A DNA stretch of 64,000 bases from Armatimonadota bacterium (GTDB lineage: Bacteria > Armatimonadota > SYMT01), in contig JAWLHY010000002.1 in assembly GCA_041690135.1 (NCBI GenBank), forward strand, positions 464,332-528,331, given 5' to 3'. Positions 1 through 64,000 of this stretch are shown here, in pieces. Each line of letters begins with the position of its first letter. Positions within the stretch are counted from its first letter, which is position 1. A program made the position numbers and the translations under genes. Under the pieces are notes generated by a model, which was given only the letters and a program-made list of their open reading frames with translations, did not search any database and was not told where the DNA came from.

Positions 1-2349
1 TTCACCCGGACCGCTAAACGACCGTCCGTCCGGGAGCTTTCCCGAGGCATCCACGGGAAATTTACCATCCTTCACGCGCCAGGCGCCAATGGCATCGAAG
101 TTCTCCAGGCCGAACCCCAGCGGGTCGATGCGGGCGTGGCAGGAGGCGCAGGCCGGATTCTTGCGGTGGGCCTCCAGTTGCTGCCGGAGAGAGGCCGTTT
201 CGCCGACCTGGCTCTCCTCCAGATTGGGCACGCCGGGCGGCGGCGGGGGCGGCGGCGCGTTCAGGAGGTTCTCCAGGATCCAGCGCCCGCGAAGCACCGG
301 CGAGGTGCGCGTGGAGTAGGAGGATACCGTGAGGACACTCGCCTGCGTGAGGATCCCGCCGCGCGGCGTCCCGCGGAGATCGACCCGGCGGAACTCCGTC
401 CCCTTCACCCCGGGCACCCCATAGAACCCGGCCAGCTTTTCGTTCAGGAAGGTGTAGTGGCCGTCCAGGAAGTCGAGGAGGCTGCGGTCCTCCCGCATCA
501 CGTGCTGGAAGAACAGCTCCGTTTCACGCCGCATGGAGAGCCGGAGGTACTCGTCCCAATCCGGATAACGCTCGGTGTCCGGCTTGTGCGCCTCCAGCTT
601 CCGCAGTTCCAGCCACTGGCCCGCGAAGTTCTCCGCCAGCGTGTTCGCCTTCGGGTCTCGCAGCATCCGCCGGACCTGCGCGGCCAGCACCTCGGGACGC
701 GAGAGGGTACCGCGGTCGGCCAGCCGCAGCAGTTCCTCGTCCGGCATGGTGCTCCAGAGGAAGTAGGAGAGGCGCGACGCCAGCGCGTGGGGACCGATCG
801 GCCGCGACTCGCCCGGTTTCGCCGCGGCGGGGTCGCGCTCGATCCGGAAGAGGAAGTGGGGCGAGACCAATATCGCCTGCAGGGAGAGGCAGATCCCCTC
901 CTCGAACGGGTCTCCCTGTTTCCGCGCTAGCTCAACGAGCCGGAGGTACGGGTCGAGCTCGCCGGGGCGGAGCGGGCGCCGGAAAGCGCGGCGGGCGAAG
1001 TCTCCCAGGATCTTGCGCTCGCAGCCCGGCTGGTGGCCGCCCCGCGGGTGGCCGCAGGTGTAGACCCGCCGCAAACTCTCGGGGGAGGGGCCCTTCTCCT
1101 GGGTGTAAGGACCGGCGATTTCCAGGACCCGGACCTTCGCCTGGTTCACCGCCTTCTTCTCGCGCCGCTTCGCCTTCCATGCCGCGATCCGGCGGCGGAA
1201 CTCCGCGGCCTCCTCGGGCGTGGCGTCGGCGGGCGGCTCCGGGTCGGGCCGCGGCGGAAGCGCGGGGCGCTGCGACGGTTTCGGCCCGCCGTATTCCGCC
1301 GGAAGACCTTCGTACACGTACAGCAGCGAAGCAGCCATCCAGCGGTCGCCCGCCGTCAGCTTCACCCGGACCTCGTTGCCCTTCCCCGAGAAATTCTGCT
1401 CGGTGTCCGTGAAGGAAGCCCCTTCCTCCGGGTCGACCGACGTCTCCCCGGCCAGGTTGCCGTCGACCCAGACCCCGACGCGGGCCGGTTCGGAACGCAG
1501 CGGACGACTGCCGCCCAGCACGACGCGGACCACATACTCGCCGGTGGCGGGAATGCGGAACGTGCCGTGGAGCGCTCCGGGCAGGCTGAGGCCGGTGGTG
1601 TCGTATTCGGTGGGTGGCGTGGTGATCGGCGCGTGGGAACGATCTGGCGGATGGACCTTCTGCAGGGTGGGCTTCATCGCCGGGGGACCGAAGAGCGCCG
1701 TGCGGGTCACCTTCTCGGCCGCCTGGAGGTAGCGCTCCATCAGCACCGGCGACAGGGTGAGCACGTCGCCGATGTTGTCGAAGCCGTAGCCGGAGTCGTC
1801 CTGCGGGAAGTCGTCCGCCGGTCGGAGGTCGATCCCCAGCAGGTCCCGCATCGTGTTGTTGTACTCGGCCCGGTTCAGCCGCCGGGCGGTCACCCGGCCC
1901 GGGTCCGGCCTGGCTTCCCGGTCCAGGCGCGCGAACTCCCCTTCGATCCACGCGGTGACGGTCTTCACGGCGGCGGCGGCCGGCTTCGGGGATCCCTCCG
2001 GCGGCATCTCCCCGCTGCGCAGCTTCTGGACGACCTTCTCCCACGTGTGGGGGTCCTTCCCGACCGAGGCCGCGGTGCGGAACACCTGCAGATTCACGTC
2101 CGCCGTGTTGCTCTTATCCCCATGACAGGAGACGCAGTACTTCGCCACGAACGGCCGCACGCTCTTCTCGAAGACGTCGCTGGCGGGGGCCGCCGCCTTC
2201 GCCGGCGTCGCGGGTTTCGTCCGCGCCGCGCCCGCCGCGGGCTTCCCCGCCGCCTGGCCCGGCGCCGCCACCGCCAGCCGGGCCAGCGGCAGCGCCAGCC
2301 CGGCTAGGGGAACCATCACCAGCAGATACCGTACCGCGTCTTTGCGCAC
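1..2349 (-). CDS. DUF1592/DUF1588/DUF1587/DUF1595-type (Planctomycete PSD/PSCyt) secreted cytochrome-c-domain protein, 3' end runs off the window
   Basis: Hand translation from GTG at 2349 gives a signal peptide, then 'FEKSVRPFVAKYCVSCHG' (CxxCH), 'RRLNRAEYNNTMRDLLG', 'GYGFDNIGDVL', 'ASRLSYFLWSTMPD' and 'GFGLENFDAIGAWR'. The ORF track misses it because there is no stop inside the window. Confidence 0.9.
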   Translation of the reverse strand, partial: MRKDAVRYLLVMVPLAGLALPLARLAVAAPGQAAGKPAAGAARTKPATPAKAAAPASDVFEKSVRPFVAKYCVSCHGDKSNTADVNLQVFRTAASVGKDPHTWEKVVQKLRSGEMPPEGSPKPAAAAVKTVTAWIEGEFARLDREARPDPGRVTARRLNRAEYNNTMRDLLGIDLRPADDFPQDDSGYGFDNIGDVLTLSPVLMERYLQAAEKVTRTALFGPPAMKPTLQKVHPPDRSHAPITTPPTEYDTTGLSLPGALHGTFRIPATGEYVVRVVLGGSRPLRSEPARVGVWVDGNLAGETSVDPEEGASFTDTEQNFSGKGNEVRVKLTAGDRWMAASLLYVYEGLPAEYGGPKPSQRPALPPRPDPEPPADATPEEAAEFRRRIAAWKAKRREKKAVNQAKVRVLEIAGPYTQEKGPSPESLRRVYTCGHPRGGHQPGCERKILGDFARRAFRRPLRPGELDPYLRLVELARKQGDPFEEGICLSLQAILVSPHFLFRIERDPAAAKPGESRPIGPHALASRLSYFLWSTMPDEELLRLADRGTLSRPEVLAAQVRRMLRDPKANTLAENFAGQWLELRKLEAHKPDTERYPDWDEYLRLSMRRETELFFQHVMREDRSLLDFLDGHYTFLNEKLAGFYGVPGVKGTEFRRVDLRGTPRGGILTQASVLTVSSYSTRTSPVLRGRWILENLLNAPPPPPPPGVPNLEESQVGETASLRQQLEAHRKNPACASCHARIDPLGFGLENFDAIGAWRVKDGKFPVDASGKLPDGRSFSGPGE

Positions 2350-2499
2350 CTGGGTCCTTCGCCTCCACCCTATCAGTTAGGGGCGCACCCCGCGATCACC
2401 TGCACTATGCCTTGTGTAAACGTTACTCGATGGGCGTTGGGCGACGCCAAAGGGTACAATAGATGAAGATCACCAGTCATGTGGAAAGGGTGAACGTAG

Positions 2500-2766
2500 A
2501 TGCCAACTCACGAGAGAGTAACCCTGGACCGCCTGCTCGAGCCAGTCAGTCGTTGTCTGACGCCCGAAGCAGCCAGGGAGTTGGTATCCTTACGGGCTGA
2601 TCCCGAACTCCAGGCCCGCGTCGATCTCCTCGCAGAGAAGAGTAACGAGGGTGAGCTCACTCCTGAAGAGCGAGATGAGTACGAGACCTACGTACGAACG
2701 AGTCGCTTCATCGCCTTTCTTCAAGCGAAAGCGCGTAAGCTACTACTTCAGCAGACAACGAGCTGA
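2500..2766 (+). CDS. Small hypothetical protein, antitoxin-like, of the kind often found just upstream of HNH nucleases
   Basis: 88 aa with 'ELQARVDLLAEKSNEGELTPEERDEYETY'; purine-rich RBS upstream. Confidence 0.75.
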   Translation: MPTHERVTLDRLLEPVSRCLTPEAARELVSLRADPELQARVDLLAEKSNEGELTPEERDEYETYVRTSRFIAFLQAKARKLLLQQTTS

Positions 2767-2897
2767 TGGATGAGGGGATCCGCAGGGAAGTTCGCTCTCG
2801 AATTCGGACAATCAGCGACAACTCCGTGCAGAGTGGTCCGCGGAGTCTTGATGCTTTCATGTGCGGTTGGAAGTTCTGGTGGGAGGCCACTGCGTGA
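2766..2897 (+). pseudogene. Possible truncated HNH nuclease remnant (43 codons)
   Basis: ATG overlaps the previous stop (TGATG). 'MDEGIRREVRSR' resembles the start of small HNH proteins, but the following CEYC and HNH motifs are absent. Confidence 0.35.
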
Positions 2898-4114
2898 CTG
2901 AGAACCTATCCGTACCCTGGGGCGCCTGGTTCGGTGACGAGGAGCGGGAACTGACCTTCCCCGCGGACTGGGAAGCCTGCCTGTTTCCCCCGGCCGATGC
3001 CCCCAACCTCGACGAGGCCGCCGTGCGGCGGGCCTTCGCGGCACCCTACGGCACGCCCCCGCTGCGGGAGCTGGCTCGCGGGCGGCGGGATGCGGTGATC
3101 GTGATCGATGACCTCTCCCGGCCCACGCCGGCGGAGCGCCTCCTGCCGATCCTGCTGGAAGAGCTCGCCGCCGGGGGCCTGGAGCCCGAGCGCATCCGCG
3201 TGATCGTGGGCGTGGCGGGCCACCGTCCGTTGATGCGCCAGGACCTGGTCCGCAAGCTCGGCGCGGCGATGGTGGACCTCCTGGAAGTCAAGAACCACCA
3301 CCCGCACGAGAACCTGGTGCAGGTGGGGACCACCTCCTTCGGCACCCCGGTGTGGCTGAACCGCGACTTCGTGGAGGCGGACCTCAAGCTCTGCCTCGGC
3401 AGCATCAACCCGCATGGCGGGCCCGGCTTCGGCGGCGGAGCCAAGCTGGTGCTGCCCGGAGTGGCCGGAATCGAGACGCTTTACCACAACCATCGCCAGG
3501 ACAACGGCCTGAAGCGCGGGCTGAACGACGTGGAGACGAACCAGCAGCGCGCGGACATGGAAGAGGCGGCGCGGATGGGCGGCCTGGACGCCGTGGTGAA
3601 CGTAGTGGTCAACTCCCGCCGCGGCATCGCCGGAGTGTTCGTGGGCGACATGGTGGAAGCGCACCGGGCGGGGGTGGAGCTGGCCCGCCGTGTCTTCGCC
3701 ACGCAGGTCCCGACCGGTTGGGATGTGGGGGTGTTCAACGCATATCCCAAGGACAACGAGTTCATCCAGGCAGGCATGGCGTTCAACATCTGGAACTCCG
3801 CGCGGGAGCCGATCGTGCACGAAGGGGGGACGGTGGTGCTCTGCTCCGCCGCCAGCGAGGGGCCGGGGTTCCACTCCCTCCACGGACCCGGAATGCGCCT
3901 TCCCAACACCGGCAGCCTGCGCGCCCGCTTCGCCCCGCGCGAGCTGGTGATCTTCTCCCCCGGCATCAACGCCCGCGACCTCAACGCCGCCACCCGGGCG
4001 GACACCACCTACTGCCGTACCTGGGAAGAGGTGATGGCCGTCCTCCAGCGCCGGCACGGCCCCGGCACCCGCGCCGCCGTCTTCCCCTGCGCCGCCATCC
4101 AATTGGCCTGCTGA
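2894..4114 (+). CDS. Lactate racemase (LarA) family nickel-pincer racemase/epimerase
   Basis: Motifs 'DDLSRPTP', 'NHH', 'HGGPGFGGGAKLVLPGVA', 'HNH'; GGGAGG RBS before GTG 2894. Confidence 0.85.
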   Translation: MTENLSVPWGAWFGDEERELTFPADWEACLFPPADAPNLDEAAVRRAFAAPYGTPPLRELARGRRDAVIVIDDLSRPTPAERLLPILLEELAAGGLEPERIRVIVGVAGHRPLMRQDLVRKLGAAMVDLLEVKNHHPHENLVQVGTTSFGTPVWLNRDFVEADLKLCLGSINPHGGPGFGGGAKLVLPGVAGIETLYHNHRQDNGLKRGLNDVETNQQRADMEEAARMGGLDAVVNVVVNSRRGIAGVFVGDMVEAHRAGVELARRVFATQVPTGWDVGVFNAYPKDNEFIQAGMAFNIWNSAREPIVHEGGTVVLCSAASEGPGFHSLHGPGMRLPNTGSLRARFAPRELVIFSPGINARDLNAATRADTTYCRTWEEVMAVLQRRHGPGTRAAVFPCAAIQLAC

Positions 4115-4115
4115 T

Positions 4116-5450
4116 TCAGAACTGCATCCGCAAAGTCATTTCAAGCTTGGAGGCAAGATCCTGTGGGTCTTGGAAGAACTGCACGACGTTCTCCTTCAGC
4201 ACGCGGCCCCGGAACTCCAGCAGCTTGCGGTACCGGTCGGCGTCCGTGTCGATCATAGCGAGCGGGATCTGCGCGCGGTCGCTCATCACGAAGAGGCAGC
4301 GGCGCTTCCCGCTGGCCACGGCCTGCCGGTATTCCAGTTCCGTCATGGAGAAGCCGAGGGCCGGGTCGACGAACCCATACCGCATGCCGAGCACGCCCAC
4401 GTACAGCTCGGCCCGGGTCACCTCGCGGCGGATGAAGTCCACGGGCGCGGTGCCGGATGGGGGAAACTCCTCCATCCCGATAAAGGTCAATTCCAGACCT
4501 TCGATCACCCCGCGCGCGGCCCGGCGGTACTCCTGGAGGTCCTCCCAGGTAGAGCTGAGGAAGACGGAGCGCGGCGCCTGGGCGGCGAGGTCGTGCTTTA
4601 GGGTGAGCTCGGTCTCGTAGATCCCGCGCAGGTGGGTGACCGCGTCCAACTGGCGGGTCAGCAGCTCCAACTGCTCGGTCACGCCGGGGCCCTCCGCCCC
4701 GAGCGCTTCGAGGACGGCGCCGTCCAGCTCCGCGCGCCGGGCATCCAGCCTCCGCAGCATGCCGTAAATGTCGAACTGGCGCTGCCGCTCCCGGTCCGCG
4801 CCGGGCGCACCGGGATCGTGAGGAGGGACCAGTTGCCACTCGCCGTCCTTCTCCAGGAGGCCTACCGCCAGGGTCCGTTCGAGGAAGCGGTCGAACGACT
4901 CGTAGAAGGCCTGCGCGGAGCCAAAGTTGAACGGCCGGTCGAACAGCCAGAGCTCCACTTCGAACCGCTCGTCCGTCTCGAGCAGACAGCGAGCCAGCAC
5001 GGCGGCCATCTGTTCGGCCGTAACGATCGGGTCGAACCCAGCATACCCGGTGCCGATGGAGGGAAACGCCACCGACCGGCAGCCCAGCATGGGCAGCAGC
5101 GTCATCACCCCGTGGCACGCCCGCCGCACGACGGCATCCGCGGGGAGCGGGTGCCCATCGGGGTCACGGGTGATCGCATGCAGCACGTAAGTAGCGGATA
5201 GCTCCCCGGCGGGAGTAACGAGGACATCTCCCGGCTGCACCCGTCCGCGCTGTTGGCGCATCGCCAGGATCTTCCGGCACGCGTCGCGATAGGCGATCCC
5301 GGCGGCGTTCTGGAGCGCGCGCGAAACACCCCCGCCCATTAGCAGGCGGGTATCATCCGAGCTGACCAGCACCTCCGCCCGGGAGCCGCGGATGTCCCCC
5401 AGGTGGAGCGAAATGGTCGAGCCGCCGACGTGGTAAGTCCGGGGATGCAT
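4116..5450 (-). CDS. Macro domain + C-terminal DUF4062 (TIR-like) fusion protein
   Basis: N-terminal 'GDI...MGGGVSRAL...VLHAIT...VAFPSIGTG' (macro); C-terminal 'VFLSSTWEDLQEYR...IGMEEF...YVGVLGMRYG...SMTELEYRQA' (DUF4062). Confidence 0.85.
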   Translation of the reverse strand: MHPRTYHVGGSTISLHLGDIRGSRAEVLVSSDDTRLLMGGGVSRALQNAAGIAYRDACRKILAMRQQRGRVQPGDVLVTPAGELSATYVLHAITRDPDGHPLPADAVVRRACHGVMTLLPMLGCRSVAFPSIGTGYAGFDPIVTAEQMAAVLARCLLETDERFEVELWLFDRPFNFGSAQAFYESFDRFLERTLAVGLLEKDGEWQLVPPHDPGAPGADRERQRQFDIYGMLRRLDARRAELDGAVLEALGAEGPGVTEQLELLTRQLDAVTHLRGIYETELTLKHDLAAQAPRSVFLSSTWEDLQEYRRAARGVIEGLELTFIGMEEFPPSGTAPVDFIRREVTRAELYVGVLGMRYGFVDPALGFSMTELEYRQAVASGKRRCLFVMSDRAQIPLAMIDTDADRYRKLLEFRGRVLKENVVQFFQDPQDLASKLEMTLRMQF

Positions 5451-5525
5451 GGTAACACGGAGTATAAACGCCGTGCCCCCGAACCCTCAAGGGGATTGAG
5501 AGAGGCCTACGTCGTGAACCGAAGA

Positions 5526-5557
5526 AGGGCCGGTGAGCTTGCTTCTCACCGGCCCTG
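5526..5557. terminator. GC-rich hairpin, probable intrinsic terminator (minus-strand tail TTCTT)
   Basis: agggccggtgag-N7-ctcaccggccct perfect 12-bp stem. Confidence 0.6.
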
Positions 5558-5849
5558 AAAGTTCATTCGAAATGCGGCACAGCACCACGCAGGAATCCGG
5601 GCCGGCGTAACTTGAGCATTGAGTGGAAGTCGGAGGTGGGTCACCGCGGTCGCGATCACTGCAACCTAACGGGCGCGGTCCGTGACCAACAGCATAGACG
5701 AGTTGCACACCAAGCATGTGCCGTGACCAACGGGGACAAGCCCCTCTGCTACCTTCCGTTTCCCATTTCTTTCCGTGTCTCGATTACCCGCTCGCGGGTA
5801 ATCTCTATTCTTTCCAATCTGTGAAATCTGTGGCTCCCCGGGCCCGGAG

Positions 5850-6680
5850 TTAATCCTCCACGAACTCGATCGGCGGGAGTTGCTCAATCACGCCCGCCTC
5901 GTGGCCGCGGGTGAGGAAGAGGCGGATGCTCTCGCGGCCGGCCTCGCCCATGTCGAGCGTCCAATCGTTGACGTACATCCCCACGAACTGGTCGGCCAAC
6001 TCGCGCTTCATGCCGCGGGCGAACTCCAGGGCGTAGTCCAGCGCTTCCTTCCGGTTCTCCAGCCCGTGCGCGATGCTGGCGTGGAGGATGCGCGAGATCT
6101 GGCGCATCCGTTCCGCGCCGAGGTCCTTTCGGATCACGTTCACGCCCAGGGGCAGCGGCAGTCCGGTCTCACCCTTCCACCACTGGCCCAGGTCGACCAC
6201 GGTCTTCAGGCCCAGCTCGGGGTGCATGAGCTGCCCTTCATGGATCAGGAGCCCTGCGGCGTACTTTCCTTCGGCCACGCCTTCCATGATCTCGTCGAAC
6301 GGCACCACCTCGTAGGCAAACTCGCCCAGCCAGAGGCGCAGGGCCAGGAAGGCGCTGGTGAGGGTGCCGGGGATGGCGATCTTCAGCTCCTTGAGCGCCT
6401 GCCGGGAGAGATTCTCGCGCGCCACGATCATCGGGCCGTAGTTATCACCCATGCTCGCGCCGTGGGGCAGGATGGCGTAGTTGTCGGCGATGTAAGCATA
6501 GCCGTGGACGGAGACGGCCGTGATGTGGAGGCGAGACTCCAGCGCCCAGCGGTTCAGCGTCTCGATGTCGCGCAGGATGTGCTCGAACTCGTAACCTTCT
6601 TCCTCGACCTTGTGCCGGGCGAGGCCGTAGAACATGAAGGCGTCGTCGGAGTCCGGGCTGTGTCCTAGTGTGATCTTCAC
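5850..6680 (-). CDS. mqnD: MqnD-family 1,4-dihydroxy-6-naphthoate synthase (futalosine menaquinone pathway)
   Basis: 'ITLGHSPDSDDAFMFY', 'DIETLN', 'GLLIHEGQL', 'LPLPLG', 'MYVN'; GTG 6680 overlaps the map stop codon. Confidence 0.85.
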   Translation of the reverse strand: MKITLGHSPDSDDAFMFYGLARHKVEEEGYEFEHILRDIETLNRWALESRLHITAVSVHGYAYIADNYAILPHGASMGDNYGPMIVARENLSRQALKELKIAIPGTLTSAFLALRLWLGEFAYEVVPFDEIMEGVAEGKYAAGLLIHEGQLMHPELGLKTVVDLGQWWKGETGLPLPLGVNVIRKDLGAERMRQISRILHASIAHGLENRKEALDYALEFARGMKRELADQFVGMYVNDWTLDMGEAGRESIRLFLTRGHEAGVIEQLPPIEFVED

Positions 6681-7504
6681 GTGCGTGGTCCCTTTGCGGC
6701 CGCCCGGTCCTTGCTGAGGTCTACGGGGTCGTGCGGCCCGAGTGTGAGAATCTCGTAACCGTGCCGGGTGATGGCCACGGTGTGTTCGAAATGGGCGCTG
6801 GGGCGGTTGTCGGCGGAGACGATGGTCCACCCGTCTTCCAGGCATTCCACGTCCGGCGTGCCGGCGTTCACCATCGGCTCGATGGCGATGGTCAGCCCTT
6901 CCAGCATCAGGGGGTTGGGGCGGTCGGAGGCGACGTAGTTGTAGATCTCCGGCTCCTCCCACAGGTTCTTGCCGATCCCATGGCCGGTAAGCGCCTCCAC
7001 CACGGTAAAGCCGTTGCTCTCCACCACCTCCTGCACGGCCCGGCCGATATCCTGGATCCGGCCGCGCGGGCGGATCGCGCGGATGCCGGCCCACAGCGAT
7101 TCGCGGGTGACGTCGATCAGCTTCTGCTTCTCTTCCGAGATCTGGCCGATCGGCACGGTGATCGCGCTGTCGCCGTGGTACCCCCGCAGCTTCACGCCCA
7201 CGTCGATGGAGAGGATCTGCCCCTCTACCAGCTTCCGTTCCGCGCGCGGGATGCCGTGGACCACCTCCTCGTCCACGGAGGCGCAGATGCTCCAGTGGTA
7301 AACCTCGTCCCCGGCGCGGTGGTTGAGGAACGAGGGCGTGCCGCCGTGCTTCGCGATGAGGTCGTAGGCGAGCTTATCCAGCTCCAGCGTGGAGACCCCC
7401 GGCTGCGCCGCCTCGCGCAGCGCCGCCAGCACCACGGAGACGACGTATCCCGCCTCCCGCATCCGCTCGATCTCTTTCGCCGACTTGTAACTGATCCGTC
7501 CCAA
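6677..7504 (-). CDS. map: Methionine aminopeptidase type I
   Basis: 'CASVDEEVVHGIP', 'SIDVG..GYHGDSA', 'GHGIG', 'IAIEPMV', 'SAHFEHT'. Confidence 0.97.
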   Translation of the reverse strand: MGRISYKSAKEIERMREAGYVVSVVLAALREAAQPGVSTLELDKLAYDLIAKHGGTPSFLNHRAGDEVYHWSICASVDEEVVHGIPRAERKLVEGQILSIDVGVKLRGYHGDSAITVPIGQISEEKQKLIDVTRESLWAGIRAIRPRGRIQDIGRAVQEVVESNGFTVVEALTGHGIGKNLWEEPEIYNYVASDRPNPLMLEGLTIAIEPMVNAGTPDVECLEDGWTIVSADNRPSAHFEHTVAITRHGYEILTLGPHDPVDLSKDRAAAKGPRT

Positions 7505-7515
7505 AGTTAAATCCT

Positions 7516-8151
7516 CTACCGGAGCCCCTCATCCAGCACACGTACTAACCAGTCGCTTTCGGCCGCGATGGTCGTGTCCGGCCCGTGGCCGGGGTAGACG
7601 CGCGTCTCCGGGGGCAGTTGCAGCGCCCGGGAGAGGCTCGCCGCCATGTGGGCCGCGTTGCAGCCGGGTAGGTCGATGCGCCCGTAGCCGCCCTGAAAGA
7701 GCAGGTCTCCCCCCAGCACCTCCGCCCGCTCCCGGCAGTAGAGCAGGATGTGCCCCGGAGAGTGGCCGGGGACATGCCACACTTCCCACTCGGTGTCGCC
7801 CAGCGGCAGGGTCATCCCCTCCGACAGCGCCTCGTCAATCTGCACCCGCGGCATCTCGTAGGGGAGGCCGAACAGGGCGGTCTGCGGAGCGTGAAGCAGC
7901 GGCGTCTCCACCGGGTTCACCGCCACTGGAATGCCCGCCTGCTGGTAGGCCGCCACATCCAGAATGTGGTCGAAGTGCCCGTGCGTCAAGATGGCGCGCG
8001 TGAGGCGGAGGCCGCGGTCGGCCACGTGCCGCAGCACCCGGTCGGCCGTCTCCAGCGGGGCGTCGATCACCCAGGCTTCACCGCTTTTCGGGTCCGCCAC
8101 CAGGTACGTGTGTGTCTCTACCGGCGGACCGGTCCATCGCTCAATGACCAC
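7516..8151 (-). CDS. MBL-fold metallo-hydrolase (glyoxalase II-like)
   Basis: 'THGHFDH', 'PGHSPGH', 'GDLLF', 'YPGHG'. Confidence 0.92.
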   Translation of the reverse strand: MVIERWTGPPVETHTYLVADPKSGEAWVIDAPLETADRVLRHVADRGLRLTRAILTHGHFDHILDVAAYQQAGIPVAVNPVETPLLHAPQTALFGLPYEMPRVQIDEALSEGMTLPLGDTEWEVWHVPGHSPGHILLYCRERAEVLGGDLLFQGGYGRIDLPGCNAAHMAASLSRALQLPPETRVYPGHGPDTTIAAESDWLVRVLDEGLR

Positions 8152-8341
8152 GCTGGAGTGTTTCCCTTCCCCTTCAGCCCAGAAACCCTCCTCATTCTAT
8201 CACGCGGCCTGCGAACTCCTCGCCGTCCCGGAGACGCTGTTTGGGACCTCCTCGCTGCGCGGTAAATGCTCTGGGCGTCGCGCCTGAGGTGCCGGCAACC
8301 GGACCGGAAGATCGCACGAGCCATGGAGACGGTTCCCGAAG

Positions 8342-10429
8342 ATGAGTGCAAACACCCCCGCAGAAACTCCGTACCCGCCCCGGGAAGCGCTCCGGGTCCC
8401 GGAGCTTCCCACTCCGAGCTGGGGGCTGGGGGGCTGGCTGTACCGCGGGGGCTCGCCGGAGCATGCCGCCCACGTGGATGATCAGGCGCGGCCGTGGTAC
8501 CTCGTCCTGTGGCTCACCGGAGTCGACTACTTCTCCACCCTGGGTTACCAGCCGGGGATCGCGCTGCTCGCGGCGGGCGCGCTCTCTCCCGTGGCCACCC
8601 TCATCCTGATCCTGGTGACGCTCTTCGGCGCGCTGCCGGTCTACGCCCAGGTGGCCCGCCATTCCTACAGCGGCCAGGGGTCCATCGCCATGCTGGAGCG
8701 ACTCCTCTCCGGCTGGCGGAGCAAGCTCTTCGTGCTGGTGCTCCTCGGTTTTGCCGCGACCGATTTCGTTATCACCATGACCCTCTCCGCGGCCGACGCC
8801 GCCGTGCACCTGGTGGAGAACCCGCTGGTGGCGGAGTACCTGCACGGTGGTCAGTTGTGGATCACGCTGGCGCTCCTCGCCCTACTCGCGGGAGTTTTCT
8901 TGAAGGGGTTCCGGGAGGCGATCGGCCTGGCCGCCCTGATCGGCATCCCTTACATCCTGTTGAACCTGCTGGTGGTCATCCGTGGCGGCATCGAGATTGC
9001 CCGGCACCCGGAGTACCTCCAGGCCTGGACCTCCGCCCTCGCGGTGCAGGGGGATTGGAGCGCCGTGGTGCTGGTGGCGGCCCTGGTGTTTCCCAAGCTG
9101 GCACTGGGGCTCAGCGGGTTCGAGACCGGCGTGGCCGTTATGCCGCTGGTAAAGGGGGACCCAGACGACCGCCGCTGGCCCTTGCCGGTGGGGCGGATCC
9201 AGAGCAGCCGGAAGTTGCTGGCCGCCGCCGCGCTGATCATGAGCGTGATGCTGCTGACGACCAGCCTCGTCACCACGCTGCTGGTGCCGGAAACGGCCTA
9301 TCGAGAAGGGGGGCCCGCGGCGGGTCGAGTGATGGCGTACGTCGCCCACCGGCTGATGGGTGACTTCGTTGGTACCATCTACGACATCTCCACGATCCTG
9401 ATTCTCTGGTTCGCGGGCGCTTCGGCGATGGCGGGGCTGTTGAACCTCGTTCCCCGGTACCTGCCGCGCCTGGGAATGGCTCCCCGCTGGGTAGCCTACG
9501 TGCGGCCGCTGGTGTTGATTCTCTTTGCCATCAACGTGATCGTGACGCTCGTCTTCCGGGCGGAGGTGGAAGCGCAGGCGGGGGCCTACGCGACCGGGGT
9601 GTTGTTCCTGATCTTTTCGGCGTCCGTCGCCGTGACACTGGCGCTCTGGCGCGAGGCCCGTGAGGGCCCTTCCGCCGCCGTGACGCCGGCTCTGGCGGTG
9701 AAGGGGCTGGCGGAGCCGGAAGACCCAACCGGCATCCGCCCACGACGGTTCCCATGGGGAGCCATCTACTTCGGCGGCATCAGCCTGGTGTTCTTTTACA
9801 CCCTGGCCCAGAACATTCACGAGCGTCCGGACGGCATCATCATTGCCTCGGTCTTCATTGCCGGCATCATTCTCCTCAGCCTGATCTCCCGGTACCGCCG
9901 GTCCACGGAACTGCGGGTCGAGCGGATCGACCTCGCCGATGCGGAGTCGTGCCGGCTGTGGGAGTCCATGCTGGGCAAGAAGGTCAACCTGGTTCCGATC
10001 AAGCACTGTACGGCCGAGGGAATCCGGAGCAAGACCGAGGAGATCCGCAATTACTACCGGGTCGAGGGACCGCTTGCCCTCCTCCACGTGCGGCTCCGTG
10101 ACGACCGGAGCGACTTCTCCGGCGAGTTGTCCGTTGCGGTCACGCGTGTGGGCGACGACTATCTCATCCTGGTGGATGGCGCCGTCGCCATCGCCAACAC
10201 CATCGCCTACCTCAGTGAACTGCTCGACCCCATCAGTGTCTTCCTGGGGTTGACGCGCCAGAATACGGTGGCGCAGGCGATCCGCTTTCTCCTCTGGGGC
10301 GAGGGAGAGACCGGCATCCGGGTCTATGAGGTCCTCCTGCGACACTGGGAGGAGACCCCCGAGGACGACGTACGCCCGCGCATCTTCCTGATCAGTGACG
10401 GCTCCGAACCGGCAACGACCGGCGCTTAG
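8342..10429 (+). CDS. APC-family amino acid/cation transporter
   Basis: About 12 TM segments; 'LTGVDYFSTLGYQPGIA', 'FPKLALGLSGFETGV'. Confidence 0.88.
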   Translation: MSANTPAETPYPPREALRVPELPTPSWGLGGWLYRGGSPEHAAHVDDQARPWYLVLWLTGVDYFSTLGYQPGIALLAAGALSPVATLILILVTLFGALPVYAQVARHSYSGQGSIAMLERLLSGWRSKLFVLVLLGFAATDFVITMTLSAADAAVHLVENPLVAEYLHGGQLWITLALLALLAGVFLKGFREAIGLAALIGIPYILLNLLVVIRGGIEIARHPEYLQAWTSALAVQGDWSAVVLVAALVFPKLALGLSGFETGVAVMPLVKGDPDDRRWPLPVGRIQSSRKLLAAAALIMSVMLLTTSLVTTLLVPETAYREGGPAAGRVMAYVAHRLMGDFVGTIYDISTILILWFAGASAMAGLLNLVPRYLPRLGMAPRWVAYVRPLVLILFAINVIVTLVFRAEVEAQAGAYATGVLFLIFSASVAVTLALWREAREGPSAAVTPALAVKGLAEPEDPTGIRPRRFPWGAIYFGGISLVFFYTLAQNIHERPDGIIIASVFIAGIILLSLISRYRRSTELRVERIDLADAESCRLWESMLGKKVNLVPIKHCTAEGIRSKTEEIRNYYRVEGPLALLHVRLRDDRSDFSGELSVAVTRVGDDYLILVDGAVAIANTIAYLSELLDPISVFLGLTRQNTVAQAIRFLLWGEGETGIRVYEVLLRHWEETPEDDVRPRIFLISDGSEPATTGA

Positions 10430-10692
10430 GGTCTGTCAAGAAATTACCGTTTCGTTACGCCCAGCCGACGAAGGTTTACGCCCCGAGGGGGTGTCGGCTT
10501 CGCCATTTGTAGGCGTGAGTTTACTCGCCCAACTGTAGCGCCTGTTTTATGGCAGCCCCGTAGCGGGCGATTTCTTCCCGAATCGCCCGTAACCCTTTCC
10601 CCGGTTCGCCGGTCACAGGAGATAGCTAACGCAATCGGTGCAATGGATGCGGCATCCGGCATGCCGGCGCGACATGGGTTGGAGGGGGACTG

Positions 10693-13563
10693 GTGAAGTA
10701 TCGAAGCGCGTCAGTTCTTACGGGAGCGATCGCAGCCTCCGGGCTGCTCTCGGCGGCTCTGCCCGCGTCGGCAGCCCCGCGGCGCGTCTCCTCCAGCGCA
10801 CGCAAGGCGCCGGCAAGCCCCCGCAACTCCAAAGCGACAGCGCGGAAACCGGTGTCCCGGAAGCCCGCGCCTCGCAAGCGCACTCCACTGGCCATGCCGG
10901 CGGGGCCGGTACTGGAGGCGCTCCAGATCCAACCAGCAACCGTGACCCTGGAGGGCCGCCGTGCCCAGCAACTGCTGGTGGTCACCGGCCGGTACTCCGA
11001 CGGCTCCCTTCGGGACCTTTCCACGCAGGTGAAGTACGCCACGGACCAGGCGCGGGTGGCCGCCATCTCAGCCACGGGTCTCGTCAAACCCGTGGCGGAC
11101 GGGGAGACGGTGGTCAAGGCCTACTTGGGGAAGATCGGCGCCAAGGTTCCGGTAACGGTGGCCGCGGCGGCCGACTCGGCGCCTCCCAGCTTCATGCGGG
11201 ACGTGGTGCCGGTGTTGACCCAGGCCGGCTGCAACTCGCTCTCCTGCCACGGCTCGCCGGTGGGGAAGGCCGGGTTCAAGCTCTCGATGTACGGCTTCGA
11301 GCCGAACCTCGACTTCGAGGCGATCGTGAAGCAGGAGCGGTCCGTGCCGGAGAAGGGGAAGCGGATCGACCTCGCCGCGGCGAACCGCAGCTTGTTCCTG
11401 ATCAAGCCGACCATGCAGACGCCCCACCAGGGCGGCATGCGGTTCAAGATCGGCTCCCCGGAGTACCGCACCCTGGAAGCCTGGCTGAAGTCCGGCGCGC
11501 CGATGGACCCGCTCGACCCGCTGCCGGTCGTCACTCGCGTGGAAGTGCTGCCGGCGGAGCGGGTGCTGCCGAAGGCCGGCGCGAAGCAGCGCCTGGTGGT
11601 GATGGCGCATTACTCGGACGGCACGGCTGAGGACGTGACCCACAAGGCGATCTACGCCAGTAACGACGACTCGGTGGCGACTCCCGACCCGGAAGGCGTC
11701 ACCGCGGCCGGAGTGGGGGAGACGATCGTCCTCGCCCGCTACCTGGGGCGGGTCGGCACGGCGCAGTTCCTCATCCCCCAGCCGGATCCGGTGACGGACC
11801 GCGACTACACGGGTTTCCAGCCGGTCAACTTCATCGACCAGTTGACGCTGGCGAAGTGGAAGAAGATGCGGTTCGTCCCCTCCGAGCCCGCCACGGACGC
11901 CGAGTTCCTCCGCCGCGTCTCCCTGGACCTCACCGGCACCCTGCCCACCGCCGACGAGACGCGCGCGTTCCTGGCAGCGTGTGATGCGGAACGCCGGGTT
12001 GGTGCCTCGAGCAAAGCGCACGGGAGCAGTGGGGCCGGGGGGCCTGGTGAACAGAACAGGTACGGGTTGACAGAACGCAGGGGGGTAGGGGGGCAGAGAG
12101 CGGGGGAGAGACAGGCTCTGCGCACCGCAGCAGCCCGTGATCCCCAGGGTTCCCCTTACGCAATACGCAATACGCAATACGCAGCGGGTTCCCAATACGC
12201 AATACGTAACACGCAGTACGCAGACCCCGGAACCACCGCGCCCGCCCTGAAGACGCGTGCCAAGCTGGTCGAAGAACTCCTGAACCGCCCCGAATACGCC
12301 GACTGGTGGACCCTCTTCTGGGGCGACAACCTGCGGAACAACAGCCGCCTGATCCAGGCCAACGGCGCGAAAGCCTACCGGGACTGGATCCACAAGAACG
12401 TGGCGGAGAACCGGCCCTACAACGAGTTCGTCCGCGAACTGGTGACCGCCCGCGGCAAGAACTTCAGCAACGGCGCCGTGAACTTCTTCCGCGTGGCGCG
12501 CAACGCCCAGGAGCAGGCCGAGCAGACGGCGCAGGTCTTCCTGGGGGTCCGTCTCCAGTGCGCCAACTGCCACAACCACCCTTCGGAGAAGTGGACCCGC
12601 ACGAGCTACCACCGGTTCGCGGCCCTGTTCTCGAAGACGACTTCGAAGAACGTCGGCAAGGGGGAGGTCGAGATCCTGGCCAACCCCAAGGGGTCCTACC
12701 GCAGCCCCATCACCAACCGTCCCCTGGAGCCGGCCGTGCTGGAGGACAGCCCGCCCGACATGCCGGAAGACCGGGACTACCGCGAGGTCCTGGGCGAATG
12801 GCTGGTAAGCCCCGAGAACCCGCTCTTCGCCCGCAACCTGGTGAACCGCGTCTGGGCGCAGCTCTTCGGGAAGGGGATCATCGACCCCGTCGACGACGTC
12901 CGCGTCACCAACCCGCCGGTAAACGAGGCGCTCCTCGACGCGCTGGCCCGCGATTTCGTGGCGCACAACTACGACGTGAAGCACCTGCTGCGGACCATCG
13001 TCAGCTCGCGCACCTACCAGCTATCCGTCCGGGCCAACCGGTGGAATGGGAAGGACCGCCAGAATTTCTCACGGGCCTACCACCGCCGGCTCAAGGCGGA
13101 AGCCCTGCTGGATGCGTACTGCCAGGTAACGGACCAGCCGGAGAGCTACCGCGGCCACCCGGCCGGAACCCGCGCCATCCAGTTGGTCGACAACCGGGTC
13201 GCCAGTTACTTCATGGACATCTTCGGCCGGCCCCGGCGCGAGGTGGTCTGCGCCTGCGAGCGAGAGGAGACGGCCACCCTGACCCAGGCCCTCCACCTGA
13301 TCAACGGCGACACGCTCAACCGGAAGATCGCCGCCTCGAAAGGGAGAGTCGCGAGCCTGCTGGACCCCGCCGCCAACCCGCCGTGGTCCGATGCAGCCGT
13401 GGTCGAGGAGCTGTACCTTGGGTCGCTCAACCGGTTCCCTACGCCGGAGGAGAGTGCGGAGGCGGTCCGGCAGATCGAGGCCGCCGGCAAGGAGCGCCGC
13501 GCCGCTGTTGAGGACCTGCTCTGGGTCCTGCTCAATTCCACGGAATTCCAGTTCAATCACTGA
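10693..13563 (+). CDS. DUF1549/DUF1553 (PSCyt2/PSD1) protein with Ig-like (Big_2) domains; carries an in-frame insertion at ~11977-12249
   Basis: Signal peptide, 'AGCNSLSCHG', '[15 protein letters not shown]', 'QCANCHNHP', 'NPLFARNLVNRVW', C-terminal 'LLNSTEFQFNH'. Confidence 0.92.
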   Translation: MKYRSASVLTGAIAASGLLSAALPASAAPRRVSSSARKAPASPRNSKATARKPVSRKPAPRKRTPLAMPAGPVLEALQIQPATVTLEGRRAQQLLVVTGRYSDGSLRDLSTQVKYATDQARVAAISATGLVKPVADGETVVKAYLGKIGAKVPVTVAAAADSAPPSFMRDVVPVLTQAGCNSLSCHGSPVGKAGFKLSMYGFEPNLDFEAIVKQERSVPEKGKRIDLAAANRSLFLIKPTMQTPHQGGMRFKIGSPEYRTLEAWLKSGAPMDPLDPLPVVTRVEVLPAERVLPKAGAKQRLVVMAHYSDGTAEDVTHKAIYASNDDSVATPDPEGVTAAGVGETIVLARYLGRVGTAQFLIPQPDPVTDRDYTGFQPVNFIDQLTLAKWKKMRFVPSEPATDAEFLRRVSLDLTGTLPTADETRAFLAACDAERRVGASSKAHGSSGAGGPGEQNRYGLTERRGVGGQRAGERQALRTAAARDPQGSPYAIRNTQYAAGSQYAIRNTQYADPGTTAPALKTRAKLVEELLNRPEYADWWTLFWGDNLRNNSRLIQANGAKAYRDWIHKNVAENRPYNEFVRELVTARGKNFSNGAVNFFRVARNAQEQAEQTAQVFLGVRLQCANCHNHPSEKWTRTSYHRFAALFSKTTSKNVGKGEVEILANPKGSYRSPITNRPLEPAVLEDSPPDMPEDRDYREVLGEWLVSPENPLFARNLVNRVWAQLFGKGIIDPVDDVRVTNPPVNEALLDALARDFVAHNYDVKHLLRTIVSSRTYQLSVRANRWNGKDRQNFSRAYHRRLKAEALLDAYCQVTDQPESYRGHPAGTRAIQLVDNRVASYFMDIFGRPRREVVCACEREETATLTQALHLINGDTLNRKIAASKGRVASLLDPAANPPWSDAAVVEELYLGSLNRFPTPEESAEAVRQIEAAGKERRAAVEDLLWVLLNSTEFQFNH

Positions 13564-13575
13564 AGGACTTACCAC

Positions 13576-14895
13576 ATGAGAAACCTGGTTCTTAATCGCC
13601 GGGCTTCGGCGAACTGCGAGGGAGTGAGTCGCCGGGACCTGCTGCGGGTCGGCACGCTGGGGGCATTCGGGCTGTCGCTGCCGGAATTCCTCCGGATGCG
13701 CCAGGCGGCCGCGGACAGCAAGAAGGCGGTCCGCGACCGCAATTGCATCCTGCTGTTCATGAACGGCGGCCCCTCGCACATCGATACCTGGGACCCCAAG
13801 CCCGACGCGCCCGCCGAGTACCGGGGCGAGTTCAATCCGATCTCCCCCAGCGGCGCGGAGTTCCAGATCAGCGAGCACCTGCCCCGGATGGCGGAGGTCG
13901 GCAACCGGTTCTCCGTGGTGCGGTCGCTCACCAGCCCGGAGGGAAGCCACGAGCGGGCCTGCCACTACATGCTCACCGGCTACCGGATCCTGCCGACCCT
14001 GGAGTATCCCGCCTACGGCTCCGTGATCCTGAAGGAGAAGGGCTTCAAGTCGAGCCTGCCGCCGTACATCGCCATCCCCTCCACCCTGCGCGGCGGCACT
14101 CCCGGCTACCTCGGCACGGTTTACCAGCCGTTCTCCGTCGGCAGCCCGAGCAGCAAGGATGGCTCGATCAGCGTCCGGGACGTGAATTCACCCGTGGGAG
14201 ATGCCCGGATGCGTGCCCGCGCCGAGCTTCTCCGCCGCCGCGACGCCGCCTTCCGGAACGAGGACCCGGACGGCACCCTGGCCACGCTGGACGAGTACTA
14301 CCAGCGCGCCTACGACCTGGTGAACTCTTCGGCCGCGAAGAAGGCGTTCGACCTCTCAACCGAGCCGGACGCGCTGAAGGACCGCTACGGCCGGCACAGC
14401 TTCGGGATGGGATGCCTGCTGGCCCGCCGCCTGATCGAGGCGGGGACCCGCTTCGTCACGATCTCGCTCGGCGGCTGGGACACTCACAGCAAGAACTTCC
14501 CGAACCTGCGCGATAAGCAGTTGCCGCCGCTCGACGCCGGCTTCGCCTCCCTGATCGAGGACCTTTCCGACCGCGGCCTGCTGGACGACACGCTGGTCGT
14601 CTGGATGGGCGAGTTCGGCCGGACCCCCAAGATCAACAAGAACGCCGGCCGCGACCACTACCCCAAGTGCCAGAGCGTGGTCTTCGCCGGCGGCGGCACC
14701 CCGGGCGGCCAGGCCATCGGCCGGAGCGACAAAACGGCGAGTCTCCCCGAGGAGCGCCCCGTCACCCCGGAAGACATGGCCGCCACGATCTACAGCATCC
14801 TCGGCATCGACGGCCACAAGACCTACACCACCTCCACCGGCCGTCCCATCCGTATTGCGGAGAAAGGTGAAGTTATCAACGAGTTGACAGGCTAA
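13576..14895 (+). CDS. DUF1501 family protein
   Basis: 'SRRDLLRVG', 'GGPSHIDTWDPKP', 'GWDTH', 'GEFGRTP', 'GRDH'. Confidence 0.95.
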   Translation: MRNLVLNRRASANCEGVSRRDLLRVGTLGAFGLSLPEFLRMRQAAADSKKAVRDRNCILLFMNGGPSHIDTWDPKPDAPAEYRGEFNPISPSGAEFQISEHLPRMAEVGNRFSVVRSLTSPEGSHERACHYMLTGYRILPTLEYPAYGSVILKEKGFKSSLPPYIAIPSTLRGGTPGYLGTVYQPFSVGSPSSKDGSISVRDVNSPVGDARMRARAELLRRRDAAFRNEDPDGTLATLDEYYQRAYDLVNSSAAKKAFDLSTEPDALKDRYGRHSFGMGCLLARRLIEAGTRFVTISLGGWDTHSKNFPNLRDKQLPPLDAGFASLIEDLSDRGLLDDTLVVWMGEFGRTPKINKNAGRDHYPKCQSVVFAGGGTPGGQAIGRSDKTASLPEERPVTPEDMAATIYSILGIDGHKTYTTSTGRPIRIAEKGEVINELTG

Positions 14896-14923
14896 CCGTA
14901 CTCCTAACTGCGTTTCGCCCGTG

Positions 14924-14969
14924 GGCTCCCCCTCTCTGCGTCGGAGAGGGGGCGGGGGGTGAGGTTACT
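14924..14969. repeat. Palindromic dispersed repeat (CTCCCCCTCTC...GAGAGGGGG...GGGGTGAGG), copy 1
   Basis: Nearly identical copy at 25512-25558 (one indel). Confidence 0.85.
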
Positions 14970-15073
14970 TTGGTCACCGCAGCCGTTAAAGGTAAACCCC
15001 ATTCCATCACTCGCCCATTCGCCCAGCCTCGGTCCCCATCAATTCGCGTCCATTCGTCCCATTCGCGGATCGC

Positions 15074-15889
15074 TCAGGCCCGGAAACCCAGCAGCCGCGC
15101 GAGGTTGAGTCCCTTGACCTTGGCCCGGTCCGCTTCGGAGTACTCCGGCATGTGCGCGTCCACGATGCTCGGGCTACCGCTCCCCCACACCAGGCGGTCC
15201 GGCCCGAACTCCCGGATCACCCGCCGGGTGAAGGGCCGGGCGCTTGCGTAATGGGGGGCGTCGGTCGCGAAGTGGTTGAGGCCGGAGAGCTTCATATAAA
15301 CGTTGGGGAGAGACGCCAGCTCGAGCACGTCCGCGTACTCCACCGCGTCCCCCATGTGCGGTTCGGCCAGGTGGTCGATCAGGACGGTGCACCCTGGAAA
15401 CGCCCGGATCGCCTCCCCGGCTTGCCGGGCATAGTTCGGCCCGATGTGCAGCTCCACGATGAGGCCCAGGTCCACCGCCGTCCCCCAGAGCGCCCGCACG
15501 CCGGTGTCCGCGAAGCTGTGCAGGTACATCTCCTTGCCGCGGTGAGCGTGGAACCGCATGGCGACCATCCGCGGCTCCCGCGCCGCGAGATCCCGCAGCT
15601 TACGCGGGGCGTCCGGGTCGTCGGGGTAGTAGAGGAAGGTGCCGCGCAGGCGCTCCGGCTCACGTTCCAGGCATTCCAGAATCAGCCGGTGGTCGTCCCC
15701 GTAGGGCTCCGGGTGCACGATCACCGCCCGGTCGATCCCCTCCCGCTCCATCCGCTCCAGGTAGGCGCCCAGCGGGTCCGCGGGTTGCTCCGACACGTCC
15801 GGTCGGTACGCGGCACGAGGGTGGAATGGGTATCGCTCCAGGTCCGGGCTGAAGATGTGAGCATTCCATTCGATGATCATCGAGCTCAT
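15074..15889 (-). CDS. Amidohydrolase family (Amidohydro_2-like) protein
   Basis: 'IIEWNAHIF', 'LIDHLAEP', 'NVYMKLSG', 'FGPDRLVWGS'. Confidence 0.88.
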   Translation of the reverse strand: MSSMIIEWNAHIFSPDLERYPFHPRAAYRPDVSEQPADPLGAYLERMEREGIDRAVIVHPEPYGDDHRLILECLEREPERLRGTFLYYPDDPDAPRKLRDLAAREPRMVAMRFHAHRGKEMYLHSFADTGVRALWGTAVDLGLIVELHIGPNYARQAGEAIRAFPGCTVLIDHLAEPHMGDAVEYADVLELASLPNVYMKLSGLNHFATDAPHYASARPFTRRVIREFGPDRLVWGSGSPSIVDAHMPEYSEADRAKVKGLNLARLLGFRA

Positions 15890-15985
15890 AGACTACCTTT
15901 TGTTTCTCTCCGTTCGATCCAAACTCGCGCAACCGGTCGCACGACGGGGTGTCAGAAGCGCCGTCACTTCCTGGAGAGTGTTCCA

Positions 15986-18900
15986 ATGGCGGAGCGCGAA
16001 GGCACAACCTGGCGAACGGCCGCGGCGGCAGGCGTGATCCTGGTGCTTCCGGCCTCGCTGGCCCTGGTTTCGGGCGCCCGAGCCGCGGCCCCGGCGGTCT
16101 CTCCAAGCGCTTCTCCTTCGCAGCCGCGGACGGCGCCTGTTGCCCCGGTAGATTTCAACCGCGACGTTCGCCCGCTCCTCTCCGAAAACTGCTTCACCTG
16201 CCACGGCCCGGACGCGAACCAGCGACAGGGCAACCTGCGGCTTGACCTGCGCGAGGGGGCGCTCGCGGACCTGGGTGGGCGCCGGGCCGTGGTTCCCGGC
16301 CAGCCGGCCCGAAGCGAGCTGCTGCGCCGGCTCCTGACCCACGACGCCGACCTGCGGATGCCGCCGGCCGCCACGGGAAAGCGCCTCACGACGGCCCAGG
16401 TGGAGACGCTCCGGCGCTGGATCGCGCAGGGAGCGAAGTGGCAGCAGCACTGGTCGCTGATCCCGCCGGTCCGGCCGCCGCTGCCCGCGGTGAAGCAGAA
16501 GAGTTGGCCCCGGAACGCCCTGGATACCTTCGTGCTGGCGCGCCTGGAGCGGGAGGGCTTGAAGCCGTCCCCGGAGGCGGACCGCGCCACGCTGATCCGG
16601 CGGGTGTCCCTGGACCTGACCGGTATCCCGCCCACGCCGCGGGAAGTGGACGCGTTCCTGGCCGACCGCTCCCCGGATGCCTATGAGAAGGTGGTCGGCC
16701 GCCTGCTGGCCTCACCCCGGTTCGGCGAGCGGATGGCGGCGCGGTGGCTGGATGCGGCGCGGTATGCGGACACCAACGGTTACCAGAGCGACGGCGAGCG
16801 GCACATGTGGCGCTGGCGGGACTGGGTCATCGACGCCTACAACCAGGACATGCCGTACGATCGCTTTACGGTGGAGCAGATCGCCGGGGACCTCCTGCCC
16901 AACGCCACCCTGGAGCAAAAGATCGCCAGCGGCTTCAACCGGAACCACCGGGGCAACGGCGAGGGCGGCATCATCCCGGAAGAGTACCTGGTGGAGTACG
17001 CGGTGGACCGGGTGGAGACCACCAGCACCGTATTCCTGGGGCTCACCATGGGCTGCGCGCGCTGCCACGACCACAAGTACGATCCGCTCACCCAGCGCGA
17101 CTTTTACCGGTTCTACGCCTACTTCAACAACATCCCGGAGCGCGGGCGGGCGAACAAGTTCGGCAACTCGCCGCCGATGATCCCGGCCCCCACGCGCGAG
17201 CAACAGGCCGGCCTCACCCGGCTGGAGCAGCGGCTGGCGCGGGCGGAACAGCAGTTCCAGGAGCTCTCGAGCCAGCGCACGGCACAACAGCAGGCTTGGG
17301 AACGGACCCTGGCCGGAGCGGAGATCCTCGACTGGAGCCCGACCGATGAGCTGGAATGCCGGTTCGGTCTCGACGGTGACGCCCGACCCGAGGGGATTCC
17401 GCCGCAGCGTGGCCCGCTCCAGCCGCGCTTCGTGGATGGGGAGGCGGTGTTCGGTCCCGGTAGGGTCGGCCGGGCGCCGCAGTTCGATGGGCGCCGCTTC
17501 GTCGAGGCGGGTAACCTGGGGGACTTCGGCTTCTACGACCGGTTCACGCTGGCAGCCTGGTTCCGGGCCGACGACGCACAGGGGGGCACGATCCTCTCCC
17601 GGATGACCGATACGGCTCGGGCGGACGGCTACAGCGTGGTGCTGAAGGACGGCCGAATCCAGGTGAACCTGGTGAAGCGCTGGCTCGACGACGCTCTGCG
17701 ATTGGAAACAGAGACCGCCGTGCGTCCGGGCGAGTGGCATCACGTGGCCGTGACCTACGACGGCACGCGCGTGGGGACGGGGGTGAAGGTCTACCTCGAC
17801 GGGGTGCCGGTGAAGACGCGCCTCCTCCTCGACGAGTTGAACCAGTCGTTCAACAATCAGGAACCGCTGCGCATCGGGGCGGGCGGCGGGCCGAATGGGC
17901 GCTTCCGGGGCCAGATCGACGAAGTGCACGTCTACCGCCGCGTCCTCGACCCGGAAGAAGCGGCGATGCTGGCCGTCCCGGAGACGGTGACCGCCATTAC
18001 CACCGTGCCGGCGCGGATGCGGAACCCCTCGCAGGTCGCCAAGATCGCCAACTGCTACCTGGAGCGATACGCCCCCGAGCCGCTGCGCAAGAACCGCGAG
18101 GAAGTGATCCGGCTGCGCAAGGAGCGGGCCCGGATGATCGACTCCTTCCCGACCGTGATGGTGATGGAAGAGAAGCCGGTCCCGGCGGAGACGTTTGTCC
18201 TGATCCGCGGCCAGTACGACAGGCCGGGTGAAAAGGTCACGCGCGGGGTGCCGGCCAGCCTCCCTCCGCTGCCCGGAGCGGGCCGGAACGACCGCCTCGC
18301 CCTGGCGCGCTGGCTCGTCAGCCCCAACCACCCGCTCACCGCCCGCGTCGCCGTCAACCGCACCTGGCAGATGCTCTTCGGCGCCGGCCTGGTGAAAACC
18401 GCGGAAGACTTCGGCTCCCAGGGCGCCCTGCCCTCGCACCCGGAACTGCTGGATTATTTGGCAGTTCGCTTTGCCGGAGGCGCCGTGGAGGACAAGCCGG
18501 CTACGGTGACCCAAGCGCAAGGGGGTAAGGGTGCAGGGCGGAGGGGAGAGGGAGAGGCGGTTGCCCAGAACCGGTACGGCTTGGCCGCACGCAAGGACCC
18601 AGGGGAGAAGGGAGGTAGGGGTAACCGAAATCTGCGAACCGCAGCTGCTTCTGACCCCAGAGGTTCGCATTACCGGGTGCCCACTGGGCGACGCAATACG
18701 CAATACACGGCTGATTCGCGATCATCCTTCATCCTTCATCCTTCATCCTTCCGAACAGGCCCCCGATCCCCAGCCCCCAACCCCGGCGAAGGCCTGGGTT
18801 GGAGCACCAAGGCGCTCCTCCGCCTCATCGTCACCAGCGCCACCTATCGCCAGTCGTCGCGGGTGACGCCGGATCTGCTGGAGCGAGATCCCGAGAACCG

Positions 18901-19543
18901 GCTGCTGGCGCGGGGTCCCCGCTTCCGGTTACCAGCGGAGATGGTGCGGGACCAGGCGCTGACGGCGAGCGGGCTGCTGGTGGAGAAGGTGGGAGGCCCC
19001 TCCGTGAAGCCCTACCAGCCGCCGGGGATCTGGAAAGACCTGGCGGGCGGCGAGGACTACCAGCCCGGAACCGGGGACGATCTCTATCGCCGCAGCCTCT
19101 ACACCTTCTGGAAGCGGACCGCGCCGCCTCCCGCGCTCACGGCGTTCGACGCGGCGGGACGGGAAACATGCGTGGTGCGGGAGTCCCGCACCAACACCCC
19201 GCTCCAGGCGCTCAACTTGATGAACGACGTGACCTATGTGGAAGCGGCGCGCGCCCTGGCCCAGCAGGTGTTGCGGGAGGGTCCCGCCACCGCGGAAGAG
19301 CGGTTGAGCCGGGTCTTTCGCCGCGTCCTGGTGCGCCGGCCGCGCCCGGATGAGCGCCGGGTCCTCCGGGAGGCGTTCGAGGCGCAGTTAAGCAGGTTCC
19401 GCAGCGATCGGAAGGCCGCGGCCGCCCTGGTCGCCGTGGGAGAGTCCCGGGCCGACCCGCGCCTCGATCCGGCCGAGCTGGCTGCCTACACCACCGTTGC
19501 GAGCCTGGTGTTCAACCTGGACGAAGCGGTCACCAAGGAATGA
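15986..19543 (+). CDS. PSCyt1/DUF1549/LamG/DUF1553 protein; carries an in-frame insertion at ~18473-18796
   Basis: '[20 protein letters not shown]', '[10 protein letters not shown]', '[12 protein letters not shown]', LamG-like '[10 protein letters not shown]...GQIDEV', 'NTPLQAL'. The ORF-track start at 15152 overlaps the amidohydrolase, so ATG 15986 is preferred. Confidence 0.92.
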
Positions 19544-21039
19544 GGAACACGCCGATGGAGGGGGATCCGCGTGCGGAGCTTGCAAGGCTCTTGAGCCGCC
19601 GGCAGTTGTTCGGCCAGGCAGGGTCCGGTGTCGGCCTGGCCGCGCTCGCCGCCTTACTCCAGAACGAGGGTCGCACGGCGCCGGCGCAACCGAAGGTCCA
19701 AGCTCAGACTGCCGCTGCTCCACCTGGTATGACGGCAGCCACCCACCCGGCGCGGGCCAAGCGGGTCATCTACCTGTTCCAATCCGGCGCGCCCTCGCAG
19801 ATGGACCTCTTCGACTACAAGCCGAAGCTCCGGGACCTGCGCGGGACCGAGCTGCCGGACTCCGTGCGCCAGGGCCAGCGGCTGACAGGGATGACCTCGC
19901 GCCAGGAAAGCTTTCCGGTGGCCCCCAGCCGCTTCGCCTTCGCGCAGCACGGCAAGAGTGGCGCCTGGATCAGCGAGTTGATGCCGCACACGGCGCGGCT
20001 CGCGGACGAGCTGTGCTTCGTGAAGTCGATGCACACGGAGGCGATCAACCACGACCCGGCCGTCACCTTCTTCCAGACGGGAGCGCAACTGGCGGGGAGG
20101 CCCAGCATCGGCGCGTGGGTGGCGTACGGTCTCGGCAGCGAGAACCGCGACCTTCCCGCCTTCATCGTGCTGGTTTCGCAGGGCACCGGCAATCCCAACG
20201 ACCAACCCCTCTACGACCGCCTGTGGGGGAGCGGCTTCCTTCCCACGCGCTACCAGGGGGTGAAGCTGCGGGCCGGGAACGAGCCGGTCCTGTACCTGTC
20301 GAACCCCGCGGGGCTGTCCGGCGCTGCCCGGCGGCGCTTCCTCGATGACCTCGCCCGGCTCAACCAGCTCAAGCTCAAGGAAGCCGGCGACCCCGAGATC
20401 CAGACGCGGATCGCCCAGTACGAGCTGGCGTTCCGCATGCAGGCCTCCGTGCCGGAGCTCACCGACGTCTCCCAGGAGCCGGAGCGGGTGTTCGAACGGT
20501 ACGGACCGGAAGCCCGTAAGCCGGGCACCTTCGCCCGGAACTGCCTGCTGGCCCGGCGGCTGGCCGAACGCGGCGTGCGGTTCATCGAGCTCTTCCATCG
20601 CGGCTGGGACCAGCACACCTCCCTGCCGAAGCAGATCGCCGGCCAGTGCCGCGACACGGACCAACCCTCGGCCGCCCTCCTCCTGGACCTCAAAGAGCGC
20701 GGGCTCCTCGACGACACGCTGGTCGTGTGGGGAGGCGAGTTCGGCCGCACGGTCTACTGCCAGGGCACGCTCACCGCGACCGACTACGGCCGGGACCATC
20801 ACCCCCGCTGCTTCACCGTCTGGCTGGCGGGTGGAGGCGTGAAGCCGGGCATCTCCTACGGCGAGACCGACGACTTCTCCTACAACATCGTGAAGGACCC
20901 GGTGCACGTCCACGACCTGCACGCCACGCTCCTCCACCTGCTGGGGGTGGAGCACACAAAGCTGACCTACCGCTTCCAGGGCCGCGACTTCCGCCTCACG
21001 GATGTCCACGGAGAACTTGTACGCCCCATCCTGGCATGA
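19540..21039 (+). CDS. DUF1501 family protein (Tat-like RR signal)
   Basis: 'SRRQLF', 'KRVIYLFQSGAPSQMDLFDYKP', 'GWDQH', 'GEFGRT', 'GRDHHP'. Confidence 0.95.
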   Translation: MRNTPMEGDPRAELARLLSRRQLFGQAGSGVGLAALAALLQNEGRTAPAQPKVQAQTAAAPPGMTAATHPARAKRVIYLFQSGAPSQMDLFDYKPKLRDLRGTELPDSVRQGQRLTGMTSRQESFPVAPSRFAFAQHGKSGAWISELMPHTARLADELCFVKSMHTEAINHDPAVTFFQTGAQLAGRPSIGAWVAYGLGSENRDLPAFIVLVSQGTGNPNDQPLYDRLWGSGFLPTRYQGVKLRAGNEPVLYLSNPAGLSGAARRRFLDDLARLNQLKLKEAGDPEIQTRIAQYELAFRMQASVPELTDVSQEPERVFERYGPEARKPGTFARNCLLARRLAERGVRFIELFHRGWDQHTSLPKQIAGQCRDTDQPSAALLLDLKERGLLDDTLVVWGGEFGRTVYCQGTLTATDYGRDHHPRCFTVWLAGGGVKPGISYGETDDFSYNIVKDPVHVHDLHATLLHLLGVEHTKLTYRFQGRDFRLTDVHGELVRPILA

Positions 21040-21118
21040 GGCGGATCTGTCGGGAGAGGGGTGTGCGCTATGCAAGTCCACCCTTCAGCGTAAGGCCCGC
21101 AGATCAGTCGTTCACTCT

Positions 21119-21594
21119 CCTGAACGTTCACCCCCACCGGAGGGCCTACATACCCAATGCCCGCATGTTTACCCCCACAGGGGGGCCGAACGCCTGCATG
21201 CCAAAGGCCTGACTACCTGAACACCTAACTGATGTTATTGGTAAATTCGATCGCGGGCAGTTGGACTGCCCGCGAAATTCTTCGTCCGCAGTTGCACTGC
21301 GGAAGCCTGTGGTCTCGCTGTCGTCGCGGCTTACCCGCATCGCCAATGCCGGCACCGGGTCGGGAGCGACGCAGTGCAACTGCGCACGAAGTGTTCCGGC
21401 TGCAGTGCAACTGCAGCCGATCCTGGTGACGATCATGTTCAGGAGCTGGTTGCCTGAATGCCTGAACACCCAACGTTTACCCCCCATAGGGGGGCCTGGA
21501 CGCTTAGCCCCACAGGGAGCCCAACGTTTACCACCCGAGGGGTGGCCGAACACCTGAATACCGACCACCTGAACACCGAACACCTGAACACCTA
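21119..21594. repeat. 8-mer (CCTGAACA-like) degenerate array containing five GTTTA-hairpins and a central inverted-repeat element
   Basis: cctgaaca/ccgaaca/cctgaatg units at 21119-21228 and 21451-21594; hairpins at 21125, 21166, 21474, 21501 and 21525. Confidence 0.85.
21249..21422. mobile_element. MITE/REPIN-like element with 53-bp imperfect terminal inverted repeats, each holding two GCAGTTGCACTGC hairpins
   Basis: 21249-21301 aligns without gaps to the reverse complement of 21370-21422. Confidence 0.7.
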
Positions 21595-22950
21595 ATCCTT
21601 CCCCTTGAGACTCGCTATCGGGGTCAGCTCGTAGGCTACCCGGGCGAGCCCGGCCGCCACGACGGAATCGATCACCTGCGAGGAGTCCTTGTAGCAGCCC
21701 GGCGACTCGTCTATCGGCACGTCGCCGCCGGCGTTCACCAACACGTTCAACTCGCGCATCTGCTTGTTCACGCCGTGCTGGCTGAAGTTGTCCTTCGCAG
21801 CCTTGCGGGAAAGGCGCCGGCCGCAGCCGTGGTTCACGCTGAACAGGCTCTGCTCCGCACCCGGCAGGGCGTACAGGATGTAGGAAGTGGTTCCCATGCT
21901 GCCGGGGATCAGGATCGGGTGGCCGGTCTCCTCCCAGCGGGTTCCCTGGAGCAGGGAGTGCCCCGGCGGGAGCGCGCGGGTAGCACCCTTCCGGTGGACC
22001 CAGCGGCACGAACCGTCCGGCTGCGGCTCCTCTTGCGCCAGGTTGTGGGAGATCTCGTACAGCAGCTCCGGCTCCTGCCCGAACACCCGGCGGAAAGCGC
22101 GCGAGACCTCCTCCATGATGATTAGGCGGTTGGCGATGGCGAAGTTCGCCCCTGCCGCCACGGCGTTCCGGTAGCCTTTCCAGTGCGGGTCGTCCGGCTC
22201 GAAGAACACGGCCTCCGCGGAGATCTTCTTCTCTCCCGTCTGGCGCTTCTTCGACATCAGGCGACGCCGGCCGATCTCGATAAAGTGGGAGGCCAGCCCG
22301 TGCCCAAAGCCCCGGCTGCCGGTGTGGATCATCACCACCAGCTTGCCGTGCTGGTCGTACTGCAGCTCGATGAAGTGGTTTCCGCCGCCCAGGCTACCCA
22401 ATTGACCGATGCCCCGGTTCTTCGGGTGATAGGGGATCTCCCAGTCATCGTCCACGGGCAGGTAGTCCCGCTCACTGTTGTTGCGGGAGTAGCCCATGGC
22501 CACCGCGCCTTCGCGGACGATCTCCTCGAACCGGTCCTCGGTCACGCGGTACCCGCTGCCTTTACCCGTGCCCATCCCTACCCGCGACATCACCTCTTCG
22601 GAAAACTTCCGGCGTAGGCGATCGTCGAGGCCCTTTTCCACCGGCACGTCCGAGAGCAGGGCGGCCATTCCGCACCCGATGTCGTAGCCCACGGGAGCCT
22701 GGCACAGAGTCCCCTCCGTGGCCATCACGCAGCCGACGGGCACCACGTAACCCGTATGCGCGTCCGGCGTGAGCACCACGTCCGTTACGCCCGGGAACTC
22801 CGTCGCGGTCTTCGCCTGCTGGAAGACCGCCTCCTCGCACTCCTCGAACAGCGTCGGGTTCATGAAGATCTTGACGGGGACCTTTACCCCCTGCTGGAGC
22901 AGGTAGTAACCCTCGCCCTTGATCCGCTTGCATTCCTTCTTCAAACTCAT
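21592..22950 (-). CDS. rtcB: RtcB family RNA ligase
   Basis: 'PDAHTGYVVPVG', 'VGYDIGCG', 'GSLGGGNHFIE', 'IHTGSRGFG', 'SHN', 'VHRKGATRA', 'IPGSMG', 'NHGCGR', 'DESPGCYKD', terminal 'KG'. Confidence 0.96.
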   Translation of the reverse strand: MSLKKECKRIKGEGYYLLQQGVKVPVKIFMNPTLFEECEEAVFQQAKTATEFPGVTDVVLTPDAHTGYVVPVGCVMATEGTLCQAPVGYDIGCGMAALLSDVPVEKGLDDRLRRKFSEEVMSRVGMGTGKGSGYRVTEDRFEEIVREGAVAMGYSRNNSERDYLPVDDDWEIPYHPKNRGIGQLGSLGGGNHFIELQYDQHGKLVVMIHTGSRGFGHGLASHFIEIGRRRLMSKKRQTGEKKISAEAVFFEPDDPHWKGYRNAVAAGANFAIANRLIIMEEVSRAFRRVFGQEPELLYEISHNLAQEEPQPDGSCRWVHRKGATRALPPGHSLLQGTRWEETGHPILIPGSMGTTSYILYALPGAEQSLFSVNHGCGRRLSRKAAKDNFSQHGVNKQMRELNVLVNAGGDVPIDESPGCYKDSSQVIDSVVAAGLARVAYELTPIASLKGKD

Positions 22951-23394
22951 CGCTTGGTTTCCGCCCAGGTCCCATCCAGCGGCCCCGCTCGTACCGCCGA
23001 CCGCCCCGTCCGCACACTATTCCGTTCCCCGCTCCCCCTTCTGCTAAATCGCTTCGCCCGAATCTGGACGGGTGGGGGCAAGTGCGCGAGAGGGATTCGG
23101 ACCTTTCGGGGTTGGGCGCGGGAAGTGGGGCCTCACGGTCATCCACCGGAAGGGGAACTCCGGCACCCATGGCCGGCGGGGGGTGCCGGACGGGGGTGGT
23201 GTGCGCCGCCGGAGCAAATCCGGCGTAGGGAGAAGACGCCATGTGCGCGTGGAACGAGGCGCCTGAACGGATAGCGGAGCGATTGCGTGCGCGGAGATCA
23301 GGGAGATGCTGGCGCGGCCGCTCGCCGCAGAGGCGCCCGCTTGCCTTCCGAAAGAGCGTCACGGGAAAACAACTCGCCGCGAACGCAACTCAGG

Positions 23395-23423
23395 TTGACG
23401 CGCCCTATCTGCCGACCTATACT
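23395..23423 (+). promoter_or_regulatory. Sigma70-type promoter of guaB
   Basis: TTGACG-N17-TATACT, 50 bp upstream of the ATG; GGAGG RBS. Confidence 0.65.
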
Positions 23424-23472
23424 TCCTCAAATATCACGTAGCACCTGAGACGAGTGGTGCAGGAGGGCCCGC

Positions 23473-24993
23473 ATGAATACGCTGGTTGAAACCCAGCTCG
23501 ACGGCCTCGACGCCGAATCGTTGTTTGACGCCGGTGTCGGCCTCACCTTTGACGACCTGATCATCCTGCCCGGTTATATCGACTTCCCCTATACGGATGT
23601 GCGCCTGGATACGCACCTCACGCGCAACATCCGCATCAAGCGCCCCCTCGTCAGTTCGCCGATGGACACGGTCACCGAGACCTCCATGGCGATCACCCTT
23701 GCCCTCCTGGGCGGCATCGGCATTCTCCACTACAACAACACCGTCGAGCAGCAGGTGGAGATGGTCCGGAAAGTCAAGCGGTACGAAAACGGCTTCATCA
23801 CCGACCCGGTAGCCTTGTCGCCGCAGCACCGCATTCGCCACGTGGATGAGATCAAGCAGCAGCACGGCTTCTCCGGGATTCCGATCACCGAAGACGGCAC
23901 GCTGCAGAGCCGCCTGGTTGGGATCGTCACTAACCGCGACATTGACTTCGAGAAGGACCGCGAACGGCCCCTGAGTGAGGTGATGTCGACCGACCTGGTC
24001 ACCGCGCCGAAGGGGATCACCCTCAGCCAGGCCAACCACATCCTCCGCTCCAAGAAGATCGGGAAGCTACCCGTGGTGGACGATGAAGGCCGCCTGGTCG
24101 CCCTGGTGGCCCGGCGAGACCTGCTGAAGAACCTGAACTTCCCCGATTCCTCGAAAGACCAGCACAAGCAGCTCCTCTGCGGCGCCGCCGTCTCCACTCG
24201 CGACGAGGACCGGGAACGCGTGGACGCCCTGGTCGAAGCCGGCGTGAACGTGCTGGTGGTCGATGCGGCCCAGGGCCACTCCATCTACCAGCAGCGGATG
24301 CTCGGCTACATCAAGGGCCACTTCCCCCACGTGGATGTGATCGCGGGCAACGTGGTCACCCAGCAGCAAGCCGAAACGCTCATCCACAGCGGCGCCGACG
24401 CCCTCCGCATCGGCATGGGGCCGGGCTCCATCTGTATCACCCAGAACATGATGGCGTGCGGGCGCTCCCAGGCGACCGCCGTCTACAAGACGGCCGCGTT
24501 CGCCCGCCGCTACGGGATTCCGGTAATCGCGGACGGGGGCATCAACGGGATCGGCCCGATGGCCAAGGCGATCGCTCTCGGCGCTAATGCGGTGATGGTC
24601 GGCAACCTGCTGGCGGGTACCGCCGAGGCCCCCGGCGAGTACTTCTACGAGAACGGCGTGCGGGTGAAGCGCTACCGCGGCATGGCCAGCCTCGAAGCGA
24701 TGGCAGCGGGCGGCGCCAAGCGGTACCTCACGGAGCGGACCGACCGCGTGAAAGTCCCGCAGGGGGTCTCCGGCACCGTGGTCGACAAGGGCTCCCTGGT
24801 CGATTACGTGCCTTACCTCATGAAGGGGCTCCAGCAGGCGCTCCAGGACATGGGCTTCCGGGACGTCCCCTCGCTGCACCACGCCCTGTGGGACGGCCGT
24901 CTCCGCCTGGAACGGCGCACCCCCAGTGCCACCGCCGAGGGAAGCGTCCACAGCCTGGTCAGCTACGAGACTCCCCGCTTCGGCATTCGCTAA
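23473..24993 (+). CDS. guaB: IMP dehydrogenase with CBS pair (eukaryote-like sequence type)
   Basis: 'SSPMDTVTE', catalytic loop '[11 protein letters not shown]', 'IADGGI', 'YRGMAS', 'QGVSG'. Confidence 0.97.
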
Positions 24994-25171
24994 CGGGGTG
25001 CCCAACAGCACCCGAACGGGCCTCACCACAGAGACACGGAGACACGGAGTAGACCACGGAGAGGGAACGGGGAAAGGAAGGCAGGAAGGCCTCGCTACCC
25101 TGGGAATGATTGGCCACGGCCCACGCCTGAGGTGCCATTCGGCAAAACCTTCGGAGCCTGGCAGTTCAGGG

Positions 25172-25214
25172 GAAGACCGGACCTGGCGCTTGTGTGCGTC
25201 GGGTCCGGTTTTTC
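25172..25214 (+). terminator. Intrinsic terminator downstream of guaB
   Basis: accggacctggcgc...gcgtcgggtccggt followed by a T-run. Confidence 0.55.
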
Positions 25215-25511
25215 AATGCAGGTCGCACCCGCCCCTCTTGATCGTGCTTGGTTACCGGGTGCCGAGAGTGCGACGCCTACACTCCCTTCAAGTGCATCAA
25301 CTTACCCCGATATGATCTCGGCGCCGCAGTTTGGGGTACAACAAGCACCCCGTGTTGAAGATGGATCGTCTTGGCGTCGGTGCTTCTGACGGTGATGCTC
25401 CTTACGCAAGGAGTCCCCCGTTTGGGGCCGGGGCATGCGCGTTAACTTTGTGGCTCTACAACCGCAGATGCGTCGAACTCGATCTATATCTACTACCTCG
25501 GTTTGAGCGTC

Positions 25512-25558
25512 GGCTCCCCCTCTCTGCGTCGGAGAGGGGGCTGGGGGGTGAGGTTACT
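25512..25558. repeat. Palindromic dispersed repeat, copy 2 (matches 14924-14969)
   Basis: ggctccccctctctgcgtcggagagggggctggggggtgaggttact. Confidence 0.85.
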
Positions 25559-25774
25559 CTGTGCACCGGACCCGCCAAGGTTTACGCACATGCCGTCCAC
25601 CCTCCCGCTATCCACCTCATCCCTGCCTCACAGATGTAGGTCGTGATCCCCACTCTCCTAATCCCAATCCTAATCCGCGAAGCCCGGGAGTGAAATACGT
25701 CACAGGAGATTGCCCGGCCGCGCGCGTTAACTGATAATCACCGTAAGTTGCAACCCTGGGAAACGAGACCGGCC

Positions 25775-27673
25775 GTGGAACCATCACCCTCTTCGACACC
25801 CGCCCGGCGACGCCTGGCCGCCATCGCCTTCATGGACGTGGTCGACTACACGAAGCGGGTCAGCCGCGACGAGCTAGAGGGACTGGAGCGCCGCCGCCAG
25901 GTCGAGGACCTGGTGCGGTCCGCCGTGGCGGAGTATGACGGGCGCGTCGTCAAGACCCTGGGCGACGGCTTCATGCTGGAGTTCGCCAGCGCCGTGCAGG
26001 GGGTCCGCTGTGCGCTGGAGATCCAGGAGCGCGTCCGCGAGGTGAACCGGCAGTTGCCGGACCCGGCGGGGCTGCGGATGCGGATCGGGGTCCACGCTGG
26101 GGACGTGGTGGAGGACCGGGGCGACCTGTACGGTCACGCAGTGAACATCGCCTCCCGCCTGGAGAAGATCGCCCAGCCCGGCGGCATCTGCATCAGCCGG
26201 GACGTGCATTCCCAGATCCGGGCGGCTCTTCCCATCGTTACCGTCCCCGTGGAGCCCGAGCGCCTCACCCGTCTCCCGGAGCCGCTGGAGGTGTTCGAAA
26301 TCGAGCCGGTGGAGGGGAAAGAGCTACCGGCTACGGAGGAGCTTGCCTCCCTCGCTTCCCCGGCCCCAGTCGCGAAGCAGAAGGGGCGAAGCGACCGTGG
26401 CTGGCTGCGCCTGGCCGCCGGCTCCACGTCGCTCCTGGCCGCCGGCACCGGGGCCGGGTTGGGCTTTCTCCTCTTACGCGAAGTGAACCCCCCGGTGGCC
26501 CTCTTCACCTGGCTCTTCGCGGCCGAAGCGGCAAAGTCGGGGGTGCGGCAGGTCCAGCAAGCCTTCTGGGAGCGTCCGCAGGCGGCGGGGACAGAGGAGG
26601 AGAACGCAGCCGCCGAGGACACGGCGCTGGGCTGGCGCCGCCTGCTGTCCGGCGTGGTGCTGCTCCTGGCGGGCGGCGTGGCTGCCAGCCTGGGCGGGTG
26701 GCTCTTTCAGGATCAACAGTCCTTCACGATGCTCTCCTGGTTGTTCGGAGCCGGCACGGCGGTTAAGGGCCTCACCCTGGTGCGTGCCGCGCCCACCGGA
26801 GAAGTCGAGGAGGACGAGGAGGACGAGGTCGCCGAGACGGAGGCGGTGTCCGGGGCGCTGCGGCTGGATGCGGAGCGGATCTCGCTGGCCGAGGCGCGGC
26901 GCGTGGGAGCCGAAACCCAACTGACGCTGCGGGAAGCGGCCTGGGTAGCGCTGATCGCCTTCGCAATTGCGGCGGCGCTGGGATTCGGGGGAACCGTGCC
27001 GCCCTGGACTGGCCTGCTCAATACCGTGCTCAAGCTGGTGAGCTGGGGCGGCGCCGGGCTAAGTGTCCTCATCGGTGGGTGGGCGCTTTACGATAGCGTC
27101 CAGAGCCACTTCCGTCTCGCGCCCCTGGACGCGGAGATCGTCGAGCAGTGCAAAGTTCTTGGAGAGACACCGGAGACCGTGTCCGAACCGCTCGACCGTG
27201 CCCTGGGCGCCTACGGCCGGATCCGCCGGATGCTGGGGGAGGGGGTCTGGAAGGCGGCGAAGATGCCGGCCCGGAAGAACCACCAGGATGCGCGCCGGCA
27301 GTTGCTCACCATGCTGGAGCGCGCCGAGCAATTGCAACTCGTCCGGAAGACCCTGGAACAACTGCGCGAGCGCCATGCCGGTAGTGCCGAATACCGCCGG
27401 GTGGAGGCCCAGTACGACCGCCAGTGCCAGCGCCTGGCCGCCGCCGCTCTCCTCTTCGAGGAGCTGGAAGCCCGCATCGCTCGTGCCTACCTGGCCGTGA
27501 CCACCCACCGCAGCCGTGCCGAAGCACCGGAGGCGGAGCCGCTGCGACAACTGCCGGTCGCCTTTGAAGCGCTTTCCGAGGTCCTCGAGACCCTGGACGA
27601 CCCGGCCCTCCCGGAGATCGACCTGCCCCGCGCGGAGGAGCCCCAGATCATCCAGGCCGGCCGCAGGGGCTGA
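25775..27673 (+). CDS. Class III adenylate/guanylate cyclase with C-terminal TM and coiled-coil region
   Basis: 'AIAFMDVVDYT', 'VKTLGDGFM', 'MRIGVHAGDV', 'DLYGHAVNIASRLE'; about 6 hydrophobic segments; start codon uncertain. Confidence 0.88.
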   Translation: MEPSPSSTPARRRLAAIAFMDVVDYTKRVSRDELEGLERRRQVEDLVRSAVAEYDGRVVKTLGDGFMLEFASAVQGVRCALEIQERVREVNRQLPDPAGLRMRIGVHAGDVVEDRGDLYGHAVNIASRLEKIAQPGGICISRDVHSQIRAALPIVTVPVEPERLTRLPEPLEVFEIEPVEGKELPATEELASLASPAPVAKQKGRSDRGWLRLAAGSTSLLAAGTGAGLGFLLLREVNPPVALFTWLFAAEAAKSGVRQVQQAFWERPQAAGTEEENAAAEDTALGWRRLLSGVVLLLAGGVAASLGGWLFQDQQSFTMLSWLFGAGTAVKGLTLVRAAPTGEVEEDEEDEVAETEAVSGALRLDAERISLAEARRVGAETQLTLREAAWVALIAFAIAAALGFGGTVPPWTGLLNTVLKLVSWGGAGLSVLIGGWALYDSVQSHFRLAPLDAEIVEQCKVLGETPETVSEPLDRALGAYGRIRRMLGEGVWKAAKMPARKNHQDARRQLLTMLERAEQLQLVRKTLEQLRERHAGSAEYRRVEAQYDRQCQRLAAAALLFEELEARIARAYLAVTTHRSRAEAPEAEPLRQLPVAFEALSEVLETLDDPALPEIDLPRAEEPQIIQAGRRG

Positions 27674-27747
27674 CGGCAGGTTGCTGAAGCCGTGACCGCT
27701 CGTCCTGGCGTATGATATAGCTCGGGGGAGAAAGTCAGGAGGCAACG

Positions 27748-28857
27748 GTGAAGACGCGCGCAGCAGTTTTGTACGGCCGGAACGAGCCGTTCGTGGTGGA
27801 AGAGCTGGAGCTGGAGCCGCCGGGGCCGGGCGAGGTCCTGGTGGAGATGGCGGGGGGCGGGATCTGCCACAGCGACTGGCACGTGGTCGAAGGGATCCTG
27901 CCCAAGCAGTTCCCCATCATCCTGGGGCACGAGGGCTCGGCACGGGTCCTGGAAGTCGGTCCCGGCGTGCGGCTGGTCCAGCCGGGAGATCCCGTGATCC
28001 TCTCCTGGATTCCGGACTGCGGCCACTGCCAGTACTGCACTGGCGGCCGGTCGAACCTCTGCGATGGGCGCGGCCCCTTTGTGGAAGGGACCCTGGAGGG
28101 CGGGGTCATCCGGTTCAAGAAAGATGGGATGCCGGTCCGCCACTTCAACGGGGTCTCCTCCTTCTCCCAGTACTCCGTGGTGCCGGAGCGCGGCTGCGTG
28201 CCGATCGACCCGCGGGTGCCGCTCGATAAGGCGGCCCTCATCGGCTGCGCCGTCAGCACGGGGGTGGGGGCCGTCCTGTTCACGGCGCGGGCCTGGCCAG
28301 GAGCGACCATTGCGGTCTTCGGGGCGGGAGGCGTCGGCCTCTGCGCCGTCCAGGGAGGGGAGATCGCCAATGCCAGCCGGGTGATCGCGGTGGACGTGAA
28401 CCCGCAGAAGCTGGAATACGCGGCGCAGTTCGGCGCGACGGACCTGGTCAACGCCCGCGAGGTCGACCCGGTCCAGGCGATCCTGGAATTAACGAAGGGC
28501 GAAGGGGTGGACATCGCCGTGGAGGCGGTCGGGCGTCCGGAGACCATCCGCCAGGCGTTCGAGTCGCTCCGCAAAGCGGGCACCGCGGTCGTGGTGGGGA
28601 TCGCGCCGAAGGAAGACCTGATCTCCATTCCCCCGCAGCACCTCGTCTTCGGCGAGCGCCGGCTGGTGGGCAGCTTCTACGGCTCCACCCGCCCCCGCGC
28701 CGATTTCGCGAAGCTGGTCGATCTCTACCTCACCGGCAAGCTGAAGCTGGACCAGCTCGTTTCCCAGGAGTACCGCCTTGATGAGATCAACGAGGCGTTC
28801 CGGGCGCTGAACGCCGGCGAGCTGGCACGAGGGATCATCAACCGCTACACCGCCTGA
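27748..28857 (+). CDS. Zn-dependent alcohol dehydrogenase (class III-like)
   Basis: 'GICHSD', 'GHEG', 'CGHCQYC..C', 'GAGGVG'. Confidence 0.95.
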   Translation: MKTRAAVLYGRNEPFVVEELELEPPGPGEVLVEMAGGGICHSDWHVVEGILPKQFPIILGHEGSARVLEVGPGVRLVQPGDPVILSWIPDCGHCQYCTGGRSNLCDGRGPFVEGTLEGGVIRFKKDGMPVRHFNGVSSFSQYSVVPERGCVPIDPRVPLDKAALIGCAVSTGVGAVLFTARAWPGATIAVFGAGGVGLCAVQGGEIANASRVIAVDVNPQKLEYAAQFGATDLVNAREVDPVQAILELTKGEGVDIAVEAVGRPETIRQAFESLRKAGTAVVVGIAPKEDLISIPPQHLVFGERRLVGSFYGSTRPRADFAKLVDLYLTGKLKLDQLVSQEYRLDEINEAFRALNAGELARGIINRYTA

Positions 28858-30147
28858 TCATTCCCCGGTATACCGGCAGACGACCATCGTCAAATCGTCT
28901 GCCGGGTCCCCGGCCGCGTGGGCCGCGGTGTTGAGCGCCTCCAGGATCGCCTCCACGGGTTCTCCGGCGCAACTTTCGAGGATGCGGGTGATGCCGTCTT
29001 CCCCCAGCCAGCCACCGGCGGGCACCCGGGCCTCACTCAGGCCGTCGGAGTACAATAGCAGGACATCGCCGGGGTTTAGCTCCAGGTCCTGCGGGGTGGC
29101 CTCCCATGCCGAGAAGACCCCGAGCAGCAGGCCGTGCGCCTCTGCCGCGCGGACCCTCCCGTCCCGGCCGGACCAGTGCATCACGGCCGGGTGGCCCGCG
29201 CTCCAGATCCGCACGAAGGGGCTTTCCGGCGCGAGTTCCAGCATGCATAGGGTGGCGAACGCCCCGTCCGGGAGCCGTTCGCCGAGGTCCTGGTTCAGTT
29301 TTTCCAGGGCCGCCTGTGGATCGCGCAACGGATTGAGCCAGGGAAGGAGGTGCCCGATGCTCGTCGCGGCGAAGGCGGCCGGGAGTCCCTTCCCCGAAAC
29401 GTCGCCCACCACGATCCCCTGGCGACGCTTGTCTTCCAGAAACAGGTAAAAGTCACCCCCGACCAGGTGTGCATAGTCGGTCCGCACCGCGACCTCCCAG
29501 CCCGGAATGCTGGGCGGAGCATCCGGCAGCGCCGCCATCTGCATGGAGCGTGCCAGGCTCATCTCCCGCCGGGCGCCCTCTTCCGCGACCTCGCGCCGGA
29601 CCAGTTCCGCTTCGGCGGTCTGGGTCGCCTCGAACCAGTCTCGCAGGCGCTCCATCAAGGAGCCGGAGAAGATGCCCGCGATCAAGAAATACGGGACCAG
29701 GTTCCGCAGATCTTCTGCCGCGCCCGCGGGAAACTCCCGGGCAAGAAGCAGGGTCAGCAGCGCGGAAGCACCTCCCGTTGCGTAGCCACCAACCGATCCG
29801 TATACCAGTGCGGCCGCGAAGATGATGAGGTAACACTGGCCCAGGAACGGGCTGCTCGAACCTCCGGTGTGGTAGCCGACGAGACCCACGAACAGCAGGT
29901 CGGCCGCCATCAAGGCGTACAGTGGGATGCGGTGGATGGGCACCCGGTAGATGAGAACGATGGAAGCCAGGTTGTAAACGGAGAGCAGTGCCAGAACCAG
30001 CAGCGTCCGGCTGCCCGGGTTCTGTGTCAGCAGCACGAGCATGCTTTCCACAGCCTCCGCCGCCACAAACAGCCAGCGCCCGCCCGTTAGCCAGCCGCGG
30101 AAGGTAGTCAGTAGTTGTTGTCGCCCCGTCAGGCCTCCGTTGCTCAC
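28858..30147 (-). CDS. Membrane-anchored PP2C/SpoIIE (RsbU-like) phosphatase
   Basis: 'VGGDFY', 'GDVSGKG', 'SAGHP', 'LYSDGLSE', 'DDLTMV'; N-terminal TM segments; start uncertain (30147 or 30042). Confidence 0.9.
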   Translation of the reverse strand: MSNGGLTGRQQLLTTFRGWLTGGRWLFVAAEAVESMLVLLTQNPGSRTLLVLALLSVYNLASIVLIYRVPIHRIPLYALMAADLLFVGLVGYHTGGSSSPFLGQCYLIIFAAALVYGSVGGYATGGASALLTLLLAREFPAGAAEDLRNLVPYFLIAGIFSGSLMERLRDWFEATQTAEAELVRREVAEEGARREMSLARSMQMAALPDAPPSIPGWEVAVRTDYAHLVGGDFYLFLEDKRRQGIVVGDVSGKGLPAAFAATSIGHLLPWLNPLRDPQAALEKLNQDLGERLPDGAFATLCMLELAPESPFVRIWSAGHPAVMHWSGRDGRVRAAEAHGLLLGVFSAWEATPQDLELNPGDVLLLYSDGLSEARVPAGGWLGEDGITRILESCAGEPVEAILEALNTAAHAAGDPADDLTMVVCRYTGE

Positions 30148-30295
30148 CTCCTTTCGATACCCGTAACCGGATAGCGTGCAATCCCGGCCGCCCCTGCCGT
30201 GATAGGAGGCATCGTCGGCTCGGACGGCGTAATGGCAGGGATAGAAGGTCGCCACAGGGTCCGGAGTTTACCAACCTTCGGGAGTCGTCGCGAGC

Positions 30296-32857
30296 ATGCC
30301 TGGTTCGTTCATCGTCAGTGAGGAGCGTTTTCGCGCGGTTATCGAGCACAGCCTCGATGGGCTCGTTCTCACGGATGAGAAGGGAACGGTGCTCTATGCC
30401 AGCCCGGCGACTCATCGCATCACGGGCCTTCCGGAGGAGACTTTTACGGGTCGCGACGTGTTCCTGGGGGTCCACCCGGAAGACCTGTCCGGAGTTACCG
30501 AGCGCTTCCAGCGACTTCTCCAGGGGCCGGGAGAACCCCTATCGGCTCGCTTCCGGCACCAGCATGCGGACGGCTCTTGGCGTTGGATCGACGCCGTGGG
30601 GACGAACCTGCTGGCCCAGCCCGGCGTGCATGCGATCGTCGTGAGCTTCCGGGATGTTACCCAGGTGCACGAGGCGGAAGCGGCCAGGAGTCGCCTGCTC
30701 CAGCAGACCAGAAGTGGGGAAGAGCGTTTGATGCTCCTGGCGGAGGCATCCAGCCGGCTCCTGCCTACGGATGAGCCGGAAGCCATTTTCGGCGAGTTGC
30801 TGGACCTGGCTCGTCGTCTCATTCCCGCGGATGCTTGCGCCGTCTGGCGGAAGGAACCGGACGGTGAAGCATGGAGCGTGGCTGCGGAAGTGGGCCTTCC
30901 TACCGAGTACGAGCGGAAGTTGCCTGCCGCGGAACACCGCCTTCCCGACCAGCCTCTTTGTGTCGAGAATGTTGATCGGGTGCCGGCGGTCGCCTCCCGG
31001 CGGACGGCGTTTGCGCGGATCGGGATCCGGTCCCTGATGTTTGTCCCGCTGCGGATAGCAGATGAGGCGGCGGCCACGATTGCCTTCTACTACCGCGAGC
31101 CGCACGCTTTCCCCGAGTCGGAAGTGCGGGTCGCGACGGCGCTGGCAAACTTGGCGAGTGCCGCCCTGACCACTGCCGAGCTGTACGCCCGGCAGCGCCG
31201 CGCCCACGAGGAAGCGGAACGCGCCTATTACCAGGCGCAGGACACGCTGGCCCGGCTGGCGGAGAGCGAGCGCGATCTCCGCTACGTGATGGAACACGCC
31301 AACTGCATTCTCTGGCACGCCGTTGTGCACGCGCCTTCGACGGATTCGCGGGGCTTCGTCTGGGACTTCACCTACTTCGATGAACAGGCGGCGCAGCGTT
31401 TTCTGCCGCTGGAGTTACTGCCCGGTGAATCGTATGTCGAGGCGTTCTACCGCAATAAGCCGCAGGAAGACCGGGCCTACTGTGATCGGCGGGCCCGGGA
31501 GGCGTTCCATGAGGGCAGGCCATTCTACAGCCACGAAACGCGCTGCCGCCGCTCGGACGGGAGTGTGAGGTGGTTGTACGAAGAAACGCAGGTAGAGGTG
31601 ATTGGGCCCGGCCAGTGGCGTGCCGTCGGTTTCTGCACCGATATCACCGAGCGCAAGCGGCTCGAAGGGGAATTGCGGCGTCAGATGGAGGCGCTGGAGC
31701 AGGCGGACCGTCGGAAGGATCAGTTCCTGGCCATGCTGGCGCACGAACTGCGGAACCCACTCGGCGCCATCAGCAACGCGCTGCACGTGCTCAGGTTGCC
31801 GCAAGCTAAGGAAGATATGCGCGCGCGCGCACTGGCGATCCTGGATCGGCAGGTGCGGCACCAGCGGCGGATGGTGGACGACCTCCTCGACGTTTCTCGC
31901 ATCACCCGGGGGTTGATGGAAATCCGGCGCGCGCCCGTGGATCTCGTGCCGTTGGTTCGCGACACCGTCGAAGATATCCGCGGGGAACTGGATGTGCGGG
32001 GGATCGCGCTTCAAGTCGAGCTTCCCGAGAAGGGCTGCTGGGTTACCGGAGACGCCATCCGCCTCGGGCAGGTAGTGGGGAACTTGCTGCATAACGCCTG
32101 CAAGTTCACGGAAGCCGGCGGCGGCATCCGGGTGCGGGTGGAGGCGGAAGCGCTGCCGGGAATGAACTCATCGGATGACGTGTCCAATCCTCCGCACCCC
32201 TCGCAGGCTGTGGTGTCCGTGCGCGATACCGGAGCCGGGATGGCGCCGGAGTTGCTCTCGCGTATCTTTGAGAGCTTCGTTCAGGGGGATCAGAACCTGG
32301 CGCGGGTGCACGGTGGGCTTGGGCTCGGCCTGGCGCTGGCGCGTGGTCTTATTGAGCTGCACGGAGGTACGATTGAGGCGCGGAGTGACGGTCCCGGACA
32401 TGGTTCCGAGGTCCGCTTCCACCTGCCATCAACGGCGGCTCCCCGGGAAGCGGAGGCCATCGCCGTTGGATCTAGCCCGGCTGCCGGTCCGGTGAAGGTG
32501 CTGGTGGTGGAGGACAACCCGGACGTGGCGGAAAGCATGCGCGACCTCTTGGAGGCCTTTGGCTATCGGGTGAACCTGGCCTCCAGCGGGACCGGCGTGC
32601 TGGAGTTGTCCCGACGGGAGTTGCCCCAGGTGATCCTGTGTGATATTGGGCTTCCCGGCAAGGACGGCTACGAGGTGGCAGCCGAGATTCGGGCCGATCC
32701 CTCCCTGGCCGGCATCCGCCTGGCCGCCGTGAGTGGCTACGGCACGGAGGACGACCTGCACCGGAGTCGGTCCGCCGGTTTCGAAGCCCACTTCACCAAG
32801 CCGGTCACTCCCGCGGACCTCCTGACCTGGCTGCGGGAAATAGCAAGCCGCACTTAA
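30296..32857 (+). CDS. Hybrid sensor histidine kinase (PAS-GAF-PAS-HisKA-HATPase-REC)
   Basis: 'LAHELRNPL', 'NLLHNACKF', 'DTGAGM', 'GLGLGL', receiver 'VVEDN...CDIGLPG...FTKP'. Confidence 0.95.
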   Translation: MPGSFIVSEERFRAVIEHSLDGLVLTDEKGTVLYASPATHRITGLPEETFTGRDVFLGVHPEDLSGVTERFQRLLQGPGEPLSARFRHQHADGSWRWIDAVGTNLLAQPGVHAIVVSFRDVTQVHEAEAARSRLLQQTRSGEERLMLLAEASSRLLPTDEPEAIFGELLDLARRLIPADACAVWRKEPDGEAWSVAAEVGLPTEYERKLPAAEHRLPDQPLCVENVDRVPAVASRRTAFARIGIRSLMFVPLRIADEAAATIAFYYREPHAFPESEVRVATALANLASAALTTAELYARQRRAHEEAERAYYQAQDTLARLAESERDLRYVMEHANCILWHAVVHAPSTDSRGFVWDFTYFDEQAAQRFLPLELLPGESYVEAFYRNKPQEDRAYCDRRAREAFHEGRPFYSHETRCRRSDGSVRWLYEETQVEVIGPGQWRAVGFCTDITERKRLEGELRRQMEALEQADRRKDQFLAMLAHELRNPLGAISNALHVLRLPQAKEDMRARALAILDRQVRHQRRMVDDLLDVSRITRGLMEIRRAPVDLVPLVRDTVEDIRGELDVRGIALQVELPEKGCWVTGDAIRLGQVVGNLLHNACKFTEAGGGIRVRVEAEALPGMNSSDDVSNPPHPSQAVVSVRDTGAGMAPELLSRIFESFVQGDQNLARVHGGLGLGLALARGLIELHGGTIEARSDGPGHGSEVRFHLPSTAAPREAEAIAVGSSPAAGPVKVLVVEDNPDVAESMRDLLEAFGYRVNLASSGTGVLELSRRELPQVILCDIGLPGKDGYEVAAEIRADPSLAGIRLAAVSGYGTEDDLHRSRSAGFEAHFTKPVTPADLLTWLREIASRT

Positions 32858-32859
32858 GC

Positions 32860-34359
32860 TCAGAGCATCAGTTCGGGACGCGCTCGGCCGGTCCCGGCAA
32901 TCGGCATGGGCCGGTTTTCCCGGTCCGGAACCATGGTCTCCGGATCGATGCCCAGGAGGTAGAAGGCGGTGGCCAGCAGGTCCTTGGGAGACACGGGGGT
33001 CTCCTCCACTTCCCCTCCGAGCCGATCCGTACTGCCGACTACCTTCCCGCTCGGCGCGCCGCCGCCGGCCAGGGTGACGGAGTAGGCGTTAGACCAGTGG
33101 TGCCGGCCCGCGCCCTTTGGCTTGGAGTCGATCTGCGGGGTGCGGCCGTGCTCGCTCATCCAGAGGACCAGGGTGTCGCCGAGTAGCCCGCGGTCTTCCA
33201 GGTCGCGAATCAGGGCGGAATACGCGAGGTCGAAGCCGGGCAGCAGGTACTCCTTCAGGCGCGGATAGTGGTTGGCGTGCGTGTCCCAGGCGCAGTTGGC
33301 GAACTGGCCGTAGCCGTCCCAGTAGACGCTGACAAACTTGCAGCCGGCCTCCACCAGGCGCCGCGCGGCGAGGCAGGACTGGCCGAACAGCGTCATGCCG
33401 TATTGCTCGCGCAGGGCCTGGGACTCCCGGCCGATGTCGAGCGCCTCCCGCATTCGCTCCGAGGTCAGGAGCGAAAACGCCCGCTCCTGAAAGCGGTCGT
33501 ACGCCTGCACCTCGCTGGTGGCATCGATCCGTTTTCGGCCCTGGTCGAACTGCTCCAGCAGGGAGCGCCGGAGCTGCAGTCGCCGGGAGGAGACGTTCTC
33601 CGAAAGCTGGCCCGGAGGCGCCATCCGGAAGCGGCCCTCCGCCGTGGTGGCGGCAAACGGGTCCATGAACTCCTTCGCCTGCCCGTCCGTGTACTTCGGC
33701 GCGACCTTCAGGCCGGGACCGTCGAATGAAGGCCAGACCGGGTCGTAGGCCTGCCCCAGGAAGGCGGCATAGGTGCCCGCGCTCACATCGACGTCGGTCT
33801 TGGAGTTCAACAACCACGGCAGCCCGACGTTCCGGGGCATGGCGGGGTGCAGGTCCCCGGTGCGCCGCTCCTCCAGGTAGTCGACGATGGAACCGATAAA
33901 CGGCCAGTGCTGGGCGTCGCGCGGACGGGTCTCCAGGGCCGGCGTATAAGTGGGGATCCCGGTGAGGGCGTACGCCACCCCATGGAGTGGGTAGGGGTGC
34001 GTAACGGAGCGGACCACCGTGACGCGATCCATGATCTTCGCGATCTTCGGCAGCCCCTCGCAGATCTGGAGTCCCGGCACGACCGTGCCGATCGCCTTCA
34101 TTTCTCCCTGGATTTCCGCGGGTGCGTCGGGCTTGGGGTCGAAGGTCTCATGCTGCGGCGGGGAGCCGTATGGAAACAGCAGGATGCACGCCTTCGCCCG
34201 GCCGAACGCGCGGGGCCGCGCTTCGGCGGCCTGGGCGTCCTGAAGGCGCAGGGCGTCCGCCATCCCCACGCCGAAGACGCCGAGTCCGCCCACCTGGAGC
34301 AGGTCCCGGCGGGTGATCCCGTCGCAAAGCGTGGTTGGTGAGCCGAGGAGGCGGATCAT
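32860..34359 (-). CDS. DUF1501 family protein
   Basis: 'CDGITRRDLLQVG', 'GSPPQHETFDPKP', 'WDTH', 'SEHGRTP', 'GRHHW'; ATG 34359. Confidence 0.93.
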   Translation of the reverse strand: MIRLLGSPTTLCDGITRRDLLQVGGLGVFGVGMADALRLQDAQAAEARPRAFGRAKACILLFPYGSPPQHETFDPKPDAPAEIQGEMKAIGTVVPGLQICEGLPKIAKIMDRVTVVRSVTHPYPLHGVAYALTGIPTYTPALETRPRDAQHWPFIGSIVDYLEERRTGDLHPAMPRNVGLPWLLNSKTDVDVSAGTYAAFLGQAYDPVWPSFDGPGLKVAPKYTDGQAKEFMDPFAATTAEGRFRMAPPGQLSENVSSRRLQLRRSLLEQFDQGRKRIDATSEVQAYDRFQERAFSLLTSERMREALDIGRESQALREQYGMTLFGQSCLAARRLVEAGCKFVSVYWDGYGQFANCAWDTHANHYPRLKEYLLPGFDLAYSALIRDLEDRGLLGDTLVLWMSEHGRTPQIDSKPKGAGRHHWSNAYSVTLAGGGAPSGKVVGSTDRLGGEVEETPVSPKDLLATAFYLLGIDPETMVPDRENRPMPIAGTGRARPELML

Positions 34360-34603
34360 GGTGTCTGCTGTCTGTTCCTTTTGCGGATGGACGGTACCCA
34401 GCAAGGTGGCGGCCCGCCGGCAGGGATTGCGTGATGCGTATTTCGCAATGCGTAACCCGAACCAACTGGATCCAGGAGCAAGAACCGCTACACCGCGAAG
34501 GGGTGTCCGAGCTTCTCGATGCCCCAGCAGTTCAGAGAACATGACGGAGCGGAAGTTGCATTCGGAACGGCGGGGCGGGCCTGAATACGCGTACAATCTC
34601 CCC

Positions 34604-35038
34604 ATGGGTAACTGGCAAGAAGAGATCGCTCGGGTGCGACGGGCCACCGGTATCCGGTGCCGGCTCCTCGAGAAAAACACGTCTGACGTGGATACGGTCG
34701 CGCGGGAGTTCGGTCTTCAGCCCAGTGGCCGCCTGGAGCCGGTAGACGGATTGACGGCTACTGCCGTGCTGGAAGCCCTCCTGTGGAAGGATATGGCCTA
34801 CCAGTACGAGATCATGCCGCGCGACCGGGCTCGCGAGTTGGCGCGGGAATTCGTCGGGACGTTTCCCGTCGGTGCCCGGTTCTTCGTCAATGCCCGATGG
34901 GACCTACGGGGGTCTGCGCCTTTCTCCTGGTCATCCTGCACCTCGGCCACATTCGATGGCGGGGTCATCGCCATAGCCTCGGACAAAAAAGGCGGCCAGT
35001 GGCTCGCCGGCTGTATCTGGCTGGAGGACGAAGATTGA
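34604..35038 (+). CDS. Hypothetical protein (144 aa)
   Basis: Globular-looking ORF 'LWKDMAY...SATFDGGVI...IWLEDED'; TACAAT just upstream. Confidence 0.65.
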   Translation: MGNWQEEIARVRRATGIRCRLLEKNTSDVDTVAREFGLQPSGRLEPVDGLTATAVLEALLWKDMAYQYEIMPRDRARELAREFVGTFPVGARFFVNARWDLRGSAPFSWSSCTSATFDGGVIAIASDKKGGQWLAGCIWLEDED

Positions 35039-35384
35039 GTGGGTGCCGGTGCGGAGCTGCACGCGCGGATAAGAAAGCTAAAGTACGCGGTCCCCTGAGC
35101 GTTTGCGTTGCAATCGCCCCGTCCGGCAGACTCGATCTGTAGGGGCATCGGCTCTGGTTGCCCCGTTCTGAATCAGATGAGCGCCGGCAAAACCGTAGTA
35201 GCCGTTGGAGCCGGAGCCGGCCGGCTGCAACCCCATATGCCAACCCCACCTCACCCACCTCCACGCTCGCTCCCGCAGCCATCGTAAAGTCAACAGCCAG
35301 GGAGTTTGCCCTGCAGGAACCCGGATGCGGAACAGACAACAGTGCTGCGGTGAAGCACTCCCCACTCTTCCAGAGGTTCCTACC

Positions 35385-36710
35385 ATGTTGCCTCGTCCCG
35401 CACTCCGGTGGCCCCTGCTTCTGTTACTGCTGGTCACCTCCGCCTTGCCGCTTGCCGGCCAGGAGGCGACGGCTCCGCCCCCTCCCGGTGCAGTTTCCGC
35501 CCCGCCGGACCAGAAGCCGGTCGTCTTCCGTCTCCTGCTATTGATCAAGCCGGAGAGCCGGCTCGTCACGAAGAAGGGCGCCTGCAATGGGAAGATGACC
35601 CTGGGAGACATCCAGGCCGTCTCCAAGGTCTTCCAGGAGACCTTCCCGCAGGCGGTTCGGCGCGCCACCCGTGGACGCGTCGAGATCCAGGCGGACGTCA
35701 CCGTCTCCGACGCGCCCCTGACGAAGGTGACCGCGGTGGGGAAGGGGCAGTTCTGGCCTGCTCCGGGAAATGTCCAGGCCGATCTCCAACGGTACACCCG
35801 TCCGGGGGAGTACGACGGGGTGGTCGTCTACTGGATGAACCGGGACGGCCAGCAGAAGAAGAGCCTTCCCGGCGGCCTCGGCTTCACCTGGCCGGGTCTC
35901 ACCACCCACGGCATGGGCTACAGCGTGATGGTCTACCAGGGCCCGCGCTACTGGGCGGGGAAGGGACCGGCCACGGTGTTCGTCCACGAGTGGTGCCATC
36001 AACTGGAGTTCTTCTACCCGAAGTTGGGCGTGAAGCTGCCCCGCCAAGGCCTCCACGGGACGCACCTCTACCCCGGCCAGGGCAAGAACTGGTATGCGCG
36101 CTTCCTGAATGGGGAGGTGGAGGAGCGGGACGGCTCCCGGCGCGGGCTGGGGGAAACGGCGTGGCGCCTCGGGACGATGCGGGAGCGGTATACCCCCGAC
36201 TACCTCACTCCGGAGCGCAAGAGCCGCAACCTGCTCCGGAATGCCTCCTTCGAGGCGCCGCTGGCGGGTACCTGGACTTACGGAGGCGTTCAACCCGCGG
36301 CGAATGCGGTCCGGGTGGTTTCCGGGGGAGCGCGGGACGGGGCTCACTCCCTGGTGCTGCAGTCGGCCGTACCCAACGAACTGCACGTCTACCAGGACGT
36401 AGCCGTGAAACCGAAGACGCGCTACCTCCTTTCGGGCTGGGTCGCCACCGAGCGCCTGCAGACCCGCTCCGGCAGCAACACCGGGGCTACCCTGGCCGTT
36501 TTCCGGCACCCCGAGCGGAGCCGCTCCCTGACGGGAGACAACGAGTGGACCTACGTCTTCCGCATGGTCGATACCGGCAAGCGGACGCAACTCCGGATCG
36601 GCGCGCAGTTCGGCGGCCTGAAGGTCCCCGCGGTCGGCCGGGCCGCCTACGACGACCTTTGCCTGATCGAGGTCGAGCGCGTCGATCCGGATGGGCATCC
36701 GGTGGATTGA
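35385..36710 (+). CDS. Secreted zinc metallopeptidase-like protein with C-terminal CBM4/9-like domain
   Basis: Signal peptide; 'FVHEWCH...GLH'; 'NLLRNASFE...QDVAVKPKTRYLLSGWV...YDDL'. Confidence 0.75.
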   Translation: MLPRPALRWPLLLLLLVTSALPLAGQEATAPPPPGAVSAPPDQKPVVFRLLLLIKPESRLVTKKGACNGKMTLGDIQAVSKVFQETFPQAVRRATRGRVEIQADVTVSDAPLTKVTAVGKGQFWPAPGNVQADLQRYTRPGEYDGVVVYWMNRDGQQKKSLPGGLGFTWPGLTTHGMGYSVMVYQGPRYWAGKGPATVFVHEWCHQLEFFYPKLGVKLPRQGLHGTHLYPGQGKNWYARFLNGEVEERDGSRRGLGETAWRLGTMRERYTPDYLTPERKSRNLLRNASFEAPLAGTWTYGGVQPAANAVRVVSGGARDGAHSLVLQSAVPNELHVYQDVAVKPKTRYLLSGWVATERLQTRSGSNTGATLAVFRHPERSRSLTGDNEWTYVFRMVDTGKRTQLRIGAQFGGLKVPAVGRAAYDDLCLIEVERVDPDGHPVD

Positions 36711-36728
36711 GTTAAACCACCAGCCCGC

Positions 36729-38006
36729 TCAACGCCGCTTGCGGGGTGGGAAGACCTCCTTCACAGCTTCCAGATACTTCATCCCGGTGCGGGTGTCCGG
36801 CTCCAGGTAGCTGCCTTCCGTCCACTCGTTCCAGCAGTTCAGGTTGAAGATCCGCTCTTCGGGCGGGCGCTTCATCAAGAACTCTTTCACCCGCACCAGC
36901 GCATCGCGGAAAGCTTCCGGCGTGTTGCCGCTTAAGGTGGCCATGAACGGGTAGCCGCGGTTCTCGAACGGGTCGGACTGCTGCGCCCGGGGGCTCGAGT
37001 CCCAGCCCATGGTCACGTTCGGGTAGTAGGGCACGCCGAACTGGTTGGTCACCGTCTCGGCATACCGGAAGTACTCGTCCATCACCTGCCGGTACGGGGT
37101 CTCCGGGAACTGCTTCAGCGGCACGTGGTGGATCCAGACGTAGGATGTTACGCTGTCCAGCCCCAGCTTCTCGGACATCTCCCGTACGTTGGCGACCGTC
37201 TTCTCGCCCGGAAGGATCTGCACGCCCCAGGTAACGCCGTTCACGTGCAGGTCGGGGAAACCGGCGGACTTCGTCTTCGCGCGGAACCGGTCGAGGGCTT
37301 TGCGGGTCTCGTCCACGCTCCCGAAGCTCTGGACCAGCCGGTACAGCTCGTACACGGAGAAGTAGGGTTTCCCGTCGATCTTCCAGTAGGAGGGGTGGCG
37401 GAAGTACTCGCGGACGATGTAGTCGGTCATCTTCTCCCAGGTGGCCGGTTGGATGCGGCCGGGGTAGAGGAGCTTCGGCTGCACGCCCAGCTTGCGGGGG
37501 TGGATGTCGATCCAGTCGTGGTTCGCCCACATCAGGCTGAACTTGAGCCGGCGGTTGTTCCTGGCCTTGAGGAAGCCCTTCTCTAGCCCCCGTTCCAGGA
37601 ACGGGCCGTCGTCGTACCAGTACCAGTCGAAGATGAAGGCGTCGATGCCGTGGTCCGCCGCCGCGTCGATCTTCCGCGCCATCTCCTTCGGGTCGGACTC
37701 GTCCGTATAGCCCCAGGCCGGCACCTTCGGCTGCTGGTGGCCCGGAAACCGCGGCTTCGCCGTCTTCACCAGTTCCCACTCCGCCCACCCCTTGCCATGG
37801 AACGCATCGTTGCGCGGATCGCCGGGATGATAGTTCGGGAAGTAGTAGCAGGCGACCGTTGGCCTCACCTCCCGGCTGGAACCCTTGACCTTCGCTGCGG
37901 CGGAATTGGTCGCTGGCAACGAGCCAGGCTGGGCTGCTTCCGTGGCGGTCAGGAGATTGGCGCCAAGACCTGCGAGAGATGAGGTTAAGAAGGTACGGCG
38001 AAACAA
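36729..38006 (-). CDS. Glycoside hydrolase family 99-like / WbsX domain protein, Tat-exported
   Basis: 'RRTFL' Tat motif, 'YYFPNYH', 'FIFDWYWY', 'MWANHDW', 'NCWNEWTEGSYLEP'. Confidence 0.9.
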   Translation of the reverse strand: MFRRTFLTSSLAGLGANLLTATEAAQPGSLPATNSAAAKVKGSSREVRPTVACYYFPNYHPGDPRNDAFHGKGWAEWELVKTAKPRFPGHQQPKVPAWGYTDESDPKEMARKIDAAADHGIDAFIFDWYWYDDGPFLERGLEKGFLKARNNRRLKFSLMWANHDWIDIHPRKLGVQPKLLYPGRIQPATWEKMTDYIVREYFRHPSYWKIDGKPYFSVYELYRLVQSFGSVDETRKALDRFRAKTKSAGFPDLHVNGVTWGVQILPGEKTVANVREMSEKLGLDSVTSYVWIHHVPLKQFPETPYRQVMDEYFRYAETVTNQFGVPYYPNVTMGWDSSPRAQQSDPFENRGYPFMATLSGNTPEAFRDALVRVKEFLMKRPPEERIFNLNCWNEWTEGSYLEPDTRTGMKYLEAVKEVFPPRKRR

Positions 38007-38226
38007 GGCGAAGCCCCCTCTTCATTGGGTGGTAACCGGGCGACGCTCACGTTGGCGCATCTGATGGCACGGGGAAGCACGTCGCGTCCGGTTGCCTATA
38101 CTTGCTGGAATTGTTCGCTGCGAGAGACGGTTCTGTCCTGCTGACGAGGGTGGCGGGGCCTGAACGAGCTACCACCGGAAAGTATTGACATGCCGCGGTT
38201 CAGCGCAGCCTCCGACAATCATCCCC

Positions 38227-39126
38227 ATGGGCGATTACGATCGCAGCAGCAAATGGCTCATCCAGCATCACGGCGACTCCCTGCTTCGTCTCGCCGGAAT
38301 CGGTCCGATTTCACGATGGCGGGCGGTCCAACCAGAGGTGGTGCAACCCGGACAACTCCCGGATGGCTGCCTGGAAGTGTACGTTGGCGACGACGAGACT
38401 CCCGTCATTTTCGTGTTGGAGTTGGCAACCTACCCAGAGCAACGCGTTACCGAGCAACTCGTGCGCGATACGCTGCTGGTCCGGTTGGACCGTCGCTGCC
38501 TTCCCGAAGTGCTGGTGGTCGTCTTGCATCCAAAGGGCCGTCTGAACGTCCCACCGCACTTCCAGGAGCGCAGCCGGTTGGAGCACACAGAAATAGCGTT
38601 GCGCTGGAAAGTCGTAGAACTCTGGACCCTCGATGCGGAGAAACTGCTGGAAACGGGCGATCCCGGTGTGGCGCCCTGGGTTCCGCTCGCGCGGTACGAC
38701 GGCCCGCCAGAACCTCTCCTCCGCAGGTGCCGGGAGGTGATCGACCGGGAGGCTCATCCGGAGGAGCGGATCAACTTGCTTGCGGTCACACAGGTTCTGG
38801 CCCGTCTCCGGTATAATGATCTGGCTCTCTTTTCTTTACTCGGAGGGCGGCAAGTCATGATTGAGTCCCCGCTGATCCAGGAAATCGTTACCGAAGCCGA
38901 GGCCCGCGGAAAGGCAGAAGGCAAGGCAGAAGGCAAGGCAGAAGGCAAGGCGGAGGGGAAAGCGCAAGCGCTGCTGACGGTCCTGCACACCCGATTTGGC
39001 CCCCTCCCCCAAGAGTTGGTGGACGTAATATCCCGCATCGCCGATGAAAAGGTGCTGGACAGCCTCGTTGAGCACGCCACACGCTGCCGTACGCTCACGG
39101 GCTTTCGAGCGCGCATTCCATCTTGA
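38227..39126 (+). CDS. Rpn/YhgA-like (PD-(D/E)xK) protein with C-terminal GKAE repeats
   Basis: 'YDRSSKWLI', 'PDGCL..FVLELATYP', internal 'MIESP', 12-bp repeats coding (GKAE)x4, 'LHTRFG'. Confidence 0.7.
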   Translation: MGDYDRSSKWLIQHHGDSLLRLAGIGPISRWRAVQPEVVQPGQLPDGCLEVYVGDDETPVIFVLELATYPEQRVTEQLVRDTLLVRLDRRCLPEVLVVVLHPKGRLNVPPHFQERSRLEHTEIALRWKVVELWTLDAEKLLETGDPGVAPWVPLARYDGPPEPLLRRCREVIDREAHPEERINLLAVTQVLARLRYNDLALFSLLGGRQVMIESPLIQEIVTEAEARGKAEGKAEGKAEGKAEGKAQALLTVLHTRFGPLPQELVDVISRIADEKVLDSLVEHATRCRTLTGFRARIPS

Positions 39127-39434
39127 ACTCGACAAACGCGGCTCCTGCTTGTTGGAGGTCGTTTTACCGGGTAGGCACGGGTTCGGGTACCGGTTGCGAA
39201 CCAGGAACGGGATTCGAAGGGAGGCCCAGAAGCCACGAAAGCCCATCTGGACGCCTCTACCGTAGCCGGGCGGTTACCAGGACGGCCCGCTACACAAAAG
39301 CACCGTATTGGACCACAGCGGGCACTGCTCCACACGGGCAATTTTCAGCTTACTCCTTGGCCGTCCATCGCCCGGCGGGAACGGGTCAACAGGCAGGGCA
39401 AGGAGTACCCGCGGCGCCCGGCGAACCGGCCCGT

Positions 39435-40628
39435 ATGAAGCTCATCCTTTCTCTTTCCCTATCGCTCCTGCTGGCCGGAAGCGCCTCTGCCCAGCAAGGT
39501 ACCTCCCTCACTCCGAAGTCCCTCCAATCCGCGCTCCAGGGCAATCCAGCGGGCAGCGCCGCCGAGCAATTGGCCGATCGCGTCCGCGCCTACTTCGGCA
39601 AGAACAACCTCGCCAAGGGGCCCGCGCCCAAGGTGGATGACCTCACCGCGGCCTGGGCTCTGGAGATGCCGACCGCCAAATCCGTCAGTGTGGTGTCCGA
39701 GGACGGCAAGTTCACCCTCCCGCTGAAGCGTCTGGGCGCCACCCCGGTGTATGCCGCGGCGGTCACCCTGCCGGAGGGCGAGGCGTTCCGCTGGAAGTAC
39801 CGGGTCGACGACCGGGAGATGGGCGGCGGCCAGCTCGAGGTCTACACCACGCCGGCCGAAATGAAGGAGCAGCCCGGGGTGCCGAAGGGCAAGCTCACCC
39901 AGATGCCGCCGTGGGAGAGTAAGATCTTCGCCGGCACCACGCGCGACTGGTGGGTCTACGTTCCCGCGCAGTACAGGCCCGAAAACCCCGCCTGCCTCAT
40001 GGTGTTCCAGGACGGCGGCGGAGCTAAGAACTACGTCCCCACCTGCTTCGATAACCTGATCCACAAGGGCGAGATGCCGGTCACCGTGGGCGTGTTCATC
40101 AACCCCGGCGTGTTCAAGGACGGCAGGCGCAACCGCAGCTATGAGTACGACCGCCTCTCGGACCAGTATGTCCGCTTCCTCACCGAAGAGATCATCCCCG
40201 AAGTGGAGAAGATGGCGAAGCTGCGCCAGGACCCCAAGGCCCGCGCCATCTCCGGCAGCAGCAGCGGCGGCATCTGCGCCTTCACGGCGGCGTGGGAGCG
40301 GCCCGACTACTTCCACAAGGTGCTCTCGTGGGTCGGCAGTTTCACCAACATCCAGCACGGCCCCACCTTCAAGGAAGGGGGTCACAACTACGAGGCGATG
40401 ATCCGCAAGGCGCCGAAGCGCGACATCCGGGTCTTTCTGCAGGACGGGGAGAATGACCTCGACAACGCCAACGGCAACTGGCCCCTGGCCAACCTGGCGA
40501 TGGCGAAGTCGCTGGCCTATGCCAAGTACGACTATAAGTTCGTCTACGGCAAGGGCTTCCACAGCGGCAAGCACGGCCAGGCGATCCTCCCGGACAGCCT
40601 CCGCTGGCTCTGGCGCGACGTCCGCTAA
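39435..40628 (+). CDS. Secreted enterochelin-esterase-like alpha/beta hydrolase
   Basis: Signal peptide, 'WVYVPAQY', 'MVFQDG', 'GSSSGG' nucleophile motif, 'GFH'. Confidence 0.9.
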   Translation: MKLILSLSLSLLLAGSASAQQGTSLTPKSLQSALQGNPAGSAAEQLADRVRAYFGKNNLAKGPAPKVDDLTAAWALEMPTAKSVSVVSEDGKFTLPLKRLGATPVYAAAVTLPEGEAFRWKYRVDDREMGGGQLEVYTTPAEMKEQPGVPKGKLTQMPPWESKIFAGTTRDWWVYVPAQYRPENPACLMVFQDGGGAKNYVPTCFDNLIHKGEMPVTVGVFINPGVFKDGRRNRSYEYDRLSDQYVRFLTEEIIPEVEKMAKLRQDPKARAISGSSSGGICAFTAAWERPDYFHKVLSWVGSFTNIQHGPTFKEGGHNYEAMIRKAPKRDIRVFLQDGENDLDNANGNWPLANLAMAKSLAYAKYDYKFVYGKGFHSGKHGQAILPDSLRWLWRDVR

Positions 40629-40637
40629 CCACACCGA

Positions 40638-42011
40638 TCAGAAGCCGAGCTCGGCGTGGAGGGCGGAGGCCAGGTCCGGATGCAGGAAGCGAAAGCCGGC
40701 CTCCTGGAGGCGTGCGGGCCGGACGCGGTTGCCCATCAGCACTGCGTGATCGGCCAGCTCGCCGAGGACCAGGCGGACGGCGAAGGCGGGAACGGGGAAC
40801 GGAGCCGGGCGGCGCAGCACCCGCGCCAGGGTGCGCGTGAACTCAAGGTTGGTCAGCGGTTCCGGCGCGGTGCCGTTCACCGGCCCGGTGATCCCGTCCG
40901 TGAAGAGCAGGAATTGGATCGCCCCGACCAGGTCGTCGAGGGCGATCCAACTCCAGTACTGCCGACCGCTGCCGACGGTGCCACCCAGGCCCAGGCGGAA
41001 AAGCGGGAGTAGCCGGGCCAGCGCCCCTTCGCGGGCGGAGAGGACCATCCCCACGCGCAGGTGCACCACCCGGATCCCGGCCTCGCTGGCGGGCTGCGTC
41101 GCGGACTCCCAGTCGCGGCTCACGTCGGCCAGAAAACCGGTTCCCGGCGCGCTTGTTTCGGTCAGGACCTCGTCGCCGCGGTCCCCGTAATAGCCGATGG
41201 CCGAGGCGGAGATCAGCGCACGGGGCGGGTTCCGCATCCGGGCGAGGGCCTCACAGAGCCCGCGGGACCCCTGCACCCGGCTGTCGCGGATGCGGGCGCG
41301 GTGCTCCGCGGTCCAGCGCCGCGCCGCCACGTTCTCCCCCGCGAGATGCACCACGGCATCCACGCCTTCCAGCCCCGCAGTATCGACGCGGCCGCCTTCC
41401 GGGTCCCAGAACACCTCCCGGAACTCCGGACGGGGGGTGCGGCGGACCAGCCGGTCGATGCGGTGCCCGCCGGTCTCCATGAAGGCGCAGAAGGCGCGGC
41501 CTACCAGTCCGGAGGCGCCGGTTACGGCGATGCGCTGCGGACCGCACCCGGAGAAGGCATGGTGCCGCTCCAGGTCGGCGCGGGTGCGGAAATGCCGCCA
41601 CGCGAACATCCGCTGCAGCTTCCGCTCCGTGAGCGCTCCGCCTGCCAGTTGACCCGCCATGCCCAACGGCAGCCGGTAATGAATCACGTCCTCCAGCCGG
41701 CTCCGCTCCGGGCTCTCGGGCTCAAAGCGGTGCGTGTGGACCCACTCCGTGAACGGCCCCCGCATTTGCACGTCCTCGAACTGCCGGCCCTCGACACAGT
41801 TCCGGTGGAGGGCCTCCCAGGTCAGGGAGAGGGGTCCCTGCCGGATCTCGAACACCTTCCGCGCCCCGTCCGCAATGCCGCCTGTGTCCTCCCGGACGCA
41901 AATCGTCTCCCAGGGCGGGGTAAGTCGCTCGAACGCCCCCGGCCGTGCATGCCAGGCAAACAGCTCCTCCACCGGTACCGGAACCTGTGATGTCTGGGTA
42001 AACACCGGCAT
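40638..42011 (-). CDS. SRPBCC + TIGR01777 (YfcH-like) NAD-dependent epimerase
   Basis: 'WHARPGAFERLTPPW', 'GASGLVG', 'HLAGEN', 'SASAIGYYG', 'WSWIALDD'. Confidence 0.92.
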   Translation of the reverse strand: MPVFTQTSQVPVPVEELFAWHARPGAFERLTPPWETICVREDTGGIADGARKVFEIRQGPLSLTWEALHRNCVEGRQFEDVQMRGPFTEWVHTHRFEPESPERSRLEDVIHYRLPLGMAGQLAGGALTERKLQRMFAWRHFRTRADLERHHAFSGCGPQRIAVTGASGLVGRAFCAFMETGGHRIDRLVRRTPRPEFREVFWDPEGGRVDTAGLEGVDAVVHLAGENVAARRWTAEHRARIRDSRVQGSRGLCEALARMRNPPRALISASAIGYYGDRGDEVLTETSAPGTGFLADVSRDWESATQPASEAGIRVVHLRVGMVLSAREGALARLLPLFRLGLGGTVGSGRQYWSWIALDDLVGAIQFLLFTDGITGPVNGTAPEPLTNLEFTRTLARVLRRPAPFPVPAFAVRLVLGELADHAVLMGNRVRPARLQEAGFRFLHPDLASALHAELGF

Positions 42012-42127
42012 CGGCTTCCCGTTCTCCCCATGCGGGTTGGAGATGATTCGCAACCCTCACGCTCATTCTCCGTTACCCAGTGTGAGAACGGTCCACGATC
42101 TCTCAGCTTCTTCGGGGCGCGAAGCAG

Positions 42128-42472
42128 ATGGACGAAGGCTGCCTGTTTTTCCTCCTGCACGCTGTAGGAAGCTTCCTGTTCGAGATTCTGGGTGCCGTCG
42201 TGCAAGGCGCCTGGGACTTCGGCGGCAAGTTGACGCGTTGGCTCTACCGCGAGGCGCCTGTGGCCGTGCGGATGGGTGCCCGTCTCGGCGCCCTGGGCGG
42301 CTGCCTCTGGGGCCTGGGCCTGGGACTACGCTACTGCCCGGCCTGGCTCTCCCCACCAGTCGCCGCCCTGGGCGTGGCGTTCATGATCGCACCCCTGCTC
42401 GGCCTGATAGGGGGTCTGGCCGGCTGGGGCTGCAGCGCTCGAGATTCCGGCAGAATAAGGGCGGGAGAATAG
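42128..42472 (+). CDS. Small membrane hypothetical protein
   Basis: 114 aa with 2-3 hydrophobic segments, filling an intergenic gap. Confidence 0.55.
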   Translation: MDEGCLFFLLHAVGSFLFEILGAVVQGAWDFGGKLTRWLYREAPVAVRMGARLGALGGCLWGLGLGLRYCPAWLSPPVAALGVAFMIAPLLGLIGGLAGWGCSARDSGRIRAGE

Positions 42473-42477
42473 GGATT

Positions 42478-43224
42478 CTATTCAATACTGAACGGACAAT
42501 TATCATCCCCGCCGCCGATCGTGTTGCAGATTCGGCCCCCGATCTTCTGCCACTTCACGTGCCCGTCGCAGTAGAGGTAGTTGGCTCCGTCGTTGTGCCG
42601 AACGGCGCCGCGATTGAGGGGCCCGCTGCGCGACTCCGTGTGCGCGTTCGTTTGCACGATACCGCTGAAGTGGAAGGTGTCGTGGTCGAACAGCAGGTAC
42701 GTGTCCGCCGGGTACTGGAACGTCGCGAGGGAGCGGGGCACGTTGCCGCCCGGCATCGGCGGCTGGGCGGTGTCCGGTGCGGTGAGGTCGAAATGGACCC
42801 GGTTGCACCCGTAGCCGCTTTCCCCGGTGTACTCCGCGGTCACCTGGGTAGGGTCGAAGTTCGGCTGCCACGGGTTCGCGGGCCGGTAGCTGCTGCAGAA
42901 GAAGATGCCGGCGTTCTTCACGTACGGGTAGATCATCCACCGCCAGGTGTACATCCCCGGCTGGGGCGGACCGATGGCGCCGGACCCCCGGTAGGCCGCC
43001 GGGAGCACCTCGTCGTAGTCGTCTGTGTACATCACGATCGCGTTGCCGAGCTGCTTCAGGTTGCTCTTGCACTGCGCGGCCCGGGCCGCCTCCCGGGCGC
43101 GGGCAAAGACGGGGAAGAGGATGGCGGCGAGGATGGCGATGATCGCTATCACCACGAGCAGCTCGATCAGGGTGAAAGCGTGCCGCAAGCGGTGGGTGGA
43201 TGGAGCGGATGGAATGGGGCGCAC
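42478..43224 (-). CDS. Prepilin-type N-terminal methylation / DUF1559 (H-X9-DG-CTERM) protein
   Basis: '[30 protein letters not shown]', '[17 protein letters not shown]'. Confidence 0.95.
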
Positions 43225-43391
43225 TCCCGACCTCCAGAATGGGGTTCGACCAGGACCGGCAAAGAGAGGAGTGGGTCCGGCCCGGCGGAGGCCGTCTCCT
43301 TGGTACCTATACGCTCGGAGTAGCCGGTGGTGTTTCCGGTTGGACGCCCAGCCGCATCCTGGAGTTGCACCGCATCAGGTTGGAGACGCGG

Positions 43392-43443
43392 AAAAAGCCG
43401 GGATCCGAAATAGGAGGTTTGCACTCTTCTCTCGGATCCCGGC
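43392..43443 (-). terminator. Intrinsic terminator after the sigma factor gene
   Basis: gccgggatccga...tcggatcccggc followed by TTTTT on the minus strand. Confidence 0.65.
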
Positions 43444-43467
43444 CCGCGTAGCCTGGGTGTAAGGAAT

Positions 43468-44247
43468 TCAGGCAGCGAGTTCCGCGACCAGTTCGTGGTG
43501 CCGGACCAGCTTGTGGCTCAGGCGGAGCATCGCCTTGGTGTGGATCTGCGACACCCGCTGTTCCGTCACCCCCAGCACCCGGCCGATCTCCTTCAGGGTC
43601 AGGTCCTTCTCGTAGTAGAGGGACACGACCAGCTTCTCCCGCTCCGGCAGGGCCTGGATCGCCTCCACCAGCCGCCGCCGCGCCTCCGTCTTCTCCTGCT
43701 GCACGTACGGATCGAAGGCGTTCCCCGCCGGGGTCCGTTCGCCGCGGCTCGTCGAGTCCTCCGAGCCGGAAACGAGATCGTCCAGGCTAAGGACCGAGCT
43801 CCGCGAGATGTCGCTCACCAGGTGCTCGAGCTCGCTCGTCTCCAGGCCCAGCTCCCGGGCCACCTCGTCATCAGAGGGGGTGCGGCCCAGCACGGCTTCC
43901 AGGTGCGCGTAGGCGCGTCGCAGCCGGTTCTCCTCCGCTCGCACGGACCGCGGCGCCCAATCCAGGCGGCGCAGCGCATCCAGGATCGCGCCGCGGATCC
44001 GCGGCATGGCGAAGCCCTCGAACGGAACTCCCATCTCCGGGTCGTACCGGTCCACGGCGTTGATCAGGCCGATGACCGCGTGGCTGACCAGGTCGTCGGT
44101 GCTCACACAACCCCAGGGGGTGAACTGCAGACGCTCGACAGCCCGGCGGGCGAGGATGGCGTACTCGCGGATGAGCTCTTCCCGGAGCCGGGGCGACCGG
44201 GTTCGCGCATACTCCTGCCACCGCGCCTGGGAATTGAAACTGATCAT
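43468..44247 (-). CDS. FliA/WhiG family (sigma28) RNA polymerase sigma factor
   Basis: 'GLINAVDRYDP', 'RIRGAILDALRRLDWAPRSVR', 'LYYEKDLTLKEIGRVLGVTEQRVSQIH'. Confidence 0.95.
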   Translation of the reverse strand: MISFNSQARWQEYARTRSPRLREELIREYAILARRAVERLQFTPWGCVSTDDLVSHAVIGLINAVDRYDPEMGVPFEGFAMPRIRGAILDALRRLDWAPRSVRAEENRLRRAYAHLEAVLGRTPSDDEVARELGLETSELEHLVSDISRSSVLSLDDLVSGSEDSTSRGERTPAGNAFDPYVQQEKTEARRRLVEAIQALPEREKLVVSLYYEKDLTLKEIGRVLGVTEQRVSQIHTKAMLRLSHKLVRHHELVAELAA

Positions 44248-44582
44248 TGCCGGATCCTCCGCTCGACTTGAACGCGTCGCTACGACCTTTGTGTGACGTT
44301 AGTATCGCCGGTGTCCGCCCAACGGTGTATCCGCCTCCTGGATAGAAATCGCATGTCCGGTTGGGTGTCTTTCGGTTATCCGGGCCGCAAGTGGACAACG
44401 ACTGTCGCCTGCCGGACGGACGACCTCGGGCATGGAAAGCGGATTCGCAGGCGGCGCGAAAAGGGGGTGTCCGTCCGCATCGTGCCGGTGGGCCTGCCGC
44501 TGCTTCGCGCGTCGTTCGCGGAGTTTTGTGCGTGGAATAGGGCGGCGAGGATGGATTTCCGGCCCCCAGGGCGAAATCGGCC

Positions 44583-44609
44583 TAAAGTCGGATGGTGCGC
44601 GACCGATGT
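44583..44609 (+). promoter_or_regulatory. Putative sigma28 promoter for the response regulator
   Basis: TAAA-N15-ACCGATGT versus consensus TAAA-N15-GCCGATAA. Confidence 0.55.
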
Positions 44610-44744
44610 ATTTGGATAATCCACACAAGGACGGAGGCCGATTGACCGTTGGTATTAGTCCGCACCCCTCCAGGTGGGGGTGGGTCGATCCCTCGACCGT
44701 CATCACCGGCTTGCCGGCTGTTCCCTCACGGATAATCCTCAAGA

Positions 44745-45413
44745 ATGAATGTTTCCGTAGTCATCGCCGAAGACGACGCCCTCCTCCGCAACCTGCTCAC
44801 CACGCTGCTAGCCCAGGAAGAGGGGTTGGAGGTCGTGGGCAGCGCGGCCTCCGGTGCGGAGTGCCTCGATACGGTCCGGCAACTGCGGCCGCGCGTGTTG
44901 CTCCTGGACCTCCACCTGCCGGGCATGTCCGGGCTCAAAGTGATGGAGGCGCTGGAACCCGGCGGCGAGGGTCCTCTCACGCTGGTGCTTAGCGGCTCGG
45001 AGGATGAGGAGACGCAGTTGCAGGCGGCCCGCAGCGGAGCACGGGGCTTCTTGCCCAAGTCGCAGGCCGCCACGGTGCTGGCCCGCGCCATTCGCTCCGT
45101 AGCGGAAGGGGAGGTCTGGTTCTCCCGGAGAGTATCGGAGCGGATCTTCCAGGAGTACCACCAACTCGCCCGCCGCACCCGGGAGCAGGATAAGCCGCTC
45201 AATCAGCTGTCGGAGCGGGAGCGGGAGGTGTTGATCTGCGTCGCGCGCGGCATGACCAACAGCCAGATCGCCGCGGACCTTTACATGAGCGTCCACACCG
45301 TCAAGGTCCATATCCAGAGCATTTTGCGCAAGCTCAACCTGCCGAACCGGGTCGAGGCCGCCGTGTACGCGGTGCGCGAGGGGCTGGTGGCCGCCGAAGA
45401 CTCCGCCTCCTGA
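44745..45413 (+). CDS. NarL/FixJ-family response regulator (REC + LuxR HTH)
   Basis: 'IAEDD', 'LLDLHLPG', 'FLPK', 'LSEREREVL..GMTNSQIA..TVKVHI'. Confidence 0.95.
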   Translation: MNVSVVIAEDDALLRNLLTTLLAQEEGLEVVGSAASGAECLDTVRQLRPRVLLLDLHLPGMSGLKVMEALEPGGEGPLTLVLSGSEDEETQLQAARSGARGFLPKSQAATVLARAIRSVAEGEVWFSRRVSERIFQEYHQLARRTREQDKPLNQLSEREREVLICVARGMTNSQIAADLYMSVHTVKVHIQSILRKLNLPNRVEAAVYAVREGLVAAEDSAS

Positions 45414-45514
45414 AGCCGGTTCACCGCGCCTGCCGTCCAACTTCGCATAAACGGGACTTTAGACCCTGCCTGGTCGCGACGAAATGGAAGTTGCGAAGCG
45501 GGGGGACGAAGACG

Positions 45515-45766
45515 ATGGCAGGCTCCAAAAAAAACGAGTTCATAGGCGGCGAGGAATTCTGTGGCGTGAGCCCACGCGAGATGGGTACCGGTGAGGGTGC
45601 ATTGTCCTTTTTGGCGTTGGCGGAAGACTGGCTGACCGCGCAGGACGCGCTTCTCTACCACCGGGACGAGGCGCGAGAAGCGGAGATCGAAGAGCTCCGG
45701 CGCCAATGGGACCACGGCACCCTGGTGGTCGACGCCGAAGCATTGGCGGACCGTTTCCTTCGTTAA
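45515..45766 (+). CDS. FlgM-like anti-sigma28 factor
   Basis: 83 aa; C-terminus 'REAEIEELRRQWDHGTLVVDAEALADRFL' fits the FlgM sigma-binding pattern; weak sigma28-like promoter TTAG-N15-GACGAAAT at 45459-45485. Confidence 0.6.
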   Translation: MAGSKKNEFIGGEEFCGVSPREMGTGEGALSFLALAEDWLTAQDALLYHRDEAREAEIEELRRQWDHGTLVVDAEALADRFLR

Positions 45767-45945
45767 CTCCTTCCCGCATCCCAACAGAACCGCCTTACCC
45801 AGTCACCGGATCGAGGCGAAACATCCGGAGACGGGCCGCGTCTAACCGTTGAACACGCAGGCACACCCCTGGCGCCCGAGAGGGCGCCTTTCTCCTGGGG
45901 AGATCTACTAGGGGGGCAGTACTTGCGGGGATCACGGTGAGCGGC

Positions 45946-46350
45946 ATGGACAACTACTCCGATATCGGCTCCCTTCAGATCCGCGTCCTCCGCATCCTCT
46001 GGCAGCGCGGGGATGGGACGGTTCACGAGGTACTGGAAGCCTTTGCGCCCGGCGAGCGGCCGGCCTATACCACCATTCTCCACGTGCTGCGCACGCTGGA
46101 GCGACGCGGTCTGGTGGAGCACACCAAGGAGCAACGCCAGCATCGTTACCATCCCCTGGTCCAGGCGGATGAGGTCGAGCTCGGAGTTGTCCACTCGCTG
46201 CTCTCCCGCATCTTTTCCGGTTCGGCCGAACGCCTCGTGGCCCGTCTTCTGGAGGCCACCCCGCTGGACCGGAAGGAGCTGGAGGGAATCCGGCAACTGA
46301 TCGCCGTGCATGAGCAGGATGGCCGGACCACGAACGGGGGGAACGGCTGA
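45946..46350 (+). CDS. BlaI/MecI/CopY family transcriptional repressor
   Basis: 'LQIRVLRILWQRG..TVHEV..PAYTTILHVLRTLERRGLV..RYHP..FSGSAERLV'. Confidence 0.93.
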   Translation: MDNYSDIGSLQIRVLRILWQRGDGTVHEVLEAFAPGERPAYTTILHVLRTLERRGLVEHTKEQRQHRYHPLVQADEVELGVVHSLLSRIFSGSAERLVARLLEATPLDRKELEGIRQLIAVHEQDGRTTNGGNG

Positions 46351-48179
46351 TGGGGATCGGCATCACCCCCCCGGAGTTGGCCGCATGGGAAGCGGTGGCG
46401 CGCTACTTGCTTTCCTCCTGGCTCGTGCAGGCCACCCTGCTTCTCGGCGCCGGCCTGCTTCTGGCACGGCTCCCTCGCCTGGGCCCCGCCCAGCGGCATG
46501 GTGTGCTGGCGACGGCGCTTTTCCTGGCGACCCTCTCCCCGGTGGCGCTGCTACTTCCGCTGCCGTACCGCGCTACGGTCCCGGCGCCGCGGGAGCTTCG
46601 CGTCGTTGGTAGGCCGTTACGTGCAGCCGGATCTCGTCCGGCCCTGGGAGTACGGACGGCCGCGGGGGCTACGACTCTTCGGCCCGGGAAAGCTCGTCTT
46701 CCTGTCGCACCCGCCTTGGCCCCGGCCCTCGCGTGGCTCCAGCAGTATCCCGCCCTGGCGCTCGCGGCGGGCTGGCTGCTCCTCGTGGCGCTGAAGGGCG
46801 CGCTCTTGGGTGTTTCCGCACTCCAGGTAAGCACCTGGCGGAGGGGCGGACGTCCCCTCGACCGCGACCGCCTCTACCGCGCCTGCGGGTACCGGTTGGC
46901 GGACATCCCCATCCTGGAGACGCGGGGAGTGGGGGTGCCGAGTGTGATCGGAGTCCGGCGGCCCACGATCCTCCTGCCGGCGGATCTGGCGGGAGAGGTC
47001 GACGACGCCACCCTGGGCCAGATTCTCCTCCATGAGGAAGGGCACGTCCGCCGGCGGGATCCGCTCCTCCGGCTGCTGGCGGCCCTGGCGGGCTTGCTCC
47101 TTTTCTGGCATCCGCTGGCGGCGTGGGTGCGGCGCCGGATGGAACAGGCCGCGGAAGACGCCTGCGACCTCCACGTGCTCCGGCGGGGAACGGATCGCGC
47201 CGCCTATGCCCGGACACTGCTCTCCGTCCTGGAGTTGGCCCTTACCGGCCGGTCTCGCGGGCTGGCCTGCCGGCTCGGCCGCACGGGCGGCGAGCTGCGC
47301 CGGCGGGTGAGCCACATCCTCACGCATCCGACCACCGCTTCTCCGGCCATGACCGGTCTCGCGGCACTCGCGGCGGTACCCGTCGTCGGCGCCGCCCTTC
47401 TTCTGGACGCCGGCCCACGCCCCACCTTCCGGTATACCGCCCGGTCCGCCTCAAACTCTCCCGTCTCTACCCTTCATCGCCGCACCTCCACTCTTCACTC
47501 CCTCCCCGCCGCCCTCCCATCATCCACCCTCCACGCTCCCCCCTCCACCCTCCCGCCTCCACGCTCCCCCCTCCACTCTCCGCCCAACCCCCTCCCCCCT
47601 CCTCTCCCGATCCTGGGCGGGCGAGAACCGGTAGCCGTGCTCGCCGCGCCGCGCGCCAGCGAACCGCGGGCGGACCATCTCACGGTCTTCGTGCTCGATA
47701 TCTCCAGCAGCATGGCGGCCTATCAGCAAGATGCGCGACGTCAGCTCCTGCTGCGCCTGGAGGCCTTGCCGCCCGGAGACCGGTTCAACGTGGTCGCGTT
47801 TAACTCGCGGGTACTGCCTTACGCGTCGAGCCCCGTCTCACCCACGCCGGAGACTCTCGCCTCCGTGCGCGAGTGGCTGAACGCCCTGCCGGCGGAGACG
47901 GGCACCAACCTGGTCGCGGGGCTGGAGCATGCGCTGGCGCAGGAGGAGGTGACTTCGGTGGTGCTGTTCTCGGAGGACAACCTCTTGCGGGAGATCGGCG
48001 CCGCGCCGGAGTTCCTGGCGGTGGTGGAGCGGGCCAACCGTTTCCACGCGCGGGTCCTGGCGGTCGCGCCGGAGGGTCTCCCGGCCGAGGCCGGACAAAG
48101 TGCGTTCACCTCCCTGCCGGAACCGGCGCAGCAGAGGGCCCAGGCAAACCAGCGCCAGGGCGAGGCGGAGTTGCCGTAA
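46350..48179 (+). CDS. BlaR1-type M56 metallopeptidase with C-terminal vWA domain
   Basis: 'ILLHEEGHVRRRD...FWHPL...EDACD'; vWA 'VFVLDISSSM...GDRFNVVAF...GTNL'; heptamer-repeat linker at 47455-47612. Confidence 0.88.
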   Translation: MGIGITPPELAAWEAVARYLLSSWLVQATLLLGAGLLLARLPRLGPAQRHGVLATALFLATLSPVALLLPLPYRATVPAPRELRVVGRPLRAAGSRPALGVRTAAGATTLRPGKARLPVAPALAPALAWLQQYPALALAAGWLLLVALKGALLGVSALQVSTWRRGGRPLDRDRLYRACGYRLADIPILETRGVGVPSVIGVRRPTILLPADLAGEVDDATLGQILLHEEGHVRRRDPLLRLLAALAGLLLFWHPLAAWVRRRMEQAAEDACDLHVLRRGTDRAAYARTLLSVLELALTGRSRGLACRLGRTGGELRRRVSHILTHPTTASPAMTGLAALAAVPVVGAALLLDAGPRPTFRYTARSASNSPVSTLHRRTSTLHSLPAALPSSTLHAPPSTLPPPRSPLHSPPNPLPPPLPILGGREPVAVLAAPRASEPRADHLTVFVLDISSSMAAYQQDARRQLLLRLEALPPGDRFNVVAFNSRVLPYASSPVSPTPETLASVREWLNALPAETGTNLVAGLEHALAQEEVTSVVLFSEDNLLREIGAAPEFLAVVERANRFHARVLAVAPEGLPAEAGQSAFTSLPEPAQQRAQANQRQGEAELP

Positions 48180-48229
48180 CGCGGGGTTTCGGCGGCCTTC
48201 CCCGCCACGTCCGGAGACAGGAATTTCCG

Positions 48230-48382
48230 ATGCGACGTCTCACAGAGTCTTTGGAGAGCGAGATCTCCCATCCACCGTCCGGGTGGGGCGAATGGACGCG
48301 GGTCCTGTTGGGCCTGGTGCTGGTCGGCGCCGGTTCGCTCGGAGTATTGGGGCTGGCCTACTGGCTGGTCGTCCACCCTTGA
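48230..48382 (+). CDS. Small single-TM protein (50 aa) inside the operon
   Basis: 'MRRLTESLESEISHPPSGWGEWTRVLLGLVLVGAGSLGVLGLAYWLVVHP', with an RBS and co-directional with its neighbours. Confidence 0.55.
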   Translation: MRRLTESLESEISHPPSGWGEWTRVLLGLVLVGAGSLGVLGLAYWLVVHP

Positions 48383-48393
48383 GAGAGGTTCGT

Positions 48394-50625
48394 ATGTTTC
48401 AGAACCCCCGGTTTCCCTGGTTGTGCCTCCTCCTGCTGGCATTGATCGCCGTGCCGGTGCAGGCCCAGTCCCCGGAGGAACAGTTGGCCGCCGCTTCGGC
48501 CCTGTTCGATGCGAAGAAATACCCGGAAGCGGCTACCCGCCTGGAAGCGTTCCTGAAAGGGAACGCGAAGCACGCCAAAGCAGGGGCCGCCGCTTTCACC
48601 CTGGCACGCTGCTACACCGAACTGAAGGACTGGCCCCGGGCGGTCACCGCCTACGAGAAGGCGATCGCCAGTAAGGAGGCCGCCCTCCTTACCGTGTCCC
48701 AACTGGGGCTGGGGGAGGCCGCCTTCAACGCCGGCCAGCACGCGAAGGCCGCAGCCGCCCTCGACCAGGCCGTCAAGCACCAGCTCAAGCCGGAGCAGGC
48801 GCCGGCCGCGTGGTTCCTGCTCGGGCAGGCCCGCCTGGAACTGGAGCAGTTTCCCCAGGCGCAAGCGGCCTATGAGAAGGTGATCCAGGGTTTTCCCCGG
48901 AGTGAGTTAGTGGAGAGCGCCACCTTCGGCGCCGGGATCGCGGCCCTCCGCCAGGGGAGGACGGACGAGGCCCGGGGGCGCCTGAAGACGCTGGTGGACC
49001 GTTACCCGAAGAGCCTCGATCGCCTCCAGGCGCTGCTGCTCCTCGCCCAGATCGACTTTGAGGCAAAGCGGTACCGGGAAGCCCGCGCCGGCTTCGAGGC
49101 GGTCCTCCGGGACCCGAACGCGAAGAATGAAGGACCGGAATTCCAGGCCGCGGCGGAAGAGGGGCTGGTCGGAGCACTCCTGGAGCTGAAGGATTACGGT
49201 ACGGCGGCCGCCCGGCTGGAAGCGGTCATTCGCAAGCTGCCGGCCGCGGACCCGCAGCGCGCGCGGGCGCACCTTTCGCTGGGGCATTGCCGCTATCGCC
49301 AGCAGCAGCACGAGCCGGCCCTGGCCGCTTATCGCGAGGCCGCCAAAGCGACCGAGGGAGAGGTGGCGGGTGAAGGTCACTACTGGGCGGGGAACGTCGC
49401 CCTGGCCCTCAAGCGTCCGGCAGAGGCGGGTGTGGAGTTCGGCAAGGTCGCGTCCCGGTTCCCCAAGCACGAGCTGGCGGCCCGCGCCCAGTACCTAGCC
49501 GGCGAGGCTTACCTCGAGGCGAAGAAGACCGACGAGGCCGCGGCCGCCTACCGGGCGGTGCTGGAACGCTACCCCGACGCGCCGGAGGTGACGGACGCGC
49601 GTAAGGGTCTCGCGAAGCTGGTCGATGCGGTGGACGACCCGGTGAAGCTGGCGGCCGCGCTCAAAAGTGCCCCTCCGGCGGAGCGGGCGCGCGGCACGCT
49701 CCGGTTGGCTCGCCTCTACCTCCAGGATCGGAAGTGGGGCGAAGCGGAAGCCCCCCTGGTGGAGCTCTTGAAGGGCAAGCCGGAGGCCACGGTAATTCCG
49801 GAAGCACGCTACCTCCTGGGCCTCGCCTACGAGGGGCAGGAGAAAGCGGCTCCCGCGGCCACGGCGTTCGCGGAAGCGCTGCGCCTGGACGGCAAGTCCG
49901 AATGGGCCGCCGACGCACAGAGTCGCCTGGCCTGGCTCTACCTCGAGTTGAAGAAGCCGGCCGACGCAGAGAAGACGGCGACGGCGGCCCTGGGCCGGGA
50001 TCTCCCCGAGGAACCGGAGCGCCAGGCGCGGCTGGCCCTGCTCCAGGCGCAGGTCGATCAGGAGAAGTGGGAGCCCGCCCTGGAAAACTGCCGCCGGCTC
50101 CTGTCGGGTAAGCTGCCCCCGGAGACCACTGCCACGGTGCTCTACCTACAGGCGTGGTCTACGGAAAAGTCGGGCCAGTCCGCGGCGGCCGTCGCCCTCT
50201 GGGAGAAGCTGGCTGCCGACCATGCGCAGAGCCCGTACGCCCCGGAAGCGCTGGTCCGGATCGGCGACGCCCGGTTCGCGGCGAAGCAGTGGGAGGAGGC
50301 CCGCGCGAAGTATGCGGCGGTCGTCTCCGCGCATGCGAAGAGCCCAGTGGCCGTGGAAGCGCGCTACAAGCTGGGGAGCACGCTGTTCAACCTGGACCGC
50401 CTGGAGCTCGCCGCGGCCGAGTGGGACCGCGTGGCGGCGGATAAGGGCGCGGGCGAGTACGTTCCGGAAGCCCTCTACTGGGCCGGCATGGCCCTGGACA
50501 AGGCGGAGAAGGATGCCGAGGCGCTTCAGCGGCTGAACCGCCTGGTGACCGAGTTCCCCAAGCACGCGCGGGTGAAGGATGCAAAGATCCTGCTGGCCGC
50601 TCTCAAGGCCGTGCTGGGCAAGTAG
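48394..50625 (+). CDS. Periplasmic tetratricopeptide-repeat protein (CpoB/BamD-like repeats)
   Basis: Signal peptide followed by many 'A.Y.LG...A...Y..V...FP' repeats. Confidence 0.9.
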   Translation: MFQNPRFPWLCLLLLALIAVPVQAQSPEEQLAAASALFDAKKYPEAATRLEAFLKGNAKHAKAGAAAFTLARCYTELKDWPRAVTAYEKAIASKEAALLTVSQLGLGEAAFNAGQHAKAAAALDQAVKHQLKPEQAPAAWFLLGQARLELEQFPQAQAAYEKVIQGFPRSELVESATFGAGIAALRQGRTDEARGRLKTLVDRYPKSLDRLQALLLLAQIDFEAKRYREARAGFEAVLRDPNAKNEGPEFQAAAEEGLVGALLELKDYGTAAARLEAVIRKLPAADPQRARAHLSLGHCRYRQQQHEPALAAYREAAKATEGEVAGEGHYWAGNVALALKRPAEAGVEFGKVASRFPKHELAARAQYLAGEAYLEAKKTDEAAAAYRAVLERYPDAPEVTDARKGLAKLVDAVDDPVKLAAALKSAPPAERARGTLRLARLYLQDRKWGEAEAPLVELLKGKPEATVIPEARYLLGLAYEGQEKAAPAATAFAEALRLDGKSEWAADAQSRLAWLYLELKKPADAEKTATAALGRDLPEEPERQARLALLQAQVDQEKWEPALENCRRLLSGKLPPETTATVLYLQAWSTEKSGQSAAAVALWEKLAADHAQSPYAPEALVRIGDARFAAKQWEEARAKYAAVVSAHAKSPVAVEARYKLGSTLFNLDRLELAAAEWDRVAADKGAGEYVPEALYWAGMALDKAEKDAEALQRLNRLVTEFPKHARVKDAKILLAALKAVLGK

Positions 50626-50657
50626 TTCCGTTTGGAAGGACCCAAGAGGAGAAGTCG

Positions 50658-51287
50658 ATGCTGGAATTGTTCTTGAAGGCAGGCTGGGTGGCGTGGCCGC
50701 TCGCGATCTGCTCCGTGCTGTCGGTCGCCGTCATTCTGGAGCGGCTCTACACGCTGGGGCGCCTCCGGACGCTGGAAGAGCGGGCCTTCATGATCCTGCA
50801 ACTCGCGCTGGAGAAGGGGGACGACTCGGCCCTGCGCGATCCCCAGATCGCCGGCGCGCCGGTGGCCCAGGTAATGGACTCGCTCAGTGAGATGCGAGGC
50901 GCCAGCGAGGACTCGATCCAGACGGCCGCCGAGATCTCCATCTCGATGCAGCGCCTGCGCCTGCGTCGCTACCTCGGCACCCTTGCCACGGTCGGCAGCA
51001 CCGCGCCCTTCATCGGGCTGTTCGGGACCGTGCTCGGCGTCATGCGCGCCTTCCAGGCCATGAGTCAGAGCACCCTCAGCGGGGAAGCGATGGCCGCGGG
51101 TATCTCCGAAGCGCTCAGCGCCACCGCCCTCGGCCTCCTCGTCGCCATCCCCGCGGTGATGGCCTACAACTACTTCACCGGCCAGGTGCAGGCGTCCGTG
51201 CTGCAGATCCACGGGCACGTCGCGCGCCTCGCCCCGCTGCTCAAGCATCTCCACCGCGAGAGCCGGGAGGTGTCCAGTGCACGGTAG
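50658..51287 (+). CDS. MotA/TolQ/ExbB proton-channel protein
   Basis: 'LATVGSTAPFIGLFGTVLGVM', 'GISEALSATALGLLVAIPA'. Confidence 0.95.
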   Translation: MLELFLKAGWVAWPLAICSVLSVAVILERLYTLGRLRTLEERAFMILQLALEKGDDSALRDPQIAGAPVAQVMDSLSEMRGASEDSIQTAAEISISMQRLRLRRYLGTLATVGSTAPFIGLFGTVLGVMRAFQAMSQSTLSGEAMAAGISEALSATALGLLVAIPAVMAYNYFTGQVQASVLQIHGHVARLAPLLKHLHRESREVSSAR

Positions 51288-51705
51288 GCACCTGGCGGAC
51301 GACGAGCCGATGGCGGAGATGAACATGATCCCGCTCATCGATATCGCCCTCACGCTGGTCATTATCCTCATGGTGACCACGGCATTCATCAAGCACCCGG
51401 GCGTCTCCCTCAAGCTGCCGGAAACGGTGACCCGCGAGGGCGCGCCCGAGTCGAACCGGGACACGGTGATCATGGTCCAGGCCGACGGCACGCTCCACCT
51501 GGACGGCGTGAAGAAGGACCCTGCCGAGATCCGAGGCTACCTCGTCCAGGTCGCCGCGAAAAACAAGGAAGCCCGCGTCCTGGTGAAGGGCGATCGCAAC
51601 GTCGCCTATGCCTCCGTGATGGACGTGATGGACCTGGTGCGCCAGGCCGGCCTCACCCGGGTCGTCCTACCCACCGACCCGAAACGAACGGCCAGCAGGC
51701 AGTGA
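51277..51705 (+). CDS. ExbD/TolR biopolymer transport protein
   Basis: '[21 protein letters not shown]', '[12 protein letters not shown]'. Confidence 0.95.
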
Positions 51706-51952
51706 GCAGTGGCCAGCAGGCAGTAGGCGGTAGGCAGAAGGCAGAAGGCAGTGGGCAGCAGGCAGTGGGCGGTAGGCCGACGGCAGCGAGCAGTAGGTGG
51801 CGAGCAGTAGGCGGTAGGCGGTAGGCAGTAGGCAGTAAAGCGGTGGGCAGTAGCCCAACACGTCCATTCCGTCTAATCCGACCCATCCGTCCGCTCCCCG
51901 AACACCTGAACACCCGAACACCTGAACACCCGAACACCCGAACACCTGAATG
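51692..51952. repeat. Composite tandem array: about 23 x 7-mer (GCAGTAG), 4 x 9-mer (CGTCCATTC-like), 7 x 8-mer (CCYGAACA)
   Basis: 7-mers 51692-51853, 9-mers 51861-51896, 8-mers 51897-51952. Confidence 0.9.
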
Positions 51953-51963
51953 CCCCAAAGGGG

Positions 51964-53934
51964 ATGCTTATGAGGATCGAACGCTGGTACTGGCTCGGGA
52001 TCTTTTGCGTGGTGTCGCTGTGCATCCATGCCCTGGTAGGCATGAATAGTCGCAGCCTCGGCATGCACGTCAGCCTGCCCGGCCCCACGGAGATCGAGGT
52101 GGAGCTGGAGCCGCTGCCGGAGCCGGAGCCCGAGAAGAAGCCCGAACCGGAGAAGAAGCCGGAGCCGGAGAAGAAGCTGCCCGCACCGCAGAAGGTCGCC
52201 AAAGCGGAGATCCGGCAGAAGCCCGACCCGGTGAACGTGGGGGAGAAGGAGCCGGTGCGCAACTCCAGCCGCGAGCCCGCGCCGGAGCCGAAGGTGAAAA
52301 CGGAAGAGCCGCGCCCGACGGCCCCCCAGGTGGACCCGGGCGGGGTAGACCGCCTGCGGGAGGAGAAGCCGCTTCCGCTGGGGCTGCCTTCCCAACGGCC
52401 CGCGGTGAAGCCGGTCCGCATCGCGAAAGCCGACCTTCAGCCCAACCTCTCCCAGCCGGAGACTCCCGCCGTCGAGCCTCCTTCCGTGGCCCAGCCCGAT
52501 ACTCCCGCGCCGGCCCCGGCGACGAAGCCGAGCTTCGTACCGCGTCCGGCCGGTGCTCGTTCGCTCCTCAACCTGGAGAGCCCGGATCTCCTGTCCAACC
52601 TCCGGCCGGAAGACGGCCCCTCGCTGCCCGGCCAGCCGGGTAAAGCGCCGGGATCGCGCCTCATCCGCACTGCCAAGGCACTCCCCACCAACCTGGCCGG
52701 GGGTGGCTCTCCGGCGCCGGGTCCCGTTCTCGGCGGCAAAGACGGGGCTCGCGGTCCGGAAGCGCCGCCGGAAGAGATTCTCTTCAACGGCGGCGGGGCC
52801 GGTGGGGTCAAGCTGCCCCGTGCGGCACCTCGTCCGGGTGGGGGCGGCGGACGCTCCTTCCTGTCCGTCGACAATCCCCTGGCCAAAGAGTTCGCGCCCA
52901 AAGAGCAGGCGGGCCTGGGGCCTGGCCGCGGGGGTGGCCAGGGCGCCGGGGCCGGTGGGGGCGTCGGGTTTGCCCGGGGCAAGGGCATCGGGACCGGCCT
53001 GGGCGGGAAGTACGATCTCGCCTCCCTGCGCGCGAAACCGGGACAGGGCATCGGCGCCGGTACTGGTAAGGGAATCGGCAGTCGCTCTCCCGGCGGGGGC
53101 ACCGGGACCGGCGCGCAACTACCCGGTACGGGCGGCAGCGGGCTCGGCTACGGCCGCGGCAAAGGACTCGGCGTGGGCAACGGCGTCCGCCTGGGTGTCG
53201 GTCGCGGGGGCGCCGGTGGCGGCGGTGGCGGGAATGGCGGGAATGGCGGGGGCGGCGCCGGCGGGGGTGGAACCCGGATGGCGCTCAATCGCGGCATTCC
53301 GTTCGGCGATATCGTGGGCCTGCTGGGTGGCGGCGATCCGAAAGGCGGCGGCGGCGCCGGTGGCGGTCCGGGCGGGCTCGGCCGCGGCGGGTTCTTCGGC
53401 GCTCGTCCCAAGGGCGGGGGAGGGGCCAAGGAGCCGCCCGTCCACATCGTCTACGTGCTGGACGCCTCCACGAGCATGCGCCGCAGCGACATGATTCACA
53501 AGGCCAAGGAAGCCCTGAAGAAAGCGCTCTCCGAGCTCAAGCCGGGCGATACCTTCAACATCGTCCACTTCGGGGGCGACGTGCAGGTCTTCGGCGGCTC
53601 CACCATCCCGGCCACGCCGGAGAACGTGAAGGAGGGATTGGACTACGTGGACGGGATCCAGGTCCGCGCGGGAACCTTCATGTCCGCCGCCCTGGAAAAG
53701 GCGCTTTACCAGCAGAGCATTACGCACGTTTTCTTGCTTTCGGACGGCGAGCCGAGCCGGGGCATCACCAACCCGGAACAGCTCCGGACCCTGGTCCGCG
53801 AGCTAAACGGGAAAAAGGCCCAGATCCACACCCTGGCGCTTGGGCTGGGGGACCAGTTCCCCGGCATCGGGCTCCTCAAGGGCCTGGCAGAGGACCACGA
53901 AGGCAAGTTCAGCTACATCAATCTGGCGAAGTGA
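51964..53934 (+). CDS. TonB-like energy-transducer N-terminus (TM + EP/KP spacer) + Gly-rich linker + vWA domain
   Basis: TM 'VSLCIHAL' (Ser/His motif of TonB-type anchors), '[15 protein letters not shown]', long Gly-rich region, MIDAS 'VLDASTSM...GTFM...LSDGEP'. Confidence 0.8.
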
Positions 53935-55937
53935 GCTCTCCCTTCACCCGCGTCTTCTGCAGTCTGCTCCTGATCGTATCGCTGGTGGCAGTGCCGGCCT
54001 CCGCGCTCCACCAGCGCATCTACCCGCTCGCCGAGTTGATCCGGATCTCGGACTGCATCGCGGTCGGACGTGTGGCGGCCGCGGACATCCCGCGGATGCG
54101 CGCCGCCCTCCACCTGGACGAGAAGCTCAAGGGGGCGGCGCCATACCGCTGGATCGCATTGAACGTGGCGCCGGGAGGCTGGGGCCACCCCACGGCCATG
54201 ATCCGCCGGCTGGGCGCCGGTCAGCGCTTCGTCAGCTTCTCCGCCCGCGTCCGGAACCGGCACGTGCTCGTGGGCTATTCTAACGGCACCTGGTTCCAGA
54301 TCACGGCGGCGCACGCACCCGAGGAGAAGGATGCCGACCGTCTCTCCTGGTCCTTCACCCACATCGAGGTCTACCTCCGGCGGACCTTTCAGGGGAGCAC
54401 GGCCGAGCTGGAGCAGGTAGTGCGGGAGGCCCTGGCCGGCCGCCGCGAAGCCCCCGCGCCCGATCCCGCGGCCCGTCCGGGAATGGGTCCCGAAACGCCG
54501 CTCGACCTGAAGCCGGACCGGCCGCTGCCGCCCCTTCCGGAGTTCGTGGCGAAGGCGATCGCCGCCCCGCGGGCCGGAGGCGTGATTCGCAAGCTCGAAA
54601 CGCGGCCCCTAACCGCCGCCGAGCAGGCCTGGGCCGAGGAGTGGGCGAAACGCTTCCAGCGCACCCCCGGGGAGACGGCCCGGCTATTGGCCCAGGCGAG
54701 GTACGTGGCCCCGGATGCGGAGCGCGCCCTCCTGTATGAGAAGGAGTACGGACGCGGCGGTAACCGGGCCTGGGTGCGCGGCGCGGAGGAAATCCTGGAG
54801 CTGAAGCAGCGGAGCGACCGTCTCTGCTGGCTCGACATCAAGGGGATCTTGATGCGGGCCGGAGAGCTCTTCACGCCGGTGGGCGATCCGGTCGATCTCA
54901 TTCACGACCTCCGCACGAAGTTCACCTGGGATGAGCTGGACCCCATCCTCGACGACGACAAGTGGGACCGCAAGAAGCTGGAGGTCGCCGTGGCCCCCCT
55001 TCTGGAGGCGCGCCGCCGGCATCCCCTGGGGCCGGGGGATCGCGCTCGGGAGGTGCTGGCGAACCTCGCGTTCGGGGCGCCGGGGGAGGGGCAACTACCG
55101 ATGGAGAGCTGCGGTTGGAAGCCGCTGCCGGGGCCGAACTGGGACTTCGCCCGCCGCCAGTACGAGTGGGACGGCGGAGAGAACGGCGCCCAGAAGCCCG
55201 GCTCGGTCCGGTTCCCGGCTCCGGGCAGCGCCCGTAACCCGCTCCCCAATCTCCCGCCCAAACCGGGAATCCCCTTTGCGGCCAGGGCGGGAGAGCACCC
55301 GGGCGCTTCCCTCTGGTTCGCGCCCTCGCTGGGCGACTACGAGCACCGGCCTCGCGGCGGACGGGGCTGCTACGCTTACGCCGAGGAGGCCTGGGTGCGC
55401 GTGCGGCAGGGGGAGTCCCGCTCCTTTCTCCTCGTGGCACAGGTCTACACCCCCGACCATACCGACGCGGTCGGCGAGCCGCGCGCCGGCTGGTTCTACA
55501 TCCGCAGGCCCTCCCGTTACATCGACGCCGGCATCTGGCTGGTAGATGGCGAAACCCGTACCCATTCCCTCGTGCCGAACCAGGCCCTCCTCCTGAAAAT
55601 CGAGCCCGCCCTGGACCGCTTCGATCGGGTGCTGCTGCGCGTGGATGTGATTACCGAGAAAGTCGCCGGACAACGCAACACAGAGGGGCGCAACGAGGTC
55701 ACGCTCACGGCCTTCCTGGACGGCATCGGCGAGGTCGCCCGCGCCACCGTCGATCTGAACAAGGCTCGGGCCGGACGAGAGGCGATCCTGGACACCGGCG
55801 ACGGGGGCATCGCCTTCGCACCCGCTTTCGGCCTGCGCACCCCCGGCGAGGGATACGTCCCCGAGTTCTACCTCGGCCACGTCCGCCTCCAGCAAATCCA
55901 GGAAGGTCAAAGGGAACCCGCCCGCAACTCACCCTGA
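53931..55937 (+). CDS. Secreted hypothetical protein (668 aa)
   Basis: Signal peptide, GTGA overlap with the upstream stop, GC3-biased codons; no family recognised. Confidence 0.75.
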   Translation: MSSPFTRVFCSLLLIVSLVAVPASALHQRIYPLAELIRISDCIAVGRVAAADIPRMRAALHLDEKLKGAAPYRWIALNVAPGGWGHPTAMIRRLGAGQRFVSFSARVRNRHVLVGYSNGTWFQITAAHAPEEKDADRLSWSFTHIEVYLRRTFQGSTAELEQVVREALAGRREAPAPDPAARPGMGPETPLDLKPDRPLPPLPEFVAKAIAAPRAGGVIRKLETRPLTAAEQAWAEEWAKRFQRTPGETARLLAQARYVAPDAERALLYEKEYGRGGNRAWVRGAEEILELKQRSDRLCWLDIKGILMRAGELFTPVGDPVDLIHDLRTKFTWDELDPILDDDKWDRKKLEVAVAPLLEARRRHPLGPGDRAREVLANLAFGAPGEGQLPMESCGWKPLPGPNWDFARRQYEWDGGENGAQKPGSVRFPAPGSARNPLPNLPPKPGIPFAARAGEHPGASLWFAPSLGDYEHRPRGGRGCYAYAEEAWVRVRQGESRSFLLVAQVYTPDHTDAVGEPRAGWFYIRRPSRYIDAGIWLVDGETRTHSLVPNQALLLKIEPALDRFDRVLLRVDVITEKVAGQRNTEGRNEVTLTAFLDGIGEVARATVDLNKARAGREAILDTGDGGIAFAPAFGLRTPGEGYVPEFYLGHVRLQQIQEGQREPARNSP

Positions 55938-56249
55938 CAAACAGCAGGACCCAGCCCGTCGAGCGCAATTCCGGTTAGAGTAGACTCGGATAATAGCCCT
56001 AACCCGGCGAAGCCGGAGCCCGAAAAGCACGGCGTCATTGCGAGGGAGCCTTAGCGACTGCGGCAATCCCCCTGGTCTTCCGAGCCGCCACCTTTACCAC
56101 CGTTCGCCCGCTTTGCAGAATTCGTTGCGGAACACAAGGGCCGGAGAGCGACTTGTAGCTGCGCCCTGAGTACACCCAATAAAGCATAGGGCCGCTTGGC
56201 GAGACATACCCCCGAATGAATTACGCCCCCCTCTCACAGCATCCACCAT

Positions 56250-56329
56250 TCCTACTCTTACTCTTACTCTTACTCCTACTCTTACTCCTACTCTTACTCC
56301 GGCCCCTGGCCCCCGGCCCCCAACCCCCA
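56250..56329. repeat. Hexamer (CTCTTA/CTCCTA)n followed by heptamer (GGCCCCC)n array directly before an ATG
   Basis: Seen directly in the sequence. Confidence 0.85.
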
Positions 56330-57811
56330 ATGCACCCACCCCAACCCACCCTCCTCGCCATCTGGAGCGCCGCCACCCTCCTGGCGATAGCCACTCCCGC
56401 GTGGGCGGTCGTACCGGGCCTCACCGGGCCGCTCCAGGCCCTGGCGCAACTGGTCCCGCAGATCCTGCCCTTCCTCATGGCGGGTCTGGCGGGCCTGCTC
56501 GGCAGCCGCGCCTGGCGCGAGCGATTGGGTCGCCTGGGGCGGTGGCTGGCGACACCGCGGGGACTGTTCACCGCCTGCATCCTGGTAACTGCCGTCGGGG
56601 CCGGCGCGTACCTGGCCCGGCCCGCGGATCGCTCCCGCATCGCCGTTGCCGCATCCGTTCGAACCGCGCCAGCGAAAGCTGTCGATTGGCCGCTCTTCCG
56701 GGGAAGCCTCCTCCGTACCGGCCGCGCCGCGGACACCATGGGTCCGGAGAAGGCGCGCGTGCTCTGGTCCTTCAGCGACCCCGAGATCCGGGTCGCCGAC
56801 CTCGCCTCGTCGCCCGCCGTGGTGGGGGACCGCGTCTATGTCGGGAGCGCGCAGGCCTCGATCTTCGACAGTACGGGGATGGTCTACTGCCTCGATGCCC
56901 ACTCCGGTAAGCGGGTCTGGCAGTTCGAGACCGCGAAACAGGTCTTTTCTTCCCCCGCCGTGGTGGGGGGCCGGGTCTACGTCGGCGAAGGGTTCCACGT
57001 CGACACCGGCTGCAGGCTCTACTGCCTGGATGCCGCTACCGGAAAGCAGCTCTGGGCCACCACGACGAAAAGCCACACCGAATCCAGCCCGGCCGTGGTC
57101 GGCGGTCGGGCCTACTTCGGAGCGGGGGAGGACGGGATCTACTGCCTCGATGCGGCGACCGGCAAGCCCCGCTGGCAACGCGGCGGCATGCACGTGGACG
57201 CCTCTCCTGCGGTAGAGGGCGGCAGGGTCTACCTGGGCACCGGCTACGGACGCCTCGCCGCGCTGGCTCTCGACGCGGCCACCGGGAAAACCCTTTGGAG
57301 CATCCCCTGCGATCTCCCGGTATGGGGTCCGCCCACCGTCTCCGGCGGCCGGGTCTACTTCGGCATCGGCAACGGCGACTTCGTCAAGAGCAACCCCGTC
57401 CCGAAGGGCGGCGTCTTGTGCCTCGATGCCGCCACCGGGAAGCAGGCCTGGCGAACCCCTCTCCCGGATGCCGTGTTGACCGCCCTCCCCATCCAGGGCG
57501 ACCGGATCCTGGCCGGCTGCCGGGACGGCCGCCTTTACGCCCTGGAGGCCGCCACCGGCGAGATCATCTGGCGCGCGGACTGCGGCGGCCCGGTAGTGGC
57601 CTCCCCCGCGACCGACGGAACCCGCGTCTACGTCCCGGGCGGCATGGGCAAGGTCCTCGCCCTGAACCTCGCCGATGGCAAGCCGGTCTGGGCTCTCGAC
57701 CTCGTCCCCCACACCGCCCCCGGCGTCCAGCTCTTCAGCAGCCCCGCCCTCGCCCACGGCCGCCTCTACCTCGGTACCAGCAAAGAGAAACTCCTCTGCC
57801 TCGGCCCCTGA
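56330..57811 (+). CDS. PQQ-binding-like (BamB-type) beta-propeller repeat protein
   Basis: 'WPLFRG', repeated 'SSPAVVGGRVY.G...YCLDAATGK..W'. Confidence 0.9.
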   Translation: MHPPQPTLLAIWSAATLLAIATPAWAVVPGLTGPLQALAQLVPQILPFLMAGLAGLLGSRAWRERLGRLGRWLATPRGLFTACILVTAVGAGAYLARPADRSRIAVAASVRTAPAKAVDWPLFRGSLLRTGRAADTMGPEKARVLWSFSDPEIRVADLASSPAVVGDRVYVGSAQASIFDSTGMVYCLDAHSGKRVWQFETAKQVFSSPAVVGGRVYVGEGFHVDTGCRLYCLDAATGKQLWATTTKSHTESSPAVVGGRAYFGAGEDGIYCLDAATGKPRWQRGGMHVDASPAVEGGRVYLGTGYGRLAALALDAATGKTLWSIPCDLPVWGPPTVSGGRVYFGIGNGDFVKSNPVPKGGVLCLDAATGKQAWRTPLPDAVLTALPIQGDRILAGCRDGRLYALEAATGEIIWRADCGGPVVASPATDGTRVYVPGGMGKVLALNLADGKPVWALDLVPHTAPGVQLFSSPALAHGRLYLGTSKEKLLCLGP

Positions 57812-57913
57812 ATCCGGACACGAGGCGAGGAAGCCTGGCGTCCTCTCAACGTCCACGGGGTACGGTAACATTGAGTCGGGAGACAGCACTCGTGAGGACT
57901 GGAGGGGACTGGT

Positions 57914-58255
57914 ATGTCGCTGATCATCGATTTGCCACCGGAGAAAGAACAGCAGCTACGGGAGGAGGCCGCGCGCCGGGGACAGCCGGTGCAGAGCTTT
58001 GCGCGGCTGGTTCTGGAAGAGCGCCTCGAAGCGGAACAGCGAGAACGCGCTCGCCGGATTGCGGCGCTGATGGAGCAGTGGAACGCGGAAGATGCCGCCG
58101 ATCCCGACCTCGATCCCATTCTCGAGATCGAGCCGCTGAGGATAACGATTGCCGAGACGGCCCGGCGGACCAGGGAACTGGCCTCGGGGCAAGTTGAGGA
58201 TCGTTCCCACGAAAAGGTGATGGAAGCTGCTCGGCGCGCACTTCGATGCGACTGA
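57914..58255 (+). CDS. Antitoxin-like protein, apparently an RHH-type N-terminus joined to an addiction-module-type C-terminus
   Basis: 'LIIDLPPEKEQQLREEAARRG'; C-terminus 'AETARRTRELASGQVEDRSHEKVMEAARRAL'. Confidence 0.6.
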   Translation: MSLIIDLPPEKEQQLREEAARRGQPVQSFARLVLEERLEAEQRERARRIAALMEQWNAEDAADPDLDPILEIEPLRITIAETARRTRELASGQVEDRSHEKVMEAARRALRCD

Positions 58256-58287
58256 CCTACCACCCCGAAGCGGCGCACGTACGATAA
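58246..58287 (+). pseudogene. RelE/ParE toxin N-terminal remnant
   Basis: 'MRLTYHPEAAHVR*' overlapping the antitoxin stop; starts like ParE toxins, then ends after 13 aa. Confidence 0.5.
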
Positions 58288-58387
58288 ATGGCCTATATTA
58301 CAAGTCGCAATCGGATCCGAATGTCGCCAGAAGGCGTGTGGCGGAGTGGGCCGGGTCCCGTCCGGAGAGCCTGCGGAAGCGGCACCT

Positions 58388-58535
58388 GTAGGGAACGTCT
58401 CGCTGCAGCGTTCCGCCGTCCTGGGGCTGGTCCCGTCCTGACCACTCGTAGCTGTCGCGTGTCAGGAAGGGTCCGGATTGGCACAACGTGTTCAACAACA
58501 ATGCCTACGGAATGGAACGGCGTCACATTCCCTAC
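58388..58535. repeat. GTAG-family REP doublet (REPIN-like)
   Basis: GTAGGGAACG...CGTTCC (58388-58414) and inverted GGAATG...CATTCCCTAC (58509-58535). Confidence 0.55.
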
Positions 58536-59026
58536 CCTCTCCGTCTCTCAGGGCACGTCATTGGCCCGAAAGGCTTTCGTGGTGGCTGCGATACCGCATT
58601 AGGGGGAACTGTAACCGACTTCCCGGATGCACTTCACAGCAGACGTCGGATAAAGGCGCAAGAAGCTTGCTTGGCAGCATGACTTCCGGCACCCAATGGA
58701 CCGCAATAGAGCTGGCTCGTGGCAGACGGTTCAGCCACGAGCCATCTCTGTAAGCGGCGCGTGGGTTCTCGCCTGCTCCACTCCCTGTCCGCAATCTCCA
58801 TACTCGGGAGGTGCCTTTCCCGTCCCAAGTTGATACGCTATACCGTCCGGAAGGAAAGGGGCAAGGCGTAGGGCGAGGAAGAGGGCATTAATGGCTGAAG
58901 CCAGGTGTCCGTGTAGGGAAAAGGGATGCACGATGGGCGATTGGACGCAACCGAGTCCCCGGATCGTGCTTCCGGATATCCGATTTGCCCATTTCAGTAC
59001 AGGTGGTGCATCCCATTCCACGCCTG

Positions 59027-59089
59027 CCTGAAGACCTGACCACCTGAAGACCTGACCACCTGAAAACCTGACCACCTGAAGATCTGAAT
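59027..59089. repeat. 8-mer array (CCTGAAGA/CCTGACCA alternating) ending at the serA ATG
   Basis: cctgaaga cctgacca cctgaaga cctgacca cctgaaaa cctgacca cctgaaga tctgaat ATG. Confidence 0.85.
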
Positions 59090-60703
59090 ATGACGGAGTT
59101 GATCGAAGAGACGCAGCCGGCCCGGTTCCGGGTCCTGGTAGCGGACAAGATTTCCGAGGAGGGCGTCAAGCGCCTTCGCACGGCGGCGGAAGTGGACGTC
59201 GCGACCGGCCTCAAGGAAGACGAGCTGGTTGCCCGCATCCCCGCGTACGATGCCATGGTCGTCCGCAGCGAAACGCGGGTGACCGCCCCGATTCTCCAGG
59301 CGGGTGAGCGGCTCAAAGTCGTGGCCCGGGCCGGGGTGGGGGTCGACAACATCGACGTGAATGCCGCCACGGCCTGCGGCGTGGTGGTGGTGAACTCCCC
59401 CGAGGGGAACACCATCGCGGCGGCCGAGCACTCCATCGCGATGCTCCTCTCCATGTCGCGCAAGATCCCCGCGGCGGCGGCCTCCCTGGCGCGCGGCGAG
59501 TGGAAGCGCAGCCAGTTCGTCGGCGTGGAGGTCTACAACAAGGTCCTGGGCGTGGTCGGCTTCGGCAAGATCGGCCGGGAAGTGGCGCGCCGGGGCCGCG
59601 GCCTCGGGATGCGCGTGCTGGCCAGCGACGTCTTCGTTTCGCCGGAAGTGGCGCTGCGCGAAGGCGTGGAGCTGGTGGACCTGAATACCCTCTTCGAGCA
59701 GGCGGACTACATCTCCGTCCACACGCCGCTCACGCGCGACACGCGGGGTCTCATCAACGACGCCGCCTTCGAGCGAATGAAGGACGGCGTGCGCCTCATC
59801 AACTGTGCCCGCGGCGGCATCATCGACGAGCCGGCCTTGCTGCGGGCACTGGAATCCGGGAAGGTCGCGGGCGCGGCGGTCGACGTCTTCGAGAAGGAGC
59901 CGCCGCCGGCCGACCACCCGTTCATCGGCCATCCGAAGATCCTGGCCACCCCGCATCTGGGCGCTTCGACCGAAGAGGCACAGGTGAACGTCGCCCTGGA
60001 CGTGGTGGAGCAGATCCTGGCGATTCTGGACGGCCAGCCGCCGCGTAGCGCGGTGAACATGCCCGCCGTGAGCGCCGAGGTCCTGGCTCGCATCCAGCCG
60101 CACCTGAAGCTGGGAGAGAGCATCGGCCGGCTGCACGCGCAGCTTGCGGATAGCCCTATCCATGCGGTCTCGGTCTCCTACAGTGGGGATCTCCTCAACC
60201 TGGAGGTCGGTCCCATCACCCGTTCGGTGCTGGTGGGCCTGCTCCAGCCGGTGCTGGCCCAGAGCGTCAATTTCGTCAACGCGCCGTACATCGCGGAGCA
60301 GCGCGGCATCCGGGTAACGGAGAGCAAAACGGCGGGAGATGAGGACTACCCCAACTACATCTCCATTGAGGTGGAGGAGAGCACGGGAACTCACGTGATT
60401 GGCGGCACCGTGCTCGGTCAGAAGGACGTGCGGATCCGGCGGATCGACGAATTCCACATGGATTTGCAACCGGAAGGCCACATGCTCTTCGCACGCCACA
60501 CCGACCGTCCCGGCATTATCGGCAAAGTCGGCACGCTGCTGGGCGAGGCGAAGATCAACATCGCCGGCATGCACGTGGGCCGCGAGAGCGCGGGCGAACG
60601 CGCCATCATGGTCCTCACCGTGGACGAACCGGTGCCGGACCAACTGCTCGACCAGATCGCTCGCGACATTGACGCGGAATTCGTCCGGGTCGTCGAGTTA
60701 TAG
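59090..60703 (+). CDS. serA: D-3-phosphoglycerate dehydrogenase (type I, ASB + ACT)
   Basis: 'RAGVGVDNID', 'GFGKIG', 'INCARGG', 'DVFEKEP', 'TPHLGASTEEAQ', ACT 'DRPGIIGKVG'. Confidence 0.97.
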   Translation: MTELIEETQPARFRVLVADKISEEGVKRLRTAAEVDVATGLKEDELVARIPAYDAMVVRSETRVTAPILQAGERLKVVARAGVGVDNIDVNAATACGVVVVNSPEGNTIAAAEHSIAMLLSMSRKIPAAAASLARGEWKRSQFVGVEVYNKVLGVVGFGKIGREVARRGRGLGMRVLASDVFVSPEVALREGVELVDLNTLFEQADYISVHTPLTRDTRGLINDAAFERMKDGVRLINCARGGIIDEPALLRALESGKVAGAAVDVFEKEPPPADHPFIGHPKILATPHLGASTEEAQVNVALDVVEQILAILDGQPPRSAVNMPAVSAEVLARIQPHLKLGESIGRLHAQLADSPIHAVSVSYSGDLLNLEVGPITRSVLVGLLQPVLAQSVNFVNAPYIAEQRGIRVTESKTAGDEDYPNYISIEVEESTGTHVIGGTVLGQKDVRIRRIDEFHMDLQPEGHMLFARHTDRPGIIGKVGTLLGEAKINIAGMHVGRESAGERAIMVLTVDEPVPDQLLDQIARDIDAEFVRVVEL

Positions 60704-60715
60704 AACACCCTTTAA

Positions 60716-62122
60716 GTGCCTGAATCCGGAAACCGAAAGCAGGGGGCGGGAAACCACGGCGAGCCAGCCTCGCCTTCCCGCCCTCTGCGTGTTCCGGATG
60801 CTCGACAGCTCACCAAACAGGCGCGGGTCCGGGCCAAGCAGGCGGTCCGCAAGCAGGTGCCGGGCGGGGCGCGCCACGCTTTTCGCGTGGACATCACCGC
60901 CATGTTCCTGGCCGGTCTCTATACCGGCGCCGTTTTCCCGTTTGCGGCCGTCATCGCTCGCGACGACCTGAATGCCAGCCCGCTGATCCTGGCAGTGATG
61001 ACGGCGGCTCCCTTCATCGGCAACCTGATGGCCCTCTTCTGGGCCCGGGCCATGGAGGGCAAGGCGAAGGTCCCGTTCGTGAAGTGGTCCCACCTGGGGG
61101 CGCGCTTCATGATCTTGCTGGCGGTTTTCGCGTCCGGGGCCTGGCAGTTCGCCCTTGTCGTCTCGCTCTGCCAGATCATCGGGAGTATTGCGACTCCGGC
61201 CTACGCCGCCATCATCAAGGAAGTCTACCCGGCCGAACAGCGAGGCCAGATCCTGGCGTACAGTCGCGCCGCCATTCTGGTGGCGCAGATCATCAGCACG
61301 CTCGTAGCCGGCTGGCTGATGGGGTTCGTCAGCTACCAGTGGGTCTTCCCGTGTGCCGCCGTTATCGGGATCATCGCCGCCTTCGTCTTCGCGCGCATCA
61401 ACCCTTCCGAGACGGACGCCGAGACGGTGGAGGAGTTGGAGAAGCGTCCCGGCGCCATGGAGAAAATGAGGGACACCGCCTCCTTCATCTGGAGCACGCT
61501 GGGCATCCTGCGTGAGGACCGGGCTTTCCGCTGGTTCGCCCTCTCCGTGTTCACCTACGGGTTCGGTAACCTGCTGACCGTGCCCATCATCCCGCTGGTT
61601 CAGGTCGATGAGTTGCACATCACCAAGGCCCAGCTCGCGGTGATGTTCAACCTCATGCAGGTGGTCGCCATCTTCTTTTACTTCTATTGGGGGCGCTTTG
61701 TCGACCGCCGCAGCCCGCAGCAGGCGGTGGTGATCAACGTCCTGCTCAACTGCCTGGTCCCCATCGTCTACATCGCCACCGGCTTCTTGCCGGGCGCCAA
61801 TGCCTGGGTGCTGCTGCCGGCCTACATCGTGAGCGGCATCGTGCTGGCGGGGATCGACCTCTCCTACTTCAACGCCATCCTCACCTTCTCCGGCTCCGAC
61901 AACGTCTCCCGCTACCAGGCGCTGCAGTCGTTCCTCCTCGGCATCCGCGGCACCATCGCGCCCCTCATCGGCAGCTTCATGGCCGTGGCCCTCCGTGCCC
62001 AGGGCCAGAACCTCCGCTGGGCCTTCGTCGTCGGCCTGGTCTTCATGCTCACCGGCGCCTGGATGCAGCAAATGGCCATGCGCCGCCAGGCCGAACACAA
62101 GTTGCTACTGGACCAGGGATAG
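60716..62122 (+). CDS. MFS transporter
   Basis: 12 TM segments in two halves, 'YPAEQRGQ', 'WGRFVDRR'; start uncertain. Confidence 0.88.
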   Translation: MPESGNRKQGAGNHGEPASPSRPLRVPDARQLTKQARVRAKQAVRKQVPGGARHAFRVDITAMFLAGLYTGAVFPFAAVIARDDLNASPLILAVMTAAPFIGNLMALFWARAMEGKAKVPFVKWSHLGARFMILLAVFASGAWQFALVVSLCQIIGSIATPAYAAIIKEVYPAEQRGQILAYSRAAILVAQIISTLVAGWLMGFVSYQWVFPCAAVIGIIAAFVFARINPSETDAETVEELEKRPGAMEKMRDTASFIWSTLGILREDRAFRWFALSVFTYGFGNLLTVPIIPLVQVDELHITKAQLAVMFNLMQVVAIFFYFYWGRFVDRRSPQQAVVINVLLNCLVPIVYIATGFLPGANAWVLLPAYIVSGIVLAGIDLSYFNAILTFSGSDNVSRYQALQSFLLGIRGTIAPLIGSFMAVALRAQGQNLRWAFVVGLVFMLTGAWMQQMAMRRQAEHKLLLDQG

Positions 62123-62293
62123 GCGGGATGGGTGAGGCATACTCTTTCCAGCAGCGTGCCCGATCCGTCCGATCCGACGCATCCGATGCACACCCATTCC
62201 GCCCCTAGCACCCGAACACCCAATACCCAATGCCTGAATGCCTGAACGTTTACCCCCCACAGGGGGGCCTGAATGCCCGTTCGCGTTGCACTC

Positions 62294-62322
62294 TTGACAC
62301 CCCCCTCGGCATTAGTTATGAT
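62294..62322 (+). promoter_or_regulatory. Sigma70 promoter of the tRNA gene
   Basis: TTGACA-N17-TATGAT. Confidence 0.8.
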
Positions 62323-62335
62323 GGGGCCACAACTT

Positions 62336-62407
<72 letters not shown>

Positions 62408-62425
62408 CTTCCATTTCTTCCACAG

Positions 62426-62462
62426 AGAAGCTCCGCCCTTGCGGCGGGGCTTTCTTCGTTTT
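62426..62462 (+). terminator. Intrinsic terminator after the tRNA
   Basis: aagctccgcc-cttgc-ggcggggctt followed by a T-rich tail. Confidence 0.75.
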
Positions 62463-62509
62463 ACTGACCGACAATCGACGTGTTGCTGCTCGACGAGTGG
62501 AGGGATCGC

Positions 62510-63955
62510 ATGCGCGTTGCTGTAGTAGGGACCGGCTATGTAGGCCTGGTGACCGGGGCTTGCCTGGCGCACCTGGGTCATGAAGTGACCTGTCTGGACA
62601 CGGATCCGGCCAAGATCCGGTCGATTCAGAGCGGCAATCTGCCGATTTACGAGCCGGGCCTGGACGAGATGGTGGCGGAGTTGCAGGGCAACGGACGCCT
62701 GCGGTTCGTGGATACTTACTCCGAGGCCATTCCTACGGCGCAAACCGTGTTCATCTGCGTCGGCACACCGGCGCTTCCATCGGGTCAGGCCGATACTTCC
62801 TACGTCGAGTCGGCCGCGCGCGAGATCGGTCGCCATCTCGGTCCCGATTACTGCGTCTTGATCAACAAGAGCACCGTGCCGATCGGCAGCGGCGACTGGG
62901 TCGGGATGCTGGTCCGCCAGGGTTTGGCGCAGCGAGGATACGCCGCCGTCCAGGCGGGGGGCCGTGCCGAGGCACTGGCTTCCGAAAAGGCGGCGACCGC
63001 TGTAGCGGAGCGCCAGGCCACGCCCACCCCGGTCGAGGCGGGTAACGGCAATGGAAAGCCGACCAATTTCGATGTCGTCTCGAATCCGGAATTCCTGCGG
63101 GAGGGCACGGCCATCGAGGATGCCCTGAACCCCGACCGGATCGTCATCGGCGCGGAGAGCGAGCGGGCCGTCGAGCGGATGCGCCAGCTTTATGCGCCGC
63201 TGCTGGAGCGCAACCTGAACGCCGGGCGTGAAGTGCCGTTCGTGGTGACGGACCGGGCCAGCGCCGAAATGATTAAGTACGCCTCCAACGCTTTCCTGGC
63301 CACCAAGATCTCCTTCATCAACGAGATCGCCAACATCTGCGAGCGGGTGGGGGCGGACGTGAAGGAAGTGGCGCGCGGCATTGGAATGGATAACCGGATC
63401 GGTCCCGGCTTTCTCAGCGCCGGCATCGGGTGGGGCGGCTCCTGCTTCCCGAAGGACCTAGCCTCGCTGACCCACACCGCACATGAGTACGGCTACGAGG
63501 CCCACTTCCTGGAGATGGTCCAGGAAGTCAACCGCCAGCAGCGCTACGTGGTGATCCGCAAGCTGCAAGAGCGCCTCAAGCTGATCAAGGGCAAGACGAT
63601 CGCCATCTGGGGCCTCGCCTTCAAGCCGGGGACCGATGACCTCCGCGAGGCTCCCGCTCTCGCCATCATCGCCCGCCTGAACGAGCTCGGCGCAGCCGTC
63701 CGCGTCTACGATCCGAAAGCCATGGAAGGCGCCCGCCTCCGGGGCCTGCAGGCGGAGTTCTGCGACGACGCCTACGCCGCCGCCGAGGACGCGGATGCCG
63801 TGGTGCTGGTGACCGAATGGCCTGAGTTCCGTGAGCTCGACTGGCCGCGCGTCCGCACCGTCATGCGCCGCCCCCTCATCGTGGACGGCCGCAACTCCTT
63901 CGACCGCGCCACCCTCCTCTGGCACGGCTTCGACTACTGCGGCATCGGCCGCTAG
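62510..63955 (+). CDS. ugd: UDP-glucose/GDP-mannose 6-dehydrogenase
   Basis: 'GTGYVG', 'KSTVP', 'SNPEFLREG', 'AEMIKYASN', 'GGSCFPKD', 'GLAFK...DDLRE', 'DGRN'. Confidence 0.95.
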   Translation: MRVAVVGTGYVGLVTGACLAHLGHEVTCLDTDPAKIRSIQSGNLPIYEPGLDEMVAELQGNGRLRFVDTYSEAIPTAQTVFICVGTPALPSGQADTSYVESAAREIGRHLGPDYCVLINKSTVPIGSGDWVGMLVRQGLAQRGYAAVQAGGRAEALASEKAATAVAERQATPTPVEAGNGNGKPTNFDVVSNPEFLREGTAIEDALNPDRIVIGAESERAVERMRQLYAPLLERNLNAGREVPFVVTDRASAEMIKYASNAFLATKISFINEIANICERVGADVKEVARGIGMDNRIGPGFLSAGIGWGGSCFPKDLASLTHTAHEYGYEAHFLEMVQEVNRQQRYVVIRKLQERLKLIKGKTIAIWGLAFKPGTDDLREAPALAIIARLNELGAAVRVYDPKAMEGARLRGLQAEFCDDAYAAAEDADAVVLVTEWPEFRELDWPRVRTVMRRPLIVDGRNSFDRATLLWHGFDYCGIGR

Positions 63956-64000
63956 TCCTGGTGTATTGAATTGGGTTTCGCGATGACCCTTCGGGTCATC

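Follow-up and report, generated by a model that had tools for sequence, protein, structure and literature searches.

The window, by which we mean the whole stretch of 64,000 nucleotides analyzed here, carries two genes of the PSCyt2/PSD1 (DUF1549/DUF1553) family, each split in frame by an extra segment (Table 1). The segment in host gene 1 lies in the PSCyt2 domain, at the position that we call site A, and that in host gene 2 lies in the PSD1 domain, at site B. Their limits, set by alignment to HMMs made from the paralogues of this genome, fall within a few codons of those given in the initial annotation (11977-12249 and 18473-18796), and the two homologous in-frame inserts it described are real. 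The alignments also bear out that each gene is empty at the site occupied in the other; host gene 1 belongs to a clade of 23 genes in which a site-B insert is never present. Both inserts hold a copy of a dispersed core of about 150 nt, whose peptide in copy 1 reads QNRYGL...LRTAAA...YAIRNTQY, and the 66-nt spacing between Q and L that had been noticed is found in both (CAG at 12052 and 18566, CTG at 12118 and 18632). With the core of the gene 1 insert as the only query, a genome-wide nhmmer search retrieved the gene 2 insert (E = 3.6e-8), and the similarity of the two exceeds chance. The heptamers and G-rich runs reported for both inserts are present as well; in gene 2, a C-rich 3' arm runs from the TCATCCT array to 18796, and the TCATCCT module recurs in further site-B inserts.

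Table 1. Host genes, inserts and repeat elements in the window.
Feature	Position	Strand	Content and evidence
Host gene 1	10693..13563	+	Big_2 + PSCyt2 (DUF1549, split) + PSD1 (DUF1553), 956 aa; ORF, Pfam
Insert at site A, after PSCyt2 state 50	11983..12243	+	87 codons; hmmalign to own-genome PSCyt2 HMM
Dispersed core (~150 nt), copy 1	12035..12182	+	nhmmer, C2:476366-476513, HMM positions 2-149, E = 6.4e-33
TACGCAA heptamer array	12157-12222	+	9.9 units, TRF; within 39-nt tandem duplication 12147..12223 (2.0 copies)
Host gene 2	15986..19543	+	PSCyt1 + PSCyt2 + Laminin_G_3 + PSD1 (split), 1185 aa; ORF, Pfam
Insert at site B, after PSD1 state 64	18482..18796	+	105 codons; hmmalign to own-genome PSD1 HMM
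Dispersed core (~150 nt), copy 2	18551..18706	+	nhmmer, C2:482882-483037, HMM positions 4-147, E = 2.7e-26
TCATCCT heptamer array	18722-18751	+	4.3 units, 100% matches, TRF; peptide [10 protein letters not shown]

The two inserts are two cases of a genome-wide phenomenon. The 9.1-Mb genome has 77 PSCyt2/PSD1 genes; an in-frame insert of at least 8 aa occupies site B (PSD1 position 64) in 41 of them, with lengths of 13-129 aa, and site A (PSCyt2 position 50) is filled in frame in 18, with lengths of 10-120 aa. All 59 inserts are in frame inside long ORFs, and each of the 38 PSD1 genes that are split keeps a single open frame. The two sites share left and right end modules, which are found in most of the site-B inserts. 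The inserts are built at the DNA level from tandem heptanucleotide arrays, from arms that are G-rich on the 5' side and C-rich on the 3' side and, in some cases, from the core.

Among the strong tandem repeats of the genome, those of period 7 are the most frequent (134 arrays with a TRF score of at least 50). According to a crude GC3-based gene call, 394 non-redundant heptamer arrays are distributed as 201 intergenic, 108 in other coding ORFs, 58 at sites A and B, 15 in other parts of the host genes and 12 on the edges of ORFs. The units found in inserts include GGGGTCA / TGACCCC, CAATTGT, TCATCCT and ACGCAAT. Outside the core, 41 of the 64 matches of the 3' module and the heptamer arrays are intergenic, and heptamer modules also lie in frame in other genes, among which are those for ValRS, CarB, PutA, PurH and a radical-SAM/SPASM protein; Pfam families were recognized in 8 of 10 array-bearing ORFs tested. 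The confinement to cytochrome paralogues that had been proposed is therefore lost for the heptamer modules; for the core it mostly stands, as PSCyt2/PSD1 genes hold 37 of the 41 core matches starting at HMM position 60 or earlier.

The core itself is present in about 22 genes. Iterative nhmmer gave 27 matches spanning at least 95 of the 149 HMM positions, 25 of which lie in same-strand open frames of at least 799 aa, the translation being predicted from the ORFs. One peptide frame runs through all 18 aligned full copies, and at sites A and B, all 43 coding matches to the core or to its 3' module lie on the host strand. The initial annotation had held that random frames or strands would mark a mere DNA repeat; in its coding copies at the two sites, the core always keeps one strand and one frame. 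The antisense frame is open in 22 of the 27 long copies, so stop codons alone fail to explain this orientation, which needs common descent, directional copying or selection on peptide composition. Core identity is 0.705 between site-A copies, 0.692 between site-B copies and 0.689 across the sites; the similarity across sites is on a par with that within a site, which supports a cassette portable between the two. Some peptide blocks (YGL, RTAA and GS.YA.RN) recur among the copies. Together with the near restriction of the core to exported PSCyt2/PSD1 proteins, the orientation and the recurring blocks speak for a functional peptide tag for interaction, cleavage or modification, kept by amino-acid selection and moved because it is useful. 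We nevertheless regard such a tag as unlikely, in view of the composition and divergence of the inserts.

Over the inserts, GC1/2/3 is 0.658/0.636/0.630 against 0.689/0.485/0.847 in the flanks, with no codon periodicity, and GC3 falls below that of the flanks in 57 of the 59. The window copies, described at the outset as having atypical codons, do depart from their own flanks (0.68/0.66/0.62 vs 0.64/0.45/0.94 at site A; 0.68/0.64/0.61 vs 0.71/0.51/0.89 at site B). Among the 18 full core copies, pN/pS is 0.75 for the 91 B-B pairs and 0.76 for the 6 A-A pairs, and diversity is nearly flat by codon position (0.288/0.304/0.333). The count of 7 synonymous against 3 replacement differences, which favors a tag, was reproduced in the two blocks where it had been made, blocks picked for their amino-acid identity; over the whole aligned core, the window pair has 16.5 synonymous and 30.5 non-synonymous differences (pS 0.44, pN 0.29). 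The flanks give a similar pN/pS (0.69-0.84), a ratio that discriminates poorly between core and flanks because the paralogues are near saturation; the contrast in codon-position diversity is weak for the same reason. Between host gene 1 and its orthologue P0002, which has the insert at the same site, 46 of 78 insert residues are identical, with 16 gap columns, as against 284/329 and 395/437 in the flanks, and the insert thus diverges faster than the host protein. In addition, 19 of the 41 site-B inserts lack the core and are filled by other repeats, and at this site, the related genome G005 has a sequence that does not match the core. Searched against Pfam at E up to 0.01, the peptides of both window inserts returned no family. 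In the AF2 model of the gene 1 product, the insert (aa 443-514) is a coil with pLDDT below 50 between helices 420-442 and 519-530, and is thus predicted to be disordered. Of the portable peptide module first proposed, the portability stands, by virtue of the two sites and the shared end modules, whereas selection at the amino-acid level is not supported by pN/pS, composition or the orthologue; the constraint seen at the protein level is weak.

The two loops might, instead of being passive sinks, form an evolved variable region. A conserved core with a GGGTTCG-type site, placed beside slippage-prone heptamer arrays, would be copied among paralogues and genes close by through a dedicated mechanism and would diversify exposed disordered loops, with different repeat families sharing landing sites in several phyla. 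This reading is doubtful, with no better odds than the tag; if true, it would mean loop diversification across dozens of exported PSCyt2/PSD1 proteins. Programmed variability, which we hold to be improbable, would make the loops of this large family of exported proteins contingency sites where a change of 7 nt switches a gene off and one of 21 nt varies the exposed loop. Heptamer arrays are prone to slippage, contigs break at them, and insert length does vary widely among paralogues; P0002 has one 39-nt unit fewer than host gene 1, a 13-aa gap that leaves the frame intact. However, the 38 split PSD1 genes have all kept their frame, the arrays in the window are short and imperfect (69-100% matches by TRF), and housekeeping genes such as ValRS and CarB, which could not be switched off without harm, contain the same arrays.

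Occupancy of site B is clustered on the host tree (11 changes vs 25.6 for shuffled labels), and a single early insertion with later losses could account for much of it. An old, vertically inherited loop that predates the expansion of the family and is kept by a function of the nucleic acid, such as mRNA structure, a G-quadruplex or a regulatory site, would also agree with the end modules common to most site-B inserts and with the occupation of this site in related genomes. In two genera, the inserts hold more GGGTTCG than expected (15/59 vs 0.9 expected; 10/17 vs 0.25 expected), and runs of G on the sense strand repeat with a 7-nt period. The core, however, is found at a second, non-homologous site and is incongruent with the host tree: its presence takes 21 Fitch changes for 22 carriers (mean of 19.3 for shuffled labels), its identity is unrelated to that of the flanks (r = 0.02), and its copies resemble each other more closely than either flank does in 78 of 91 B-B pairs and in all 6 A-A pairs. 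By blastn, insert segments are 82-91% alike where their flanks are 64-77% alike or not alignable. The top two of 153 core pairs (0.873 and 0.844) join genes at most 25 kb apart that belong to different host subclades; all core pairs not within 60 kb on one contig stay at or below 0.78. No insert copies more than 91% alike were found by blastn, and hence there is no sign of recent movement. Site A is empty in 9 of 13 aligned homologues of gene 1, all at 43-66% identity, and among 10 homologues of gene 2, site B is empty in 4 and holds different inserts in 6. A DNA search of 40 relatives gave no match to the core in any of them; G005 alone gave matches, all to ACGCAAT arrays. A resemblance of the core to the G005 inserts seen by eye was discarded, as nhmmer gave no match at E up to 10 and only GGGTTCG is shared.

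No structured RNA was found. The folds of the two whole window inserts are no better than those of shuffled sequences (z = +0.13 and -0.76), and RNAalifold on 18 cores gave -3.2 kcal/mol, with no compensatory pairs and no conserved structure. Neither Rfam (11800-19000, E up to 1) nor ARAGORN (10000-20000) returned a match. Short inserts are sometimes near-perfect hairpins, such as the 72-nt insert at C10:25876 (MFE -61.5). Arm-to-arm co-variation is absent, since duplexes of own arms (-43.9 kcal/mol) equal those across copies (-43.8 kcal/mol, p = 0.46); instead of specific terminal inverted repeats, the arms consist of generic arrays, G-rich in one and C-rich in the other. These results, with the incongruence of the core and the fast divergence of the insert between orthologues, make the old loop kept by its nucleic acid a quite unlikely explanation. 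As for a mobilizing enzyme, none of the nine Y1_Tnp (PF01797) matches in the genome lies beside a heptamer array, taking period-7 arrays of TRF score at least 34 within 1.5 kb. No target-site duplication could be defined from five sister pairs of a filled and an empty site, as their flanks have diverged to 59-80% identity. Public sequencing runs covered small parts of the stretch, mostly with conserved fragments from other organisms, and left most of the insert without reads. A contig from an RNA library, which may contain DNA, spans the right junction of insert and host (12124-12315, 17 differences, 4 gaps) and gives a weak hint that the insert is retained in RNA. That repeats were wrongly joined into genes during assembly can be practically dismissed: repeats of this kind do break assemblies, but every insert is in frame within a long ORF, the independently assembled P0002 has the same insert at the same site, and the contig just mentioned, from another run, bridges the right junction.

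The explanation that we favor, with a probability of roughly 0.6, is that the inserts are selfish DNA repeats, similar to Rickettsia palindromic elements or to simple sequence repeats (SSRs), that permissive loops tolerate and that spread as copies from locus to locus, rather than a selected peptide domain. Slippage and small tandem duplications would probably lengthen and shorten the heptanucleotide arrays, the 39-nt difference from P0002 being a case of such length change. Often with one G-rich array as the 5' arm and a C-rich one as the 3' arm, the arrays would combine with the core into composite cassettes. The most likely route for copying these between loci would be non-allelic gene conversion or template switching among paralogues or neighboring genes; a transposition activity of some kind is a less likely one. 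In coding sequence, copies would persist only in a permissive surface loop or linker, with the frame kept, no stop codon and a polar, disordered peptide, which would be translated, tolerated and neutral. The permissive sites would be two helix-loop-helix turns, equivalent in structure, one in the PSCyt2 and one in the PSD1 domain, and these turns, being multiplied 77-fold in the genome, would be the main coding sinks.

The view that the inserts belong to no described family holds for the core, which has no match in Rfam or Pfam and, as for such inserts in general, no description in our literature searches. It does not hold for the underlying kinds, since heptanucleotide SSRs and in-frame coding repeats are already known. 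The best analogy, as the initial annotation suggested, appears to be that with the Rickettsia palindromic elements (Ogata et al., 2000, 2002), described as dispersed repeats of about 150 bp, in frame in protein-coding genes, that encode a conserved peptide seemingly compatible with the host fold and are regarded as selfish DNA (PMC10969869). The core resembles them in its length, its many dispersed copies in frame in genes and its one conserved peptide, and the heptamer and arm modules also occupy unrelated housekeeping genes. In contrast with those elements, the core is nearly limited to two fixed loops of one paralogous family, the cassettes are patchworks of tandem heptanucleotide units, and the above z values show no significant palindromic character in the two window copies. 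The host is a bacterium unrelated to Rickettsia, with a 9.1-Mb genome, not a reduced intracellular one, and the likeness is drawn from the description of those elements.

Heptanucleotide SSRs are reported as the dominant class of long SSRs in prokaryotes, with examples in the cyanobacterial repeats, GGGAATC of Xanthomonas and TAACTGA of Beggiatoaceae; they are described as mostly intergenic, sometimes in inverted pairs, and under-represented in coding regions, with G-quadruplex potential in G-rich units and slippage as their proposed origin (PMC4692102, PMC4679880). Head-to-tail 7-nt units are likewise the largest tandem class here; unlike the known cases, 58 arrays fill two loops of one protein family in frame, and arrays are joined to a non-tandem core. 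MITEs and REP/REPINs are presented as small, non-autonomous dispersed repeats with inverted arms and occasional in-frame ORF fusions (PMC10969869). The inserts differ from MITEs in that they have no definable target-site duplication and no specific terminal inverted repeats and that no parent IS could be identified, and from REP/REPINs with RAYT in that no Y1 transposase gene adjoins them. Phase-variable contingency loci, described as slippage-prone tandem repeats inside genes (PMC4679880, PMC4692102), share with the inserts the placement of such repeats within genes for exported proteins, and differ in the 7-nt unit, the short imperfect arrays and the frame kept here in all split genes.

Selfish DNA in frame is best known from Rickettsia; what we see here looks alike at a larger scale, with 59 inserts in one family and further copies in core enzymes, and the origin and bacterial role of its building blocks, the heptanucleotide arrays, have yet to be explained. 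In this genome one could study how coding sequence comes to harbor short DNA repeats that then persist, how new disordered protein segments originate, and which loops of the abundant, uncharacterized PSCyt2/PSD1 proteins are dispensable. On the practical side, such inserts split Pfam matches and break assemblies: contig C14 ends just past site B of a PSD1 gene, and ACGCAAT arrays stand at the starts of contigs C14 and C15.

An earlier annotation of the window had described a shared cassette inserted in frame at different sites of two PSCyt2/PSD1 (DUF1549/DUF1553) genes, and both genes and both inserts are present as described, with the opposite site unoccupied in each: gene 1 is empty at site B, within PSD1, and gene 2 at site A, within PSCyt2. 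The Q-to-L spacing of 66 nt in both inserts was also correct, as was the count of synonymous (7) and replacement (3) differences in two conserved blocks. The core of the gene 1 insert (a dispersed repeat of about 150 nt), used alone as a genome-wide nhmmer query, retrieved the core of gene 2 with E = 3.6e-8. Insert limits were set with HMMs made from the PSCyt2/PSD1 paralogues of the same genome. In the AF2 model of the gene 1 protein (mean pLDDT 68), insert residues 443-514 are modelled as coil at low confidence, with helices 420-442 and 519-530 on either side, and the empty site B is a short turn that connects helices 742-757 and 762-770. The consensus flanks are alike at both sites, (F/Y)LA.. 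upstream of the insert and K.L..L...S..Y downstream, and we infer that sites A and B are equivalent helix-loop-helix turns. Directly after each host gene lies a gene of about 440-500 aa which we take to be DUF1501-like, DUF1501 genes being the usual companions of PSCyt/PSD genes.

Host genes, inserts and repeat arrays in the window, with further repeat loci on other contigs (C11, C14 and C15) of the same genome
Feature	Position	Description	Basis
Gene 1	10693-13563	Big_2 + PSCyt2 + PSD1; PSCyt2 match split	Pfam
Site-A insert, gene 1	11983-12243	87 aa, after PSCyt2 state 50	HMM of paralogues
Gene after gene 1	13576-14895	presumably DUF1501-like	
Gene 2	15986-19543	PSCyt1 + PSCyt2 + Laminin_G_3 + PSD1; PSD1 match split	Pfam
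Site-B insert, gene 2	18482-18796	105 aa, after PSD1 state 64	HMM of paralogues
Gene after gene 2	19540-21039	presumably DUF1501-like	
Period-8 tandem arrays	21546-21593 and 59027-59088	GAACACCT, CCTGAACA	
TCCACCC array	47523-47602	11.4 units, in frame in ORF 46350-48179 (609 aa); P/S/T/L-rich reading	
Heptamer, then period-8 array	51693-51950	161 nt of heptamers (~23 units, CAGTAGG/GGCAGAA-like), then CCCGAACA x6.8; between divergent ORFs 50526-51491(-) and 51964-53934(+)	
Hexamer array	56250-56351	TACTCT x7.8 directly into C-rich heptamers, 5' end of ORF 56216-57811; style of some site-A inserts	
Repeat-dense region	C11:11600-18000 (outside window)	eight partial core or module-C matches, many heptamer and octamer arrays; clear coding composition in ORF 14731-16212 only; could be decayed genes or a cassette store	
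Contig starts	C14:146-293 and C15:147-295	same inverted pair of ACGCAAT arrays in both	
Contig end	C14:235199-235741	falls inside a PSD1 gene, just past site B (model position 71)	

The finding is real and its scale is striking. Iterative nhmmer, giving the genome-wide copy count that the annotation had proposed, returned 105 matches in the assembly (9.1 Mb, 25 contigs, 65% GC); 27 of them span at least 95 of the 149 model positions, and 25 of these long copies are part of open frames of 799-1515 aa on the same strand. Among the 77 ORFs with both PSCyt2 and PSD1, inserts of at least 8 aa occupy site B in 41 (length 13-129 aa) and site A in 18 (10-120 aa), for a total of 59 inserts and 10,287 nt. 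A single reading frame is kept in all 38 genes with a split Pfam PSD1 match. The assembly is broken by repeats, such that some inserts are probably absent from these counts.

The inserts are mosaics of recurring modules, usually ordered as a left end ((T/A)QGS.GAGSKGEG-like), a G-rich arm, optionally one to three copies of a 'QNRYGLAERRGA..KGAGE' unit, an 11-letter peptide unit, a heptamer array of ACGCAAT (peptide YAIRNTQ) or TCATCCT (SSFILHP), and a C-rich arm (SPQPPTPGPAEGL). Alternative arrays in other inserts are CAATTGT (QLSIVNS), GGCAGAA, CGGAACC, CTTCAAC or hexamers, and inverted heptamer arrays make several short inserts near-perfect hairpins. The peptides repeat every seven residues because three heptamer units equal 21 nt. 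Left-end and right-end modules occur at both sites; therefore the whole cassette, not the core alone, is common to them.

Selection at the amino-acid level, as the annotation proposed, was not borne out. Diversity by codon position among 18 full core copies is 0.288/0.304/0.333, with pS 0.38, pN 0.28 and pN/pS 0.75, and over the whole core the copies of genes 1 and 2 differ by 16.5 synonymous and 30.5 non-synonymous changes. GC1/2/3 is 0.658/0.636/0.630 in the 59 inserts versus 0.689/0.485/0.847 in 1.2 kb of flanks, GC3 being below the flank value in 57 of 59. The nearest gene 1 orthologue (P0002, 84% identical, from an independent assembly) has the insert at the same site, but only 46 of 78 aligned residues agree in it, with 16 further gap columns, compared with 284/329 and 395/437 in the flanks; one gap corresponds to 39 nt that are duplicated in tandem in the window copy. 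The best-supported account is that the inserts are DNA-level, not peptide-level, repeats.

The core has spread independently of its host genes. Core identity is 0.69-0.70 for A-A, B-B and A-B pairs alike, flank identity is 0.54-0.62, and the core exceeds both flanks in 78/91 and 6/6 pairs, core and flank identity being uncorrelated (r = 0.02). On a FastTree host tree (77 hosts, match states only, topology alone used), site B required 11 Fitch changes versus a shuffled mean of 25.6 and site A 12 versus 16.3, whereas core presence required 21 for 22 carriers versus 19.3. A 23-gene clade including gene 1 is empty at site B throughout and filled at site A in 12; the remaining 54 genes are filled at site B in 41 and at site A in 6. 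The top two of 153 core pairs (0.873, 0.844) join genes at most 25 kb apart in different host subclades, and no pair lying on separate contigs or more than 60 kb apart exceeds 0.78; near pairs are more similar by permutation (p = 0.036, n = 6 near pairs), only a hint of local copying. No copies more than 91% identical were found among the repeats of this genome.

Heptamer arrays extend beyond the host family. Strong tandem repeats in the genome (TRF score >=50) are most often of period 7 (134 arrays), followed by period 8 (91). The 394 non-redundant heptamer arrays, classified with a crude gene call based on GC3, are divided among intergenic DNA (201), other coding ORFs (108), sites A/B (58), elsewhere in host genes (15) and ORF edges (12). 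Deep within other long ORFs there are 48, and 8 of 10 such ORFs examined have Pfam families: valyl-tRNA synthetase, PutA, carbamoyl-phosphate synthase large chain, PurH, a radical-SAM/SPASM protein, an FAD oxidase/Fe-S protein, DUF5682 and WGR/DUF4132. The 3' module of the core with ACGCAAT arrays has 41 intergenic occurrences. In-gene orientation is biased (ACGCAAT 24 sense and 0 antisense, GGCAGAA 13 and 0), and a filter on peptide composition is a plausible cause because both units are stop-free in either orientation.

The insert region matched no Rfam family and contained no tRNA, the inserts showed no conserved RNA structure, and their peptides no Pfam family; none of the repeats in this genome has a Y1 transposase next to it, and no target duplication was definable. 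Two papers describe heptanucleotide repeats as the commonest long simple-sequence repeats (SSRs) in many prokaryotes, located mainly between genes and under-represented in coding sequence, with slippage as their proposed origin (PMC4679880, PMC4692102), and a review describes Rickettsia palindromic elements (RPEs) as ~150-bp elements in frame in unrelated Rickettsia genes (PMC10969869). A search of main texts outside subscription found nothing on repeats inserted into DUF1549/DUF1553 proteins, and likewise nothing on heptamer repeats from Planctomycetes or Armatimonadetes. The reading with the best support is a selfish DNA repeat, RPE-like and SSR-based, that two permissive loops tolerate, rather than a peptide selected for its sequence. 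It incompletely explains why the core occurs exclusively on one strand and in one frame, and almost only in one gene family; these features keep a functional or programmed-variation role alive at low probability.

Homologues provided the empty-site check that the annotation had suggested. Nine of the 13 aligned gene 1 homologues have an unoccupied site A (P0003, P0004, P0006-P0012, P0016; 43-66% identity), and three have short other inserts or the same insert. In ten gene 2 homologues, site B is empty in four and holds unrelated inserts in six, of which two are short C-rich/G-rich peptides that resemble palindromes; at site A, a heptamer-like 'SSFVIR' insert is present in two. P0145, P0238, P0157 and P0240, which belong to other lineages, have short inserts of their own, C-rich/G-rich or heptamer-like, at sites A and B and in further loops, e.g., between 'DLLP' and 'TLEQ' in P0145. 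A search of 40 relatives recovered no copy of the core, and many PSD1 matches in three same-family genomes are likewise split at positions 64-65. One related genome, G005, has 17 site-B inserts (47-60 aa) of the same architecture with different heptamers and no nhmmer match to the core; only GGGTTCG is common, in 15 of 59 inserts here (0.9 expected) and 10 of 17 there (0.25 expected). In G005, ACGCAAT arrays are often inverted pairs 110-170 nt apart, e.g., C83:6134-6165(-) / 6304-6329(+), which suggests hairpin-like intergenic elements.
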